Positions 1-64,000 of a stretch of DNA of 64,000 nt are shown piece after piece. The stretch covers positions 3,424,001 to 3,488,000 of the forward strand of contig CM000153.2 of the NCBI GenBank assembly GCA_000004695.1. Reading direction: 5' to 3'. The DNA comes from Dictyostelium discoideum (lineage: Eukaryota). Under the pieces are notes generated by a model. The model did not search any database and had not been told where the DNA came from. It worked only from the letters and a program-made list of their open reading frames with translations. Made by a program: the position numbers and the translations under genes. Position 1 is the stretch's first letter, and the number at the start of each line of letters is the position of its first letter.

Positions 1-12020: not shown

Positions 12021-12218
12021 GAATGGAAATAACCATTCCATTAAAATGGTTTGAATCAATAAAAATGAATATTAATAAAGGGATTGGTTTTTTTTTTTTT
12101 TTTTTTGACTTTGTTTTTTGTTTTGTTGTTTTTTTTTTTTTTTTTTTTTTTTAGTTTTTAAAATAAATGGAAATAACCATTCCATTAAAATGGTTTGAAT
12201 CAATAAAAAATGAATATT
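12021..12218. repeat. two copies of a ~55-bp element with an internal palindrome (AATGGAAATAACCATTCCATTAAAATGGTTTGAATCAATAAAAATGAATATTA), 3' of the 12262..13972 gene
   Basis: Copy 1 at about 12021..12075 and copy 2 at about 12165..12218 are near-identical. Each contains the inverted repeat aatggaa/ttccatt. Confidence 0.6.
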
Positions 12219-12261
12219 ACATTCTATTGGATAGTTAGTTGATTTTCTTTTTTTTTTTTTC

Positions 12262-13972
12262 CTAGAAACCACCATATTCTGGACCATCAGTTGGTTTTGG
12301 AATAAGTCTGCTTGATTCAGTGTTAACGATTTGTTTCTTTGATTTTTTATAACTAACATATTTCCAAATTACACCAATACCAATTAAAACGATAGCAGCA
12401 CTTCCAAAACTTACGATATATAACCATTTATTTGCAGAGCAACCAGAGGAACCAGAATTTGAGGAGAAAAACAATTGACAAGAATCTGGAGATATTGCAC
12501 CATTTGTGCAGTATTTATCTTGTGGACAACTAAAAGGTGCAGCCATACCAGAGTTTGGACAATATGAACCATCTGGACATTTTATACAATCTTGAATTGA
12601 AGAACCACCAGAGTTTGGATTATATGAACCTGGACTACATTCAAGACAATAGGATTGACCTTGGAATGAGTTGAAAGTACCAGCAACGCAAAGTGAACAG
12701 AATGATGAGGGTTTGTATGAATAAGAGCCAACACCACATTCGACACATTTACCTTTGAATGAATAGGCACCAGGATCACATTGAACACATTCTGTATGGT
12801 CATCATTACTAGTGTAGCCTGCATCACATTCCAAACATTCACTTGATCTATTACCCAATGTTATTGAACCATCTGGACATGGTAAACATTCACTTGCACC
12901 GCTACTTGAAGTGGTGCCTTGAGTGCAACTAAGACATTCAGTGGATCCGATTGCATTTGAATAAGTACCTGCATCACATTGTTGACAGAATTTAGTCTCT
13001 ACACACCCACCTTTAATACTACATTGTGAACATTCTGTAATTGATTCATTTGCAAAGAATCCTAAATCACATAATGTACAATCTTGATTTGGTGTTGGTG
13101 ATGGAGTTGTTGTTGGTGTTGGTGATGGTGTTGGTGATGGTGTTGGTGATGGTGTTGGTGATGGGGTTGGTGATGGTGTTGGAGATTTAGTTGGTGACGG
13201 GGTTTCAGTTGGTTTGGGTGTTGGTTCTTCGCTGCTACTATTTTTGCTACTACTATTATTATCAGTGCTGCTATCTTCACTGCTACCTTTATGACCTTCG
13301 CTACCGCTACCTTTACTATCTTCACTTCCTTTACTATCCTCACCACTACTGCTACCTTTATGACCCTCACTACTGCTACCTTTATGATCCTCACTACTAC
13401 TACCCTTATGATCCTCACTGCTACCTTTACTATCCTCACTGCTGCTCTTATGATCACTACTTCCTTTATTATCTTCGCTGCTACTGCTATTATGATGATG
13501 ATTATCACTTGAGCTATTTGTTGAATTACCACCATTATTTTCATGTGATGAAGAGTTTGTTGGTTTTATACTACCACTACCACTACCACTACCCTCTGAA
13601 TCTGATTTACCACCAGCACTATCACTATTGGTGTTAACTGGTAAATCTTTATTTAATCCATCATTTATTCTATTATTATTATTATTATTAATGTTATCCA
13701 ATTCTGAAATTGATATTTTAATCTTTTTACCATGAACTAAAACTAAATTTATATATATATATATACATTTTTTTAAATTTATATTATATAACTTGTTAGA
13801 GTTTATTTTTATTTTATTTTAATAACTCTTCCCTCTAACCCTCTCTTCCTTTTCTTCTTTTTCTTGTTTTTAATTAATAATTTAAATACATACCATTGTT
13901 ATCAATTGAATGGCTCAATAATAAAGATAAAAGTAAAGTAACAAATAGAATTTCTAAAAAATACTTCCTCAT
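12262..13972 (-). CDS. secreted type-I membrane glycoprotein: signal peptide, Ser/Gly/His-rich and (SPTP)n mucin-like region, ephrin-receptor/TNFR-like Cys-rich repeats, C-terminal TM; 2 exons: complement(join(13894..13972,12262..13742))
   Basis: Exon 1 (ATG at 13972..13970) encodes MRKYFLEILFVTLLLSLLLSHSIDNN, ending in phase 1 at donor GTATGT (13893-13888). An acceptor AG at 13744-13743 (alternative 13738-13737) joins in frame to the long ORF. The ORF carries SPTPSPTPSPT repeats, then repeated CxxCxxGxYS-type Cys modules (CLSCTQGTTSSSGASECLPCPDGS...CVQCDPGAYS...CLECSPGSYN). A TM follows (LYIVSFGSAAIVLIGIGVIW) with a short tail. Confidence 0.65.
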
Positions 13973-15403
13973 TCTATTTTAACTTTTTTTTTTTATTTTT
14001 TTTTTATATACATAAACTTTTATTCTTACAAATTTTTTTATTATTATTATTATTGTTTGTTTTGTTTTGTTGTATTTTATTTTGATTTGTTTTTTGTTTT
14101 GTTTTTTTTTTATTTTTTTATTATGAATTATTTTAATAAATAGATAATATTCGTATATTACTAGTGGTATGAAACAAAACGCATATATTACAATAATATT
14201 AAAAAAAAAAAAATAAAACAAAATAAAAAAAAAAAAAAACAAAAAAACTAAGAAAGATATTCACAAAACGTGAAAATTTAAAAAAATAAAAAAAAAAAAA
14301 AAAAAAAAAAGTTTGAGGAAAAAAAAAAAAAAAAAAAAAAAATAAAAAAAAAACAAAAAAAAAAAAAATAAAATTTAAAAAGTTTACTAGTTTTGTTTTT
14401 TATTTTTTATTTTTTTTTTTTTCTAGAAAATAATGCTATATTGTTATTTATTACTGTTTATATTTTTAAACTTATTATTATTTTTTTTCTTTGTTTATGA
14501 TGTATTTTGTAAAAAAAAAAAAAAATAAAAAAAAAAAATAAATAAAAAAAAAAAAAAAACAATTTTTATTTTTTAAAAATATTATTAATAGAAAAAACAC
14601 AATTTTTTTTTTTTCTGCTTCACACACCAACACCAAAACATAATACACACACCTCAATTGATTTATTATTATTTTTATTGTTTATAATTATTTCTTTCCA
14701 ATTATTTTTCCTCAAACAATTTTTTATTATTATTTTTATTTTTTTTTTGTGTGTGAAAAAAAGAAATAATTTGTATTTTAATTCATTTTTTTTTTTGTTA
14801 TAAAAAAAAATAATTATACGAATTTGGAAGAAAAAAAGAAATCGAAGTTTTAACAAAGTAAAAAAAAAATATTTCCAAAATAAAATAAAAAATTACCAAA
14901 AATATTCGAGTGTTAGACTTTTTATTGCACAAAGAAATGGAGAGGTTTTGATATTGATAAAATTCATCCAGTTATGGATATATATATATATATATATATA
15001 TAAATAATATTCAAATTAAAATAAATTAATGGAAAAAATGAATATCCAAATAACTATTTTTTTTTTTTTTTTCCAAAATAAAATAAATTTAAACAAATTC
15101 TTACTTTTTTTATGATTTGTGATGAAGAATATTCTTACTTTCTTTTAAATATAATTCCTAAAAAATATAATTATTTCTTTTTTTTCTATTTTTTTTTTTT
15201 TTATTTACAACTAAGAAAATATTCAAAGAATTTTTTTTTTAATCAATTTTAATTCTTAAAATAAATGAGAAAAAAAAAAAAAAAAAAAAATTTAATTTTT
15301 CAACTTTATTTCACAAGATTTTTTTTTTTGTTTTTAATAACTGGCTTTTTTTCATAAGATTTTTTTTTTTTTTTCACTATATTTTTTAGAAATTAGAAAC
15401 AAA

Positions 15404-16564
15404 ATGGAAACAAATAATGAAATTTCCACAATTTTAGATTTATTCCCAAATTTAACAATTAAACAAGCAACAGATTGTTTAAAAACTTGTAATAATAATA
15501 TTGAACAAACAATTAATTATTTAGTAGAGAATATTGATATTGTTACATCAGTAAATACAAAAGTTGGTAGTGGTAATATTAAAAGTACTGATGATATAAT
15601 TAATAATTCAACAACCACAACAACAACATTTAAAACTGAAGAAGATATTGAAAATGAAAGATTATTTAAAGAATTTATGGAAAATGAATTAAAACAATCA
15701 GAAATTAAAAATTCAAGTAAAACTCATTTATGTATGGTTTGTTATTGTGAATTGCCAATAACCGATTTTTATATCCTAGATGAATGTAATCATAAATATT
15801 GTAATCTCTGTTTAAACACACATTATACAATGCAAGTACGTAGTGGATACAGTGACCTAAAATGCCCAATGCCAACATGCAGATACAAACCGACCTATGA
15901 AGAAGTCCAACATATTCTATCAAAAGATTATTTTGAAAAGTATGATAAAATCTTAGTAAATGTTCATTTAAATAAAGATAAAAACATTCGTTATTGTCCA
16001 GAAATCGATTGCGGTGCTGCAATTATCATGCCATCAGATAATAATAATTCAACAACTCAATCTGTAGAATGCTCAAATCAAGAATGTAAATCATCATATT
16101 GTTTAAATTGCAGAGAGCCATCGCATAGCGGTCTCACCTGTGAGCAATATGAAACTGCCAAATTAGAATTAGCAGAGTTAATGGAAATTGAAGAAAATCA
16201 AATGACCTTCAAGCAAAGATTAATGGAGTTATTCAGTCAAGGTGATGCAAATTCCATACTCTATGATAAAACTCCACCAAAAAGAGTAAGAAATAGACTT
16301 TTCTTTCTCGCCAAAAAATGGGGTAGATATGTCAATACCGATAGAATTCACGAATTACAAGTATCAGCATCAACTTTAAAATGGGTTCTTGAAAATACAA
16401 AAATATGTCCAACTTGTAAAATTATTATTGAAAAAATTGATGGTTGTAATAGTATGGATTGTGTTTGTGGTACAAACTTTTGTTTTGGTTGTGGTGTTAA
16501 AAGAACTGAACATACTGCCAAAAGATTCCCATGTTATGATCCATATTATTATGATTCTTATTAA
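15404..16564 (+). CDS. RBR-type (RING1-IBR-RING2) E3 ubiquitin ligase with N-terminal UBA/CUE-like segment
   Basis: CMVCYCELP...CNHKYCNLCL (RING1), YCPEIDCGAAI...CSNQECKSSYCLNCREPSHSGLTCEQY (IBR) and CPTCKIIIEKIDGCNSMDCVCGTNFCFGCG (RING2 with the catalytic Cys context) are present. The N-terminus ISTILDLFPNLTIKQATDCLK...TINYLVEN looks UBA/CUE-like. Confidence 0.8.
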   Translation: METNNEISTILDLFPNLTIKQATDCLKTCNNNIEQTINYLVENIDIVTSVNTKVGSGNIKSTDDIINNSTTTTTTFKTEEDIENERLFKEFMENELKQSEIKNSSKTHLCMVCYCELPITDFYILDECNHKYCNLCLNTHYTMQVRSGYSDLKCPMPTCRYKPTYEEVQHILSKDYFEKYDKILVNVHLNKDKNIRYCPEIDCGAAIIMPSDNNNSTTQSVECSNQECKSSYCLNCREPSHSGLTCEQYETAKLELAELMEIEENQMTFKQRLMELFSQGDANSILYDKTPPKRVRNRLFFLAKKWGRYVNTDRIHELQVSASTLKWVLENTKICPTCKIIIEKIDGCNSMDCVCGTNFCFGCGVKRTEHTAKRFPCYDPYYYDSY

Positions 16565-16714
16565 TAATAAAAAACAATTTTATTTTACAATATTATTAAA
16601 GTTTTATATAAAATTTTATTTATTTATTTATTTAATTATTTAATATTATATAATATTATTTTATTTATTTGTTATCACTTTTTTTTTTTTTTTTTTTTTT
16701 TTTTATATTTTGAT

Positions 16715-19406
16715 TTAAATACCAACAATTGATTTTAAAAATATTGAAGATAAAATTTTACCCATTTTCTTTTTATTATCGGCTAATTGTATGAATGGAT
16801 GTTTTAATAATTCTTGAGCAGAAGGACGTTTATGAGGATCCATTTGCAAACATTTATTGATGATATCGTGGAATTCATCACTCCATTTATGAGGATCTTC
16901 AAAGGGATCTTTAATACCTTCAGAGCCTACCATAAACATAGTTTTGATTGGATTTTTACGGAGTTTATTATTTCTATTTGCCAATTCCAATAAACAGATT
17001 GCAGTTGACCAAATATCACAAGTGTAACCATGTTGTTTTTGTTGAATCATCTCTGGTGGCATCCAAATTGGGGAACCACACATTCTGATACGTTCACCTT
17101 TGGAAAGGTTAGCACAAAGTCCGAAATCGATTAATTTAATCTCACCACTGGTGGTCATCATAATATTTTGAGATTTAAGATCACGATGCACCAATTGAAT
17201 GCCATGTAAATAGGCTAGACCTTGTAAAACCTCCCTTGCAACATAAGCGATATTACTCTCTTGGAATGGATATTGATTGGAGGCCTCGGCCAATGTACCA
17301 CCCTCCATAAACTCCATAGCAATCCAAACTTCATCATGAAGCATATGAGAATTATAGTAAGTGATAATGTTTGGATGATTCGTGAATTCCAATACTCGAA
17401 TTTCCTTTACATTGAATTTCTTCTCCTTCTTTCTAACATGTGGTAACTTTTTAATGGCGATTCTAGATTTAGATTTATCCATATTGTTTCTCACTAAATA
17501 TACAGTACCAAATCCACCCTTTCCAACCTTTTCCCTAAACGTATAAAGTTTCTTCATCTCATTTGTTGGTTTCTTACAAATTTGGTCAAATGGTCTCTTA
17601 TAGAATGATTTTGCAACTACCATTTGTCCTGAACCTGCTGGATCCAATATCATTGGTGGTGTACAATTACCACAAACATTACCAACATTATAATATTTTG
17701 GTTTATCTGGTAAATTGGTTGGATCACTTGAATAAAATCTTTGCTTTGTATGAAAGTGTAATAATGATAATATAATTTCAAAATGTTCATCAACCGACTC
17801 TTGTTTAATATCCCATGTTTTAACCATAGTTTTATATTCATCTGGTAATGATTCAAAATTTGGTGAAATAATTGTTTTTGAATTTTTCATTCTATCTGAT
17901 CCATCATCATAATTTTCAATTAATTCTTGATCCATTAAATTTGTAATTGGATTATGATTTTGATGTTGTGAATTTGGTTCATTTGAATTATTATTATTAT
18001 TATTATTATTACTATTATTATTATTATTATTATTATTACCATTTTTACTACCATTACTACCATTACTTAAATCATTACCACCATCTGGTGATGTAGCATT
18101 TAATTCTGCAATTTGTTGTTTTTGTATCTTTTGAATTTGTTCCATATGATGTTTATATAATTCAGCTGGTGGTATATTCTTTAATGCTAATTGATGTTCT
18201 TTTTCTCTTTCTTCTCTTTCTTTTTCTTCTTTTGCTTCTCTAGCTTCTCTTTCTTTTTTACTTTCTTTCTTTTCTTTAATTTTTTCAACTTTTTCTTTAT
18301 TATTATTATTATTACTACTTTCTTTATCCATTTTATTAAATAATTTTTTTAATAAACCAACTTTATTTTTTGGTTTAATTGATGTTGGTGATGTTATTCC
18401 TGATGAATTATTTTTAGATGTTGATTCAATTTGTTCACTATTATTTGAAGATGAAGTAGTTGTAGTTGTAGTAGTTGTAGTAGTAGTAGTTGGTGGTGTT
18501 GTTGTTTGTAAATTTGTAAAAGAAATATTATTTGAAAAAATTGTAGTTTTCCTCTTTGATGACATATTATTATAATAATAAGATGTTATATCATTTATTA
18601 ATGTACAAGAATCAACTTTTTCAAAGTGTGAATGTTTTTTTGAAGTTCCAAAGAAATCATTATATCCAATTAAATCATGTGCTTGTGGTAATGAAAATAA
18701 TTCATACTTTATAAAATAGATTGATGCTAAAACTAATCCAAAACAACATTCTTGAATTACAACTGGTTGTGTTGGTGTTCTACCTAATATTAATTGTGAA
18801 TATTGTTCAAAACTTTTTGCAATTGATAATATATCTTCATCTGATTCAAATTCAATAATTTGATAAGAAAAATACTTTTTTTTTTTTTTAAAAAAAAAAT
18901 AAAAATAAAAAAACAACTATTATTAGTATATATATAAATTTAAATTTTTTCAAAAATATTATTATTATTGTTATTATTATTACTTTTTGAGTTTTTTCAT
19001 CAATTTCTAAATGTGGTTCGGGAAAACCTAAAATTCTAATTTTTTCATTTTCTTCAAATTTTAAATATTGATTTGACATTAATGCTCTGATATCACCAAC
19101 ATATAAACAACTATACAATTCACGTAATGGTGATAAAGCATCAGATAAACTTAATAATGGTAATGGTGTTATGTTTCCTTCTGATGGTGTATTCACTTCA
19201 CTATTATTTGTAATTACACCACTACCACTAATATTCAATGATTTTAAACTTGTAATGCTATTACTTAATGTATTCAATTGTTCATTATTATTATTACTAT
19301 TACTACCATTATTATTATTATTGTTGTTGTTGCTATTAGTTGTAGTATTATTATGACTACTTGCTACAGTAATTGTAATATTATTTAATGTACTATTATT
19401 ATCCAT
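16715..19406 (-). CDS. STE20/PAK-like serine/threonine protein kinase with long low-complexity N-terminal region; 2 exons: complement(join(18984..19406,16715..18873))
   Basis: Exon 1 has ATG at 19406..19404 and ends ...[13 protein letters not shown], with donor GTAATA at 18983. Acceptor AG at 18875-18874 joins in phase 0 to [16 protein letters not shown].... The C-terminal kinase domain has [30 protein letters not shown] and GSPIWMPPE (STE20 signature GTPYWMAPE). Poly-Asn and poly-Thr tracts and a KEKEE charged repeat lie upstream. Confidence 0.8.
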
Positions 19407-19431
19407 TTTTTTTTTTTTTTTTTTATTATAC

Positions 19432-19463
<32 letters not shown>

Positions 19464-20312
19464 TTTTACACTAAATATAAATGAAATTATTAATAAAATG
19501 TATTATTTTAAAAAAAAATTTTTTTTTTTTTTCCCTCTTTCGTAAGAGTTTATTTAATAAATTATTAAATATAGAAATACAGTGGGAAGGTATTAAATAC
19601 AGTGATGAAAAAAAAAATACAAAATTAATTTTTTTAATATATATTAAAATAATAATAATAAATTAAAAAAACAAATTATTATTTTTTTTTATTTTATTTT
19701 TTTTTTTTTTTTAATAAAATAAAATAAAATAATAACAATAATAAATTAAATTAAAAAAAAATGAAAATAAACTCTGAACAAAAAATATCAAAAAATGGTG
19801 TGTATTTAATATTGTACTACTGTGTATTTTTGTGCGTGTTTGTGTTGTGTTTGTTATATATGTGGTGTGTTATTGATTTATATAAATATAAATGTTTATA
19901 TATATATATTAAATTAAATTAAAATATATATTAATAAATTAATTTTTTTTTTTTTTTTTTTTACTTTGTTTTGATTTGTTTTGGTTTGCTTTTATTTTTA
20001 TTAAACTATTTTTATTTTTTATTTTTTTATTAAAATTATGAACCAACCAGAGACTATTTTTATTTTTTTTTTTTTTTTATTTTTTATTTTTTATTTTTAA
20101 ATCGGTAAAATAATAACTGAAAAAGTGATTAATGTGAGATATTTTTAAAGTGTGGTGTGATTCGAGTGATTACTCTCTATCATTTAATAAAGTAATAAAA
20201 AAATTAATTAATTAAAAAAAAAAAAAAAAAAAATGTATAGAAATAAAAAAAAAAAAAATGATAATATTAAAAAAAAATAAAATAAAAAAATAATACAAAG
20301 TGAGTTTGTGTG

Positions 20313-20360
<48 letters not shown>

Positions 20361-20382
20361 TCCCCCTAAAAATAGAAATGTG

Positions 20383-20433
<51 letters not shown>

Positions 20434-20806
20434 CTTTGAACTTAAATTTTGTGATTGAATGGTGCTATTGTTAATTATGATAAATATAAAAATATCTTTA
20501 CTTTTTATTGTTAATTTTAATTTACTATTATTATTATTTTTTTTTTTATTATCATTTTTTTTTTTTTTTTTTGTTTAATTTTTTTTTTTTTAATATTTTT
20601 TTATTTTTTTTTTTTAATTTTACCTTTTATTACTGTTTTTTTTTTCCCTTAAATATTTTTTTCAATTTTAAAAAAATAAAAATTAAAACCAATCAATCGA
20701 TGTTTTAGTTATAATTTGAGACCTAAATAATATTACAACTAAAAAATTGGTTGAAAGGCCCTTTGATAAGCCCCAAATTCTTTTGAAAGTTTGGTGGTTT
20801 TTAATT

Positions 20807-20846
<40 letters not shown>

Positions 20847-20857
20847 TTGTTTTCCCC

Positions 20858-20891
<34 letters not shown>

Positions 20892-20980
20892 AAAAAATTA
20901 ATTAAAATAAAAAAAAGATATTTTATAAAATTTTTAAAAAAAAAAAACGTTAATCTCAGATTTGTGACCACTTTTTTTTC

Positions 20981-21012
<32 letters not shown>

Positions 21013-21106
21013 TACTAAACAGTGTTTTGGGTTGAATAAAAAAAACTTTTCCTATTTTATTTCTTTTTTTTTTTTTTTTTTTTTTTTATACACATTTGGG
21101 CTTTCA

Positions 21107-22377
21107 CTAATTATTATTACCATAATTAATATTATTGTTGTTGACAAAATTATTATTATTGTTATTATTATTATTATTATTATTACTATTATTTCTATTG
21201 TTATTTTTGTTGTTTCTACTATTGCTATTTCTATTACTGCTATTCCTGTTTACATTATTATTATTATTATTATTATTATTATAAATATTATTATTATTAT
21301 TGAAATCATTTTGTCTTTTAATTTCAATTGATTCTAATTCTTTATAGAGTTCGTATTCTCTTGGTGTTAAAGAGGAGGGAGTTGGAATATCTATGACAAA
21401 GTTAACACGACAAGATCCAGTTTTTCCACCTTTTGAATCCTTAAAACCTAAATTTGGTATGGTTGTATAGTAGTTATCATGTTTATTATTTACATCTGAG
21501 AATGGTGGAATTGTGATACGATGTTGTTTACCATATATAGTGATGATATTTATAGATGCACCAAATATCGATTGAGTTACACCAATATGTGTATTGATAA
21601 TAACATCATTTGAATTTGGAATTCTCATAAATTGATCACTGTTTTCAACTCTCATTATTGCTGTTATACGATATTCGTCCATTGTCGATTGATTGAAATT
21701 TACTGAAAATTCTAATTCTTGTTTCTCTTTATCTTTTATACCTGCCGGTATTAATAGTTCATCTCTAACCATACTTTTAATTTGACCACTTCCGTTACAT
21801 TGACTACAATTATTATTGTTATTATTGTTATTGTTATTATTATTATTATTGTTATTATTATTACCATTTGGTAAATTTGAGGATGACGAATTTGGAGTTA
21901 TTGGTGGCGATGAACCTGATGATGATATTGGTTGAATTTTTGTACCTTTACCTTCACAATCTCTACATGTAAAACCTGAAAATACACCACTTCCATTACA
22001 TAAATCGCATGATATTATTTTAACTTTATTTCCACTATTTATTCCTCCATTATTACCATTGCTGACTCCACAATTATTACTACTATCTCCGCCATTACTA
22101 CTAATATTTCCATGACATTGATTACATTCCCTATATACTGGTATTGATAATTGTTTTTCACAACCAAAAACACTCTCCCTAAAAGTAACATCAACAACTA
22201 CCTTTTGTTTAAAAACACTCGGTGCTCTATTCGATGTTGGGTATAACAATGAATCAATAGGCGATAAAGGTGGAGAAAAAGAGGGTGATGGTGGTTGTGA
22301 TGCCCTATTATTTATATTATTATTACTATTACTATTACTATTGATATTACTATTACCATTGCAAGTATTGCTGTTGC

Positions 22378-22474
<97 letters not shown>

Positions 22475-23452
22475 GTTGTTATTATTGTTGTTATTATTGT
22501 TGTTATTTCCATAGTTATTACCATGGCTATTATATAAATTAGCATTATTATTGCTATTAATATAATTGTTATTGTTATTATTATTGTTATTATTATTGTT
22601 ATTATTGTTATTATTGTTATTATTGTTATTATTGTTATTATTGTTATTATTGTTATTATTGTTATTATTGTTATTGTTATTATTATTGTTGTTGTTATTA
22701 TTGTTATTATTGTTGTTAAAACCATTCATATTATTGATTTGTCTTCTATGCATTGCATGAATATGTTGAACAGTGTCATGCATACTATTATGAAAAGAAA
22801 AAGGGTCAGAGAATGAAGAATGCATTTGTTGATGCATATTATGGTGATGTTGATTTAGATGGGCTTGGTGAATGTTGTGGTGATGTTGTGAATGAGAGTT
22901 TGAAAACATAAAAGGTGAACCAAAGGGTGGAGGTGGAGGTGAAGGTGAAGGTGAAGGAGTTGTATGTGTAAAGAAATTTGAAGAACTAGCTTTAAAGAAT
23001 TGATTAAATATATCAAAGAAATTCGAACGTCCAAATTGATTATGCTGACTAAAGAATTGATCGAAATTATCGAAATTATTGTTATTATTATTATTGTTAT
23101 TGTTATTATTATTGTTGTTGTTATTATTGTTATTATTACTACTACCACCACCACCACCACTACCACCACTATTATTATTACTACTATTATTATTATTTCC
23201 TCTATTTCTATTATTTCTATTAAATAAAAGATTATCATATTCATATTTCTTTTCGGAATTGGATAATATTGAATATGCTTCTGTAATTGATTTAAATTTT
23301 TCTTCAACATCTAATTCGTTACCGATATTTCGATCAGGGTGATATTTTAGTGCTAATCTTTTGTATGCTTTTTTTATAACTTCAACATCTGTAACTGTTC
23401 TTTCAATTTCTAAAATTAAGTAATAATCTGGTAGTTCATTATTATAGTTCAT
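21107..23452 (-). CDS. type I DnaJ/Hsp40 (J domain + CxxCxGxG zinc-finger + DnaJ C-terminal domain) with extreme poly-Asn/Gln insertions, 781 aa
   Basis: The N-terminal J domain has [34 protein letters not shown] (HPD present). Zinc-finger repeats are present: [38 protein letters not shown]. The C-terminal substrate-binding region reads [33 protein letters not shown]. About half of the residues are Asn. Confidence 0.85.
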
Positions 23453-23650
23453 TTTGTGATTGTACGTTTTTATATATATATATATATATCTTATAATATA
23501 GATGTATTTAATAAAATTAATATTTATTTATTTATTTGTTTTTTATTGTTATATTTAAATAAATAAAATTTTGTGTGTCTTTTTAAATTTTTTAATTTTC
23601 AAAAAAATTTTTTTTTTTTTTTTAATTTTTTTTAATTTTTTTTTATTTTA

Positions 23651-23688
<38 letters not shown>

Positions 23689-24353
23689 GAATTAAAATTT
23701 AATTAAATTAAATAGAACGTTTTTATTATTATTATTATTATTATTTATTATTTATTATTTATTATTTATTATTATTATTTCGTTTTTTACTGTCTCAATG
23801 ATTTTGCTCTATTAAGTTATTGTTTTAGTTTTTGTATATTAAAATTTTAATAAAAAAAAAAATAAAACAATAACTTAATAGAGCAAAATTTAAAAAAAAA
23901 AAATAAATAAATTTTTTTTTTTTTTTTTTAATTTGTATTGACAAAGAGATATATATTTGCTCAAAAACAATTATTTTGTACAAAACAAGAATCTTTTTTT
24001 TTTTTCAATCAGTTCTTAATAAATTCTCCAAAAACACTGTCTTTTTTTTTAGTTGACTTGAAATTTTAAATTTTTATTTTATTTTATTTTTAATTTTTTT
24101 TTTTTTTTTTTTATTTTTTTTTTTTTTTTTTATTTTTTGAAAATTAATTAAATTTTTAAAAAAACCCACACTCTCGCATAAAAAAAAAAAAATAAAAAAA
24201 TATTTTATTAGTAAAATTTTTATTATTAAAATAAAAACAAACAATTAAAATCATAAATAAATAAATAATAATATCAAACATTTTGAACTTAGAAAATTTT
24301 CATACAAAAAAGATAAAAAGATTAGAGAAGAATAAATAGAAAAAAAAAAAAAG

Positions 24354-24757
24354 ATGCAACCAAACAATGGTTTCAACCTAAAGGTTGTTTATGCAGAAAA
24401 TGGTTATAGTTATACAATACCAGTAAACCCTTCTATTTCGTATGTATTCACTCCAAATACTCTCTCCCCTCTCATCCATATAATAAACAAATTATTTAAA
24501 TAATTACTAATTTGTTTAAAATTTAAAAATTTAAAAATAATTAGAATTGAAGATATAAAACATTCATTAGCCAATGCAACAAATCTTCACGTTAGTGACC
24601 AAATTTTATTATCGGATAAAACACATATAGCACCAAAAGGAACACTTGAATCATATGGTATTATTGTAAGTTTAATATAATCAATAGTTTTTATTTTTAT
24701 TTTTTTTTTTTTTTCTCAAAACCATCAAAAAAATAAAAATTAATTCTCATTTTTTTA

Positions 24758-24795
<38 letters not shown>

Positions 24796-25256
24796 AGATA
24801 AAGAGATTTATTTATATAATAGAAGAATTTTAGAAAATTTAAAATTAAAACCAGAAGAAATTGAAATTTCATTTAACGAATTTAGAAAAAGTAATTATAT
24901 TTTTTTTATTTTTTTTTTTTATTTTTTTAAATTGAAGATTAGGGAAAAACTAATTTTCTTTATTTTTTTTATAATATCTATAGTTCCAAAAACTCAAGCA
25001 CAAGGTTTACACGAACTTGAAACATCACAAAATTTATTAAATAAATTATATGCTATGGAATATTATTTGAATAATCATTTAATTGGAATAAAGTATATAA
25101 AGGACGAATTTGAAAAAAGATTATTAATATGTCAAAATTTCCAAAGTGATATTCACCATCAAAAGAGAGCATTAAATGCTGCCAATTATTCATTTTTTGA
25201 ATATAGAGAGTATGTTTAATTTATTTATTATTGAAAATATCTTCAATTTATTAATT

Positions 25257-25340
<84 letters not shown>

Positions 25341-26148
25341 ATTATTATTTTTAGAAATTTAATAAAGACAGCAAATAAATCATTTAAAGATTTTAGAAAT
25401 TTATTACCAAATTATGATTCAATATTATCATCATTTGAAATGGATATGAATAAATTGAAACAAATTAAATTACATGACTCATTGAGAACAAATAATTTAA
25501 CAGTTTTAGCTGATTGTATACCAGAGGGTGCTTTTAGAAATTGGTATAAACATTTAAAAGAAGAATTTAGTAAAGTAAAATTAAAAGTATCTGATACTGA
25601 AGGTCAATTAGCAATTTCAACAAAGAGTAGTGATATAGAATTAAAAAAGTTTGATGCTATAAAGTAAGTAATAATTAAATTAAAAAAAAAAAAAAAAAAA
25701 AATAGAATTTTATAAAATAAAACAAATTTATATTAATATTTAACAATTGTTAAATTATAGTATGAATGAACTTTCAAATAGAATGTTAATTTTAAAGGAA
25801 CACTTTGAGAGAGTTAAAACAACAGCTCAATCATTTTCTTCAAGTATGTAGATAATAATAATAATAAATGTTACAAAGATAGCCTATTAACAATTTTTTT
25901 ATCATTACTTTTATTAGATTATGAAAAGATTAAACAAACATTAAGTCAAGCTAGATCAATGAATGATTCAAATAGATTATCATCAATGTTATTAGGGTTT
26001 TTAGATATAAAAAGACAACAAGACGAAAGTTTTAATTTTTGCTCAAATAATCAAACTGCATTTGATGCAATAACTTATATTTATCAAACAAAGGTAATTT
26101 TAAAATTATATATATATATATATATTATTTAATTTAAACAATAGTTTA

Positions 26149-26203
<55 letters not shown>

Positions 26204-26789
26204 GAATTTTATGAATTCAAATGTATATAGCCATTTAAGATCAATTTCAAAGTTTCAAAATAATTTAAGTATTTTAAAAGATTTAATTTCAAATAGTAAT
26301 GATATGATTTATCATTTTCAAGTTGATTTCATTCAATTGGAAATCATTCATAGATTACCACAAACCTATGAAGAGTCATTGAATGAAATTGGTAGAAGAA
26401 AGAAATTTGGTAATACATTAACAACCTCATTCAATAGATTTATTGAATCACTTAAAATGATTAAAGATGATGAGAATCAAAAGAGACAAATATTCTTTGA
26501 TCAATACCTTAAATATATACCAATTAATTCATTCAATGGTTTAAAAGAAAATATACCAGATTTTAATTTTAATTTACCACCAATTGATACAAATCTACCA
26601 AATTTAGGAAATAGTTTAGTCAATAATAATAATAATAATAATAGCTTAGGTAGCGGATTTAGTGGTGGTAGTGGTGGTAGTAATGGTTCAAATGAAGATG
26701 ATGGTTTTACTGTTATTGATAATTTAACTGATAATTTTAATAATATTTTTATGAATAATAATAATAATAATAATAGTGGTAGCAATGAC

Positions 26790-26823
<34 letters not shown>

Positions 26824-29192
26824 GTAATAGTAGTAGTAATGGTAGTAATAATAATAATAATTTTAATAATAGTTTAATTAATAGTAATATAAATAATAGT
26901 ATTAATAATCTTGGTACAAAGAAATTATTAAATGATTTAGAGAAATCACAATTTGAAAAACAACAATTAGAGATGAAATTACAAACTACCTTTTTAATGG
27001 CATCAAAAACTGAAGAGAAATATAAGGATCTATTAGAGAAATCAAAGATTTTCAGTGAAGGATATTTAGAGAAACAAAATGATGAAGTAAAGAGAATTGA
27101 AGAGTTAAAGAAAGAATTAGAGGAAAAGAAAAGAGAGATCTCATTGTTATCAAATGAATTGGAAAAAGTATCAGAGGATAAATTAGCAAATCAACAAATC
27201 ATCGTCCAATTGCATGATGAAAAAACCACATTAACCAATGAGATTGAATCATTAAATCAAGAGATTGAAAAACGTAAAAAAACCATTGATGACTATCAAT
27301 CTGAACTTCAACTTAAAGAGTCAACCTATAAAGAACAAATGTCAAGTGCTGTCGGAGATTTCAATGAAAAGAATAATGAAATTGAAAAATTACGTCAAGA
27401 GATTATAAAATTACAAGATACAATCGATTCATTACAACAAAAGATTTCAATATTAGAGTTGGCCAATGAAGCTAGTCAAAAGGAGAACGAACAATTGGTT
27501 GTAAAGAATGGTCAATTAGAGTTAACAATTGATGAGTTAAATTTGAAATCCAATGATTTATTAGCTCTTATTACGAAATTAAAAATGGAGAATGAGTTGG
27601 CATTGGAGGAATTAAGACAAACTCTTCAACATATCTCTGATGAAAATCAAACTTTAAAGGCTGGTTCAACTTCACAATCGGATGAATTACTTGTAAAAAC
27701 TATGCATTACAATGAAACCAATAAGAAATTACAAGATGAAATTAAAGATTTAACCAAAAATGGTGAGTCATTAATTCAACAAATTAAATCATTACAAAAA
27801 GATATCGCTCAATTAAATGAAACCAATGAAACATTAACAACAAAAAATAAGGATTTACAACAACACACCGAGTCATTAGAGAAGGAGATAATCGTATTAA
27901 AAGATTCAAATTTAGATAAAGAAAAACTATTAGATCTATTACGTAAAGAGAATGAAAAATCCGATCAAACCTCAAGTGGTAATATTAAACGTGTTGAAGA
28001 ATTAATGAAAGAATTGACCATTAGTAAAAATCTATTCATTGAAATCAATCAATCAAAAGATTCATTACAGAGAGAGATCATTGATTTAAAGAATAAAATT
28101 GAAAACGATAAAAAGATATTTCAAGAACAAGGAAATGAAGTTGAAAAATCAAATGAAAAAATCACTGAACTCAATGTATCACTCGATAGAATCACTAAAG
28201 AGAATTTAAATTTCAAAGACACTGTAAATAAATTAACAATCAATAATTCAAACCTTGAAAAAGAAGTTGATACTCTAAAGTTTAAAAACAAAGAACAACA
28301 AGAAATCGCTTTGAAAATGAAAGAATTATTTGTACAATTAGAGACAAAGAACGGTCAATCTCTACAAGAGATCAAAACAAAAGAAAACGAAAATAATAAT
28401 TTGAAATCAGAGGTTCAAACATTGTTATTGGAAATGGAAAAATTAAAAGGATTCGATGAGAAAAATTCAAAAGAACTTCATGAATTACAAAATTATTTCA
28501 ATGGATTAGAGGAAGAAAATGATAAATTGAAAAAAGAAAATAAAGAACATCAAGTAAACATTCAATCATTAAAAGAAAACATAAAGAATGAAAAGAGTAT
28601 GCATAAGAAAGAAATGGAAACTTTGGCTGAAAAGGAGAAAACATTGGAAGAAAGAGAGAAGCAATTGATTGAAAAGGATAAGATCATCGCAGATTTACGT
28701 TTGAAATCTCAACAATCCAATTTAATGCCAGAGGTTCAATCACTTAGAAATGTTATTTATGAACTAACAAAAATCATCAATCCAAGTGCAAAGGAACCTA
28801 TGGATGGTAATTCTATCGTTAACTATGTAAATAAGATTACCATCGAACAAATGTTACAAAATCAACAATTGTTAGAGCGTGTTACAACCTTGGAGAATCA
28901 ACAAGCAATTGAACATTCACAAAGTGCATTACTCTCAAATTTCACTCATGATCGTATTGCCATTTTCCATAAAAATAAAAATGGTTTCTATGAAGCTATT
29001 AATATTGATTCTCCAAATTATTTCCTTTCACAACTCTCATATGATCAATACACTCAAGAAATGAAAAATGCTTCAATTATCTTTGGTACAATCATTAATA
29101 TTGATACTAAAATCGCTGGTGATTCTGAATCATTTGGATGTTTACCTGGTACTGAAATTTGTGAAGTTTTAATTAGTAAATTAGAAAATTAA
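24354..29192 (+). CDS. FIP200/RB1CC1 / Atg11-family autophagy scaffold; 8 exons: join(24354..24439,24546..24666,24794..24890,24984..25213,25368..25663,25761..25843,25918..26093,26205..29192)
   Basis: Exons 1-2 give the N-terminal ubiquitin-like fold (MQPNNGFNLKVVYAENGYSYTIPVNPSISIEDIKHSLANATNLHVSDQILLSDKTHIAPKGTLESYGII). The middle exons give an Atg11/Atg17-like region. The last exon gives about 750 aa of coiled coil and the conserved C-terminal Claw domain (FTHDRIAIFHKNKNGFYEAINIDSPNYFLSQ...ASIIFGTIINIDTKIAGDSESFGCLPGTEICEVLI). All junctions use GT...AG with consistent phases. The acceptor of exon 5 (25368 versus 25355) is the least certain. Confidence 0.75.
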
Positions 29193-29351
29193 TTAAAAAA
29201 TATATTTATTATTAAATAATTTAAAAATACTTTTTTTTTTTATTTTTTTTTCTAAATAATAATAATTAATAATAAAAATAAATAAATAAAATAGTTTGTT
29301 TTAAATTTGTATAAATATAAATTTTTTTTATTATTTAGGAGTTTTTTTTTT

Positions 29352-30713
29352 TCAATTTAATTGATTTAAAAAATTTAAATTTTTATAACCTTGTTTAAAA
29401 CATTGAATTAAAGTTTCATGAATACCTTCATTACCTTTATCTCTTGTTAATGAAGCAAAGGTTTTTACAGATTTAAAATAATTATTGCCATTTTCAGATT
29501 TATTTAAAGGTGGAGTTTGTTTAATTATATAATTTAATAATGATTGTCTTGGTCCAATTTCAATGAAACAAACATTTCTACCAAGATTAGAGTTTTCAAT
29601 ATGTTGGAATACATTTTTTATACCCAATGCTAATCTTGCTTGATCACGTAAATTTTCAAATACATATTCTTTGTTAATGTAAAAATCTTTATTAAATAAA
29701 GTACCCTTTACTGTTGAAATATGGTGAATATCTGCTTTTGGTGGATATGATTTAAATTGTAATTTCATCATATCATCATAGAGACAATCTTGACAAGAAT
29801 GATGAAATGCAGTTGGAATTGATAAAACTTTTGTGTTGATTGATTCAAGTTTACATTGCTCAACGATTTGCTCCAATTCAACTTTATCACCACCAATTGT
29901 AACATTTGAAGGTGATAAAATGCAACAAACTTCAACTGATTTGAATTTTGTGCAAAATTTCTCTTGAAATTCTTCATTACCTAAATCTACCCATATCATT
30001 CCTTTTCCAGTTCCAAATGTTTTTTGTTGAGATTTTCCTCTATTGTAAATAACATAACAAAGTGTTTCTAAATCTTGAATCATACCACTTGCATAGCTTG
30101 CAACTATTTCACCAAATGAATGTCCAAATACTATCGTTGGTTTTAAACCCCAATGTTCTGTAAATAATTTATAGATTGAAATTTGTGATATTAATAAAAT
30201 ACTTTGAGTTATCATTTGATTTGTGTTTAATTCTGGATCAAATTCATCTTTATATTGTCTAACTTTTTCAATAGTTGAAAAACCTAAATAGATTTTCATT
30301 ATTTCATCGATTTTATCCATAGTCTCTCTGAATATTGGCTCACTATTATATAATTCAAATATTAATGGATTAAATTGTGCTCCTTGTCCTGAAAATAAAA
30401 AAACGATACACGGTTCTTCCTCTTTAATAATATTTTTTTCATTTTCCAATAGTTTTGATGATAACGGTGCTGATGAATTGGATAAAGATAATAATTCAAC
30501 TTTTTCTTCAAATTCAATCCAATTTTTTGCTGATATAAATATATTATCTTTATTTATTTCATTAGAATTATTATTAATAGTTATTTGTAATTTTGCAAAT
30601 TCTTTAAAACTATCTTCATTTGGTCCTTTATGTTTTTTTATCAATTCTTTAATATTCTCATCCTTTGGAAATGATATTAAATATTGTTTATTTAATAAAT
30701 TATTACAAATCAT
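29352..30713 (-). CDS. free-standing acyltransferase (malonyl-CoA:ACP transacylase / PKS AT-domain like)
   Basis: Motifs IVFLFSGQGAQF and GHSFGEIVASYASG (GHSxG nucleophile elbow, PKS-AT style) are present. An N-terminal ~100-aa segment resembles a KS-AT linker. The first ATG is at 30713; the ORF-track start at 30725 is a GTG. Confidence 0.7.
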   Translation of the reverse strand: MICNNLLNKQYLISFPKDENIKELIKKHKGPNEDSFKEFAKLQITINNNSNEINKDNIFISAKNWIEFEEKVELLSLSNSSAPLSSKLLENEKNIIKEEEPCIVFLFSGQGAQFNPLIFELYNSEPIFRETMDKIDEIMKIYLGFSTIEKVRQYKDEFDPELNTNQMITQSILLISQISIYKLFTEHWGLKPTIVFGHSFGEIVASYASGMIQDLETLCYVIYNRGKSQQKTFGTGKGMIWVDLGNEEFQEKFCTKFKSVEVCCILSPSNVTIGGDKVELEQIVEQCKLESINTKVLSIPTAFHHSCQDCLYDDMMKLQFKSYPPKADIHHISTVKGTLFNKDFYINKEYVFENLRDQARLALGIKNVFQHIENSNLGRNVCFIEIGPRQSLLNYIIKQTPPLNKSENGNNYFKSVKTFASLTRDKGNEGIHETLIQCFKQGYKNLNFLNQLN

Positions 30714-30899
30714 TATTTTTCGCACAAAAAAAAAACAAACTTAAATAAAAAAAAAACAAAAAAAAAAAAAAAAATATTTTATACCAAAAAAAAAAAAAAT
30801 ATCTAAAAAAAAGTGTCACAATCACAAAAAAAAAAAGATTCCATAAAAATAGTACTAAAAATTAGGTGTAAAAAAAAAAAAAAAAAGAAAAGAAAAAAA

Positions 30900-31428
30900 T
30901 TAAAATTCTTTGTTTATTAAATTTTCATTATCAAAATTTTCTTCATAATAATAATTATTATTTTTAAAAAAAAAAACATTATCAATATCACCAACCACTT
31001 GAACTTCTTTAAAATGTTCAAAGTCTGATTCACCATCAAATGATTCTCCACCAACTGATAAATCATCAGCACCACTGCTATCATCACCATCATCTTTATT
31101 TTTTTGATTTATATTTAAATTTTTAGGGAAAACTTGAGAAAATTTAGCACTTGTAAAATCATCACCAAATTGTGATGTTTTCACTTTTTTTTTTCTTTGA
31201 TAGCGTTTCTCTAATAATATTAAAACTCTTTTCTTTAAATTATATTTATAAATTAATAAACCAATTACCATTAAAATAAAAAGTATTAAAAAAGCCATTA
31301 AACCAATAAAAATATGAGAGTCTATTAAGTTTTCAACTTTATGATGATTATGGTAATGATGGTAATGGTGGTGATGATGATGATGGTGAATGAAATTATT
31401 GGGTTTATTATTATTATTTTTATTATTA

Positions 31429-31526
<98 letters not shown>

Positions 31527-31985
31527 ATTATTATAATTATAGTCGCTTGAAAAATTATTTGAATTTAAAATTTTTGATTTACTTGAAATTAAACCTTGAA
31601 AATCACAATTTAATTTTGAAAATTGATTGGAATAAACTTCTATAATTATTGACTCTATATCAATAGAGTTATAATATGGATTTGTTAATTGATCAGAACC
31701 TTCAAAATTATTTATAAGGAATGATCTCTCTATATCACTTTGGTCTCCAAGTTCATTATTATTATTTATATTACCACAAACATTGTTATTATTATTATTA
31801 TTATTGTTATTATTATTACTAATATTTTTATTATTATATTTTTTATTACTATTTACAACTAATTTTAGTATTGGTTTTATTGGTTTTATTGGTGACGATG
31901 GCTGTTGTTGTGGTTGCTGGAATTGGTTTTCTTTTAACAATGATGTTTCAAAAAGAGAAACAGATTTAGAGGATGTGAAATCCAT
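30900..31985 (-). CDS. degenerate or truncated L-family paralogue: no signal peptide, poly-Asn and poly-His tracts, TM and conserved cytoplasmic tail
   Basis: It shares PILKLVVNSNKKYNNK, VCGNINNNNELGDQSDIERSFLINNF and SDQLTNPYYNS with 32501..34534 (NSNSPIKYNNSKCGNIDNNEPPCIKLGDAGDRARSFLLNNF, TQLIIQLTNPFYN). TM is IFIGLMAFLILFILMVIGLLIY. The tail (LLEKRYQRKK...GDIDNVFFFKNN) parallels MLEKRAKNR...GEVDNLFFYQDD. Confidence 0.5.
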
Positions 31986-32500
31986 AATTATAAATTAAAT
32001 AATAATAATAAATATTTTATTTAACAATGAAAATAAGCATTTTATTACTTTGTTGAATTCAAAAATGATAAAAACTAAAAATAATTTATACCAAAAATAA
32101 ACCTTGAAAAAAAAAAAAAATTAAAAATTAAAAATAAAATTAAAAAAATAAAATAAAATAATTTTCATAACTTTTTCTCGATTTTTCAAACCATTTATAA
32201 AAAAAAGCCTGGTAGTATGATTTCGAAAAAATTGCGCTAGTTGTTATTATTGCAAAAAAAATAATATGAAATTAAAAGCCTTTTTTTTAATTTCCAATTA
32301 AAAATGAATGAATATTCAAACAAAACTAATATTTTTTTTTTTTTTTTTTTTTTCGCAGATCGATCCTTTTCAGTCACTCTTTTTTAGATATTATCACTTT
32401 GTTTTTAAAGAAAAATAAGGAATTAAAAAAAAAAAAAAAAAAAAGAAATAAAAAAAAATAAATAAAATAATATAAATTTGTTTATTTATTTTTAGTTAAT

Positions 32501-33527
32501 TTAAAATTGTTTTTTACTAATATTAATACTATTATCATCTTGATAAAAGAATAAATTGTCAACCTCGCCAGCTATTTGTAATTTTTCTCTTTGATAGTTA
32601 CTATCAGTACCACCACTACCATCATCGATATCAGCCTCACCATTGCTAACATGTAAAAGAGATTGATTTTCATCAGCACTTGGTATATGATCCAATTGAG
32701 AGAATTTTAAATCCATTCTATTTTTAGCACGTTTTTCAAGCATAGAGTCAACTGTTTTCTTTAGAGTGACCCTATAGAAAATAAACAATGTAGCTAGCAC
32801 TAGGAGAACACAACCACTAACTAATAAACCAATTAAAAGCTTTTGAGAAGATGTTAAATTTTTTGGATTTTTTTTAATTTCACCATTGAAATAACATTGA
32901 TCACATAGATAAATTTCATCAGTATTTGAAATATAGGTTTGAGTATCACTTGAGATATAAGAGTTTTTACCAATAATTGGATAACTTGAAAAGAGTACAC
33001 TATTAATTAAATTTACTGTTGAATTAATTAAATTTAAATCACTAAAACCTATTCCTTTATCCCTAAATTGAACATTATTAAAAGTATAAGCACCACAATT
33101 ATTTAATGAAAATAATGACATTCCACTATTATTATCATTATCACTACTACTACTATCACCATTACTGTTTGTATAATTTAAATTATTTTGAATTGAAATA
33201 TCTTGAAATGTAAAATTATTATTAAAATTATTTGAAATATTATCAGTAAATTGAATACTTATCAATGAAATAGCATTATCAGATGAGGTGGTAACATCTA
33301 AGAATTGATTGAGATTAATATTCAAATCATTAACTATTATATAATCATATTGATATAATTGTAATTGTCCATTATTTTGACTTTGATAAAATTGAATTGA
33401 TTCATTTTGGAAAATACTTAAAAAACTATTTAAATTATTATTTTGAGTTATTAAATTTGATTCAAATCTAATATTTGTATTACAATTTAATAAGAATATA
33501 AAAGGTGATATATTATTATTATTATTA

Positions 33528-33586
<59 letters not shown>

Positions 33587-34534
33587 GTTGCTTGTTGTAT
33601 CATAGAAATCATTATATTTAATTGTCGATGAAAACATTCTTATTCCACCATTTTCAATACTAATGAATGAATTATTTGAAAATTTAGAATTTTTAATAGT
33701 ACTTGTTAAAATTTGAAGTTTTGAATTTATAATTTTAAATGTTGGTAATAAAGTTGGATTTGTATTATTAAAAGTACATGATACAATTATAATTGAATTT
33801 AATGTTAATTTATTATTATTACTATTATTATTATTATTATTAGCTGTATTATTATTAATTGATATTGAATTTACTATTACACCATTAATCTGATAAAAAT
33901 TTGAATTATAAATATGAAATAATGATAATGTTGAAGCATTGGTTTGAATATCAAATATTGTTGTGTTATTATTAAATTGTGTGAATGTGAAATTACTAAT
34001 TCTTATATCCATATATTTTAATTGATATTGATTAGTTTGTTTAATTGTTAAAAATGGTAAATTTATATTATTATTTTCACTATTGATTATTATATTGTTA
34101 TTATTATTATTGGTGTTATTAATATAATTGTTTATATATATTGACGAAAATCCAAATAAATTACCCAAAACTGATGTTGAATCATTATTGGTTATATTAT
34201 AAAATGGATTTGTTAATTGGATTATTAATTGAGTAGAACTTGTAAAATTATTTAAAAGGAATGATCTTGCTCTATCACCTGCATCCCCTAGTTTAATACA
34301 TGGTGGTTCATTATTATCTATATTACCACATTTACTATTATTATATTTTATAGGACTATTACTATTTACAAATAATGTTAGTGTTGGTGGTAATATTGGT
34401 GTTGGTGTGGTTGTTGTTGTTGTAGGTGAAGGTAGTTGTGTGGATAATAATAATAATGATGATGTTGATGATGATGATGATGATGATGTTTGTATTAATA
34501 AATTAATTAAAAGAAATAAATAAATATTTATCAT
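32501..34534 (-). CDS. L-family surface glycoprotein: signal peptide, N-glycan-rich probable beta-helix ectodomain, TM, cytoplasmic tail; 677 aa
   Basis: Signal MINIYLFLLINLLIQT. Family motifs C..PPCIKLGDAGDRARSFL and LGNLFGFSSIYIN are present. Dozens of NxS/T sites occur in short repeats rich in N, I, F and S. TM is LLIGLLVSGCVLLVLATLFIFY; the tail ends ...GEVDNLFFYQDDNSINISKKQF. Confidence 0.7.
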
Positions 34535-34595
34535 TATTTTATTTTATATTTTATCACCACAACTAATTCAAAATAAATAAAAATAAAAAAAAAAT

Positions 34596-34716
34596 TTATC
34601 CAAAATATTAGTGATGTAACCGGTAGTCATAAACAAAAAAAAAAAAAAAAAAAAAGTTATCCAAAATATTAGTGATGTAACCGGTAGTCATAAACAAAAA
34701 AAAAAAAAAAAAATTT
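34596..34716. repeat. tandem direct repeat: 2 copies of a 39-bp core (TTATCCAAAATATTAGTGATGTAACCGGTAGTCATAAAC), each followed by poly-A, with a ~61-bp period
   Basis: Copy 1 at 34596..34634 and copy 2 at 34657..34695 are identical. Located in the divergent intergenic region between gene starts 34534 (minus strand) and 35087 (plus strand). Confidence 0.8.
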
Positions 34717-34726
34717 CTAAATTATT

Positions 34727-34760
<34 letters not shown>

Positions 34761-34862
34761 AAACAAAATTTTATTTTAAATTTAATTATTTAATCTAATC
34801 TGGTTCACATTAAAAATAAAATTAAAAAAAAATTAACAAAAGAAAATCAACAAATAAATATT

Positions 34863-34951
<89 letters not shown>

Positions 34952-35086
34952 TTTTTTTTTTTTTTTTTTTTTTTGAAAATTTAAATTTTATGAGAGAAAA
35001 TAATTTTTTACCCTTTTTTTTTTAAATATTTATATGATTTTTTTTTTTTTACGCATCCAAATTTTTTTTTTTTTTTTTAAAAAAAA

Positions 35087-36253
35087 ATGTTCCCAGGACA
35101 AGAAAGAAGAGAAATTGAAATATGTGTTGCAAAAGTTGGAGAACTTTATTCATTTTTGGGGGTTTCAAAAACATCAACAACAAAAGAGATAACATTTGAG
35201 TTTTTAAGAATTAAAAATAAATTGGGTATTGAGGGGGATGAAATTAATAATTTGGAAATGGATAAATTAAAAAAAAATTATTATGAACCATCGTTATTAT
35301 CATACAATATTTTAACAAATCCAATAGCCAGATCAATGTATGATAATGAATATTATGAAATTGCATTATTATTAAGTGAAATTAATAATAATAATAAAAA
35401 AAAAAAAAAAAAAATTTTCATTTATCAATTACTATCAAACACACTTGATTTAATATTAGTTAATATGAGTAAAAAAGGAAATCAATCAATTTTAAAAATG
35501 GCTGAAATGATTTATGAAAGAAATGGTCCAACTTCATTCTTTATTGGTGGTGCATATAACCTATGTGGTGCTATAATTCATTCGAAATTAATCTGTAATC
35601 CAATCAATGCAATCATTTTAATGTTAGTTGGCGAGGAAAGTGAAAAAATAATGATAAACTCTGATGGTATATTAAGTGCAATAACATATTATCCAATTAG
35701 ATTTATTATTGATTGTCTTTTCTTATCACCTTTTACAACTTCACCAATTAAAGTTATAAATGATATAATACTAGGTAGAGATGGTAGTGCCGTTGGTGAT
35801 AGTGAAAGTTCAAATTTATTTTATTCATTTACTTCAAGTATTTCAATATTATTACTCAAAAAATTAATTGATATTTCAATTATTAAAATTGATAAAATAA
35901 TATTAGAGAATGTTAAAAAAAACAACAACAACAACAGTAATGAATCAAAATTTTGGAAATATTGTGAAATTATTTATTGTAATTCAATTACTCAAGGTAT
36001 ATTAAGGGCATCTTTATTACATCCACTACAAATCATTCGTTTACAATATCCATACGAATTTGTTGAATCTTATTTACAAGGCACTCCAATTCCAGAAGTA
36101 ATCGGTCCAATTTCAATGGCTATTAAAGTTTATAATCAACAAGGTTTTTCAAAATTCTTTAATGGTTTCTCACTTGCAATTCCATTTTATATTATTCGAT
36201 CTATTTCAACTAGAATTTCTCCTCCAAGAAATTTAAATCTTTATTCTGATTAA
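35087..36253 (+). CDS. protein with degenerate J-like domain (no HPD) plus mitochondrial-carrier-like repeats; paralogue of 39966..41387
   Basis: N-terminus ELYSFLGVSKTSTTKEITFEFLRIKNKLGIEGDE...ILTNPIARSMYDNEYY follows the J-domain pattern, with GDE replacing HPD. The C-terminal half has carrier-like repeat signatures (LLHPLQIIRLQYP; IKVYNQQGFSKFFNGFSLAIPFYIIRSIS; YYPIRFIIDCLFL). Confidence 0.55.
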   Translation: MFPGQERREIEICVAKVGELYSFLGVSKTSTTKEITFEFLRIKNKLGIEGDEINNLEMDKLKKNYYEPSLLSYNILTNPIARSMYDNEYYEIALLLSEINNNNKKKKKKIFIYQLLSNTLDLILVNMSKKGNQSILKMAEMIYERNGPTSFFIGGAYNLCGAIIHSKLICNPINAIILMLVGEESEKIMINSDGILSAITYYPIRFIIDCLFLSPFTTSPIKVINDIILGRDGSAVGDSESSNLFYSFTSSISILLLKKLIDISIIKIDKIILENVKKNNNNNSNESKFWKYCEIIYCNSITQGILRASLLHPLQIIRLQYPYEFVESYLQGTPIPEVIGPISMAIKVYNQQGFSKFFNGFSLAIPFYIIRSISTRISPPRNLNLYSD

Positions 36254-36735
36254 GAATCTAGATTTATTTTTATAAAAAAAAAAAAATTAAAAAAAAAAAA
36301 TGAAAAAAAAAAAAAAAAAAAAAAAAATGAAAAAAAAGGATTTAATTTGTACTAAAAATTCTAAATTAAAATAAATAAAATTTCAAATTACTTGAAAATT
36401 TAATAAACATCTCAGTGCATGTAACCCTAACTTTCTGTTTCTGGCGAATTGTTTAATTGATTTCTTTTAAATAAATATTTATTTTAATATGAAACCAAAT
36501 GATATTTTTTGATTTTTTGATTTTTTTTTTTTATGATTTAAAAAAAAAAAATTGAGAAAAAACCTTTGACCAAAAATTAATATATAATTTATTTAATTTA
36601 AAGAATACAAACCTCATTTTTTTTATAAAAATAAATAAATAAATAAATAAATAAAGCTATACAACTCCTTTTTTAATTTTTGATTACTAAATTTTTATTT
36701 TATTTTTATTTAAATTAATTAATAATAATAATTTT

Positions 36736-36780
<45 letters not shown>

Positions 36781-36887
36781 CTTTTTAAGAGTTGGTTATA
36801 ATTTTTAACTCCTAATTTTTAATGAAATGAATAATATATAATTTATTATTATTATTAATTGGTAAAAACCATTTGTAAAATTATTAT

Positions 36888-38448
<1,561 letters not shown>

Positions 38449-38608
38449 TTTTATTTTTTTTTTTTTTTTTTTTTTTTTCTAAATCTAATTTATTTATTAA
38501 TTTTATAAAAATAATTTATTTGTTTTATTAATTTTGATTTCAATGACAATAATAATTTTTTAAAATTTTTTTTGGCTTTTATAGAAAAAAAATATATATT
38601 ATAATAAT

Positions 38609-38639
<31 letters not shown>

Positions 38640-39157
38640 TATGATATTTATTTTCGTCTTTCTTGTTTATCAGAGATTATACTGCAATATTTTTTTTTTA
38701 TAATTTGGTTTCAGAAAAATTTTAATTCGGTTGAAGGTTTTTTTAAAATATTAACTCCATTAGTTTTTTTTTATTTTTTTTTTATCATAATTTTATTAAT
38801 ATTTGAAAAAAAAAGACATCCTTTTTGTTCGAGAAATCCTTAACTATCAAAGACTAATTATCAGTTCATTGTAATTAAAAAAAAAAAAAAAATACGAAAA
38901 TGAAAAGGAACCCACCCAAAAAGCGGATAATATATTTTCCACTTTTTTTTTCGACACACTAGACTTAGATTTTTATTTTTTTTATTTTTTTTTTTTTATT
39001 TTTTTTTTTTTTGTTTATTTAATTGAATTAAAATATTATTTTACGTAACCGTTTTTTTTTAATCATGATTGCATTTCTTTTTTTTTTTTTAATAATTATT
39101 TTTATTATTTTTATTATTTTTTTTTTTTTTTTTTTTTTCTGTTAAAAAATTTTTATT

Positions 39158-39193
<36 letters not shown>

Positions 39194-39331
39194 ATTACAT
39201 GCAGAATTTTGTGGAATTTTTATTATAATTTTTTTCATGTATTTTGTGGGTCTGTGTTTGAATTAAAAACCATTTTTGGAACTTTTTATTAATAAATAAA
39301 ACGCAATTAATTTTCTATTAAAAAAAGATAT

Positions 39332-39370
<39 letters not shown>

Positions 39371-39573
39371 ATTTTTAATGATAATAATCCCCATCATAAT
39401 TTAATTATTAAAAATTCATAATGGAAAGAGATTTCGCAATTATTACCAACTTTGGGGAATATTTTTAGCCTAAAAATCAAGGTAGGTGTTTTTTTTTATA
39501 AATAACATTCTCCTTATTTTTAAATTTATCTGTTACAAGCATTTAATATTTTTTTTTTTTTTATTCGAAATCT

Positions 39574-39606
<33 letters not shown>

Positions 39607-39965
39607 TTTATTAAAATCATCCCGATTTTAATTCGATATCCGATTTCATAAAATTTTATTAAAAATATGTCATCATAAAAAAAAAAAAAAAAAAAATTTT
39701 ATAAATAATATATTTTATTAATTCATTATTAAATATTAATAATAATTCAAATAACTAAATTTCCAATTCAACTTTTGGAAAGTGAATTTTCATTTTTATT
39801 TGTTTGAAAACACTTTCCAAAAGTTGACTAAAAAAAAAAATAAAAAAAAAATAAAAAAAATAAAAAAAAAAATAAAAAAAAATAAAAAAAAAAATTTTGA
39901 TTCACCATTTTTTTTTTTTTTTTTTTATATATTTTATTCAATTTGTTGTTATTTTGGGTTTTAAA

Positions 39966-41387
39966 ATGAAAAAAAAGGTATTATTACACACTCAAGTCGA
40001 ACTTGATGAATTAAAAGAATATATGCTATCAGGTAAATATTTTTTTTTTTCTTTTTTTTTTCTTTTTTTTCCATTTCAATTAATTTAAATTGATTATTTA
40101 AAAAATATTACACCAGGTGATCCCTATGGAAATTTAAATTTAAATAAGAATGAAACAACTAAAGATCCAAGATTGATTGAAAAAAGTTATAAAGTTTTGA
40201 TTAGAAAACATAAAATAGCAATGAGCGAAAAAAGAAAACAAGAGACCAAACCAAATAAAGATGAACTTGAAAGAGACGAAGAACATTTTATAAAATTAAC
40301 AAATTCATATAAACTCTTATCAAATCGTAGAATGAAAGAATTATATGATCATTATTACTATGAAAAAATGGTAAAAATAAATAAAAGTAATGAAAAAAAT
40401 GAAAGTAATCCTTCATTTTCAAAAAGTTTATCTTCAACCTCAACTTCAGCATCAACATCAACAACAACATCACAAACATCACAAACATCAAGGTCACACA
40501 CATTATTATTATTAAAAGATTTATCACATTTATTAATGAATATTACATATTATCCAATTAGAGAATATTGTTATTTCATTCAAAGTTCAGTTAATATTAA
40601 TGGAGGATTCGATGAAAATGTATTTAATTTTAAAGAGTTACCAAAATATGGATTAGGAAAACTTTATAGAGGAATATTATTATCATCAATTGGTTTAAAT
40701 CAACTCAATGCTTTTAGAAGTATTATATTGAGCAAAGTTGCTGGTGGTTTATTGCAATTAAAACCTCACTCTTTGGTTGGTAGAATTTTAAGGTTTGCCT
40801 CCAAGTTTGCTGTTCTTATTCCATTTTGTTTGGTTGTTGACGTTTATGTTTTGGCACCAACCGAGTATTCTTTAATTAAAGTAATTAGAGATTGTATTCT
40901 AAAGAGAGGTGGTGACGGTATCAAATTTAGTAATTTATATTACTCTTTGTTCCCATCACTATCAATATTGGTTTCCAAGAAATTAATTAGAGGATCCGTT
41001 GAATTTTTAAAAGAAAGAATTAGTAAAAAATATGAAAATAATAAAGAAAGTAAGAAATTGGCCATATTGAATTCACTATTTTCAAATGTTGGTCTATTAT
41101 CAAGTTTCCTGTGTTGCCCTTTACAAGTGATTTATATTCAATATCCAAAGTTAATCATTAATTCTTATTTAGAAAATAATATTAGTTCAATACCATCACC
41201 TACTTTAAATCCAATCTCAATTGCAATTGAAATTTATAAAAATAACAATAACTCATTAAGTAAATTCTTTTGTGGTTTAGTTCCATATATATTATCAAAT
41301 GTTTATTTACATTATATTACCTCGGCCGCTATCATTAATACTAATAATAAAAAGTCAACTTATGATTATTTTGATATTTTTTCTTAA
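39966..41387 (+). CDS. protein with degenerate J-like domain plus mitochondrial-carrier-like repeats; 2 exons: join(39966..40032,40117..41387)
   Basis: Exon 1 encodes MKKKVLLHTQVELDELKEYMLSG, with donor GTAAAT at 40033 and acceptor AG at 40115-16 (phase 1). The J-like segment is DPYGNLNLNKNETTKDPRLIEKSYKVLIRKHKI...FIKLTNSYKLLSNRRMKELYD, without HPD. Carrier-like segments are YGLGKLYRGILLSSIGLNQLNAFRSIIL, CCPLQVIYIQYP and IEIYKNNNNSLSKFFCGLVPYILSNVY. Its architecture parallels 35087..36253. Confidence 0.55.
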
Positions 41388-41391
41388 GAAG

Positions 41392-41422
<31 letters not shown>

Positions 41423-41605
41423 TTTTGATTTTTAATTTATTTCATTTTTTATTTATTAAATTTTTTGATGTATCGAAAACTCCTAAAAATAAAATAAAAA
41501 AAAAAAAAAATAAAAAAAAACAAAAAAAAAACAAAAAAAATTTTGAATTTATATAATTATTATTTCTTCTAAAAAAAAAAAAATAAAAAAAAAAATAATA
41601 AATAA

Positions 41606-41636
<31 letters not shown>

Positions 41637-41799
41637 ATATAAGTATTATTTTACATCGTTGCGGCACAATTATAAATATAATTAAAATTTTAGAGTATTA
41701 GAAACTCCTAAAATAAAAAAAATAAAAATAAATAAAATTTATAAAAAAAATAAAAATAAATAAAATTTTATTTACTTAATCTTTTTTTTTCGAACATTG

Positions 41800-41831
<32 letters not shown>

Positions 41832-42395
41832 TGTTGTGTCTCATTAATTATTAATAGAAACTTTAAAATATCTTTTTAACACAAAAATTTGGGGGAAATA
41901 AAAATCTAAATCTGTGATTAATTTAATTTCATTTTTATTTTTTTTTTTTTTTTATTTTTTTTCTTTTTTTTTTTTTTTTTTTTTTTTTTTGTAAAAACAA
42001 ACCATTTTTTTTTTTTTTTTTTTTTTTAACCATTTACCATTAACCAAAAAAAATAACTTTAGAAAAGTCGCAAATGACCAGAATTTAAAAATAAAAAATT
42101 AAAAAAAAATTTAAAAATAAAAATAAAAAAAAAATATAAAAAAATAAAAAAAAATAAAAAAAAATAGAAAACTGTCAGACGATAAAAATATTTTTTTTTT
42201 TCAAAACACACTTTCCGAGGAGACACCACCCAATCAATAATTTTTTATTTTTTTTTTTTTTTCGTTTTCTTTTTTTTTTTCTTTTTTTTTTTTTTTCTTT
42301 GTTCTTTTTCTTTTTTTTTTTAAAAACAAAAAAAAAAAAAAAAAACTTAAAATTCTTTTAAAAGAGAGGAGAATAAATAAAATTTTCAAACTGTG

Positions 42396-44270
42396 ATGAA
42401 TAAAAATTTTTTATTTACATTATTTTTAGTGTTTGTAAATGTAATTTTTGTTGCATCACAAAGAGTCAATATTTCAGTTGATTACAGTATTAATAAAGGA
42501 TATAGCAATTCACAATGTGGTGTTGATACAGAACCAGCCTGTACGTCATTAGAAGATGCAGGAAATAGAGCAATTTTGGAATCTGTAGAGAATAATGCAA
42601 CCCCAATTTTAATTTATATCCTCAGTAATATTAATGGATCAGCGCCTGCTTCTCTTGGTAATTTGTATTCAGTTTGTGCATTTATTCAAATTCTATCACC
42701 AAATGCAAGCAATCCATTCACAATTGATGGATCAAATACAGATCAACCATTTTTAACAATTGAAGAACCAAGTGAACAACAAACAACATCATCAACATCA
42801 TCATCATCATCATCATCACCAACATGTTTAATTCAAAGAAAAATTTATATATCAAATTTAAAATTTACAAATTGGAAACAAACCCTTATTAAAATCCATA
42901 TAAATCAAGAAACAAAAGAAACACCAACTGACCAATCAAAGAGTATTATATTACAAGTTTTCAGAACAGAGGTATCTTATTCAAGTAGTATTTTATTAAT
43001 TTATCCAAAGAATCAAAATGAATATTATAATTATAATTCAATAGCGATTTTGGCTATGATTACAGCTAAATATATGACCTCTTCACCAAACTTACTCGCT
43101 CCAAATTCTATTGATGAATTATTACCACCTTTATATATCGTCGGTGCTGCGGTTCAAGATCAAATTTATCTTGAAAATAGTAATATCTCATTAACTCCAT
43201 TTTTCTACATTGAAAAGTGCCTTTGGAAAGGTGGTATCAGAAACATCTCTAATAATATCTTTTCTTGTAACCCTTATATGTTCTTTGTTAAAAGTCATAT
43301 GTTCAGTATAGGTATGATTTCATTTTTTAACAATGAAGTTATGACCTATATTTATATTTTAGAACAACAAGCCGATTTTGTAGCTATCACACCAGTAGCA
43401 GATTTAGCCAATATTTCAACGCCAACCTATTGTCATAAAAACAAATATTTAAACCATCAATACTATAACTCATTTACTGTATTTATAAGAGGAAATTCAA
43501 CTTTTTCTGATCTTTATTTTAATATGCTCAGCTACTATAAATCAAATATTGATTTTTTTTATGCCCAAGATTCAAATATCAATTTTGAATTTGCTGCTAC
43601 TTATCCACCAAATCGCGGATATGCGAATCTATTCAAAATTATCAATTGCACCCTCAGAATTTATAATGTAGATATGTCCGTCTATCAATTCCCAATTGTT
43701 GGCTCAAATTCGTCTGTATACCTTGATAGCTATTATTTAAATAACACTCTCATTTTCAAAAATGAAACCTTTTGTAATTGTAGTGATTGTTTATATTATG
43801 AATATTTAAATTCAAATATCAAAAGAATTGATACTTCTTTTAGATATTCCTTATGCAACCCTAAACTTACTCCAACTCCATCAACTACCACTACTCCAAC
43901 ACCTTCAACAACTACAACTTCAACATCTACAACTATTACAGATCCAACAGCAACAACTACCACTACAACCACTTTAATTCCAACTTCAACAACTTCAACA
44001 ACTACATCAACAACTTCAACAACAACTACAACAACAACGACAATAATAACAACAACAGCTGCAACAACGATGACTGCAACAACAGCTGCAACAACGACAA
44101 CTTCAATTCCAACTACCTCAATAACCACTTCAGACATAACCACATCTCCCATACAAACAGGTTCACATTCAACTTCAAGTGCAGAAAAAATATCAATGGC
44201 CGAGCCAACTTCAAAAAGAACCTCAATAATGGTATTGTTTATTGTGGTAATAGTGTTTATTTTCATGTAA
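42396..44270 (+). CDS. L-family surface glycoprotein with poly-Thr/Ser mucin stalk and C-terminal TM (about 625 aa)
   Basis: Signal MNKNFLFTLFLVFVNVIFVAS. Motifs SQCGVDTEPACTSLEDAGNRAILES, LGNLYSVCAFIQI, NLKFTNWKQTLIKIHINQET, IYPKNQNEYYNY, LPPLYIVGAAV and the FCNCSDCLYYEY Cys cluster. About 100 aa of T/S/P-rich stalk, then TM IMVLFIVVIVFIF at the extreme C-terminus. An unresolved 3' exon is possible. Confidence 0.7.
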   Translation: MNKNFLFTLFLVFVNVIFVASQRVNISVDYSINKGYSNSQCGVDTEPACTSLEDAGNRAILESVENNATPILIYILSNINGSAPASLGNLYSVCAFIQILSPNASNPFTIDGSNTDQPFLTIEEPSEQQTTSSTSSSSSSSPTCLIQRKIYISNLKFTNWKQTLIKIHINQETKETPTDQSKSIILQVFRTEVSYSSSILLIYPKNQNEYYNYNSIAILAMITAKYMTSSPNLLAPNSIDELLPPLYIVGAAVQDQIYLENSNISLTPFFYIEKCLWKGGIRNISNNIFSCNPYMFFVKSHMFSIGMISFFNNEVMTYIYILEQQADFVAITPVADLANISTPTYCHKNKYLNHQYYNSFTVFIRGNSTFSDLYFNMLSYYKSNIDFFYAQDSNINFEFAATYPPNRGYANLFKIINCTLRIYNVDMSVYQFPIVGSNSSVYLDSYYLNNTLIFKNETFCNCSDCLYYEYLNSNIKRIDTSFRYSLCNPKLTPTPSTTTTPTPSTTTTSTSTTITDPTATTTTTTTLIPTSTTSTTTSTTSTTTTTTTTIITTTAATTMTATTAATTTTSIPTTSITTSDITTSPIQTGSHSTSSAEKISMAEPTSKRTSIMVLFIVVIVFIFM

Positions 44271-44382
44271 AACAAAATCTTTCCATTATTTATATTTTTA
44301 TATTCTAATAAAATTTATGCGCAAAATTTTTTTTTTTTTTTTTAAGTAAATATTATTTAAAACATTCAGCGAAAAGGGTTTT

Positions 44383-44417
<35 letters not shown>

Positions 44418-44438
44418 TAATTAAAATTAAAAACAATA

Positions 44439-44480
<42 letters not shown>

Positions 44481-45351
44481 GTAACAAGCCTTGTTAACAA
44501 CAAATCGAAAGTTTTATAATAAAAAAAACTTTTAATAATAATTGATGGTTTTAATAAAATTAAAAAAAAAAAAAAAAAAAAAAAAGATGAAAATAAAACA
44601 AGTATATTTGCGTACTTATACATATTTTTGAGAAATTGCGAAATCTCAAATTTGAGTCCACTTTTATTTAAAATACAAAAAAAAAAAAAATAATTCTTCG
44701 AAATCAGCTGTTTAGGAGGTTTGATCTTTTTTTTATTTTTTGTTTTTATTTTTTTTTATTTTTTGAAATTTTAACAATAAACCTCGGAGCCCCTATGAAA
44801 CATATGTATTGTTTTTTATTTTTTTAAAAAAAGAATTCAGAGAATTTTAATTTAATGGGACATTGGTAATATATATATCAACCAATCTTGACAATGATTT
44901 TAAAAAAAGTTCGCATATTGGGGAATTCGCAATTTTTAAAAAAAAAAAAAAAAAAAAACTTAATAATTTGATTAAAAAAAAAAAACAATACATTTCGTTT
45001 GGTTCTTTGAAAGTTTAATTAATTTTTAAAAAATGAACAGCAATTCACAAATGAGAAAATCGTGTTTGTATAATTTTACAAAAATTACTCTGATGGCAAT
45101 AAAATACTAAAATAAACATAATTTCTTGTAATTTCAATGCAATTATCCACTTTTTCCTAATTTTTTAATTTTTTTTTTTTTAAAAAAATAAAAAAAACAA
45201 TACTATTTAAGCAATAAATAATTTTTTTTTTTTTTTCATTCTTATCATCTTTAAAAACAATTACTTATAAACTAAATAATATCATTTAATTCTTTCTTCC
45301 TTTCTTTTTATATATATAACAAAAAAAAAAAAAAAAATTCTAAACCATAAA

Positions 45352-46119
45352 ATGTTTAAATTAAATTTTAAAAATAATTATAAAGTTTTAACACTTTTAT
45401 TCTCTTTGACTCTTTCAATGTTTGTTTCAAATGCTCAAGTTTATTACCCAGGCTATTTAAATAATGTATCTAGTATTTCAACGGTTTCTGCAGATTATTT
45501 CCCACTTTTAGTTCACAATCCTCCATTAACCAATTCTACAACTTATTCTTTTAATGAGGCTATTAATTTACTTGACACAGTTACTGATCCAATTTTTAAT
45601 GCTACTCAAATTCAAGCATTACTTAATACATGGGCCTCAAATGTTAAAGCCGTTATTGGTCTTTCTTTACCAATTTATGTTACACAACTCAATAGAATTA
45701 ATCGTATTGATTTACTCTCAATTCAAATGTATACAGAAACCAATAGTGCCTTCATCCTCAGTGCTACAACCTATGCTCCATTAAAACCACAAGGTGTGTC
45801 AATTCTCAACCAAGTTAATGCAATTAAAGCTTCATTGAATGGTATTACTTTAACAACTACTCAACAAGCTCAATTGACTCAATTCAATGCTGCAATTTCT
45901 AAAATTCAACTTTCTGTCTCAAATAGCCATTTAATTACTTTTGGTGCTAATGATGTTATTCCATTCAACTCTGACTCTTTATCTTACATGGAATATATTG
46001 CTGATGATATTTTAACATTAGATGATGCTATTGATATAATTAAACAAAATAATGTTAGAATTTTAAATTATATTTATGATTTATATTCAACACACAAAAC
46101 TTTAAGCTTAAATTTTTAA
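45352..46119 (+). CDS. S-family small secreted protein (255 aa), paralogue of 50787..51530 and 56410..57210
   Basis: Signal MFKLNFKNNYKVLTLLFSLTLSMFVSNAQ. It shares a C-terminal SYM...LY...L.F block with the other two (SLSYMEYIADDI...ILNYIYDLYSTHKTLSLNF). It is Thr/Ser/Asn-rich with no TM. Confidence 0.6.
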   Translation: MFKLNFKNNYKVLTLLFSLTLSMFVSNAQVYYPGYLNNVSSISTVSADYFPLLVHNPPLTNSTTYSFNEAINLLDTVTDPIFNATQIQALLNTWASNVKAVIGLSLPIYVTQLNRINRIDLLSIQMYTETNSAFILSATTYAPLKPQGVSILNQVNAIKASLNGITLTTTQQAQLTQFNAAISKIQLSVSNSHLITFGANDVIPFNSDSLSYMEYIADDILTLDDAIDIIKQNNVRILNYIYDLYSTHKTLSLNF

Positions 46120-46455
46120 ATGTAAAAAATATATATAATCCAATAGCGTAATCTTTTATTTTATTTTTTTTTTATCGAAATTTAATCAACCAAAAAAAAA
46201 AAAAAAAAAAAAAAAAAATAATTAAAAAAAAAAAAAAAATAATAATAATAAAATAAATAAATAAAACAAAAAAAAAAGAAAAATAATAAAGACCAATCTT
46301 TTTTTTTTAATTTTTTAAATTTTTGATGTGTTTTGGTTGAGGTTTTTTTTTTTTTTTTATTTTCATATCTGATTTTCATTTCCAGGGGGTTTTTTTTTTT
46401 TTTAATTTTTTGAGTTTTGGTGTAATTTTAGAAATTTTATTATAAAAAAAAAAAT

Positions 46456-46479
46456 TTCTTTGCAGGATGTGCACAAAAA
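46456..46479. promoter_or_regulatory. conserved intergenic motif TTCYTTTGCAGGATRTGCACAAAAA (copy 1; copy 2 at 47301..47324)
   Basis: The same 23/24-nt GC-containing motif, preceded by a poly-A run, occurs twice about 850 bp apart in otherwise unalignable AT-rich spacer between cluster genes. Confidence 0.3.
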
Positions 46480-46917
46480 CCTGCATTTTAAAACTAAAAA
46501 AAAAACCATTTGCGAGATATTTTTTTATTAAAAAAAAAAAAAAAATATCTTATATTTGTTTTATATTTTTTTTTTTTTAATATATTTTTTTTTTTTTTTT
46601 TATAATATATTTTTTTTTTCTCCCCTTAAAAATAATCCTAAAGAACAATGATCATTTGAAAACAAAATCTATTTATTTTTTTTTAAAAAAAAAAAAATAG
46701 AAAAAAAAAAGGTCCAATTACACCACACACATAAGTGGTAGGATCAGCAAACTCATGGGCCACAAACTTTTAAACCCTTATTACTTGTATACACTTCCTA
46801 TTTACATAGCGCAACTCTATAGATTTTATTGGATTGATTAGATAGCGGGTTCAACCTCATCAGTTTACAGATCATATCACTAAGCGCCAAGGTATTTTTT
46901 TAAAAAAATTTACATAT

Positions 46918-46963
<46 letters not shown>

Positions 46964-47618
46964 TTAATAATTAAAATAAATATTCCGAATCAAAACAATA
47001 TTTTTTTTTTTTAGTCAATTAATTTTGATAGGCCATAATTTGGTTTTTGTATTGTTTATTCTTTTTTTTTTTTTCCTTTTTCCTTTTAAATTTTTTTTTA
47101 TATTTTCGCATATCCTCGGTCGTTCAAGGCACTCCTCCAATTCCAAGAATATATATTTTTTTTTTTTTTTTTTTTTAATTTGCTTGTTGGGTTGGTTTTT
47201 ATGGTGTTTTTTTTTTTTTTAATTATTTGAACAAATATCAACCGAAAATTTACCCTTTTTTTTTTTTATAATAAATTTTAAAAGAAAAAAAAAAATATTT
47301 TCCTTTGCAGGATATGCACAAAAATATTCATTACAATTAATACGATGATGGAAAGTAATTTTGTAAATTTGAAGAGTTTAAAGTTATAATAAAAAACCTA
47401 ATTGGTGTATGCTTTCTAACTCTCCTTTTTTTTATTTTTTTTTTTTTTTTATTTTTTTTTTTTTTATAATGGGTTTTTTTTTCTTGGCCATCGAAAACAT
47501 ATCTATTTATTTATTTTTAAAGATACCCCAATAATTTTTCTTGCGTAACGAGTATTATTTTTAAAAAAAAATTTTTTTTTAAATTTTTTATATGTATATT
47601 TATATAAATATTTATATA

Positions 47619-47676
<58 letters not shown>

Positions 47677-47926
47677 GAATTTTTTTTCTTAAGAGCAAAT
47701 ATAGCAAAAAAGAAAAAAGACGTTATTAATTATTAATACCAATGCGGATTGAGTTCTCGGTGATTTTGAAAATATCTTCAATCAAGTGACTTTTTTTTTT
47801 TTTTAAATTTTTAAAATTTTAATGTATTTTTTGAATAAAAACAAAAAACTTTTTTTTTTTTAATTGTTGTCGTTCTCACACTTCAATAAACTGATATTGT
47901 TGTACAACAATTTACAATTTTATTTA

Positions 47927-47957
<31 letters not shown>

Positions 47958-47997
47958 TTTCCAACCAAAAAAAAATAAAAAAATAAAAAAAAAAAAA

Positions 47998-49428
47998 ATG
48001 AAAAATAATGTTTTTTTTTCAATTTTATTTTTAACCATCAGTTTTTTGATTTGTGTTCCAAATGCAACATCTCAAACACTTTCAACAGCCATCACATTGA
48101 AAGTTGATTTCGGTTCTATAACACCATATGTCAATAGTGAGTGTGGTGGCATTTTGGATAGTAGCGATACCACAATCTATCCACCATGTAAAAGTTTTAA
48201 AGACGCAGGCAATAGAGCCAGACAATATCTCAACAGTGGACTTGCAATTCCAAATAGTAACTACCTCACCATCAGTGTTATTAATACTGCAATTACACCA
48301 AACATTGACGGTGAATCAGCTCAACTTGGAAACCTTTTTGGATTTTGTACTGTCGATATTTTAATTGCCACCACCACATCACGTGCAATTGTAGATGGAA
48401 CTTTATCAACATCTCACTTTGTCAGTCTCCAAGAACCAAATGTTCCAAACACATCATACCAATGTAGTTCTGGAAAAACATTAAGAATTAGAAATATTGA
48501 ATTTAAAAATTGGGGTAACCAAACAATCGTATACACCAATTTAAATCAAGTTTTCAATAGCCTCACCAAGCAATCCATTTTCTTCGCAACAGTATACACA
48601 TGGTTTTCCAACAGTATTATCAACGTTCAACCAAAAGGCACAAACTTTGAATATGGATCTGTAGCTTTTCAATGCAGTATTTGCTATTTTAATAACATCA
48701 ATTCATCATTAACTTTACCACCATTCAACTTTAATGGTGCCAATGTAGTTATTATAGGCTCTCGTTTCCTTAATTCCATATTAAACTCATCACCATTTAT
48801 TTACTCAAATATCGGTCTCTTCAATTTAAAGGCAACAAGTTTAATTGATAATGTCGTTATCAATAATGGTCATCCATTTGTAAAAACTTTGAATGTTGGC
48901 GATAATTTTTACTACACTGGCGTTACAGTCTCCAATTGCCAATTCTCAAAATTTATACAACACGAAAATAACAAAATCAATGCTCCAAGAGAATCTGCAA
49001 TTCTACATATCTCAACTATGTATTTAATTAATAACATTATCACCTCAAACTACAATGATCCAACAAATTCATTTTTTTCATTCCAAAATTTCATTGGTGC
49101 GTCTTATACCTTGGATTTTAATACTATATCTTCATCAGGTAACATCGTTCTCGGTCAAAACAAATCTTTTATTTCTAATCAAAATTCAAATTCCACGAGC
49201 TCTTTCTCAGAACCTCCAAGTGATTTCCAAATAGGGTTTAACACTGAAAATTCACACACTGATATATTATATTCAAGCGTTTTATCAACCATTCCTTTTG
49301 TTGGATCCAATTCAATCTTTACTTTCTCCTCCTCTGGTGATTGTATTATCGCAAACACTGCAAATTATAACCATTGTGGTACCTGTCAAATTATAGTTGA
49401 TTCTGATATAAAATATGATAATCTATAA
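47998..49428 (+). CDS. L-family (secreted subtype, 476 aa); inverted duplicate of 36993..38417
   Basis: Signal MKNNVFFSILFLTISFLICVPNATS, then near-identical sequence through ...HENNKINAPRESAI. The C-terminal 140 aa diverge and end ...NHCGTCQIIVDSDIKYDNL. The alternate-frame artefact ORF 48128..48364 equals 38054..38314 on the opposite strand. Confidence 0.7.
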   Translation: MKNNVFFSILFLTISFLICVPNATSQTLSTAITLKVDFGSITPYVNSECGGILDSSDTTIYPPCKSFKDAGNRARQYLNSGLAIPNSNYLTISVINTAITPNIDGESAQLGNLFGFCTVDILIATTTSRAIVDGTLSTSHFVSLQEPNVPNTSYQCSSGKTLRIRNIEFKNWGNQTIVYTNLNQVFNSLTKQSIFFATVYTWFSNSIINVQPKGTNFEYGSVAFQCSICYFNNINSSLTLPPFNFNGANVVIIGSRFLNSILNSSPFIYSNIGLFNLKATSLIDNVVINNGHPFVKTLNVGDNFYYTGVTVSNCQFSKFIQHENNKINAPRESAILHISTMYLINNIITSNYNDPTNSFFSFQNFIGASYTLDFNTISSSGNIVLGQNKSFISNQNSNSTSSFSEPPSDFQIGFNTENSHTDILYSSVLSTIPFVGSNSIFTFSSSGDCIIANTANYNHCGTCQIIVDSDIKYDNL

Positions 49429-49639
49429 GCAAAATAAATATTTTTTTTAAAATCAATTTTTTTTATTAAATATAATAGAAAAAAAAAAATAATAATAAAA
49501 AAAAAAAAAAAAAAAAAAAAATCATTATCTATTTTCTTTTTTTTTTTTTTATTTTATTTTTTATTATATTTTTATTTAAAACAAAAATAAATCAATTTTT
49601 TTTTTTTTTTTTTAAAAAAAGAGATAACCACCTTTAGCA

Positions 49640-49770
49640 CAATGAATAATCAGTGAATAGTTATAATTTTAAAAAAAAAATTTTAAAAAATTTAATAGAA
49701 CAGGATAACTTTCATTTAAAGATAAAAAAAAAAAATTTTCAAATTATAATTATTCACTGATTATTCATTG
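49640..49770. repeat. inverted repeat (30-bp arms, 1 mismatch, 71-bp spacer): hairpin or MITE-like element
   Basis: Left arm caatgaataatcagtgaatagttataattt at 49640..49669. Right arm aaattataattattcactgattattcattg at 49741..49770 is its reverse complement with one mismatch. Confidence 0.6.
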
Positions 49771-50238
49771 GCTAATTACAATCAGCAAAAAAATATGGGT
49801 TTTATTATTACGCAACACATTCAAAAATAAAAAATTAAAATAAAAATAATTATGTTCAAAATTTTACCGCCTGCAAAGAAAAAAAACAAATCATAACAAA
49901 TTTGTTTATTTTTTTTTTTTTTTTTTATTTTATTTTTCTTTTTTTTATTTTTCTTTTTTTATTTTTCTTTTTTTTTCAAAAAACGGTTTAACAAAAATAC
50001 ACAATTTAAATGTGTTGTATTGCGTAATAAAAAAAAAAAAATCAAAAAAAAAAATATCTTTTGTGAAGTTTGCACATCGACGAACTATTTTCCTTCCCTT
50101 TTCGGTTTTTTTTTTAAATTTATTATTTTGATTATTTTAATTTTTTTTTTTTTAAATTTATTTTTTTGATTATTTTCCTATTCTTTTTTTTTTTTTTTTT
50201 TTTTAGATTTATAATTTTTATTTTATTTTCTTCCTTTT

Positions 50239-50285
<47 letters not shown>

Positions 50286-50511
50286 ATTTAGTTTCTTTGA
50301 AGGTTCATTGAAATATATACAATATGAAAAAATTCGAGTCTATATTTAACCACATTATCTAGATAAATAGTTCGCGAGCAAAACACGAAAGTAACTTTTT
50401 TTATTTTTAAAGAAATGAACAACCTACTTTACTAAGAAATTGATCAAATGGTTTTTTTAATTTATTTTTATTTTTTTTTATTTTTTTTTTTTTTTTTTTA
50501 AGATATTTTCT

Positions 50512-50564
<53 letters not shown>

Positions 50565-50786
50565 ATGAGACAATTTTTTAATATTTTAACCAAATTTTTT
50601 TTTTTTTTTATTTTAAAAATAAATATACTCTTTACACTCTTTGCTTTTTAATTATCTTAATTGTAAGTTTCCATCATTTATTTATTTTTTGTTTTATTAA
50701 TTTTCTTTTTTTTTTTTTTTTTTTTTTTCATACAATAATAAATTTCATAAATTAATAATTTTTAATTTAAAGAACCAAATACAGAA

Positions 50787-51530
50787 ATGACAATAACCAA
50801 TTATCCATTTGTTACTGGTTCAAACCTTACATCACCATGCGATATTCCTCGTGTCGCTCTTCTTGCTTATACAAACCAAAGTCTTGCATTAAATGCTGCT
50901 GGAGGTACAATTGAAAGCGCATCAGATTTATTCTCAATCACTCTTTGCAAATATTATTTGAATAGCGTCGTTTCTCTCTCTCCAACCAATGTATTTGGTG
51001 GTGTTGCACATTATTCCAGTTTAACAACACTTATGAATAATCTTGACTCTGCCGCTGATACCATTCTCAATGCACTCTACGCATCCATCAATACTTGTGG
51101 TACTTTCACTGATTTGACTGCAACAAAATTCGACACACTCTCAACAGCCTTTAGTGGTTATAGAACAACTATTTTATCACTCCAAACTAGTTCTAATACT
51201 TTAAAAACAGCAATCACTACAACCAGAGACAGTTTAACATTGACCACTGACATTTATAACACTGTAAAAACATGTTACACAAATGTTATCACTGCTTTAG
51301 AAGGTTTGAGTGCTCGTTTGGGTCAAGTTGCATCTTTACTTAATACTCATAACGCAAATTTCCCAACATTTAAGGATAATGTTACCTCTTATACTGATCC
51401 AGAAGGTCCAGGTGATCAAAGCAATTATATGTCTTCAATGAACTATTCCATGGTTACTTATTTGATTAGCTCAAATACCATTTTTTCAAAACTTTATTTT
51501 TATAAAAGATTACGTGGTGTTATCTTTTAA
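50787..51530 (+). CDS. S-family small secreted protein paralogue; 5' signal-peptide exon unresolved
   Basis: Aligns with 56410..57210: TNYPFVTGSNLTSPCDIPRVALLAYTNQSLAL versus TNYIPAIGRDLINPADIPRAALPTYSNQLDAL. LCKYYLNSVVSLSPTNVFGGVAHYSSL aligns with FSKYYLNNIVALSTSNTFGAVSHYNNL. The C-terminus SNYMSSMNYSMVTYLISSNTIFSKLYFYKRLRGVIF aligns too. It starts where its paralogue's mature protein begins. An upstream ATG at 50565 and a hydrophobic stretch ending at a GTAAGT (50663) suggest a first exon, but the frames do not join as sequenced. Confidence 0.5.
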   Translation: MTITNYPFVTGSNLTSPCDIPRVALLAYTNQSLALNAAGGTIESASDLFSITLCKYYLNSVVSLSPTNVFGGVAHYSSLTTLMNNLDSAADTILNALYASINTCGTFTDLTATKFDTLSTAFSGYRTTILSLQTSSNTLKTAITTTRDSLTLTTDIYNTVKTCYTNVITALEGLSARLGQVASLLNTHNANFPTFKDNVTSYTDPEGPGDQSNYMSSMNYSMVTYLISSNTIFSKLYFYKRLRGVIF

Positions 51531-51619
51531 ATATATTAAATTTAATTTAATTAAATAGATCTGTAATTTTAGAAAAGATTCATAAAAATAAATAAATAAA
51601 GAAATTGTCTTCTTTTAAA

Positions 51620-51658
<39 letters not shown>

Positions 51659-51929
51659 TTATAATTTTATTCACAATTAGCGCCACCCTCACCAAAAAAT
51701 CTTGAGATTTTAAAATTTTTTTTTTTGAATTTTTTTTTTTTTTGAAATTAAAAGATTTAGATATTTATTTTTTTTTTTGATAAACGGGAAAAAGTTGTAA
51801 AAAAAAAAAATTCGAAAAAAAAAAAAAAATTAAAAAAAAAATTAAAAAAAAATAAAATTAAAATAAAAAAAAAAAAAAAAAGCCAACATCACTTTTTTTA
51901 ATTTTTTTTTTTAATGTTTTTTTCGCTTG

Positions 51930-51962
<33 letters not shown>

Positions 51963-51965
<3 letters not shown>

Positions 51966-53627
51966 ATAAATCAACCAAATTATTTATTATTTTTTTTATT
52001 ATTTATTTATTTAAATATTTTGGTTGTGAATTCAGATGAAAATATCTTTGTAAATTACAATGTTAATAGAAATTATATTAAACCAGAGGAATGTGGTTCA
52101 TTGGAAATTCCATGTGTTTCTTTAGAAGATGCTGGAAATAAAGCAATTTTAGAAAATAAAAATGGAATTGAAAAAATTATTATCAATATTATTGGAAATA
52201 TCAATGGGTCTACATCGGCATCATTTGGTAATTTATATAGTTTTTGTGGTGTTTTGGAAATTAATTCCTATGACACTCAAAAAATAACGATTGATGGATC
52301 AAATTCAAATAACCCATTTATTAATATTCAAGAGAATCAGTATGAAAGTTGTTTAATTCCAAAAAAATTTCCGATTAGAAATATTAATTTTAAAAACTGG
52401 GAGCAAACATTGGTAAATATTAATATCAACCAAGAAACAAATCAAACTGTAAATGTGGAATCACTATTTATATATTTTACCAATAATACCATGAATTCTT
52501 TAAGTAATATTATTTCTGTTTATCCAAAGAACATGGGAGAGATTTTCAATTCAAAATCAATTTCGATACAGTTTGATAATTCTTTGGCTGAAAAATTAAA
52601 ACCATCGTCAACTTTTGCACCAAATTCAAATACTGATTATTTACCACCCATTTATGTTGTTGGAGCTACAATTAAAAGTATACCTAGTTTAAATGATAAT
52701 AACTTTACCACCACTCCTTTTATTTATCTCAGTCAGGCAATTTTAAGATCTTCACTTCAAACAATCACTAACAACAATTTTTGTTATCCATTTGCAATTT
52801 CAACAAATAAGAGTACTGTGAGCTTTGCAAATTTGTTTGCACCTTTTGACAATAATAAGATTAAAACTCTTCTTTTCATTTCTGACTCATATAATGTTGA
52901 TAGTCTTTTCTTTAACTTTACCAATAATATGCCAGCCGTTTGTTCCAGTAAACAATACCTAGGTAATATATTTGATGACTCTTTTATCACAGTAAAAAAT
53001 TCTTTCAATTCGACTCTTATTACTGGTATTTCACCAAATAAACCTTTACCTGTTTCAATATTTAATAGTGTCACCGAATTAAATTCAATTGATTTAAACC
53101 GTTTTAATTTTAATATTGTCAATAGTGTTGTCATCTTTCGTTTTAATCTTACACTTTCTGAATGTACTATCACTGGAAGTAACTCTGCTCTATACCTAGA
53201 ATATAATGAAACTTTGTGTAGTTGCCCAGGTTGTGACTACTATATGAATGAAAGAAAAGCTTTCTCAACAGATTGCAATCCACCAACTGTAACTCCAACC
53301 ACTACAGGTATAGATACAACCAGAGAACCATCACCATCACCATCATCATCATCGTCATCATCTCCAAAAAATAACTCCATTAGAAACATTGTCATAATTA
53401 TTGTTATTTTGGGGTCAGCATCTATTGCTTCAATTGTACTCTTTTCTTTCATCTACAAAAGACATAAAAATAAAAAGTATATACTAAATTCCATTTCTTC
53501 AAGTAATACTATGAGTGAAGAAGATAATGACTTAGCAGGTGCAGCTGCCGATAATGATGTATCACCAAATCTCGAATCTACTACTGCCTTTGAAGATGAT
53601 GATTGTGCACAATTAGAACATATTTAA
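51963..53627 (+). CDS. L-family type-I membrane glycoprotein (554 aa) with TM and acidic cytoplasmic tail ending AQLEHI
   Basis: Signal MINQPNYLLFFLLFIYLNILVVNS. Motifs EECGSLEIPCVSLEDAGNKAILEN, FGNLYSFCGVLEI, IRNINFKNWEQTLVNININQETN, VYPKNMGEIF, LPPIYVVGATI and CSCPGCDYYMNE. An S/P stalk is followed by TM IVIIIVILGSASIASIVLFSFIY. The tail is KRHKNKKY...EDDDCAQLEHI. Confidence 0.7.
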
Positions 53628-53653
53628 TTTATAATCAATTGTTTTTTTTTTTC

Positions 53654-53701
<48 letters not shown>

Positions 53702-53836
53702 TACATAATCATTCACACTAATTTGCAAAAAATAAAATAAAATAATTAACTATTAATATTATCATTTGAATCATAGATTTTTAATTTCACTTTTTAATTT
53801 AATATTTAATAAACTAAAAAAATAATAAATGGCAAC

Positions 53837-53881
<45 letters not shown>

Positions 53882-53973
53882 CCAAATTTTAAAAAACCCC
53901 CAGGTTTTTATAATTATGGTTTTTTTTTTTAGGGGGGCCCCCCAAAATTTTTATTCCTTTTTTTATGGGGGGG

Positions 53974-54016
<43 letters not shown>

Positions 54017-54634
54017 AAATAATAATAATAAGAATTAAACATTAAACCAATAAAAACAATCCCACATTGTTATAAAAAAAAAAAAAAAATTTTTTCAACT
54101 ACCATCGGTAAGAAACTTTTTAGCAAAAAATAAAAAAACAAACATTGGATAAAAAAAAAAAAAAAAAAATTAAAAAAAAAAGATTATGAAAACCGATTGT
54201 TTTTTTTTTTTTTTTTTTAATATTTTATTATTTTCTAAGATCCAAAAATACCAAATATTACCCCCTTTCCCTAAAAAAAAAAAAAAAAAAAAAATTAATA
54301 GAAAAATATTGTTTATCACAGGTTAAGAGGATATTTTTTCAAAGATCCTAATTTTTTGGCAAACGAAATTGATTTTTTTATTTATTGCGACGATCCTTTT
54401 CTTCTTTTTGATTTTTATTTTTTTTTATTTTTTTTTTTATTTTTTATTTTTTTTTTCAAAATATCTAACTTCCAAATTTTTTTATTATAAAACGATCAAT
54501 ACCACTTAGGAACACAAGAACTCTTTTTTCTTTTCTTTTTTTTTTTTTTTTTTTTATTTTTTTTTTTTTTTTTTTTAATGTAATTTTTCTTTTTTTTTTA
54601 TTTTTTTTTTTATACATTAGATTTACTATAAAAA

Positions 54635-56047
54635 ATGTATAAAGGATTTAATTTTCTTTTTTTGATTTTATTTTTATTGTTAGCATTTAATATCTCATTC
54701 ATAGTTTCACAAAACACTATTTCAGTTAATTATAATGTGCAAAGAAATTATAATTCATTTGAAGAATGTGGTTTAATTGGTGAACCAGTTTGTACATCAT
54801 TGGAAGATGCAGGTAATAGAGCAATTTTATTATCAAAAACAAGTAACCCAACAAACTTCATCAATATCATTGGTAATATTGATGGATCAACACCTGTCAC
54901 ATTTGGTAATTTATATAATTATTGTGGTAGATTGTTTATTAGATCAAGTAATAGCAATATAAGTATTAATATTAATGGATCAAATTCGACTCAACAACCA
55001 TTCCTCACCATTCAAGAAGCTGATCAACCAAATTCGACTTTTCCATGTTCAATTCCAAGAATATTTCAATTCCAATATATTAATTTTACAAACTGGAACC
55101 AAACACTTGTAAATATTAATATTAATCACGAAACAGATTTAAATTCAGTTAATCCATCAAAGAGTTTAACAGTTTATTTTCAACTTGTAAACATAATTTC
55201 TTCAAGTAGTATTTTAAAGATTTATCCAAAGAACTTTGGTGAAAATTATAATTTACAAGCAATTACTGTGGCATATTTATCAACAATTGGTATAGATTTA
55301 AAATCATCATCGGTTTTATTTTTACCAAATTCGACCCAATTTTATTTACCACCAATTTATTTAGTTGGTGCATCAATAATTTCAATTTTAAGTTTATCAG
55401 ATAGTACATTTGAATCAACACCATTTATTTTCTCTGACAATGGAAGTGTATCTTCAGTAGATTCCGAAGTTTCAAATAATAACTTCTATTCATATCCATT
55501 CATTATGGCCGTCAATGGTGGAAAGGTATTACTTCCTATCCTTTCTTTTACAAATAATAGTCTTTCAACTTTTGTTTACTTTTCAAATTTTAATAATCAA
55601 CCATCAATTAAAGTTACATTTTCAAATAACATCTTTGGAAATTCATTCATTCAGAATAGTAAATTTATGAAATATAAATATGAAAATTCTATTTTTGTAA
55701 TAAAAGATAGTGACTTTTCCACCATTGATCTTTTAGGTTATTCAATTTTAAATCAAAACACCATCACCAACGATTTAATATACATAGTAAATAGTAGTTT
55801 AAATTTAGATAATAGTGTAATTAGATCACCAATGTTAGTTCCTCAACATATAATTAATTCAATTAATAGTTCAGTTTCAATTATTAATTTTAACCTTACA
55901 ATCAGCGAACTACCAATTGTTGGTTATAATTCAAATATACATCTATTTAGTTCAGTTTTCACAAACAATGTTTATTGCGGTTGCCAAGGCTGCTCCTATT
56001 ATATTCAATTGGATTTGGTTAATTTAAATCAGTATTCATCTCAATAA
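54635..56047 (+). CDS. L-family secreted glycoprotein (470 aa, no TM); tandem duplicate of the partial gene at 62954..64000
   Basis: Signal MYKGFNFLFLILFLLLAFNISFIVS. Motifs EECGLIGEPVCTSLEDAGNRAILLS, FGNLYNYCGRLFI, YINFTNWNQTLVNININHETD, IYPKNFGENYN, LPPIYLVGASI and YCGCQGCSYYIQLD. It ends shortly after the Cys cluster. Confidence 0.7.
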   Translation: MYKGFNFLFLILFLLLAFNISFIVSQNTISVNYNVQRNYNSFEECGLIGEPVCTSLEDAGNRAILLSKTSNPTNFINIIGNIDGSTPVTFGNLYNYCGRLFIRSSNSNISININGSNSTQQPFLTIQEADQPNSTFPCSIPRIFQFQYINFTNWNQTLVNININHETDLNSVNPSKSLTVYFQLVNIISSSSILKIYPKNFGENYNLQAITVAYLSTIGIDLKSSSVLFLPNSTQFYLPPIYLVGASIISILSLSDSTFESTPFIFSDNGSVSSVDSEVSNNNFYSYPFIMAVNGGKVLLPILSFTNNSLSTFVYFSNFNNQPSIKVTFSNNIFGNSFIQNSKFMKYKYENSIFVIKDSDFSTIDLLGYSILNQNTITNDLIYIVNSSLNLDNSVIRSPMLVPQHIINSINSSVSIINFNLTISELPIVGYNSNIHLFSSVFTNNVYCGCQGCSYYIQLDLVNLNQYSSQ

Positions 56048-56409
56048 TCTCTAAAACTATTAAATTAATAACTTTCTTAAAAAATTTTTAAAAATAAATA
56101 AAATTTTTTATTCAGTTTAATTGGTGTATTATACTTTTATTTATTTTTTAAAATAACTCTTTTAGTCTGATAACAATAATGATGGTATAGTATTAAAACT
56201 TTGAATCTACATTTTCAAATAACCTTTTTAATAGAAATTTTCAAAACAAAAAAAACTAATATGTAATTTTGAACAATTTTCTTTTTTTCTTTTATTTTAT
56301 TTATTTATTAATTTTTGATTTAAAACTAAAACCAATTAATTATAAAAAAGAGTTTAGAATAAATTTTTTTATATTTTTATTTTATAAACATTTTAATTTA
56401 TTTGAAGTT

Positions 56410-57210
56410 TCAAAACAATTCTTTTAATCTGGTAAATAGTAATGATCTACTATAAAGGCTATTGGCATATATAAAAATGAGCTTCATGTAAGAATTCATA
56501 TTTCCCATATAATCTTCATCTGATGTAAGAGAATCAACATAAAATTCTACTTCTTCTTTACAAGTTGGCATTAAAGATAAAATATCACTAAGTTCATTTT
56601 TAATTAAATTAAAACGGTTTGAAATTAAAATAACAGATTTGATAGCCAAATCATAATTATCTTTAACAACTTGAACAGTGGCTGCATTGGGAGTACTTGG
56701 TAATAAAGAATTTTTTGTTGAATTCATTGCTGAGGCCAAAGATGTTGCTGATTGTTTTATTGTGTCAATGCTTGATTTTAAATTATTAATTGATGTTGAA
56801 ATTGTATCAAATTTTGAAGGGTCATAATTGGTGTATTTTGTAATTGTATTAATATTACCAATAGTATTATTTAAAATGGCAAAGGCAATGTTGTTGGCAT
56901 CATTATATAATGATATTAAATTATTATAATGAGATACGGCTCCAAATGTATTACTTGTCGAGAGAGCTACGATATTATTTAAATAATATTTACTAAATGT
57001 AATATTAAACACCTCCTCTGGCACTTCATAACTAATAGCTTTAGAAAATTGTAAAGCATCTAATTGATTTGAGTATGTAGGTAATGCAGCACGGGGTATA
57101 TCGGCAGGGTTTATAAGATCTCTACCTATTGCCGGTATATAATTTGTAACTAATGAATTTGAAAAACAAACTAAAGAAAGAATAATGACCAAAGGAATTT
57201 GAAAAAACAT
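56410..57210 (-). CDS. S-family small secreted protein (266 aa)
   Basis: Signal MFFQIPLVIILSLVCFSNS, then conserved blocks shared with 50787..51530 and 45352..46119. The C-terminus is DYMGNMNSYMKLIFIYANSLYSRSLLFTRLKELF. Confidence 0.6.
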   Translation of the reverse strand: MFFQIPLVIILSLVCFSNSLVTNYIPAIGRDLINPADIPRAALPTYSNQLDALQFSKAISYEVPEEVFNITFSKYYLNNIVALSTSNTFGAVSHYNNLISLYNDANNIAFAILNNTIGNINTITKYTNYDPSKFDTISTSINNLKSSIDTIKQSATSLASAMNSTKNSLLPSTPNAATVQVVKDNYDLAIKSVILISNRFNLIKNELSDILSLMPTCKEEVEFYVDSLTSDEDYMGNMNSYMKLIFIYANSLYSRSLLFTRLKELF

Positions 57211-58004
57211 TTTTAAAATTATATAAAAAATTAAGAAACTAATGTAAATAAAAAAAGTAAAATTTTGAATATTTTATTATTGAACGAATGAATATAATAA
57301 TGAAATTTTTTTTTTTTTGGTTTAAATAGTAAAAAATTTTATTAAGAAGAAAATTAATTTTTAAAACCAAAGAAAATTGTTGTCGCCAAAGTATTTTTTT
57401 TTTTAAAGTGCAAACATTTTCTAATTTACAAGAATACAAAAAAAGAATGAAATTAACAATCGCAGATCAAACTTGATAGCTCACACTAATTTTCTTATTG
57501 GTCTTTTTTTAAACCCCATCGAAAATAAATTGTTTTTGGTTTATGAAGATTTTCTTGTAAATTGGGTTTTTTTTTTTTTTTTATGTTCACCACCTCAACA
57601 TATTTTTCTTTTAGTTTTAGGAGTTGTGGTATGAGCAAAGGATCATTCCTTGGTTGAAAAAAAAAAATCCTGGCGAATAAGGATTAGAAAAAAACTTTTT
57701 AAAAATTTCAGAAAAAAAAGTAATTTTAAGAAATTTCTCATTCCGACATTGTTGAATTTTTCTTAGAAAAAAAAAAAAACTTGAAAGAAAAAAAAAAAGA
57801 AAAAATTAATTAAAAAAAAAATAATCAAAATAAATTGTTTTTTTAGTATAAAAAACCAATATTATTTTTTAGTATCCACCTAAAAAAAAAAAATTAAAAA
57901 TAAAAAAATATTACCTAAATAATTTTTTACTTCACAGATTTCAAAAAAATAATAAAAATAATGAATAACAATCAAATTAATTTTCTAATTAATACAAATA
58001 AATA

Positions 58005-58053
<49 letters not shown>

Positions 58054-58505
58054 ATGAATAACAACATCAAACAAAACTAAATAAAAAAATAATAAAAAAA
58101 GAATAAAATAAAAAAGAAGAGAAATAAAAAAAACTTGAATAATTAAATTTAGAAATAAAAAAATATAACCCATCCAACTAATGAAAATGAGTATCTCCAA
58201 GAGAACCTGATTTATTTTTTATTATTTTTTATTATTTTTTTTTTATCTGGGCAATTAGTTAGATAAAACTTGAATAGATAATTAGAATATATATGAATAG
58301 ATATCATCTAAGGCCAATAGATAGAGATATAGCCAATTTTGAACATTAATTAAGATTTATAAACTTGGTTGTTTTTTTGAAAAGATTTAGATTCTTTATA
58401 GGCTTCAAATTAACAAATTTACAAATTTTGGTTGGATTTTACTGCTTCATTAATCTTTTTAATCTCTAATTTACTTAAATACTGTAAAGTTATTCAATTA
58501 TTAGA

Positions 58506-60356
58506 TTATAACCTTTCTAGTTGTGCGAAATCTTCATACTCTTGTTCATAAGCCACTACCGATATGTCAATGGTCGGAGAAACTGCTTTTTCATCCTCAT
58601 CTGCAACAGCAATACATGTGCCATCATTAAGTACACTATCATTTGAACTAATTTTATCATGATTATGGAGCTGTGAGTTTGAGATATATTTATTATTTTT
58701 ATGTCTTTTATAAATGAATGAAAATATAATAAGGGATCCAATAGACGCAATACCCAAAACTGAAGTGATAATAGCAATATTCCTTGATCTGCTACTTTTT
58801 GGAGAATTTGGTGTTGCAGTTGATGTTGGTACTGGTGTTTGAGTTGGTTTTTGAGTTGATGTTTCGGTTGTTGGGCTTTCCGTTGGTGTATCTGTTGGTG
58901 TGTCTGTTGGTGTGTCTGTTGGTGTGTCTGTTGGTGTATCTGTTGGTGTATCTGTTGGTGTGTCTGTTGGATTAGAACCACATGGATAGTTTGTGTTATC
59001 ATGTATGGTTTCTCCTAAATAATAACTGCAATTTTGGCAACCACAAAAAGATTCATTTGTAAAGGTGAAAGGATTTAAAAAAAATATGGAGGAATTGCTT
59101 CCAATAATGGGTGTATCAGAATTACTTAGGTCCAAACCAGATAAACTGACTGAACTACTTTCTGTTTTTAAAAAATAATTGGGTGATATAAGTGAAGAAA
59201 TTTCCCTGAATGCAAAAGAGAGTGAACTGTTTTCAACAAAAACTAAAAAGTTTTCAATTGAATTTAAGGAAAGAGTTGATTGCAAACAATCTTTAATTTC
59301 TACGTGGCTCTTTTTGATTACTGCAAATGAATCTTCATATTCAAGTCCAAGATATTTATTTCTGTGATAAAATGGTGTTTGTGTGGTATTCTCGTATTCA
59401 AAGTTAAATAGTGTTGCGCCATTGCAATCATATAAATATATGAATGTGGAGAGTTGGTTGTTTTTGAAAATTAATAATTTCAGTGTGACCAAGGAGCTGA
59501 TTGACAAAATGAATGGATTCACCGAGAAATTATTGTTTGACATTGTTTGAGTTGGAATGTTAATCTCTCCACCTTGGATAAAAACAAACGGAGTAGACAA
59601 GAATGTTCCATTATCTATATTCATACCTCTATTAATAAAACCACCGACCACATAAATAGGTGGTACATAATCGGTAACTGAACCTGGTGCAAACAGACTT
59701 GAAGACGACTTTAAGTTATAACCTAAGGTTGATATAAAATGTACAGTGGTGAACCTTGCGTTGTAAATCTGGCCTAAATTCTTTGGATAAACCATTAATA
59801 TGCTACTTGATGAATATATATTTACACGATTGAAATAAAGAGCAAACGATTTTGAATTGTTAGTTGAAGTTAAATTTGTTTCTTGATTAATGTTGATTTT
59901 TGCAATTGTTTGGTCCCAATTTATGAAATTTATATATTGCAAATAGAAATATCTTTGTGATGTACATGAATAGGTTGAATTTGGTTGATCTGGCTCTTCA
60001 ATATTGAGAAATGGTTGTTGCGTTGAGTTCCAACCATCAATGTTAATATATACAGTGTCACTACCCGATTTAATATATAATTTACCACAATAATTATATA
60101 AATTTCCCAATGAAACAGGTGTTGATCCATTAATATCACTAATAATAATAATATTATTACTTGTATTGGTTTTTGATAATAAAATAGCTCTATTTGAAGC
60201 ATCCTCTAATGATGTACAAACTGGTTGATTATCTACACCACATTCTTCAAAAGAATTGTAATTTCTTTCAACATTATAATTAACTTTAATATCTGTTGCA
60301 ACGCAAATATTTAATAAAAAAAATAATAAATAAAAATATTTTAATTTTTCAATCAT
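58506..60356 (-). CDS. L-family type-I membrane glycoprotein (616 aa) with (PTDT)n stalk, TM and tail ending AQLERL
   Basis: Signal MIEKLKYFYLLFFLLNICVA. Motifs EECGVDNQPVCTSLEDASNRAILLS, LGNLYNYCGKLYI, YINFINWDQTIAKININQETN, VYPKNLGQIYN, VPPIYVVGGFI and FCGCQNCSYYLGE. A (TDTP)8 stalk is followed by TM IAIITSVLGIASIGSLIIFSFIY. The tail KRHKNNKY...YEDFAQLERL is homologous to that of 51963..53627. Confidence 0.7.
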   Translation of the reverse strand: MIEKLKYFYLLFFLLNICVATDIKVNYNVERNYNSFEECGVDNQPVCTSLEDASNRAILLSKTNTSNNIIIISDINGSTPVSLGNLYNYCGKLYIKSGSDTVYINIDGWNSTQQPFLNIEEPDQPNSTYSCTSQRYFYLQYINFINWDQTIAKININQETNLTSTNNSKSFALYFNRVNIYSSSSILMVYPKNLGQIYNARFTTVHFISTLGYNLKSSSSLFAPGSVTDYVPPIYVVGGFINRGMNIDNGTFLSTPFVFIQGGEINIPTQTMSNNNFSVNPFILSISSLVTLKLLIFKNNQLSTFIYLYDCNGATLFNFEYENTTQTPFYHRNKYLGLEYEDSFAVIKKSHVEIKDCLQSTLSLNSIENFLVFVENSSLSFAFREISSLISPNYFLKTESSSVSLSGLDLSNSDTPIIGSNSSIFFLNPFTFTNESFCGCQNCSYYLGETIHDNTNYPCGSNPTDTPTDTPTDTPTDTPTDTPTDTPTDTPTESPTTETSTQKPTQTPVPTSTATPNSPKSSRSRNIAIITSVLGIASIGSLIIFSFIYKRHKNNKYISNSQLHNHDKISSNDSVLNDGTCIAVADEDEKAVSPTIDISVVAYEQEYEDFAQLERL

Positions 60357-60714
60357 AAACGAAGTTTAATATGTATATATATATTATATATATATAATAT
60401 AATTTATTTAAAATTTCACTATTTTTCGATGATTTATAACCGCTTTAAAAAAAAAAAAATTGAATTAAAAGATCAAATCTCACAATTTTTTTTTTTTTTT
60501 AATTTTTTTTTTTTTAAATTTTTTTTTTTTTAAATTTTTTTTTTTTTTAGTGTTTGAAAAATATCTGGGTGCTTATTTAGATATTAAAGACTTTGGCAAA
60601 ATAAAAAAATATTGAAAAAAAAAATAAAAAAAAAAACTTTGAAAAATGACAGAAGAATAATAATAATAATAAATAAGAATAATGATAATAATTATAACTT
60701 AAGTAAATAATTAT

Positions 60715-60849
60715 ACAACTTTAAGTTATTTAAAAAATATTTCCCACCTTCATTTTTTTTTTTTTATTTTTTTTTTTTTTAACCTAAAATTGATCGAGGA
60801 ATCTTAAAGTAAATAAATTAACAACTTTAAAAAAAATATTTCCCACCTT

Positions 60850-60885
<36 letters not shown>

Positions 60886-60944
60886 TGAATATTTCGTTTT
60901 TTTTTTTCATTTTTTGTGAATATTTCGTTTTTTTTTTTCATTTT
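60715..60944. repeat. two pairs of short direct repeats in the 5' flank of the 58506..60356 gene
   Basis: ACAACTTTAAR(n)AAAAATATTTCCCACCTTCATTTTTTT occurs at about 60715..60760 and 60821..60860. TTTTGTGAATATTTCGTTTTTTTTTTTCAT occurs at 60881..60910 and 60911..60944. Confidence 0.5.
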
Positions 60945-61471
60945 ATTTTAAAATGGATTTTCCCACTGGGACTGTTGTTCTTTTTTTTTTTTTTTTAAAA
61001 AATAAAATAAAATAATATAAAAGTATATTTAAATATAAAATATAAAACAAAACTAAACAAATATATTTAAATAATTGTTTATTTTATTTTTTTCCAAAAA
61101 CAATTTTAATTTTTAATTTAATTTATTTTCCTATTTTTATATTGTTCTATTTTACTTTTACTTTTATTTTATTTTATTTTATTTTATTTTATTTTGATCT
61201 TTTTTTTTTATAATTTTTATTTTCCAATCTAGCGGGTTTTATATATATTTTTTTCTTTGTGTATAATTTTTTATTTTTTTTTATTTTTTTTATTTTATAT
61301 TTACTACTAATTAAAGTGAATGAAAACTACCCTCTCTTTCTCATTTTTTTTTATTGTTTTAAATTTTTTAAAAATAAAGTTAGTAGTTCAGTTTTTTTAA
61401 AAAAAAAAATGACGAAACATGGGTTTAACAGAAAAAAAAAAAAAAAATCTGTTGTATTTTTTGCATTTTCT

Positions 61472-61504
<33 letters not shown>

Positions 61505-61699
61505 CTCTTCTTTACAAATTACGACAATAGTCAAAAAAAATTAATTGAGCAAAGATGAATTTGGTGTAGAAGATATTGGTCAACCAAAAGAAAACAAAAT
61601 ATAAATCAATTAAAGCATACCAAATCATTTATGTGTAGGTTGTTTTTTTTTTTTTTTTTTTTTAAAAAAATAATAAATTAATAGTTACTAATTTTTTTT

Positions 61700-62480
61700 T
61701 TTCAAAAATTTAGATTATACCGTATTGGTTTGTTGGATCATTAAAAATTTTAGTTCCAACATGTAAAACTCGTGTAGTGAGAATTGCAGTGGCATTAAAA
61801 GAAAGAGCTCATTGGTAAAAGAACACTTAAATCCGGGTTTAGCTCCAATTAGTAGAAAATTTCGTACGAGAGGGTTGTAATGATGATACCTTTCCACACT
61901 TTGTTTCACATCGTTCCATTAAAGCTGCATTGAGATCAAGTGGTCATACCGCCATTGGTTCTGTTGGTAGTTCTGGGTATACTCGTTCTTTTTGTGCCCT
62001 TCTACCACCTGGCCATTGATTCACCCACCAACTGCTCCAAAACCTTTTTATCGTGGTGCAGCCGGTAATGCAACAACAGCAGGAAACAACTTCACAATTT
62101 CAAAATAAATTGGAGACTCAAATACCACACACCAAATTCATAGATAATGTGGCTCATTTACTACACACACTGCAATTGGTGGGGATGTCCAACCTATGTA
62201 ATCGTTTCAACCATATGGTTGATATGAAGAATAAATATAGTAGAATTGCAATGTTGTGGATTTCGATATTCACCATGGTAATGGAACACCACTCTTGAGA
62301 TCCAAAATCAAATTCAATATCAGATTTGGTCGGGGTGTTAATGCGGCACCCATCATCAGTGATGATTAGTAAAAATATGTTCAATATTTTAATATAGTTG
62401 GGATTTCAAAGAGGTACCATTGGAGGAAATATTTTAAAAGTCGATTATCAGCAGTGAATCCAACCAAGTACAACAATTTA
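61700..62480 (+). pseudogene. GC-richer (about 40% GC) frame-broken relic with histone-deacetylase/AcuC-like motif fragments
   Basis: CALLPPGH followed by a stop (62002..62019) resembles the HDAC RPPGHHA motif. VVDFDIHHGNGTP (62253..62291), in a different frame, resembles HDAC V(D)xDxHHGNGT. Surrounding ORFs in all frames are short and interrupted. Composition is clearly different from flanking DNA. Confidence 0.3.
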
Positions 62481-62859
62481 ATTTTAAAAAAAAATATTAA
62501 AAAATTTATTAAAAATATTAAATAAAATTTATTAAAAGTTTATTTTCACCAGAATAACCGATACCAGAAAAAAAAAAAAAAAAAAAACAAAAAAAAAAAA
62601 AAAAATTAAATTTGAAAAATATCGTTCATCCTTAATTATGAGGAAAAACTATTTTTTTTTTTTTTTTAAAAAGACTTTTATCTAGTTTTTGGCAAATGGT
62701 GTCAAGAAAAAAAAATATTTTTACTTTAATTTTTTTTTATTTTTTTTTTTTTATTTTTTTTTTTTCAAAATATCTTGCTCGAACTTATTTTTATTATAAA
62801 ATGATCAAAAACACTTAGAAACACAAGAACTCTTTTTTTTTTTTCTTTACTTTTTTTTC

Positions 62860-62890
<31 letters not shown>

Positions 62891-62893
62891 TAT

Positions 62894-62940
<47 letters not shown>

Positions 62941-62953
62941 ATTTGTAATAAAA

Positions 62954-64000
62954 ATGTATAAAGGATTTAATTTTCTTTATTTGTCAGTAGTCTTATTGTT
63001 AGCATTTAATATCTCATTCACATTTTCACAAAACACTATTTCAGTTAATTATAATGTGCAAAGAAATTATAATTCATTTGAAGAATGTGGTTTAAATGGT
63101 GAACCAGTTTGTACATCATTGGAAGATGCAGGTAATAGAGCAATTTTATTATCAAAAACAAGTAATCCAACAAACATCATCAATATCATTGGTAATATTG
63201 ATGGATCAACACCTGTCACATTTGGTAATTTATATAATTATTGTGGTAAATTGTTTATTAGATCAAGTATTAGTAATGTCAATATTAATATTAATGGATC
63301 AAATTCGACTCAACAACCATTCCTCACCATTCAAGAAGCTGATCAACCAAATTCGACTTTTCCATGTTCAATTCCAAGAATATTTCAATTCCAATATATT
63401 AATTTTACAAATTGGGATCAAACACTTGTAAATATTAATATTAATCAAGAAACAGATTTAAATTCAGTTAATCCATCAAAGAGTTTAACAGTTTATTTTC
63501 AACTTGTAAATATAATTTCTTCAAGTAGTATTTTAAAGATTTATCCAAAGAACTTTGGTGAAAATTATAATTTACAAGCAATTAAAGTTTCATTTATATC
63601 AACAATTGGAATAGACTTAAAATCATCATCGGTTTTATTTTCACCAAGTTCAACCCAATATTATTTACCACCAATTTATTTAGCCGGTGCATCAGTAACT
63701 AGAATTTTAAGTTTATCAGATAGTACATTTGAATCAACACCATTTATTTTCTCTGATAATGGAGGTGTATCATCTGGAAGTTTCGTCGTTTCAAATAATA
63801 ACTTCTCTTCAAATCCATTCATTATGGCCGTCAATGGTGGAACTGTAGCACTTCCTACCCTTTCTTTTACAAATAATATTCTTTCAACATTTATTTACTT
63901 TTCAAATTTTTATAATCAACCATTAATTCAGGCTACATTTTCAAATAACATCTTTGGAAATTCTTTCGTTCAGAATAATAAATTTATGGAATATGAAAAT
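62954..64000 (+). CDS. L-family glycoprotein, 5' portion (runs off window end); tandem duplicate of 54635..56047
   Basis: ATG at 62954. MYKGFNFLYLSVVLLLAFNISFTFSQNTISVNYNVQRNYNSFEECGLNGEPVCTSLEDAGNRAILLSKTSNPTN... is about 90% identical to 54635..56047. The upstream 250 bp (62700..62950) is also homologous to 54380..54630. Confidence 0.65.
   Translation, partial: MYKGFNFLYLSVVLLLAFNISFTFSQNTISVNYNVQRNYNSFEECGLNGEPVCTSLEDAGNRAILLSKTSNPTNIINIIGNIDGSTPVTFGNLYNYCGKLFIRSSISNVNININGSNSTQQPFLTIQEADQPNSTFPCSIPRIFQFQYINFTNWDQTLVNININQETDLNSVNPSKSLTVYFQLVNIISSSSILKIYPKNFGENYNLQAIKVSFISTIGIDLKSSSVLFSPSSTQYYLPPIYLAGASVTRILSLSDSTFESTPFIFSDNGGVSSGSFVVSNNNFSSNPFIMAVNGGTVALPTLSFTNNILSTFIYFSNFYNQPLIQATFSNNIFGNSFVQNNKFMEYEN

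Follow-up and report, generated by a model that had tools for sequence, protein, structure and literature searches.

A three-gene cassette of a Dictyostelium discoideum secreted-protein cluster was probably duplicated once, in tandem and with its upstream regions, in the ancestor of the discoideum clade

The 64,000-nucleotide stretch of D. discoideum AX4 DNA analysed here (the window; CM000153.2:3424001-3488000) carries a tandem repeat that very probably goes back to a single duplication of a ~6.3 kb L47x-S-L6xx unit in an ancestor of the discoideum clade, after the split from D. citrinum, and was followed by divergence, gene conversion and decay. In the history that we propose, a cassette consisting of an L47x gene on the plus strand and S and L6xx genes on the minus strand would have been copied once in that ancestor, after its divergence from D. 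citrinum, together with the regions upstream of the two outer genes. Since then, the coding sequences of the copies would have diverged by ~5-7%, purifying selection being moderate and gene conversion acting in patches, and the L47x gene of unit 1 would have been disrupted in two other lineages. Of the two units, the window would thus hold the first in full and the initial 1.4 kb of the second, with ~2 kb of non-homologous spacer at the junction between them. The locus is an ordinary tandem duplication of moderate age, in keeping with classical birth-and-death evolution in a lineage-specific family of clustered genes for secreted proteins.

At the left end of the repeat, positions 54405..55678 match 62718..63998 with 91.0% identity over 1286 columns and 13 gap openings (BLASTN, E = 0). 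The match is single, collinear and in direct orientation, stops only at the window edge, and is the best self-match within the 64 kb. Copy 1 (DDB_G0285771, 470 aa; CDS 54635..56047, plus strand), an L47x-type gene, encodes a signal peptide and a predicted right-handed beta-helix without a TM segment. The left end of unit 2 (62586..64000), cut by the window edge, consists of the region upstream of copy 2 (62586..62953) followed by its codons 1-349; the frame is open throughout, and 349 of 349 residues are identical to the AX4 protein DDB_G0285627. The two ATGs are 8319 bp apart (62954 - 54635), and the coding sequences are 93.1% identical in gap-free columns. These results bear out the claims of a first-pass annotation of this DNA that the partial gene at 62954 is about 90% identical to 54635..56047 and that the two form a tandem duplication in the same orientation, about 8.3 kb apart; the downstream copy, whose completeness past the window the annotation had marked for checking, is complete at 473 aa.

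The extent of the unit proved to be different from the 54380..56047 given in that annotation. L008, a second assembly from a strain that is the same as or near-identical to AX4, extends 10 kb past the window, and its self-comparison by BLAST (1495..7467 against 9769..15325) yields five collinear blocks of 91.5, 89.9, 79.0, 86.1 and 94.1% identity. Collinear homology therefore spans ~6 kb of coding and intergenic DNA at 79-94%, far above chance, the intergenic blocks being 79-90% identical. With the ends extended beyond the BLAST blocks by alignment of upstream regions, unit 1 occupies about 54273..60590 and runs from the L47x upstream region through L47x (+), S (-) and L6xx (-) to the L6xx upstream region; because homology fades into poly-A/T, these boundaries are approximate (about +/-100 bp). 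The S gene (DDB_G0285623, 266 aa; 56410..57210, minus strand), predicted to encode a secreted helical bundle, has its duplicate, DDB_G0285629, beyond the window, as has the 616-aa L6xx gene (58506..60356, minus strand), whose duplicate encodes 585 aa. The 616-aa protein combines a predicted beta-helix ectodomain, a (TDTP)n linker, a TM segment at residues 527-548 and an acidic tail; the L6xx copies (L008 5441..7467 and 13397..15325) are 86-94% identical, and L6xx shares 48-49% aa identity with L47x. Unit 1 therefore includes the two genes previously described as lying between the copies, S and the L gene of a 'different subtype'; their duplicates follow copy 2, and only the ~2 kb spacer (60591..62585) is unique. 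All six ORFs of the two units are intact in the AX4 background, as seen in L008.

Inclusion of an upstream (promoter) region in the duplication, also claimed earlier, is upheld, and the motif quoted for it is real. The L47x upstream match reaches ~230 bp by BLAST, and in a ten-sequence alignment recognisable blocks extend to about -360 (54273 in copy 1, 62586 in copy 2), so that 54273..54634 on the plus strand, homologous to 62586..62953, is the putative promoter region of copy 1. The common blocks are gaaaaatatYgttYatc, ttttYggcaaaYg, ttcaaaatatct and ttattataaMaYgatcaaWaMcacttagRaacacaagaactc; they are also recognisable at the single-copy D. citrinum gene and in part in D. dimigraforme. The window contains just two occurrences of the core 21-mer, CACTTAGRAACACAAGAACTC, one per copy (54503 and 62812), against 0 expected from 100 shuffles. 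At the other end, the L6xx upstream region (60357..60590, minus strand) was duplicated along with the unit: in an alignment of eight such regions, the blocks aaataagYWcYcagatattttt and gagatttgatc are found out to about -215, in D. citrinum too. The upstream regions of both outer genes are kept between the copies and in the outgroups, and since each unit has its own, transcription presumably continues from both copies of either outer gene.

Besides AX4, all three of the diverged discoideum-clade genomes for which DNA was analysed have both units, the repeat appearing as four collinear blocks in ACTFIR, as five in ACTFIY and partially in ACTFIW. The discoideum-clade genomes compared match isolates of PMC12745789. 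D. citrinum and D. dimigraforme have one syntenic unit each, with the same genes on its flanks; within 10 kb on either side there is no remnant of another, and each genome has one L47x protein (90% clusters). The outgroup loci cover these 10 kb flanks, and a more distant second unit is excluded by the protein search only. AX4, ACTFIW, ACTFIR and ACTFIY have in common the three-gene architecture, its approximate boundaries and the GC-rich spacer relic, and the common spacer with its relic pieces points to a single origin of the two-unit state in these four genomes.

The first-pass annotation took the repeat as a sign of 'ongoing birth of new family members', which overstates the case. In NJ trees of L47x, copy 1 groups with copy 1 and copy 2 with copy 2 across AX4, ACTFIW and ACTFIR (bootstrap 100% and 98%), and S1 and S2 likewise group by position (92% and 100%); the duplication is therefore older than the split of these three genomes. 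Informative sites between AX4 and ACTFIW agree, with 35 supporting orthology, 7 within-genome similarity and 1 neither. The mark of recent copying, paralogues closer to each other than to the orthologues of the nearest lineage, is seen in ACTFIY only and is absent from AX4, ACTFIW and ACTFIR. In the AX4 background, paralogue dS is 0.113 for L47x, 0.164 for S and 0.094 for L6xx, while control genes give 0.096-0.142 between AX4 and ACTFIR and 0.39-1.04 between AX4 and D. citrinum. AX4 and other-strain sequences are 91.1% identical over 21 kb of DNA from this window that lies outside the gene family, and since a paralogue dS of ~0.1 equals this ~9% genome-wide nucleotide divergence, the duplication is not recent. 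As an age estimate, the paralogue dS carries a caveat, in that it is not above the AX4-ACTFIR control dS even though the duplication must predate that split; either early gene conversion after the duplication or sampling noise (25-33 synonymous differences) accounts for the low value. For early conversion speaks nt 330-630 of L47x, where the paralogues hardly differ in AX4 and ACTFIW although this stretch is not especially conserved relative to D. citrinum.

Recurrent, ongoing and lineage-independent copying of L47x with its promoter, the AX4 pair being young and possibly strain-specific, is accordingly improbable. It draws on ACTFIY, where both copies of all three genes are mutually closest (96.0, 96.4 and 93.5% nt; bootstrap 100, 100 and 91%) and where, in the comparison of L47x with AX4, 23 sites support within-genome similarity against 5 supporting orthology. 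It also draws on a second young duplication of similar identity in the window (37328..38483 against 49090..47931, 92%) and on one more just past the window, seen in L008, so that repeated duplication does take place in the cluster. Against it stand the grouping by position across AX4, ACTFIW and ACTFIR, and the architecture, approximate boundaries and unusual spacer relic that these three share with ACTFIY. Moreover, the five orthology sites between AX4 and ACTFIY (nt 39 and nt 632-643) look like sequence that conversion left untouched, and this mosaic tract together with the shared junction points to gene conversion as the origin of the within-genome similarity in ACTFIY, a call that rests on site patterns and on the common spacer relic. 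For AX4, the idea of recurrent copying is largely refuted. Copy 1 of L47x, moreover, has since been disrupted in two lineages, which speaks of death as much as of birth: a frameshift interrupts it in ACTFIY, and in ACTFIR it carries both a frameshift and, at codon 85, a stop. As both are Nanopore+Illumina assemblies, the frameshifts could partly be homopolymer errors; this is less likely for the in-frame stop of ACTFIR.

Given that gene conversion is clearly at work in ACTFIY, we also considered concerted evolution, in which the duplication would be ancient, continual conversion would have kept its copies alike, and the D. citrinum and D. dimigraforme lineages would each have lost a unit. In line with this, L47x has a block of very low paralogue divergence at nt 150-600 in AX4 and ACTFIW that constraint does not explain, and paralogue dS does not exceed that of control genes between strains. 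However, such a history would require at least two independent clean losses without a remnant within 10 kb. D. citrinum has just a single unit, flanked by the same genes; furthermore, the non-coding parts are also similar (79-90%), which would demand conversion across the whole unit. We therefore regard an ancient origin as very improbable.

An assembly error in the reference, in which collapse or duplication of a contig end would have produced the second copy, is effectively refuted. A suspicious, low-quality-looking patch does lie close by (53875..53972) and homopolymer lengths vary between assemblies, but ~7% of coding sites distinguish the copies, their upstream indels are not the same, both units are found in three more genomes (ACTFIW, ACTFIY and ACTFIR), and L008, an independent assembly, reproduces both copies with identical coding sequence. 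L008 is 99.0% identical to 52871..64000 of the window, the differences from AX4 being homopolymer lengths, an intergenic patch (53883..54108) and one substitution at 60767 in the spacer; none of them lies in the duplicated genes, and there is no sign of paralogue exchange in laboratory strains.

Under the single-duplication history, the junction is marked by the unique spacer (60591..62585), which has a GC-rich core (61700..62450) with frame-shifted coding remnants; the GC content of the core is 29-46%, against 7-19% across most of the remaining spacer. Comparison of the spacer with either flank gave no significant match, only trivial ones of 16-39 nt, and derivation from the flanks by simple unequal crossover was rejected on these grounds. 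At either end of the repeat homology fades into long poly-A/T tracts, and the ~2 kb filler is unrelated and partly coding-like; a clean unequal crossover may fit this less well than repair that was non-homologous or replication-based and captured DNA. Pieces of the spacer lie at the same position in ACTFIW, ACTFIY and ACTFIR, each eroded differently; the loci of D. citrinum and D. dimigraforme lack them. The core was rejected as an rDNA, ncRNA or tRNA fragment, with no Rfam match at E <= 1 and no tRNA found.

The first-pass annotation had further placed an 'HDAC-like relic' between the copies. The catalytic motif DxDxHHGxG is indeed present, as VVDFDIHHGNGT in one plus-strand frame at ~62253..62288, and the match to PF00850 is limited to these 12 residues. 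It scores 14.5 bits (E = 0.023) in unedited spacer frames and 17.5 bits (E = 0.0027) as an isolated fragment, so that no score reaches the Pfam gathering cut-off of 27.9 bits. An LLPPGH stretch lies ~80 codons upstream of the motif in a different frame, where the usual spacing is ~35-40 residues by Pfam profile positions, and phmmer returned no HDAC among the PDB matches of the PPGH fragment. The spacer may thus contain a relic of an HDAC-like gene, but the similarity gives this weak support.

Selection on the duplicated genes is moderate. The dN/dS values of the three paralogue pairs are 0.52, 0.25 and 0.39, and those of the cluster (0.2-0.5) are above controls (0.05-0.13) yet below 1. The cluster resembles the tgrB1/tgrC1 allorecognition locus (PMC12745789) in being a Dictyostelium-specific cluster of adjacent surface or secreted protein genes with local duplication, recombination or conversion, and pseudogenes left behind. 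Unlike tgrB1/tgrC1, the family here has no IPT/TIG domains and no Pfam match at all, and the predicted fold is a beta-helix; between lineages, divergence in the cluster (89-96% nt identity) is no greater than the 91% background. A tgr-like hyper-polymorphism was rejected because non-family DNA is equally diverged, control-gene dS is similar (0.10-0.14) and the tropical isolates compared are stated to be diverged from AX4 (PMC12745789). PMC12745789 makes no mention of the L/S cluster genes, and a search of a literature library returned no paper naming DDB_G0285771, DDB_G0285627 or DDB_G0285623; of the neighbouring identifiers that we guessed, only DDB_G0285767, which is not tied to the locus, was found, in papers on unrelated topics.

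In its general features, the repeat behaves like other lineage-specific birth-and-death duplications, known from many clustered families of secreted or surface proteins, in which a direct multi-gene block is copied with regulatory DNA, is absent from outgroups, and then undergoes divergence, local conversion and, in some lineages, pseudogenisation. Nothing essential sets it apart from typical tandem duplications, and it opens no new biological question; its one mildly unusual element is the ~2 kb of foreign, non-homologous and partly coding-like junction filler. It nevertheless provides a documented example of a Dictyostelium-specific secreted-protein cluster growing by multi-gene units that are copied with their regulatory DNA and afterwards partly homogenised by conversion and partly lost, with the size of the unit and the age of the event now corrected.

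Structure prediction offers a first guess for this uncharacterised family. L proteins, with or without a membrane anchor, are predicted to adopt a right-handed parallel beta-helix of the pectin-lyase-like fold, although no L gene matches Pfam at E <= 0.01, and the S protein is predicted to be a secreted helical bundle, which we compared with alpha-helical pore-forming toxin components of the ClyA/Hbl/Nhe/MakA type. The modelled likeness of L proteins to GH110 galactosidases, PL6 lyases, phage tailspikes and bacterial adhesins is at the level of fold only, and with 6-14% sequence identity and no Pfam family match it says nothing firm on activity. There is an outside chance that L47x-S-L6xx is a functional module in which a secreted beta-helix protein, a ClyA-like helical bundle and a membrane-anchored beta-helix 'receptor' cooperate, such as a ligand/receptor, toxin/partner or matrix-recognition set, duplicated whole for a new, internally matched specificity; if so, social amoebae would possess another recognition or defence system, independent of tgr. 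S genes adjoin L genes throughout the cluster and, by gene numbering, apparently in D. firmibasis too; duplication left the unit whole, including upstream sequence at its two ends, and the cassette proteins evolve several-fold faster than control genes.

The tandem segmental duplication at the end of the window is real, and it is both larger (three genes, ~6.3 kb) and older (discoideum-clade ancestor) than the first-pass annotation held. The top BLASTN self-match within the 64-kb window is a single collinear direct match of 54405..55678 to 62718..63998 (91.0% over 1286 columns, E = 0) that stops only at the window edge, bearing out the proposed same-orientation pair of L47x genes (forward strand, with predicted secreted beta-helix products), the start codons of which lie 8319 bp apart. 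The upstream motif that had been quoted is genuine, its 21-nt core occurring exactly twice in 64 kb with none expected. Copy 1 (ORF 54635..56047) matches DDB_G0285771 of D. discoideum AX4 at 100% identity, and the frame of copy 2 is open over 349/349 codons inside the window. Copy 2 is also complete past the window edge: a 90% cluster around a copy-2-like protein contained DDB_G0285627 (Q54MW9, AX4, 473 aa), identical to the window translation at 349/349 positions. The window has a GC content of ~22%, with long poly-A/T runs in intergenic DNA; related genes without Pfam matches cluster from ~32 kb onward, and for these we keep the earlier labels 'L' (470-677 aa, signal peptide, common N-terminal C-x-S/K-L/F-x-DAGNRA motif) and 'S' (247-266 aa). 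The AX4 genes of the duplicated units are already annotated, as hypothetical proteins.

The full extent of the repeat was read from a contig of GCA_054883475.1 (L008; probably from lab strain AX2-214, described in PMC12745789), which encodes the DDB_G0285627 protein, matches window 52871..64000 at 99.0% and reaches 10 kb beyond the window end. Apart from the lengths of homopolymers, a single substitution in the spacer and one patch of intergenic DNA, the two sequences are the same. Self-comparison of L008 gave five collinear direct blocks: L47x with ~220 bp upstream (91.5%), S, a reverse-strand gene for a predicted helical bundle, with its flanks (89.9%), an intergenic patch (79%), and the 3' part (86%) and 5' part with 39 bp upstream (94.1%) of L6xx, a reverse-strand gene for a predicted membrane-anchored beta-helix protein. 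Alignment of the upstream regions pushes homology to ~-360 of L47x and ~-215 of L6xx. Unit 1 thus spans ~54273..60590 and unit 2 starts at ~62586, leaving only the spacer at ~60591..62585 as unique DNA; the S and 616-aa L genes, described earlier as lying between the copies, are therefore themselves duplicated, with DDB_G0285629 (266 aa) and a 585-aa L gene (L008) as their unit 2 partners. All six ORFs of the two units are intact in the AX4 background, and full-length paralogue identities (nucleotide/amino acid) are 93.3%/88.3% for L47x, 93.7%/91.4% for S and 95.3%/92.5% for L6xx. The 616-aa L gene contains, in its linker, a 12-nt tandem repeat (58806..58988) that codes for (T-D-T-P)n; since the alignment of the units is interrupted there, a change in repeat number probably explains the 616 and 585 aa lengths.

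The claim that the promoter was included is supported by the upstream alignments. Several blocks of non-low-complexity sequence upstream of L47x are common to both copies throughout the discoideum-clade genomes, except for copy 1 of ACTFIY (D. cf. discoideum), where the region is rearranged beyond ~-150. These blocks are recognisable in the outgroup D. citrinum, and the proximal block also in D. dimigraforme. This block (ttattataaa ... cacttagRaacacaagaactc, then a T-run) resembles, we presume, a TATA box with an oligo-dT stretch after it, the arrangement typical of Dictyostelium core promoters. Upstream blocks of L6xx are likewise shared between copies; taken together, the alignments support duplication of the unit with putative regulatory DNA at both ends.

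The two-unit layout recurs in the D. discoideum genomes ACTFIR (four collinear blocks) and ACTFIW (over the part that its locus covers) and in ACTFIY (period 7.3 kb); to judge by gene numbering and cluster membership, it probably extends to a further discoideum-clade genome, ACTFIZ. In D. citrinum and D. dimigraforme the same flanking genes enclose a single unit, each genome encodes one L47x protein, and no second-unit remnant lies within 10 kb of the locus. In neighbour-joining trees of AX4, ACTFIW and ACTFIR, copy 1 groups with copy 1 (100%) and copy 2 with copy 2 (98%), as do S1 and S2 by position (92% and 100%); of the informative sites between AX4 and ACTFIW, 35 support orthology, 7 within-genome grouping and 1 neither. 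Grouping by position, the orthology sites and the single-unit outgroups together place the duplication before the AX4/ACTFIW/ACTFIR split and after that from D. citrinum. Judging from 91.1% identity between AX4 and ACTFIR (21 kb of non-family DNA) and control-gene dS of 0.096-0.142 (two genes), this split is not shallow. According to PMC12745789, these tropical isolates are genetically diverged from AX4, with M4B and S6B possible cryptic species. Given such a split and paralogue dS of 0.094-0.164 (as against dS of 0.39-1.04 between AX4 and D. citrinum), 'ongoing birth' of family members was an overstatement. As the GenBank 'D. discoideum' strains ACTFIR and ACTFIW are only ~91% identical to AX4 (non-family DNA; 5873..26275 compared with L006), in line with the divergence described in PMC12745789, caution is due when treating them as 'strains' for polymorphism estimates. 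The comparison also took in the entire cluster, against L001 and L005.

In ACTFIY, both copies of each gene are mutual closest relatives, and orthology-type sites shared with AX4 are confined to nt 39 and nt 632-643. Its units are nonetheless split by a spacer that contains part of the GC-rich relic seen in AX4; this, with the leftover orthology sites, points to one ancestral duplication later homogenised by gene conversion. An early conversion tract is possible at L47x nt 150-600: paralogue differences in AX4 and ACTFIW are very few there, yet comparison with D. citrinum shows no unusual conservation of this stretch. In ACTFIY, copy 1 has a frameshift; in ACTFIR it has both a frameshift and, at codon 85, an in-frame stop; in AX4 it ends three codons early. 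Copy 2 shows no disruption in any genome that has it complete. Constraint on the paralogues is relaxed (dN/dS 0.52 for L47x, 0.25 for S and 0.39 for L6xx, against 0.05-0.13 in control genes), and nothing in these values points to positive selection overall. Unique changes in L47x are more numerous in unit 1 (51 against 29, p = 0.018), and L6xx shows the reverse asymmetry (21 against 40, p = 0.02).

The ~2-kb spacer has no match to either flank. Its core (61700..62450) is 29-46% GC and contains frame-shifted ORFs. The 'HDAC-like relic' reported there retains some plausibility: only a single run of 12 residues, VVDFDIHHGNGT, gives a match to the HDAC profile, and this below the cut-off (E = 0.0027 alone, 0.023 in the whole frame), and a PDB search with a PPGH-containing fragment found no HDAC. 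Rfam and tRNA searches of the core gave no match. Erosion of the relic differs from lineage to lineage, and the outgroup loci lack it. The spacer has the look of foreign DNA, presumably captured at the junction or close to it.

In this lineage-specific cluster of secreted-protein genes, the locus exemplifies ordinary birth-and-death evolution: the duplication was followed by conversion, and one copy has partly decayed. We consider it very improbable that the three genes form a functional recognition/defence module that was duplicated as a matched set. S genes adjoin L genes across the cluster (window 45352..46119, 50787..51530 and 56410..57210; L008 11639..12439 and 19877..20656), and the numbering of D. 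firmibasis RB653_000601 (L homologue) and RB653_000603 (S homologue) suggests that the two types are neighbours in that species too. The 255-aa ORF (45352..46119) is no more than a remote relative (22% amino acid identity in alignment, no match by phmmer). The modelled S protein is a helical bundle weakly resembling ClyA-family toxin components, and functional pairing of L with S genes is possible.

The cluster holds another young duplication, in inverted orientation (37328..38483 to 49090..47931, 92.0% over 1165 columns, similar to the tandem L47x pair), which spans most of a 474-aa L gene (36993..38417, reverse strand) and a 476-aa L gene (47998..49428, forward strand). A 361-aa ORF (30900..31985, reverse strand) adjoining the 677-aa L gene at 32501..34534 may be a decayed L-family member; its N-terminal motif is a degenerate form of that of the L family, it contains long runs of poly-N/poly-H and, judged by eye, a hydrophobic TM-like stretch, and it has no Pfam match. 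Before unit 1, the intergenic patch 53875..53972 contains odd homopolymer blocks (CCCCC, GGGGGG, CCCCCC amid A/T runs) and was found in neither orientation in L008, from which the window differs by ~25 clustered substitutions at 53883..54108; the patch is probably low-quality reference sequence. Some 6-8.5 kb past the window end, L008 carries a further partial duplicate (15821..16658 to 16888..18495), a truncated L-type remnant, with a gene model of 221 aa, that shares 83-95% identity with parts of the 623-aa L gene next to it; the version in ACTFIR is fuller (23951..25973 to 26367..28315, 94%), and the corresponding D. dimigraforme flank has a decayed L relic (L004 18274..19488). At the position equivalent to that just upstream of AX4 unit 1, D. 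dimigraforme has a DDE transposase gene (PF01609/PF13359; L004 5389..6852) and two further ORFs within the 6 kb between its L568 gene and single L47x gene.

Follow-up and report, generated by a model that had tools for sequence, protein, structure and literature searches.

Dictyostelid hdaC proteins are class II histone deacetylases (HDACs) that carry a FYVE-type zinc finger and are encoded by roughly 1500-1900 codons. Dictyostelium discoideum reportedly has four class I/II HDAC genes, hdaA to hdaD. In HDACs two of the three zinc ligands come from the DxH of the DFDIHHGNGT-type motif, the SAGFD region contributes the third (an Asp) and EGGY holds the catalytic Tyr. The same Pfam family, PF00850, contains short bacterial HDAC-like amidohydrolases (AcuC/APAH-like proteins, including 5ji5 and proteins of Phenylobacterium), whose motifs read RPPGHH and VDFD(I/V)HHGNGT. 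Another type of known sequence that is relevant here is the fragmentary (non-processed) pseudogene of eukaryotes, which combines homology to a functional gene with disabling lesions, deletion polymorphism and no detectable constraint.

The locus considered in this work is an island at 61700-62480 (+) in D. discoideum AX4, adjoining DDB_G0285621. The window, by which we mean the whole 64-kb stretch of DNA that was analysed, is AX4 nuclear DNA, as its ORF at 51963-53627 is identical to DDB_G0285621 of that strain (XP_638168.1). We conclude that the island is very probably a non-functional, decayed remnant of hdaC, the class II histone deacetylase gene native to this species. As such it is an ordinary pseudogene relic of a well-known kind, which shares all of the properties of fragmentary pseudogenes listed above and differs from typical examples only by its contrast with a spacer of 10-20% GC and by its mis-annotation as protein-coding. 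The island matches the catalytic stretch ...YDTFVSHRSMKAALRASG...SGYTRAFCAIRPPGH of dictyostelid hdaC at 57% identity. Compared with the intact genes, it retains about 100 recognizable codons and is without the N-terminal regions, the FYVE finger and the C-terminal half of the domain. The features of the locus are as follows.

61631..62019, + strand: footprint of the annotated gene model DDB_G0285625, join(61631..61634, 61853..62019)
61700..62480, + strand: whole GC-elevated island, a probable decayed hdaC-derived fragment plus decayed flanks without assignment, delimited by composition and with stops in all frames
61715-61909, - strand: short ORF, 64 aa
61780..61868, + strand: possible further-decayed segment of hdaC positions 149-176, colinear with the next segment
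61870..62016, + strand: best-preserved segment, profile positions 196-246 (...DTF..FVSHRSIKAALRSSG..SSGYTRSFCALLPPGH), with no internal stop or frameshift
62017..62019, + strand: TGA stop at the site of the second His of the catalytic PPGHH pair
62018..62084, + strand: possible decayed segment, colinear with hdaC positions 256-280, weak
62053-62298, + strand: longest short ORF, 81 aa
62071..62231, + strand: 161-bp piece, out of order between the two core segments
62154-62384, - strand: short ORF, 76 aa
62236..62288, + strand: second significant segment, profile positions 281-297 (YSRIA / VVDFDIHHGNGT)
62289..62480, + strand: GC-elevated 3' tail

The island differs from its surroundings in base composition. 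Mean GC is 0.367 over 61700-62480, compared with 0.224 for the entire window; when measured in 200-bp windows, GC is 0.335-0.445 across 61700-62299 and 0.08-0.21 in the flanking spacers. The first-pass annotation, which had been made from the sequence without database searches, had described about 40% GC between AT-rich flanks. This description is correct for the flanks and for the core (peak 44.5%), and is slightly generous for the mean. In the best segment (measured over 61900-62016), GC1/GC2/GC3 is 0.51/0.64/0.18, and GC3 of the neighbouring genes is 0.16-0.26. The GC excess therefore resides in the first two codon positions of a conserved core rich in Gly, Ala, Ser, Pro and Arg, while the silent positions are host-like. 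We interpret the GC richness of the island as a fossil of protein-coding constraint on codon positions 1 and 2.

Six-frame translation shows how the reading frame is broken. The codons of ...SFCALLPPGH (...GYTRSFCALLPPGH) end at 62016 and are directly followed by TGA at 62017-62019. The other conserved motif is found as CNVVDFDIHHGNGTP at 62247-62291 and, with a slightly earlier start, as NCNVVDFDIHHGNGTP at 62244-62291, both in a frame other than that of LLPPGH; the frames of CNVVDFDIHHGNGTP and of the LLPPGH motif are offset by 2. Over 61700-62480 there are 8-17 stops in each plus frame and 9-21 in each minus frame. The initial reading that LPPGH and VDFDIHHGNGT are present in different frames and separated by stops was therefore accurate. 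Its count of three overlapping short ORFs on both strands was accurate as to strands and overlap, and the actual number is higher. Neither an uninterrupted frame nor a plausible set of exons runs across the domain, as the two segments that match hdaC lie in different frames, and the DNA between them is not an AT-rich intron-like spacer (GC 0.35-0.44 throughout). Rfam (E up to 1) and ARAGORN gave no RNA genes in the island. The minus strand has a superficially actin-like look that found no support in Pfam, which gave no match on that strand of the island.

To identify the relatives of this sequence, the unaltered 58-residue ORF piece from 61843-62016 was used as the query of an exhaustive phmmer search against 1.8 billion representative proteins. 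Low-complexity matches aside, the search returned only the product of DDB_G0285625 (98% identical) and four long dictyostelid hdaC proteins, with 53-59% identity and E-values of 1e-6 to 2e-4. These four are from Tieghemostelium lacteum, Polysphondylium violaceum, Synstelium polycarpum and one EukProt entry; the T. lacteum protein is annotated as 'hdaC, FYVE-type zinc finger-containing protein' (KYR00611.1, 1499 aa). No bacterial or other HDAC rose above the reporting threshold in this search. In the converse direction, the four dictyostelid hdaC catalytic domains were compared with the whole window by tblastn, a form of the check that had been proposed with the first description of the island. 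Matches were confined to the island, where 61870-62016 is 50-57% identical (E 6e-12 to 1e-9) and 62253-62288 is 83-92% identical (E 4e-3). The assignment to the histone-deacetylase/acetoin-utilisation superfamily (PF00850), which had been made from motifs, is thus upheld by phmmer, tblastn and profile matches and can be narrowed to the hdaC subfamily.

A profile of 468 positions built from the four dictyostelid hdaC domains assigns 43.5 bits to 61870-62016 and 9.7 bits to the second segment, which are colinear and on one strand. In frameshift-aware protein-to-DNA alignments, 61870-62016 scores 141 with 28 of 49 residues identical (shuffled DNA 30.6 +/- 3.5), and 62236-62288 scores 82, with 16 of 17 residues identical to hdaC YSRIAVVDFDVHHGNGT (shuffled DNA 29.6 +/- 4.6). 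Judged against shuffled DNA, the similarity of both segments to hdaC is far above chance. The island also shares with hdaC a number of subfamily-specific residues that lie outside the universal motifs, namely FVSHRS.KAALR.SG, SGYTR.FCA and YSRIAVVDFD. The closest relatives in these searches are the hdaC proteins of other genera. Since the parentage rests on these orthologues, an extinct hdaC paralogue is also a possible parent. Identity between the relic and hdaC is 57% in a region where hdaC orthologues across genera share 77-85%.

The degree of preservation varies strongly along the island. Only about 200 bp of its 780 bp is significantly hdaC-like, and the best-kept part is 61870..62016, with a clean frame of 49 codons and strong period-3 composition. 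Where the profile reads 'ppghh', the island reads PPGH followed by the stop, which interrupts the catalytic His-His pair. The second significant segment contains one frameshift between YSRIA and VVD, and retains DFDIHHGNGT at 62259-62288. Six-frame comparison with Pfam gave a single PF00850 match of 12 residues (13.9 bits, E 0.035), which is below the curated gathering score of 27.9 and is to be compared with a domain of roughly 300 residues.

Elsewhere in the island (61650-61880, 62015-62255 and 62290-62520) no alignment exceeds shuffled DNA, and this holds when only colinear hdaC positions are compared. Alignments of the 5' part and the 3' tail with bacterial HDACs have no statistical support either. 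Two weak alignments nevertheless fall exactly where colinearity predicts, which is suggestive only. The alignment of 61780-61868 scores 30 (shuffles 25.7 +/- 5.0, reached by 58 of 300), and that of 62018-62084 scores 31 (shuffles 23.8 +/- 4.5, reached by 27 of 300); the latter reads DSPT/Q..LLQNLFI/GAAGNATTAG where hdaC has DAPSQGYCLINNVAIGAKYASLTAG. The 3' tail compared with hdaC positions 298-420 scores 26, a value reached by 250 of 300 shuffles, and neither the profile nor frameshift-aware alignment over these positions revealed a match in the tail to the SAGFD/SAGFDGH or EGGY/EGGYG regions. The C-terminal third of the HDAC domain is thus undetectable in the island, and of the zinc ligands and catalytic Tyr only the DxH motif can be recognized. 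Significant homology accompanied by a stop, a frameshift, an insertion and a truncation is the usual signature of a pseudogene, and the option of a 'decaying gene copy', one of three origins suggested at first pass, is the one that is borne out by the hdaC homology, the stop after PPGH and the 8-21 stops in every frame.

A second hdaC-like sequence is informative about the insertion. This locus, L003, resides on contig JBTAPG010000053.1 of the D. discoideum assembly GCA_054859355.1, between a DnaJ-like gene and a gene of the Ribosomal_L26 family, and was found through the predicted protein ACTFIW_001544, which has QQETTSQFQNKLETQIPH in common with the island. In a blastn comparison, the 161-bp piece at 62071-62231 is 88% identical to L003 10264-10429 (E 4e-51); nothing else, including the flanks, is common to the island and L003. 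Downstream, L003 10426-10703 matches hdaC profile positions 89-177 (E about 1e-10 and 1e-6). The locus is read in three frames, as FKTIAIYH..., as VPNFYLEKLDRIQVTAICNNEYAARQPLVDIIYNPPE, and as RYLIAVQNANNIKKL followed by a stop and TSL..PPENSEFET. L003 is itself a second, independent hdaC relic, which is frameshifted, stop-containing and intergenic. It is better preserved than the island (44-62% identity), represents the N-terminal edge of the domain and is on a different contig. In total, the relic at 10066-10703 takes in the start of the domain (FKTIAIYH..HLEKPDRI..PPENSEYETH, profile positions 27-177) and so complements the island, which accounts for positions 196-297. The 163-aa gene model ACTFIW_001544 overlaps the L003 relic and is probably spurious. 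If D. discoideum has the four genes reported for it, the relics at the island and at L003 would be extra dead copies of hdaC sequence.

In L003 the 161-bp piece is located directly upstream of the FKTIAIYH..HLEKPDRI segment, which is the place of a variable linker in hdaC, and QFQNKLETQIP within the piece resembles ELQDKIKLSIP of the hdaC profile. The probable source of the piece is therefore the hdaC linker. Within the island it lies between core positions of about 280 and 281, such that 216 bp separates the two significant segments where hdaC has 34 codons. The island is thus a mosaic, in which a colinear fragment of the hdaC core is split by an insertion resembling the hdaC linker. Such a mosaic could have arisen through rearrangement within a single ancestral copy or through transfer from one relic to another.

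The orthologous region of two further D. discoideum assemblies, GCA_054859355.1 (L001) and GCA_054859385.1 (L002), was reached via the orthologues of a neighbouring gene. L001 keeps 61610-61847 (82% identity), 62128-62235 (87%) and 62260-62305, and is without 61848-62127. L002 keeps only 62260-62305, about 46 bp around HHGNGT, together with the tail. Both are without the 24 bp at 62236-62259 that carry the YSRIA..VVD codons, and the entire DDB_G0285625 ORF is absent from both. The relic has therefore been lost or further degraded in both assemblies, and deletions are eroding it differently in each lineage. In the alignment, L001 and L002 both carry the junction of the 161-bp piece with the HHGNGT segment, from which it follows that the mosaic is older than the divergence of these genomes. 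The entire 21-kb cluster around the island is 90-96% identical between AX4 and L001/L002, and with a divergence of 4-10% the sequences compared are possibly not close alleles of one species. The divergence could reflect either hypervariability of the cluster or a deep split between the strains.

The spacer holds other differences between these assemblies. A segment of roughly 240 bp at 61166-61410 is inverted in AX4 relative to L001 19256-19071 and L002 19038-18814. A decayed coding-like fragment (...RLAENGATIIHLKTHGGWSSDKVAEG, a stop, NFQKS...SDPVSNDPVSSDPV...) is found in L001 at about 19400-19760 and in L002 at 19200-19640 (-), and is absent from the AX4 site. L001 also contains a 610-bp AT-rich insert at 20100-20711, between the equivalents of 61609 and 61610; a long reading frame in it looks coding (...IIGAARYFDVEFPQLDLYIINYDN...EVEIGVKA), and the insert is absent from AX4 and L002. 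None of these additional L001 and L002 fragments, the 610-bp insert included, gave a significant Pfam match.

The cluster occupies about 42000-64000 of the window and consists of paralogous genes for proteins with a signal peptide and transmembrane segment, starting at 47998, 51963, 54635, 58506(-) and 62955, among which members of a second gene family are interspersed, at 45352, 50787 and 56410(-). Pfam found no domain in the one cluster gene that was tested. The island lies between two of the paralogues, 58506-60356 (-) and the gene that starts at 62955. A direct duplication relates 62718-63998 to 54405-55678 (91% identical) and takes in the promoter as well as the 5' half of the MYKGFNFL... 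gene, and a more distant inverted paralogue is present at 59776-60285 (79% identical). The proposal that the island lies between duplicated segments and may mark a rearrangement breakpoint holds only loosely: strains differ in the structure of the spacer, through an inversion, insertions and deletions, but in AX4 the edge of the duplication lies some 240 bp farther downstream.

Several other explanations for the island need to be considered. Horizontal acquisition, which was also raised at first pass, would make it a decaying fragment of a bacterial AcuC/APAH-like gene, perhaps from food bacteria or Paraburkholderia symbionts, with its GC left over from a GC-rich donor. The island is indeed GC-rich relative to the genome, and a stitched peptide in which the stop was replaced by His has as its best PDB match 5ji5 (BuphA.10154.a.B1, which we take to be a Burkholderia structural-genomics target), in two colinear segments with E 1.6e-5. 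One word-indexed protein search with a stitched peptide yielded no match at E up to 0.01. The unedited stitched peptide matches some 40 AcuC-like proteins from bacteria, each about 308 aa long, the best of which is Phenylobacterium-like (E 4.8e-3 in 5.8 billion sequences). However, the bacterial matches were partly chosen by 5-mers shared with the island, one PDB query carried His for the stop, and the identity of the bacterial short HDACs is only 25-32%, over 42-67% of the stitched peptide, where the alignment goes beyond the shared motif. Dictyostelid hdaC reaches 53-59%, and gives 44 bits over 58 residues where the bacterial proteins give 35 bits over 242. Because the island resembles hdaC specifically, in residues beyond the universal motifs, and because its GC3 of 0.18 is that of host genes and not that of the GC-rich bacterial genomes, we reject bacterial acquisition as extremely unlikely; the nearest relatives are dictyostelid, and the composition is not donor-like. 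The third suggested origin, a remnant of transposon cargo, can be widened to include filler DNA captured during double-strand-break repair, as an account of the fragments at both the island and L003. Two relics at unrelated loci have the 161-bp piece in common, the piece is out of order inside the island, and the same spacer in other strains harbours an inversion and other decayed coding-like fragments. On the other hand, searches around the island revealed neither terminal inverted repeats nor target-site duplications nor any similarity to transposon proteins, and the only repeat matches were of A/T low complexity. The island is single-copy within the window, and the 161 bp it shares with L003 extends into no common flanks or ends. 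An origin as mobile-element cargo or repair filler is consequently quite improbable.

The annotation of DDB_G0285625 (XP_638173.1, Q54MX0) as a 56-aa 'hypothetical protein' of AX4 in RefSeq and UniProt raises the question of whether part of the island is a functional gene. A spliced functional gene had been named in advance as an observation that would speak against a decayed copy, and a spliced model does exist. An exhaustive search of splice combinations showed that join(61631..61634, 61853..62019) is the sole way to make XP_638173.1. The model has a first exon of 4 nt (ATGT), an intron of 218 nt with GT..AG ends that crosses the 5' portion of the island, where GC is raised, and a second exon that follows the relic ORF as far as the TGA. 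In favour of a real small gene, specific to the AX4 lineage and exapted from the HDAC fossil, are the database entries and the fact that its ORF is the best-preserved part of the island, with coding-like period-3 composition. We nevertheless judge this very unlikely, given the contrived exon-intron structure, a product that stops inside the catalytic His-His motif and would amount to one third of one lobe of the alpha/beta fold, the deletion of the ORF in two other D. discoideum assemblies, and a literature search that found no mention of DDB_G0285625. The model is probably an annotation artefact, created when a gene finder rescued the longest ORF still left in the relic. A broader proposal makes the spacer a hotspot where ectopic gene fragments are captured and reshuffled, perhaps in connection with the rapid diversification of the surrounding cluster (4-10% between the assemblies), in which case DDB_G0285625 could be an incipient gene formed from such debris. 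This proposal draws on a presumed exchange of 161 bp between the two hdaC relics and on the other decayed fragments and the inversion at the same site, and we consider it quite improbable.

The decayed hdaC fragment that we favour could have formed by the following series of events. A stretch of hdaC coding DNA would have been copied into one of the intergenic spacers in a rapidly rearranging tandem cluster of membrane-protein genes, where it was presumably never, or only briefly, under selection and has decayed since. The lesions that it carries are the stop in the His-His pair, the frameshifts, the 161-bp out-of-order insertion and the loss of sequence beyond about profile position 300. AT-biased mutation together with deletions would then be erasing the relic, so that strains retain different amounts of it, and the relic itself would do nothing.

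These findings have consequences mainly for annotation. DDB_G0285625 should be re-annotated as a pseudogene fragment derived from hdaC rather than as a hypothetical protein, and the model ACTFIW_001544 over the L003 relic is likewise suspect. Two papers on Dictyostelium deacetylases make no mention of hdaC pseudogenes. The island adds nothing to the biology of HDACs. In a very AT-rich genome, though, a GC island can be a fossil of codon positions 1 and 2 and need not be foreign, and the present case is a caution for composition-based screens for horizontal gene transfer in such genomes. The comparison of strains, in addition, shows a relic in the course of being eroded by deletions.

The window contains a second local GC peak (0.43), which coincides with a (PTDT)n or Pro-Thr-rich repeat at 58556-59002 and has a strong GC skew (0.63). 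The repeat lies in the gene at 58506-60356 (-), in the predicted extracellular stalk of its product. Because this repeat yields a GC peak, it shows that GC peaks here follow amino-acid composition.
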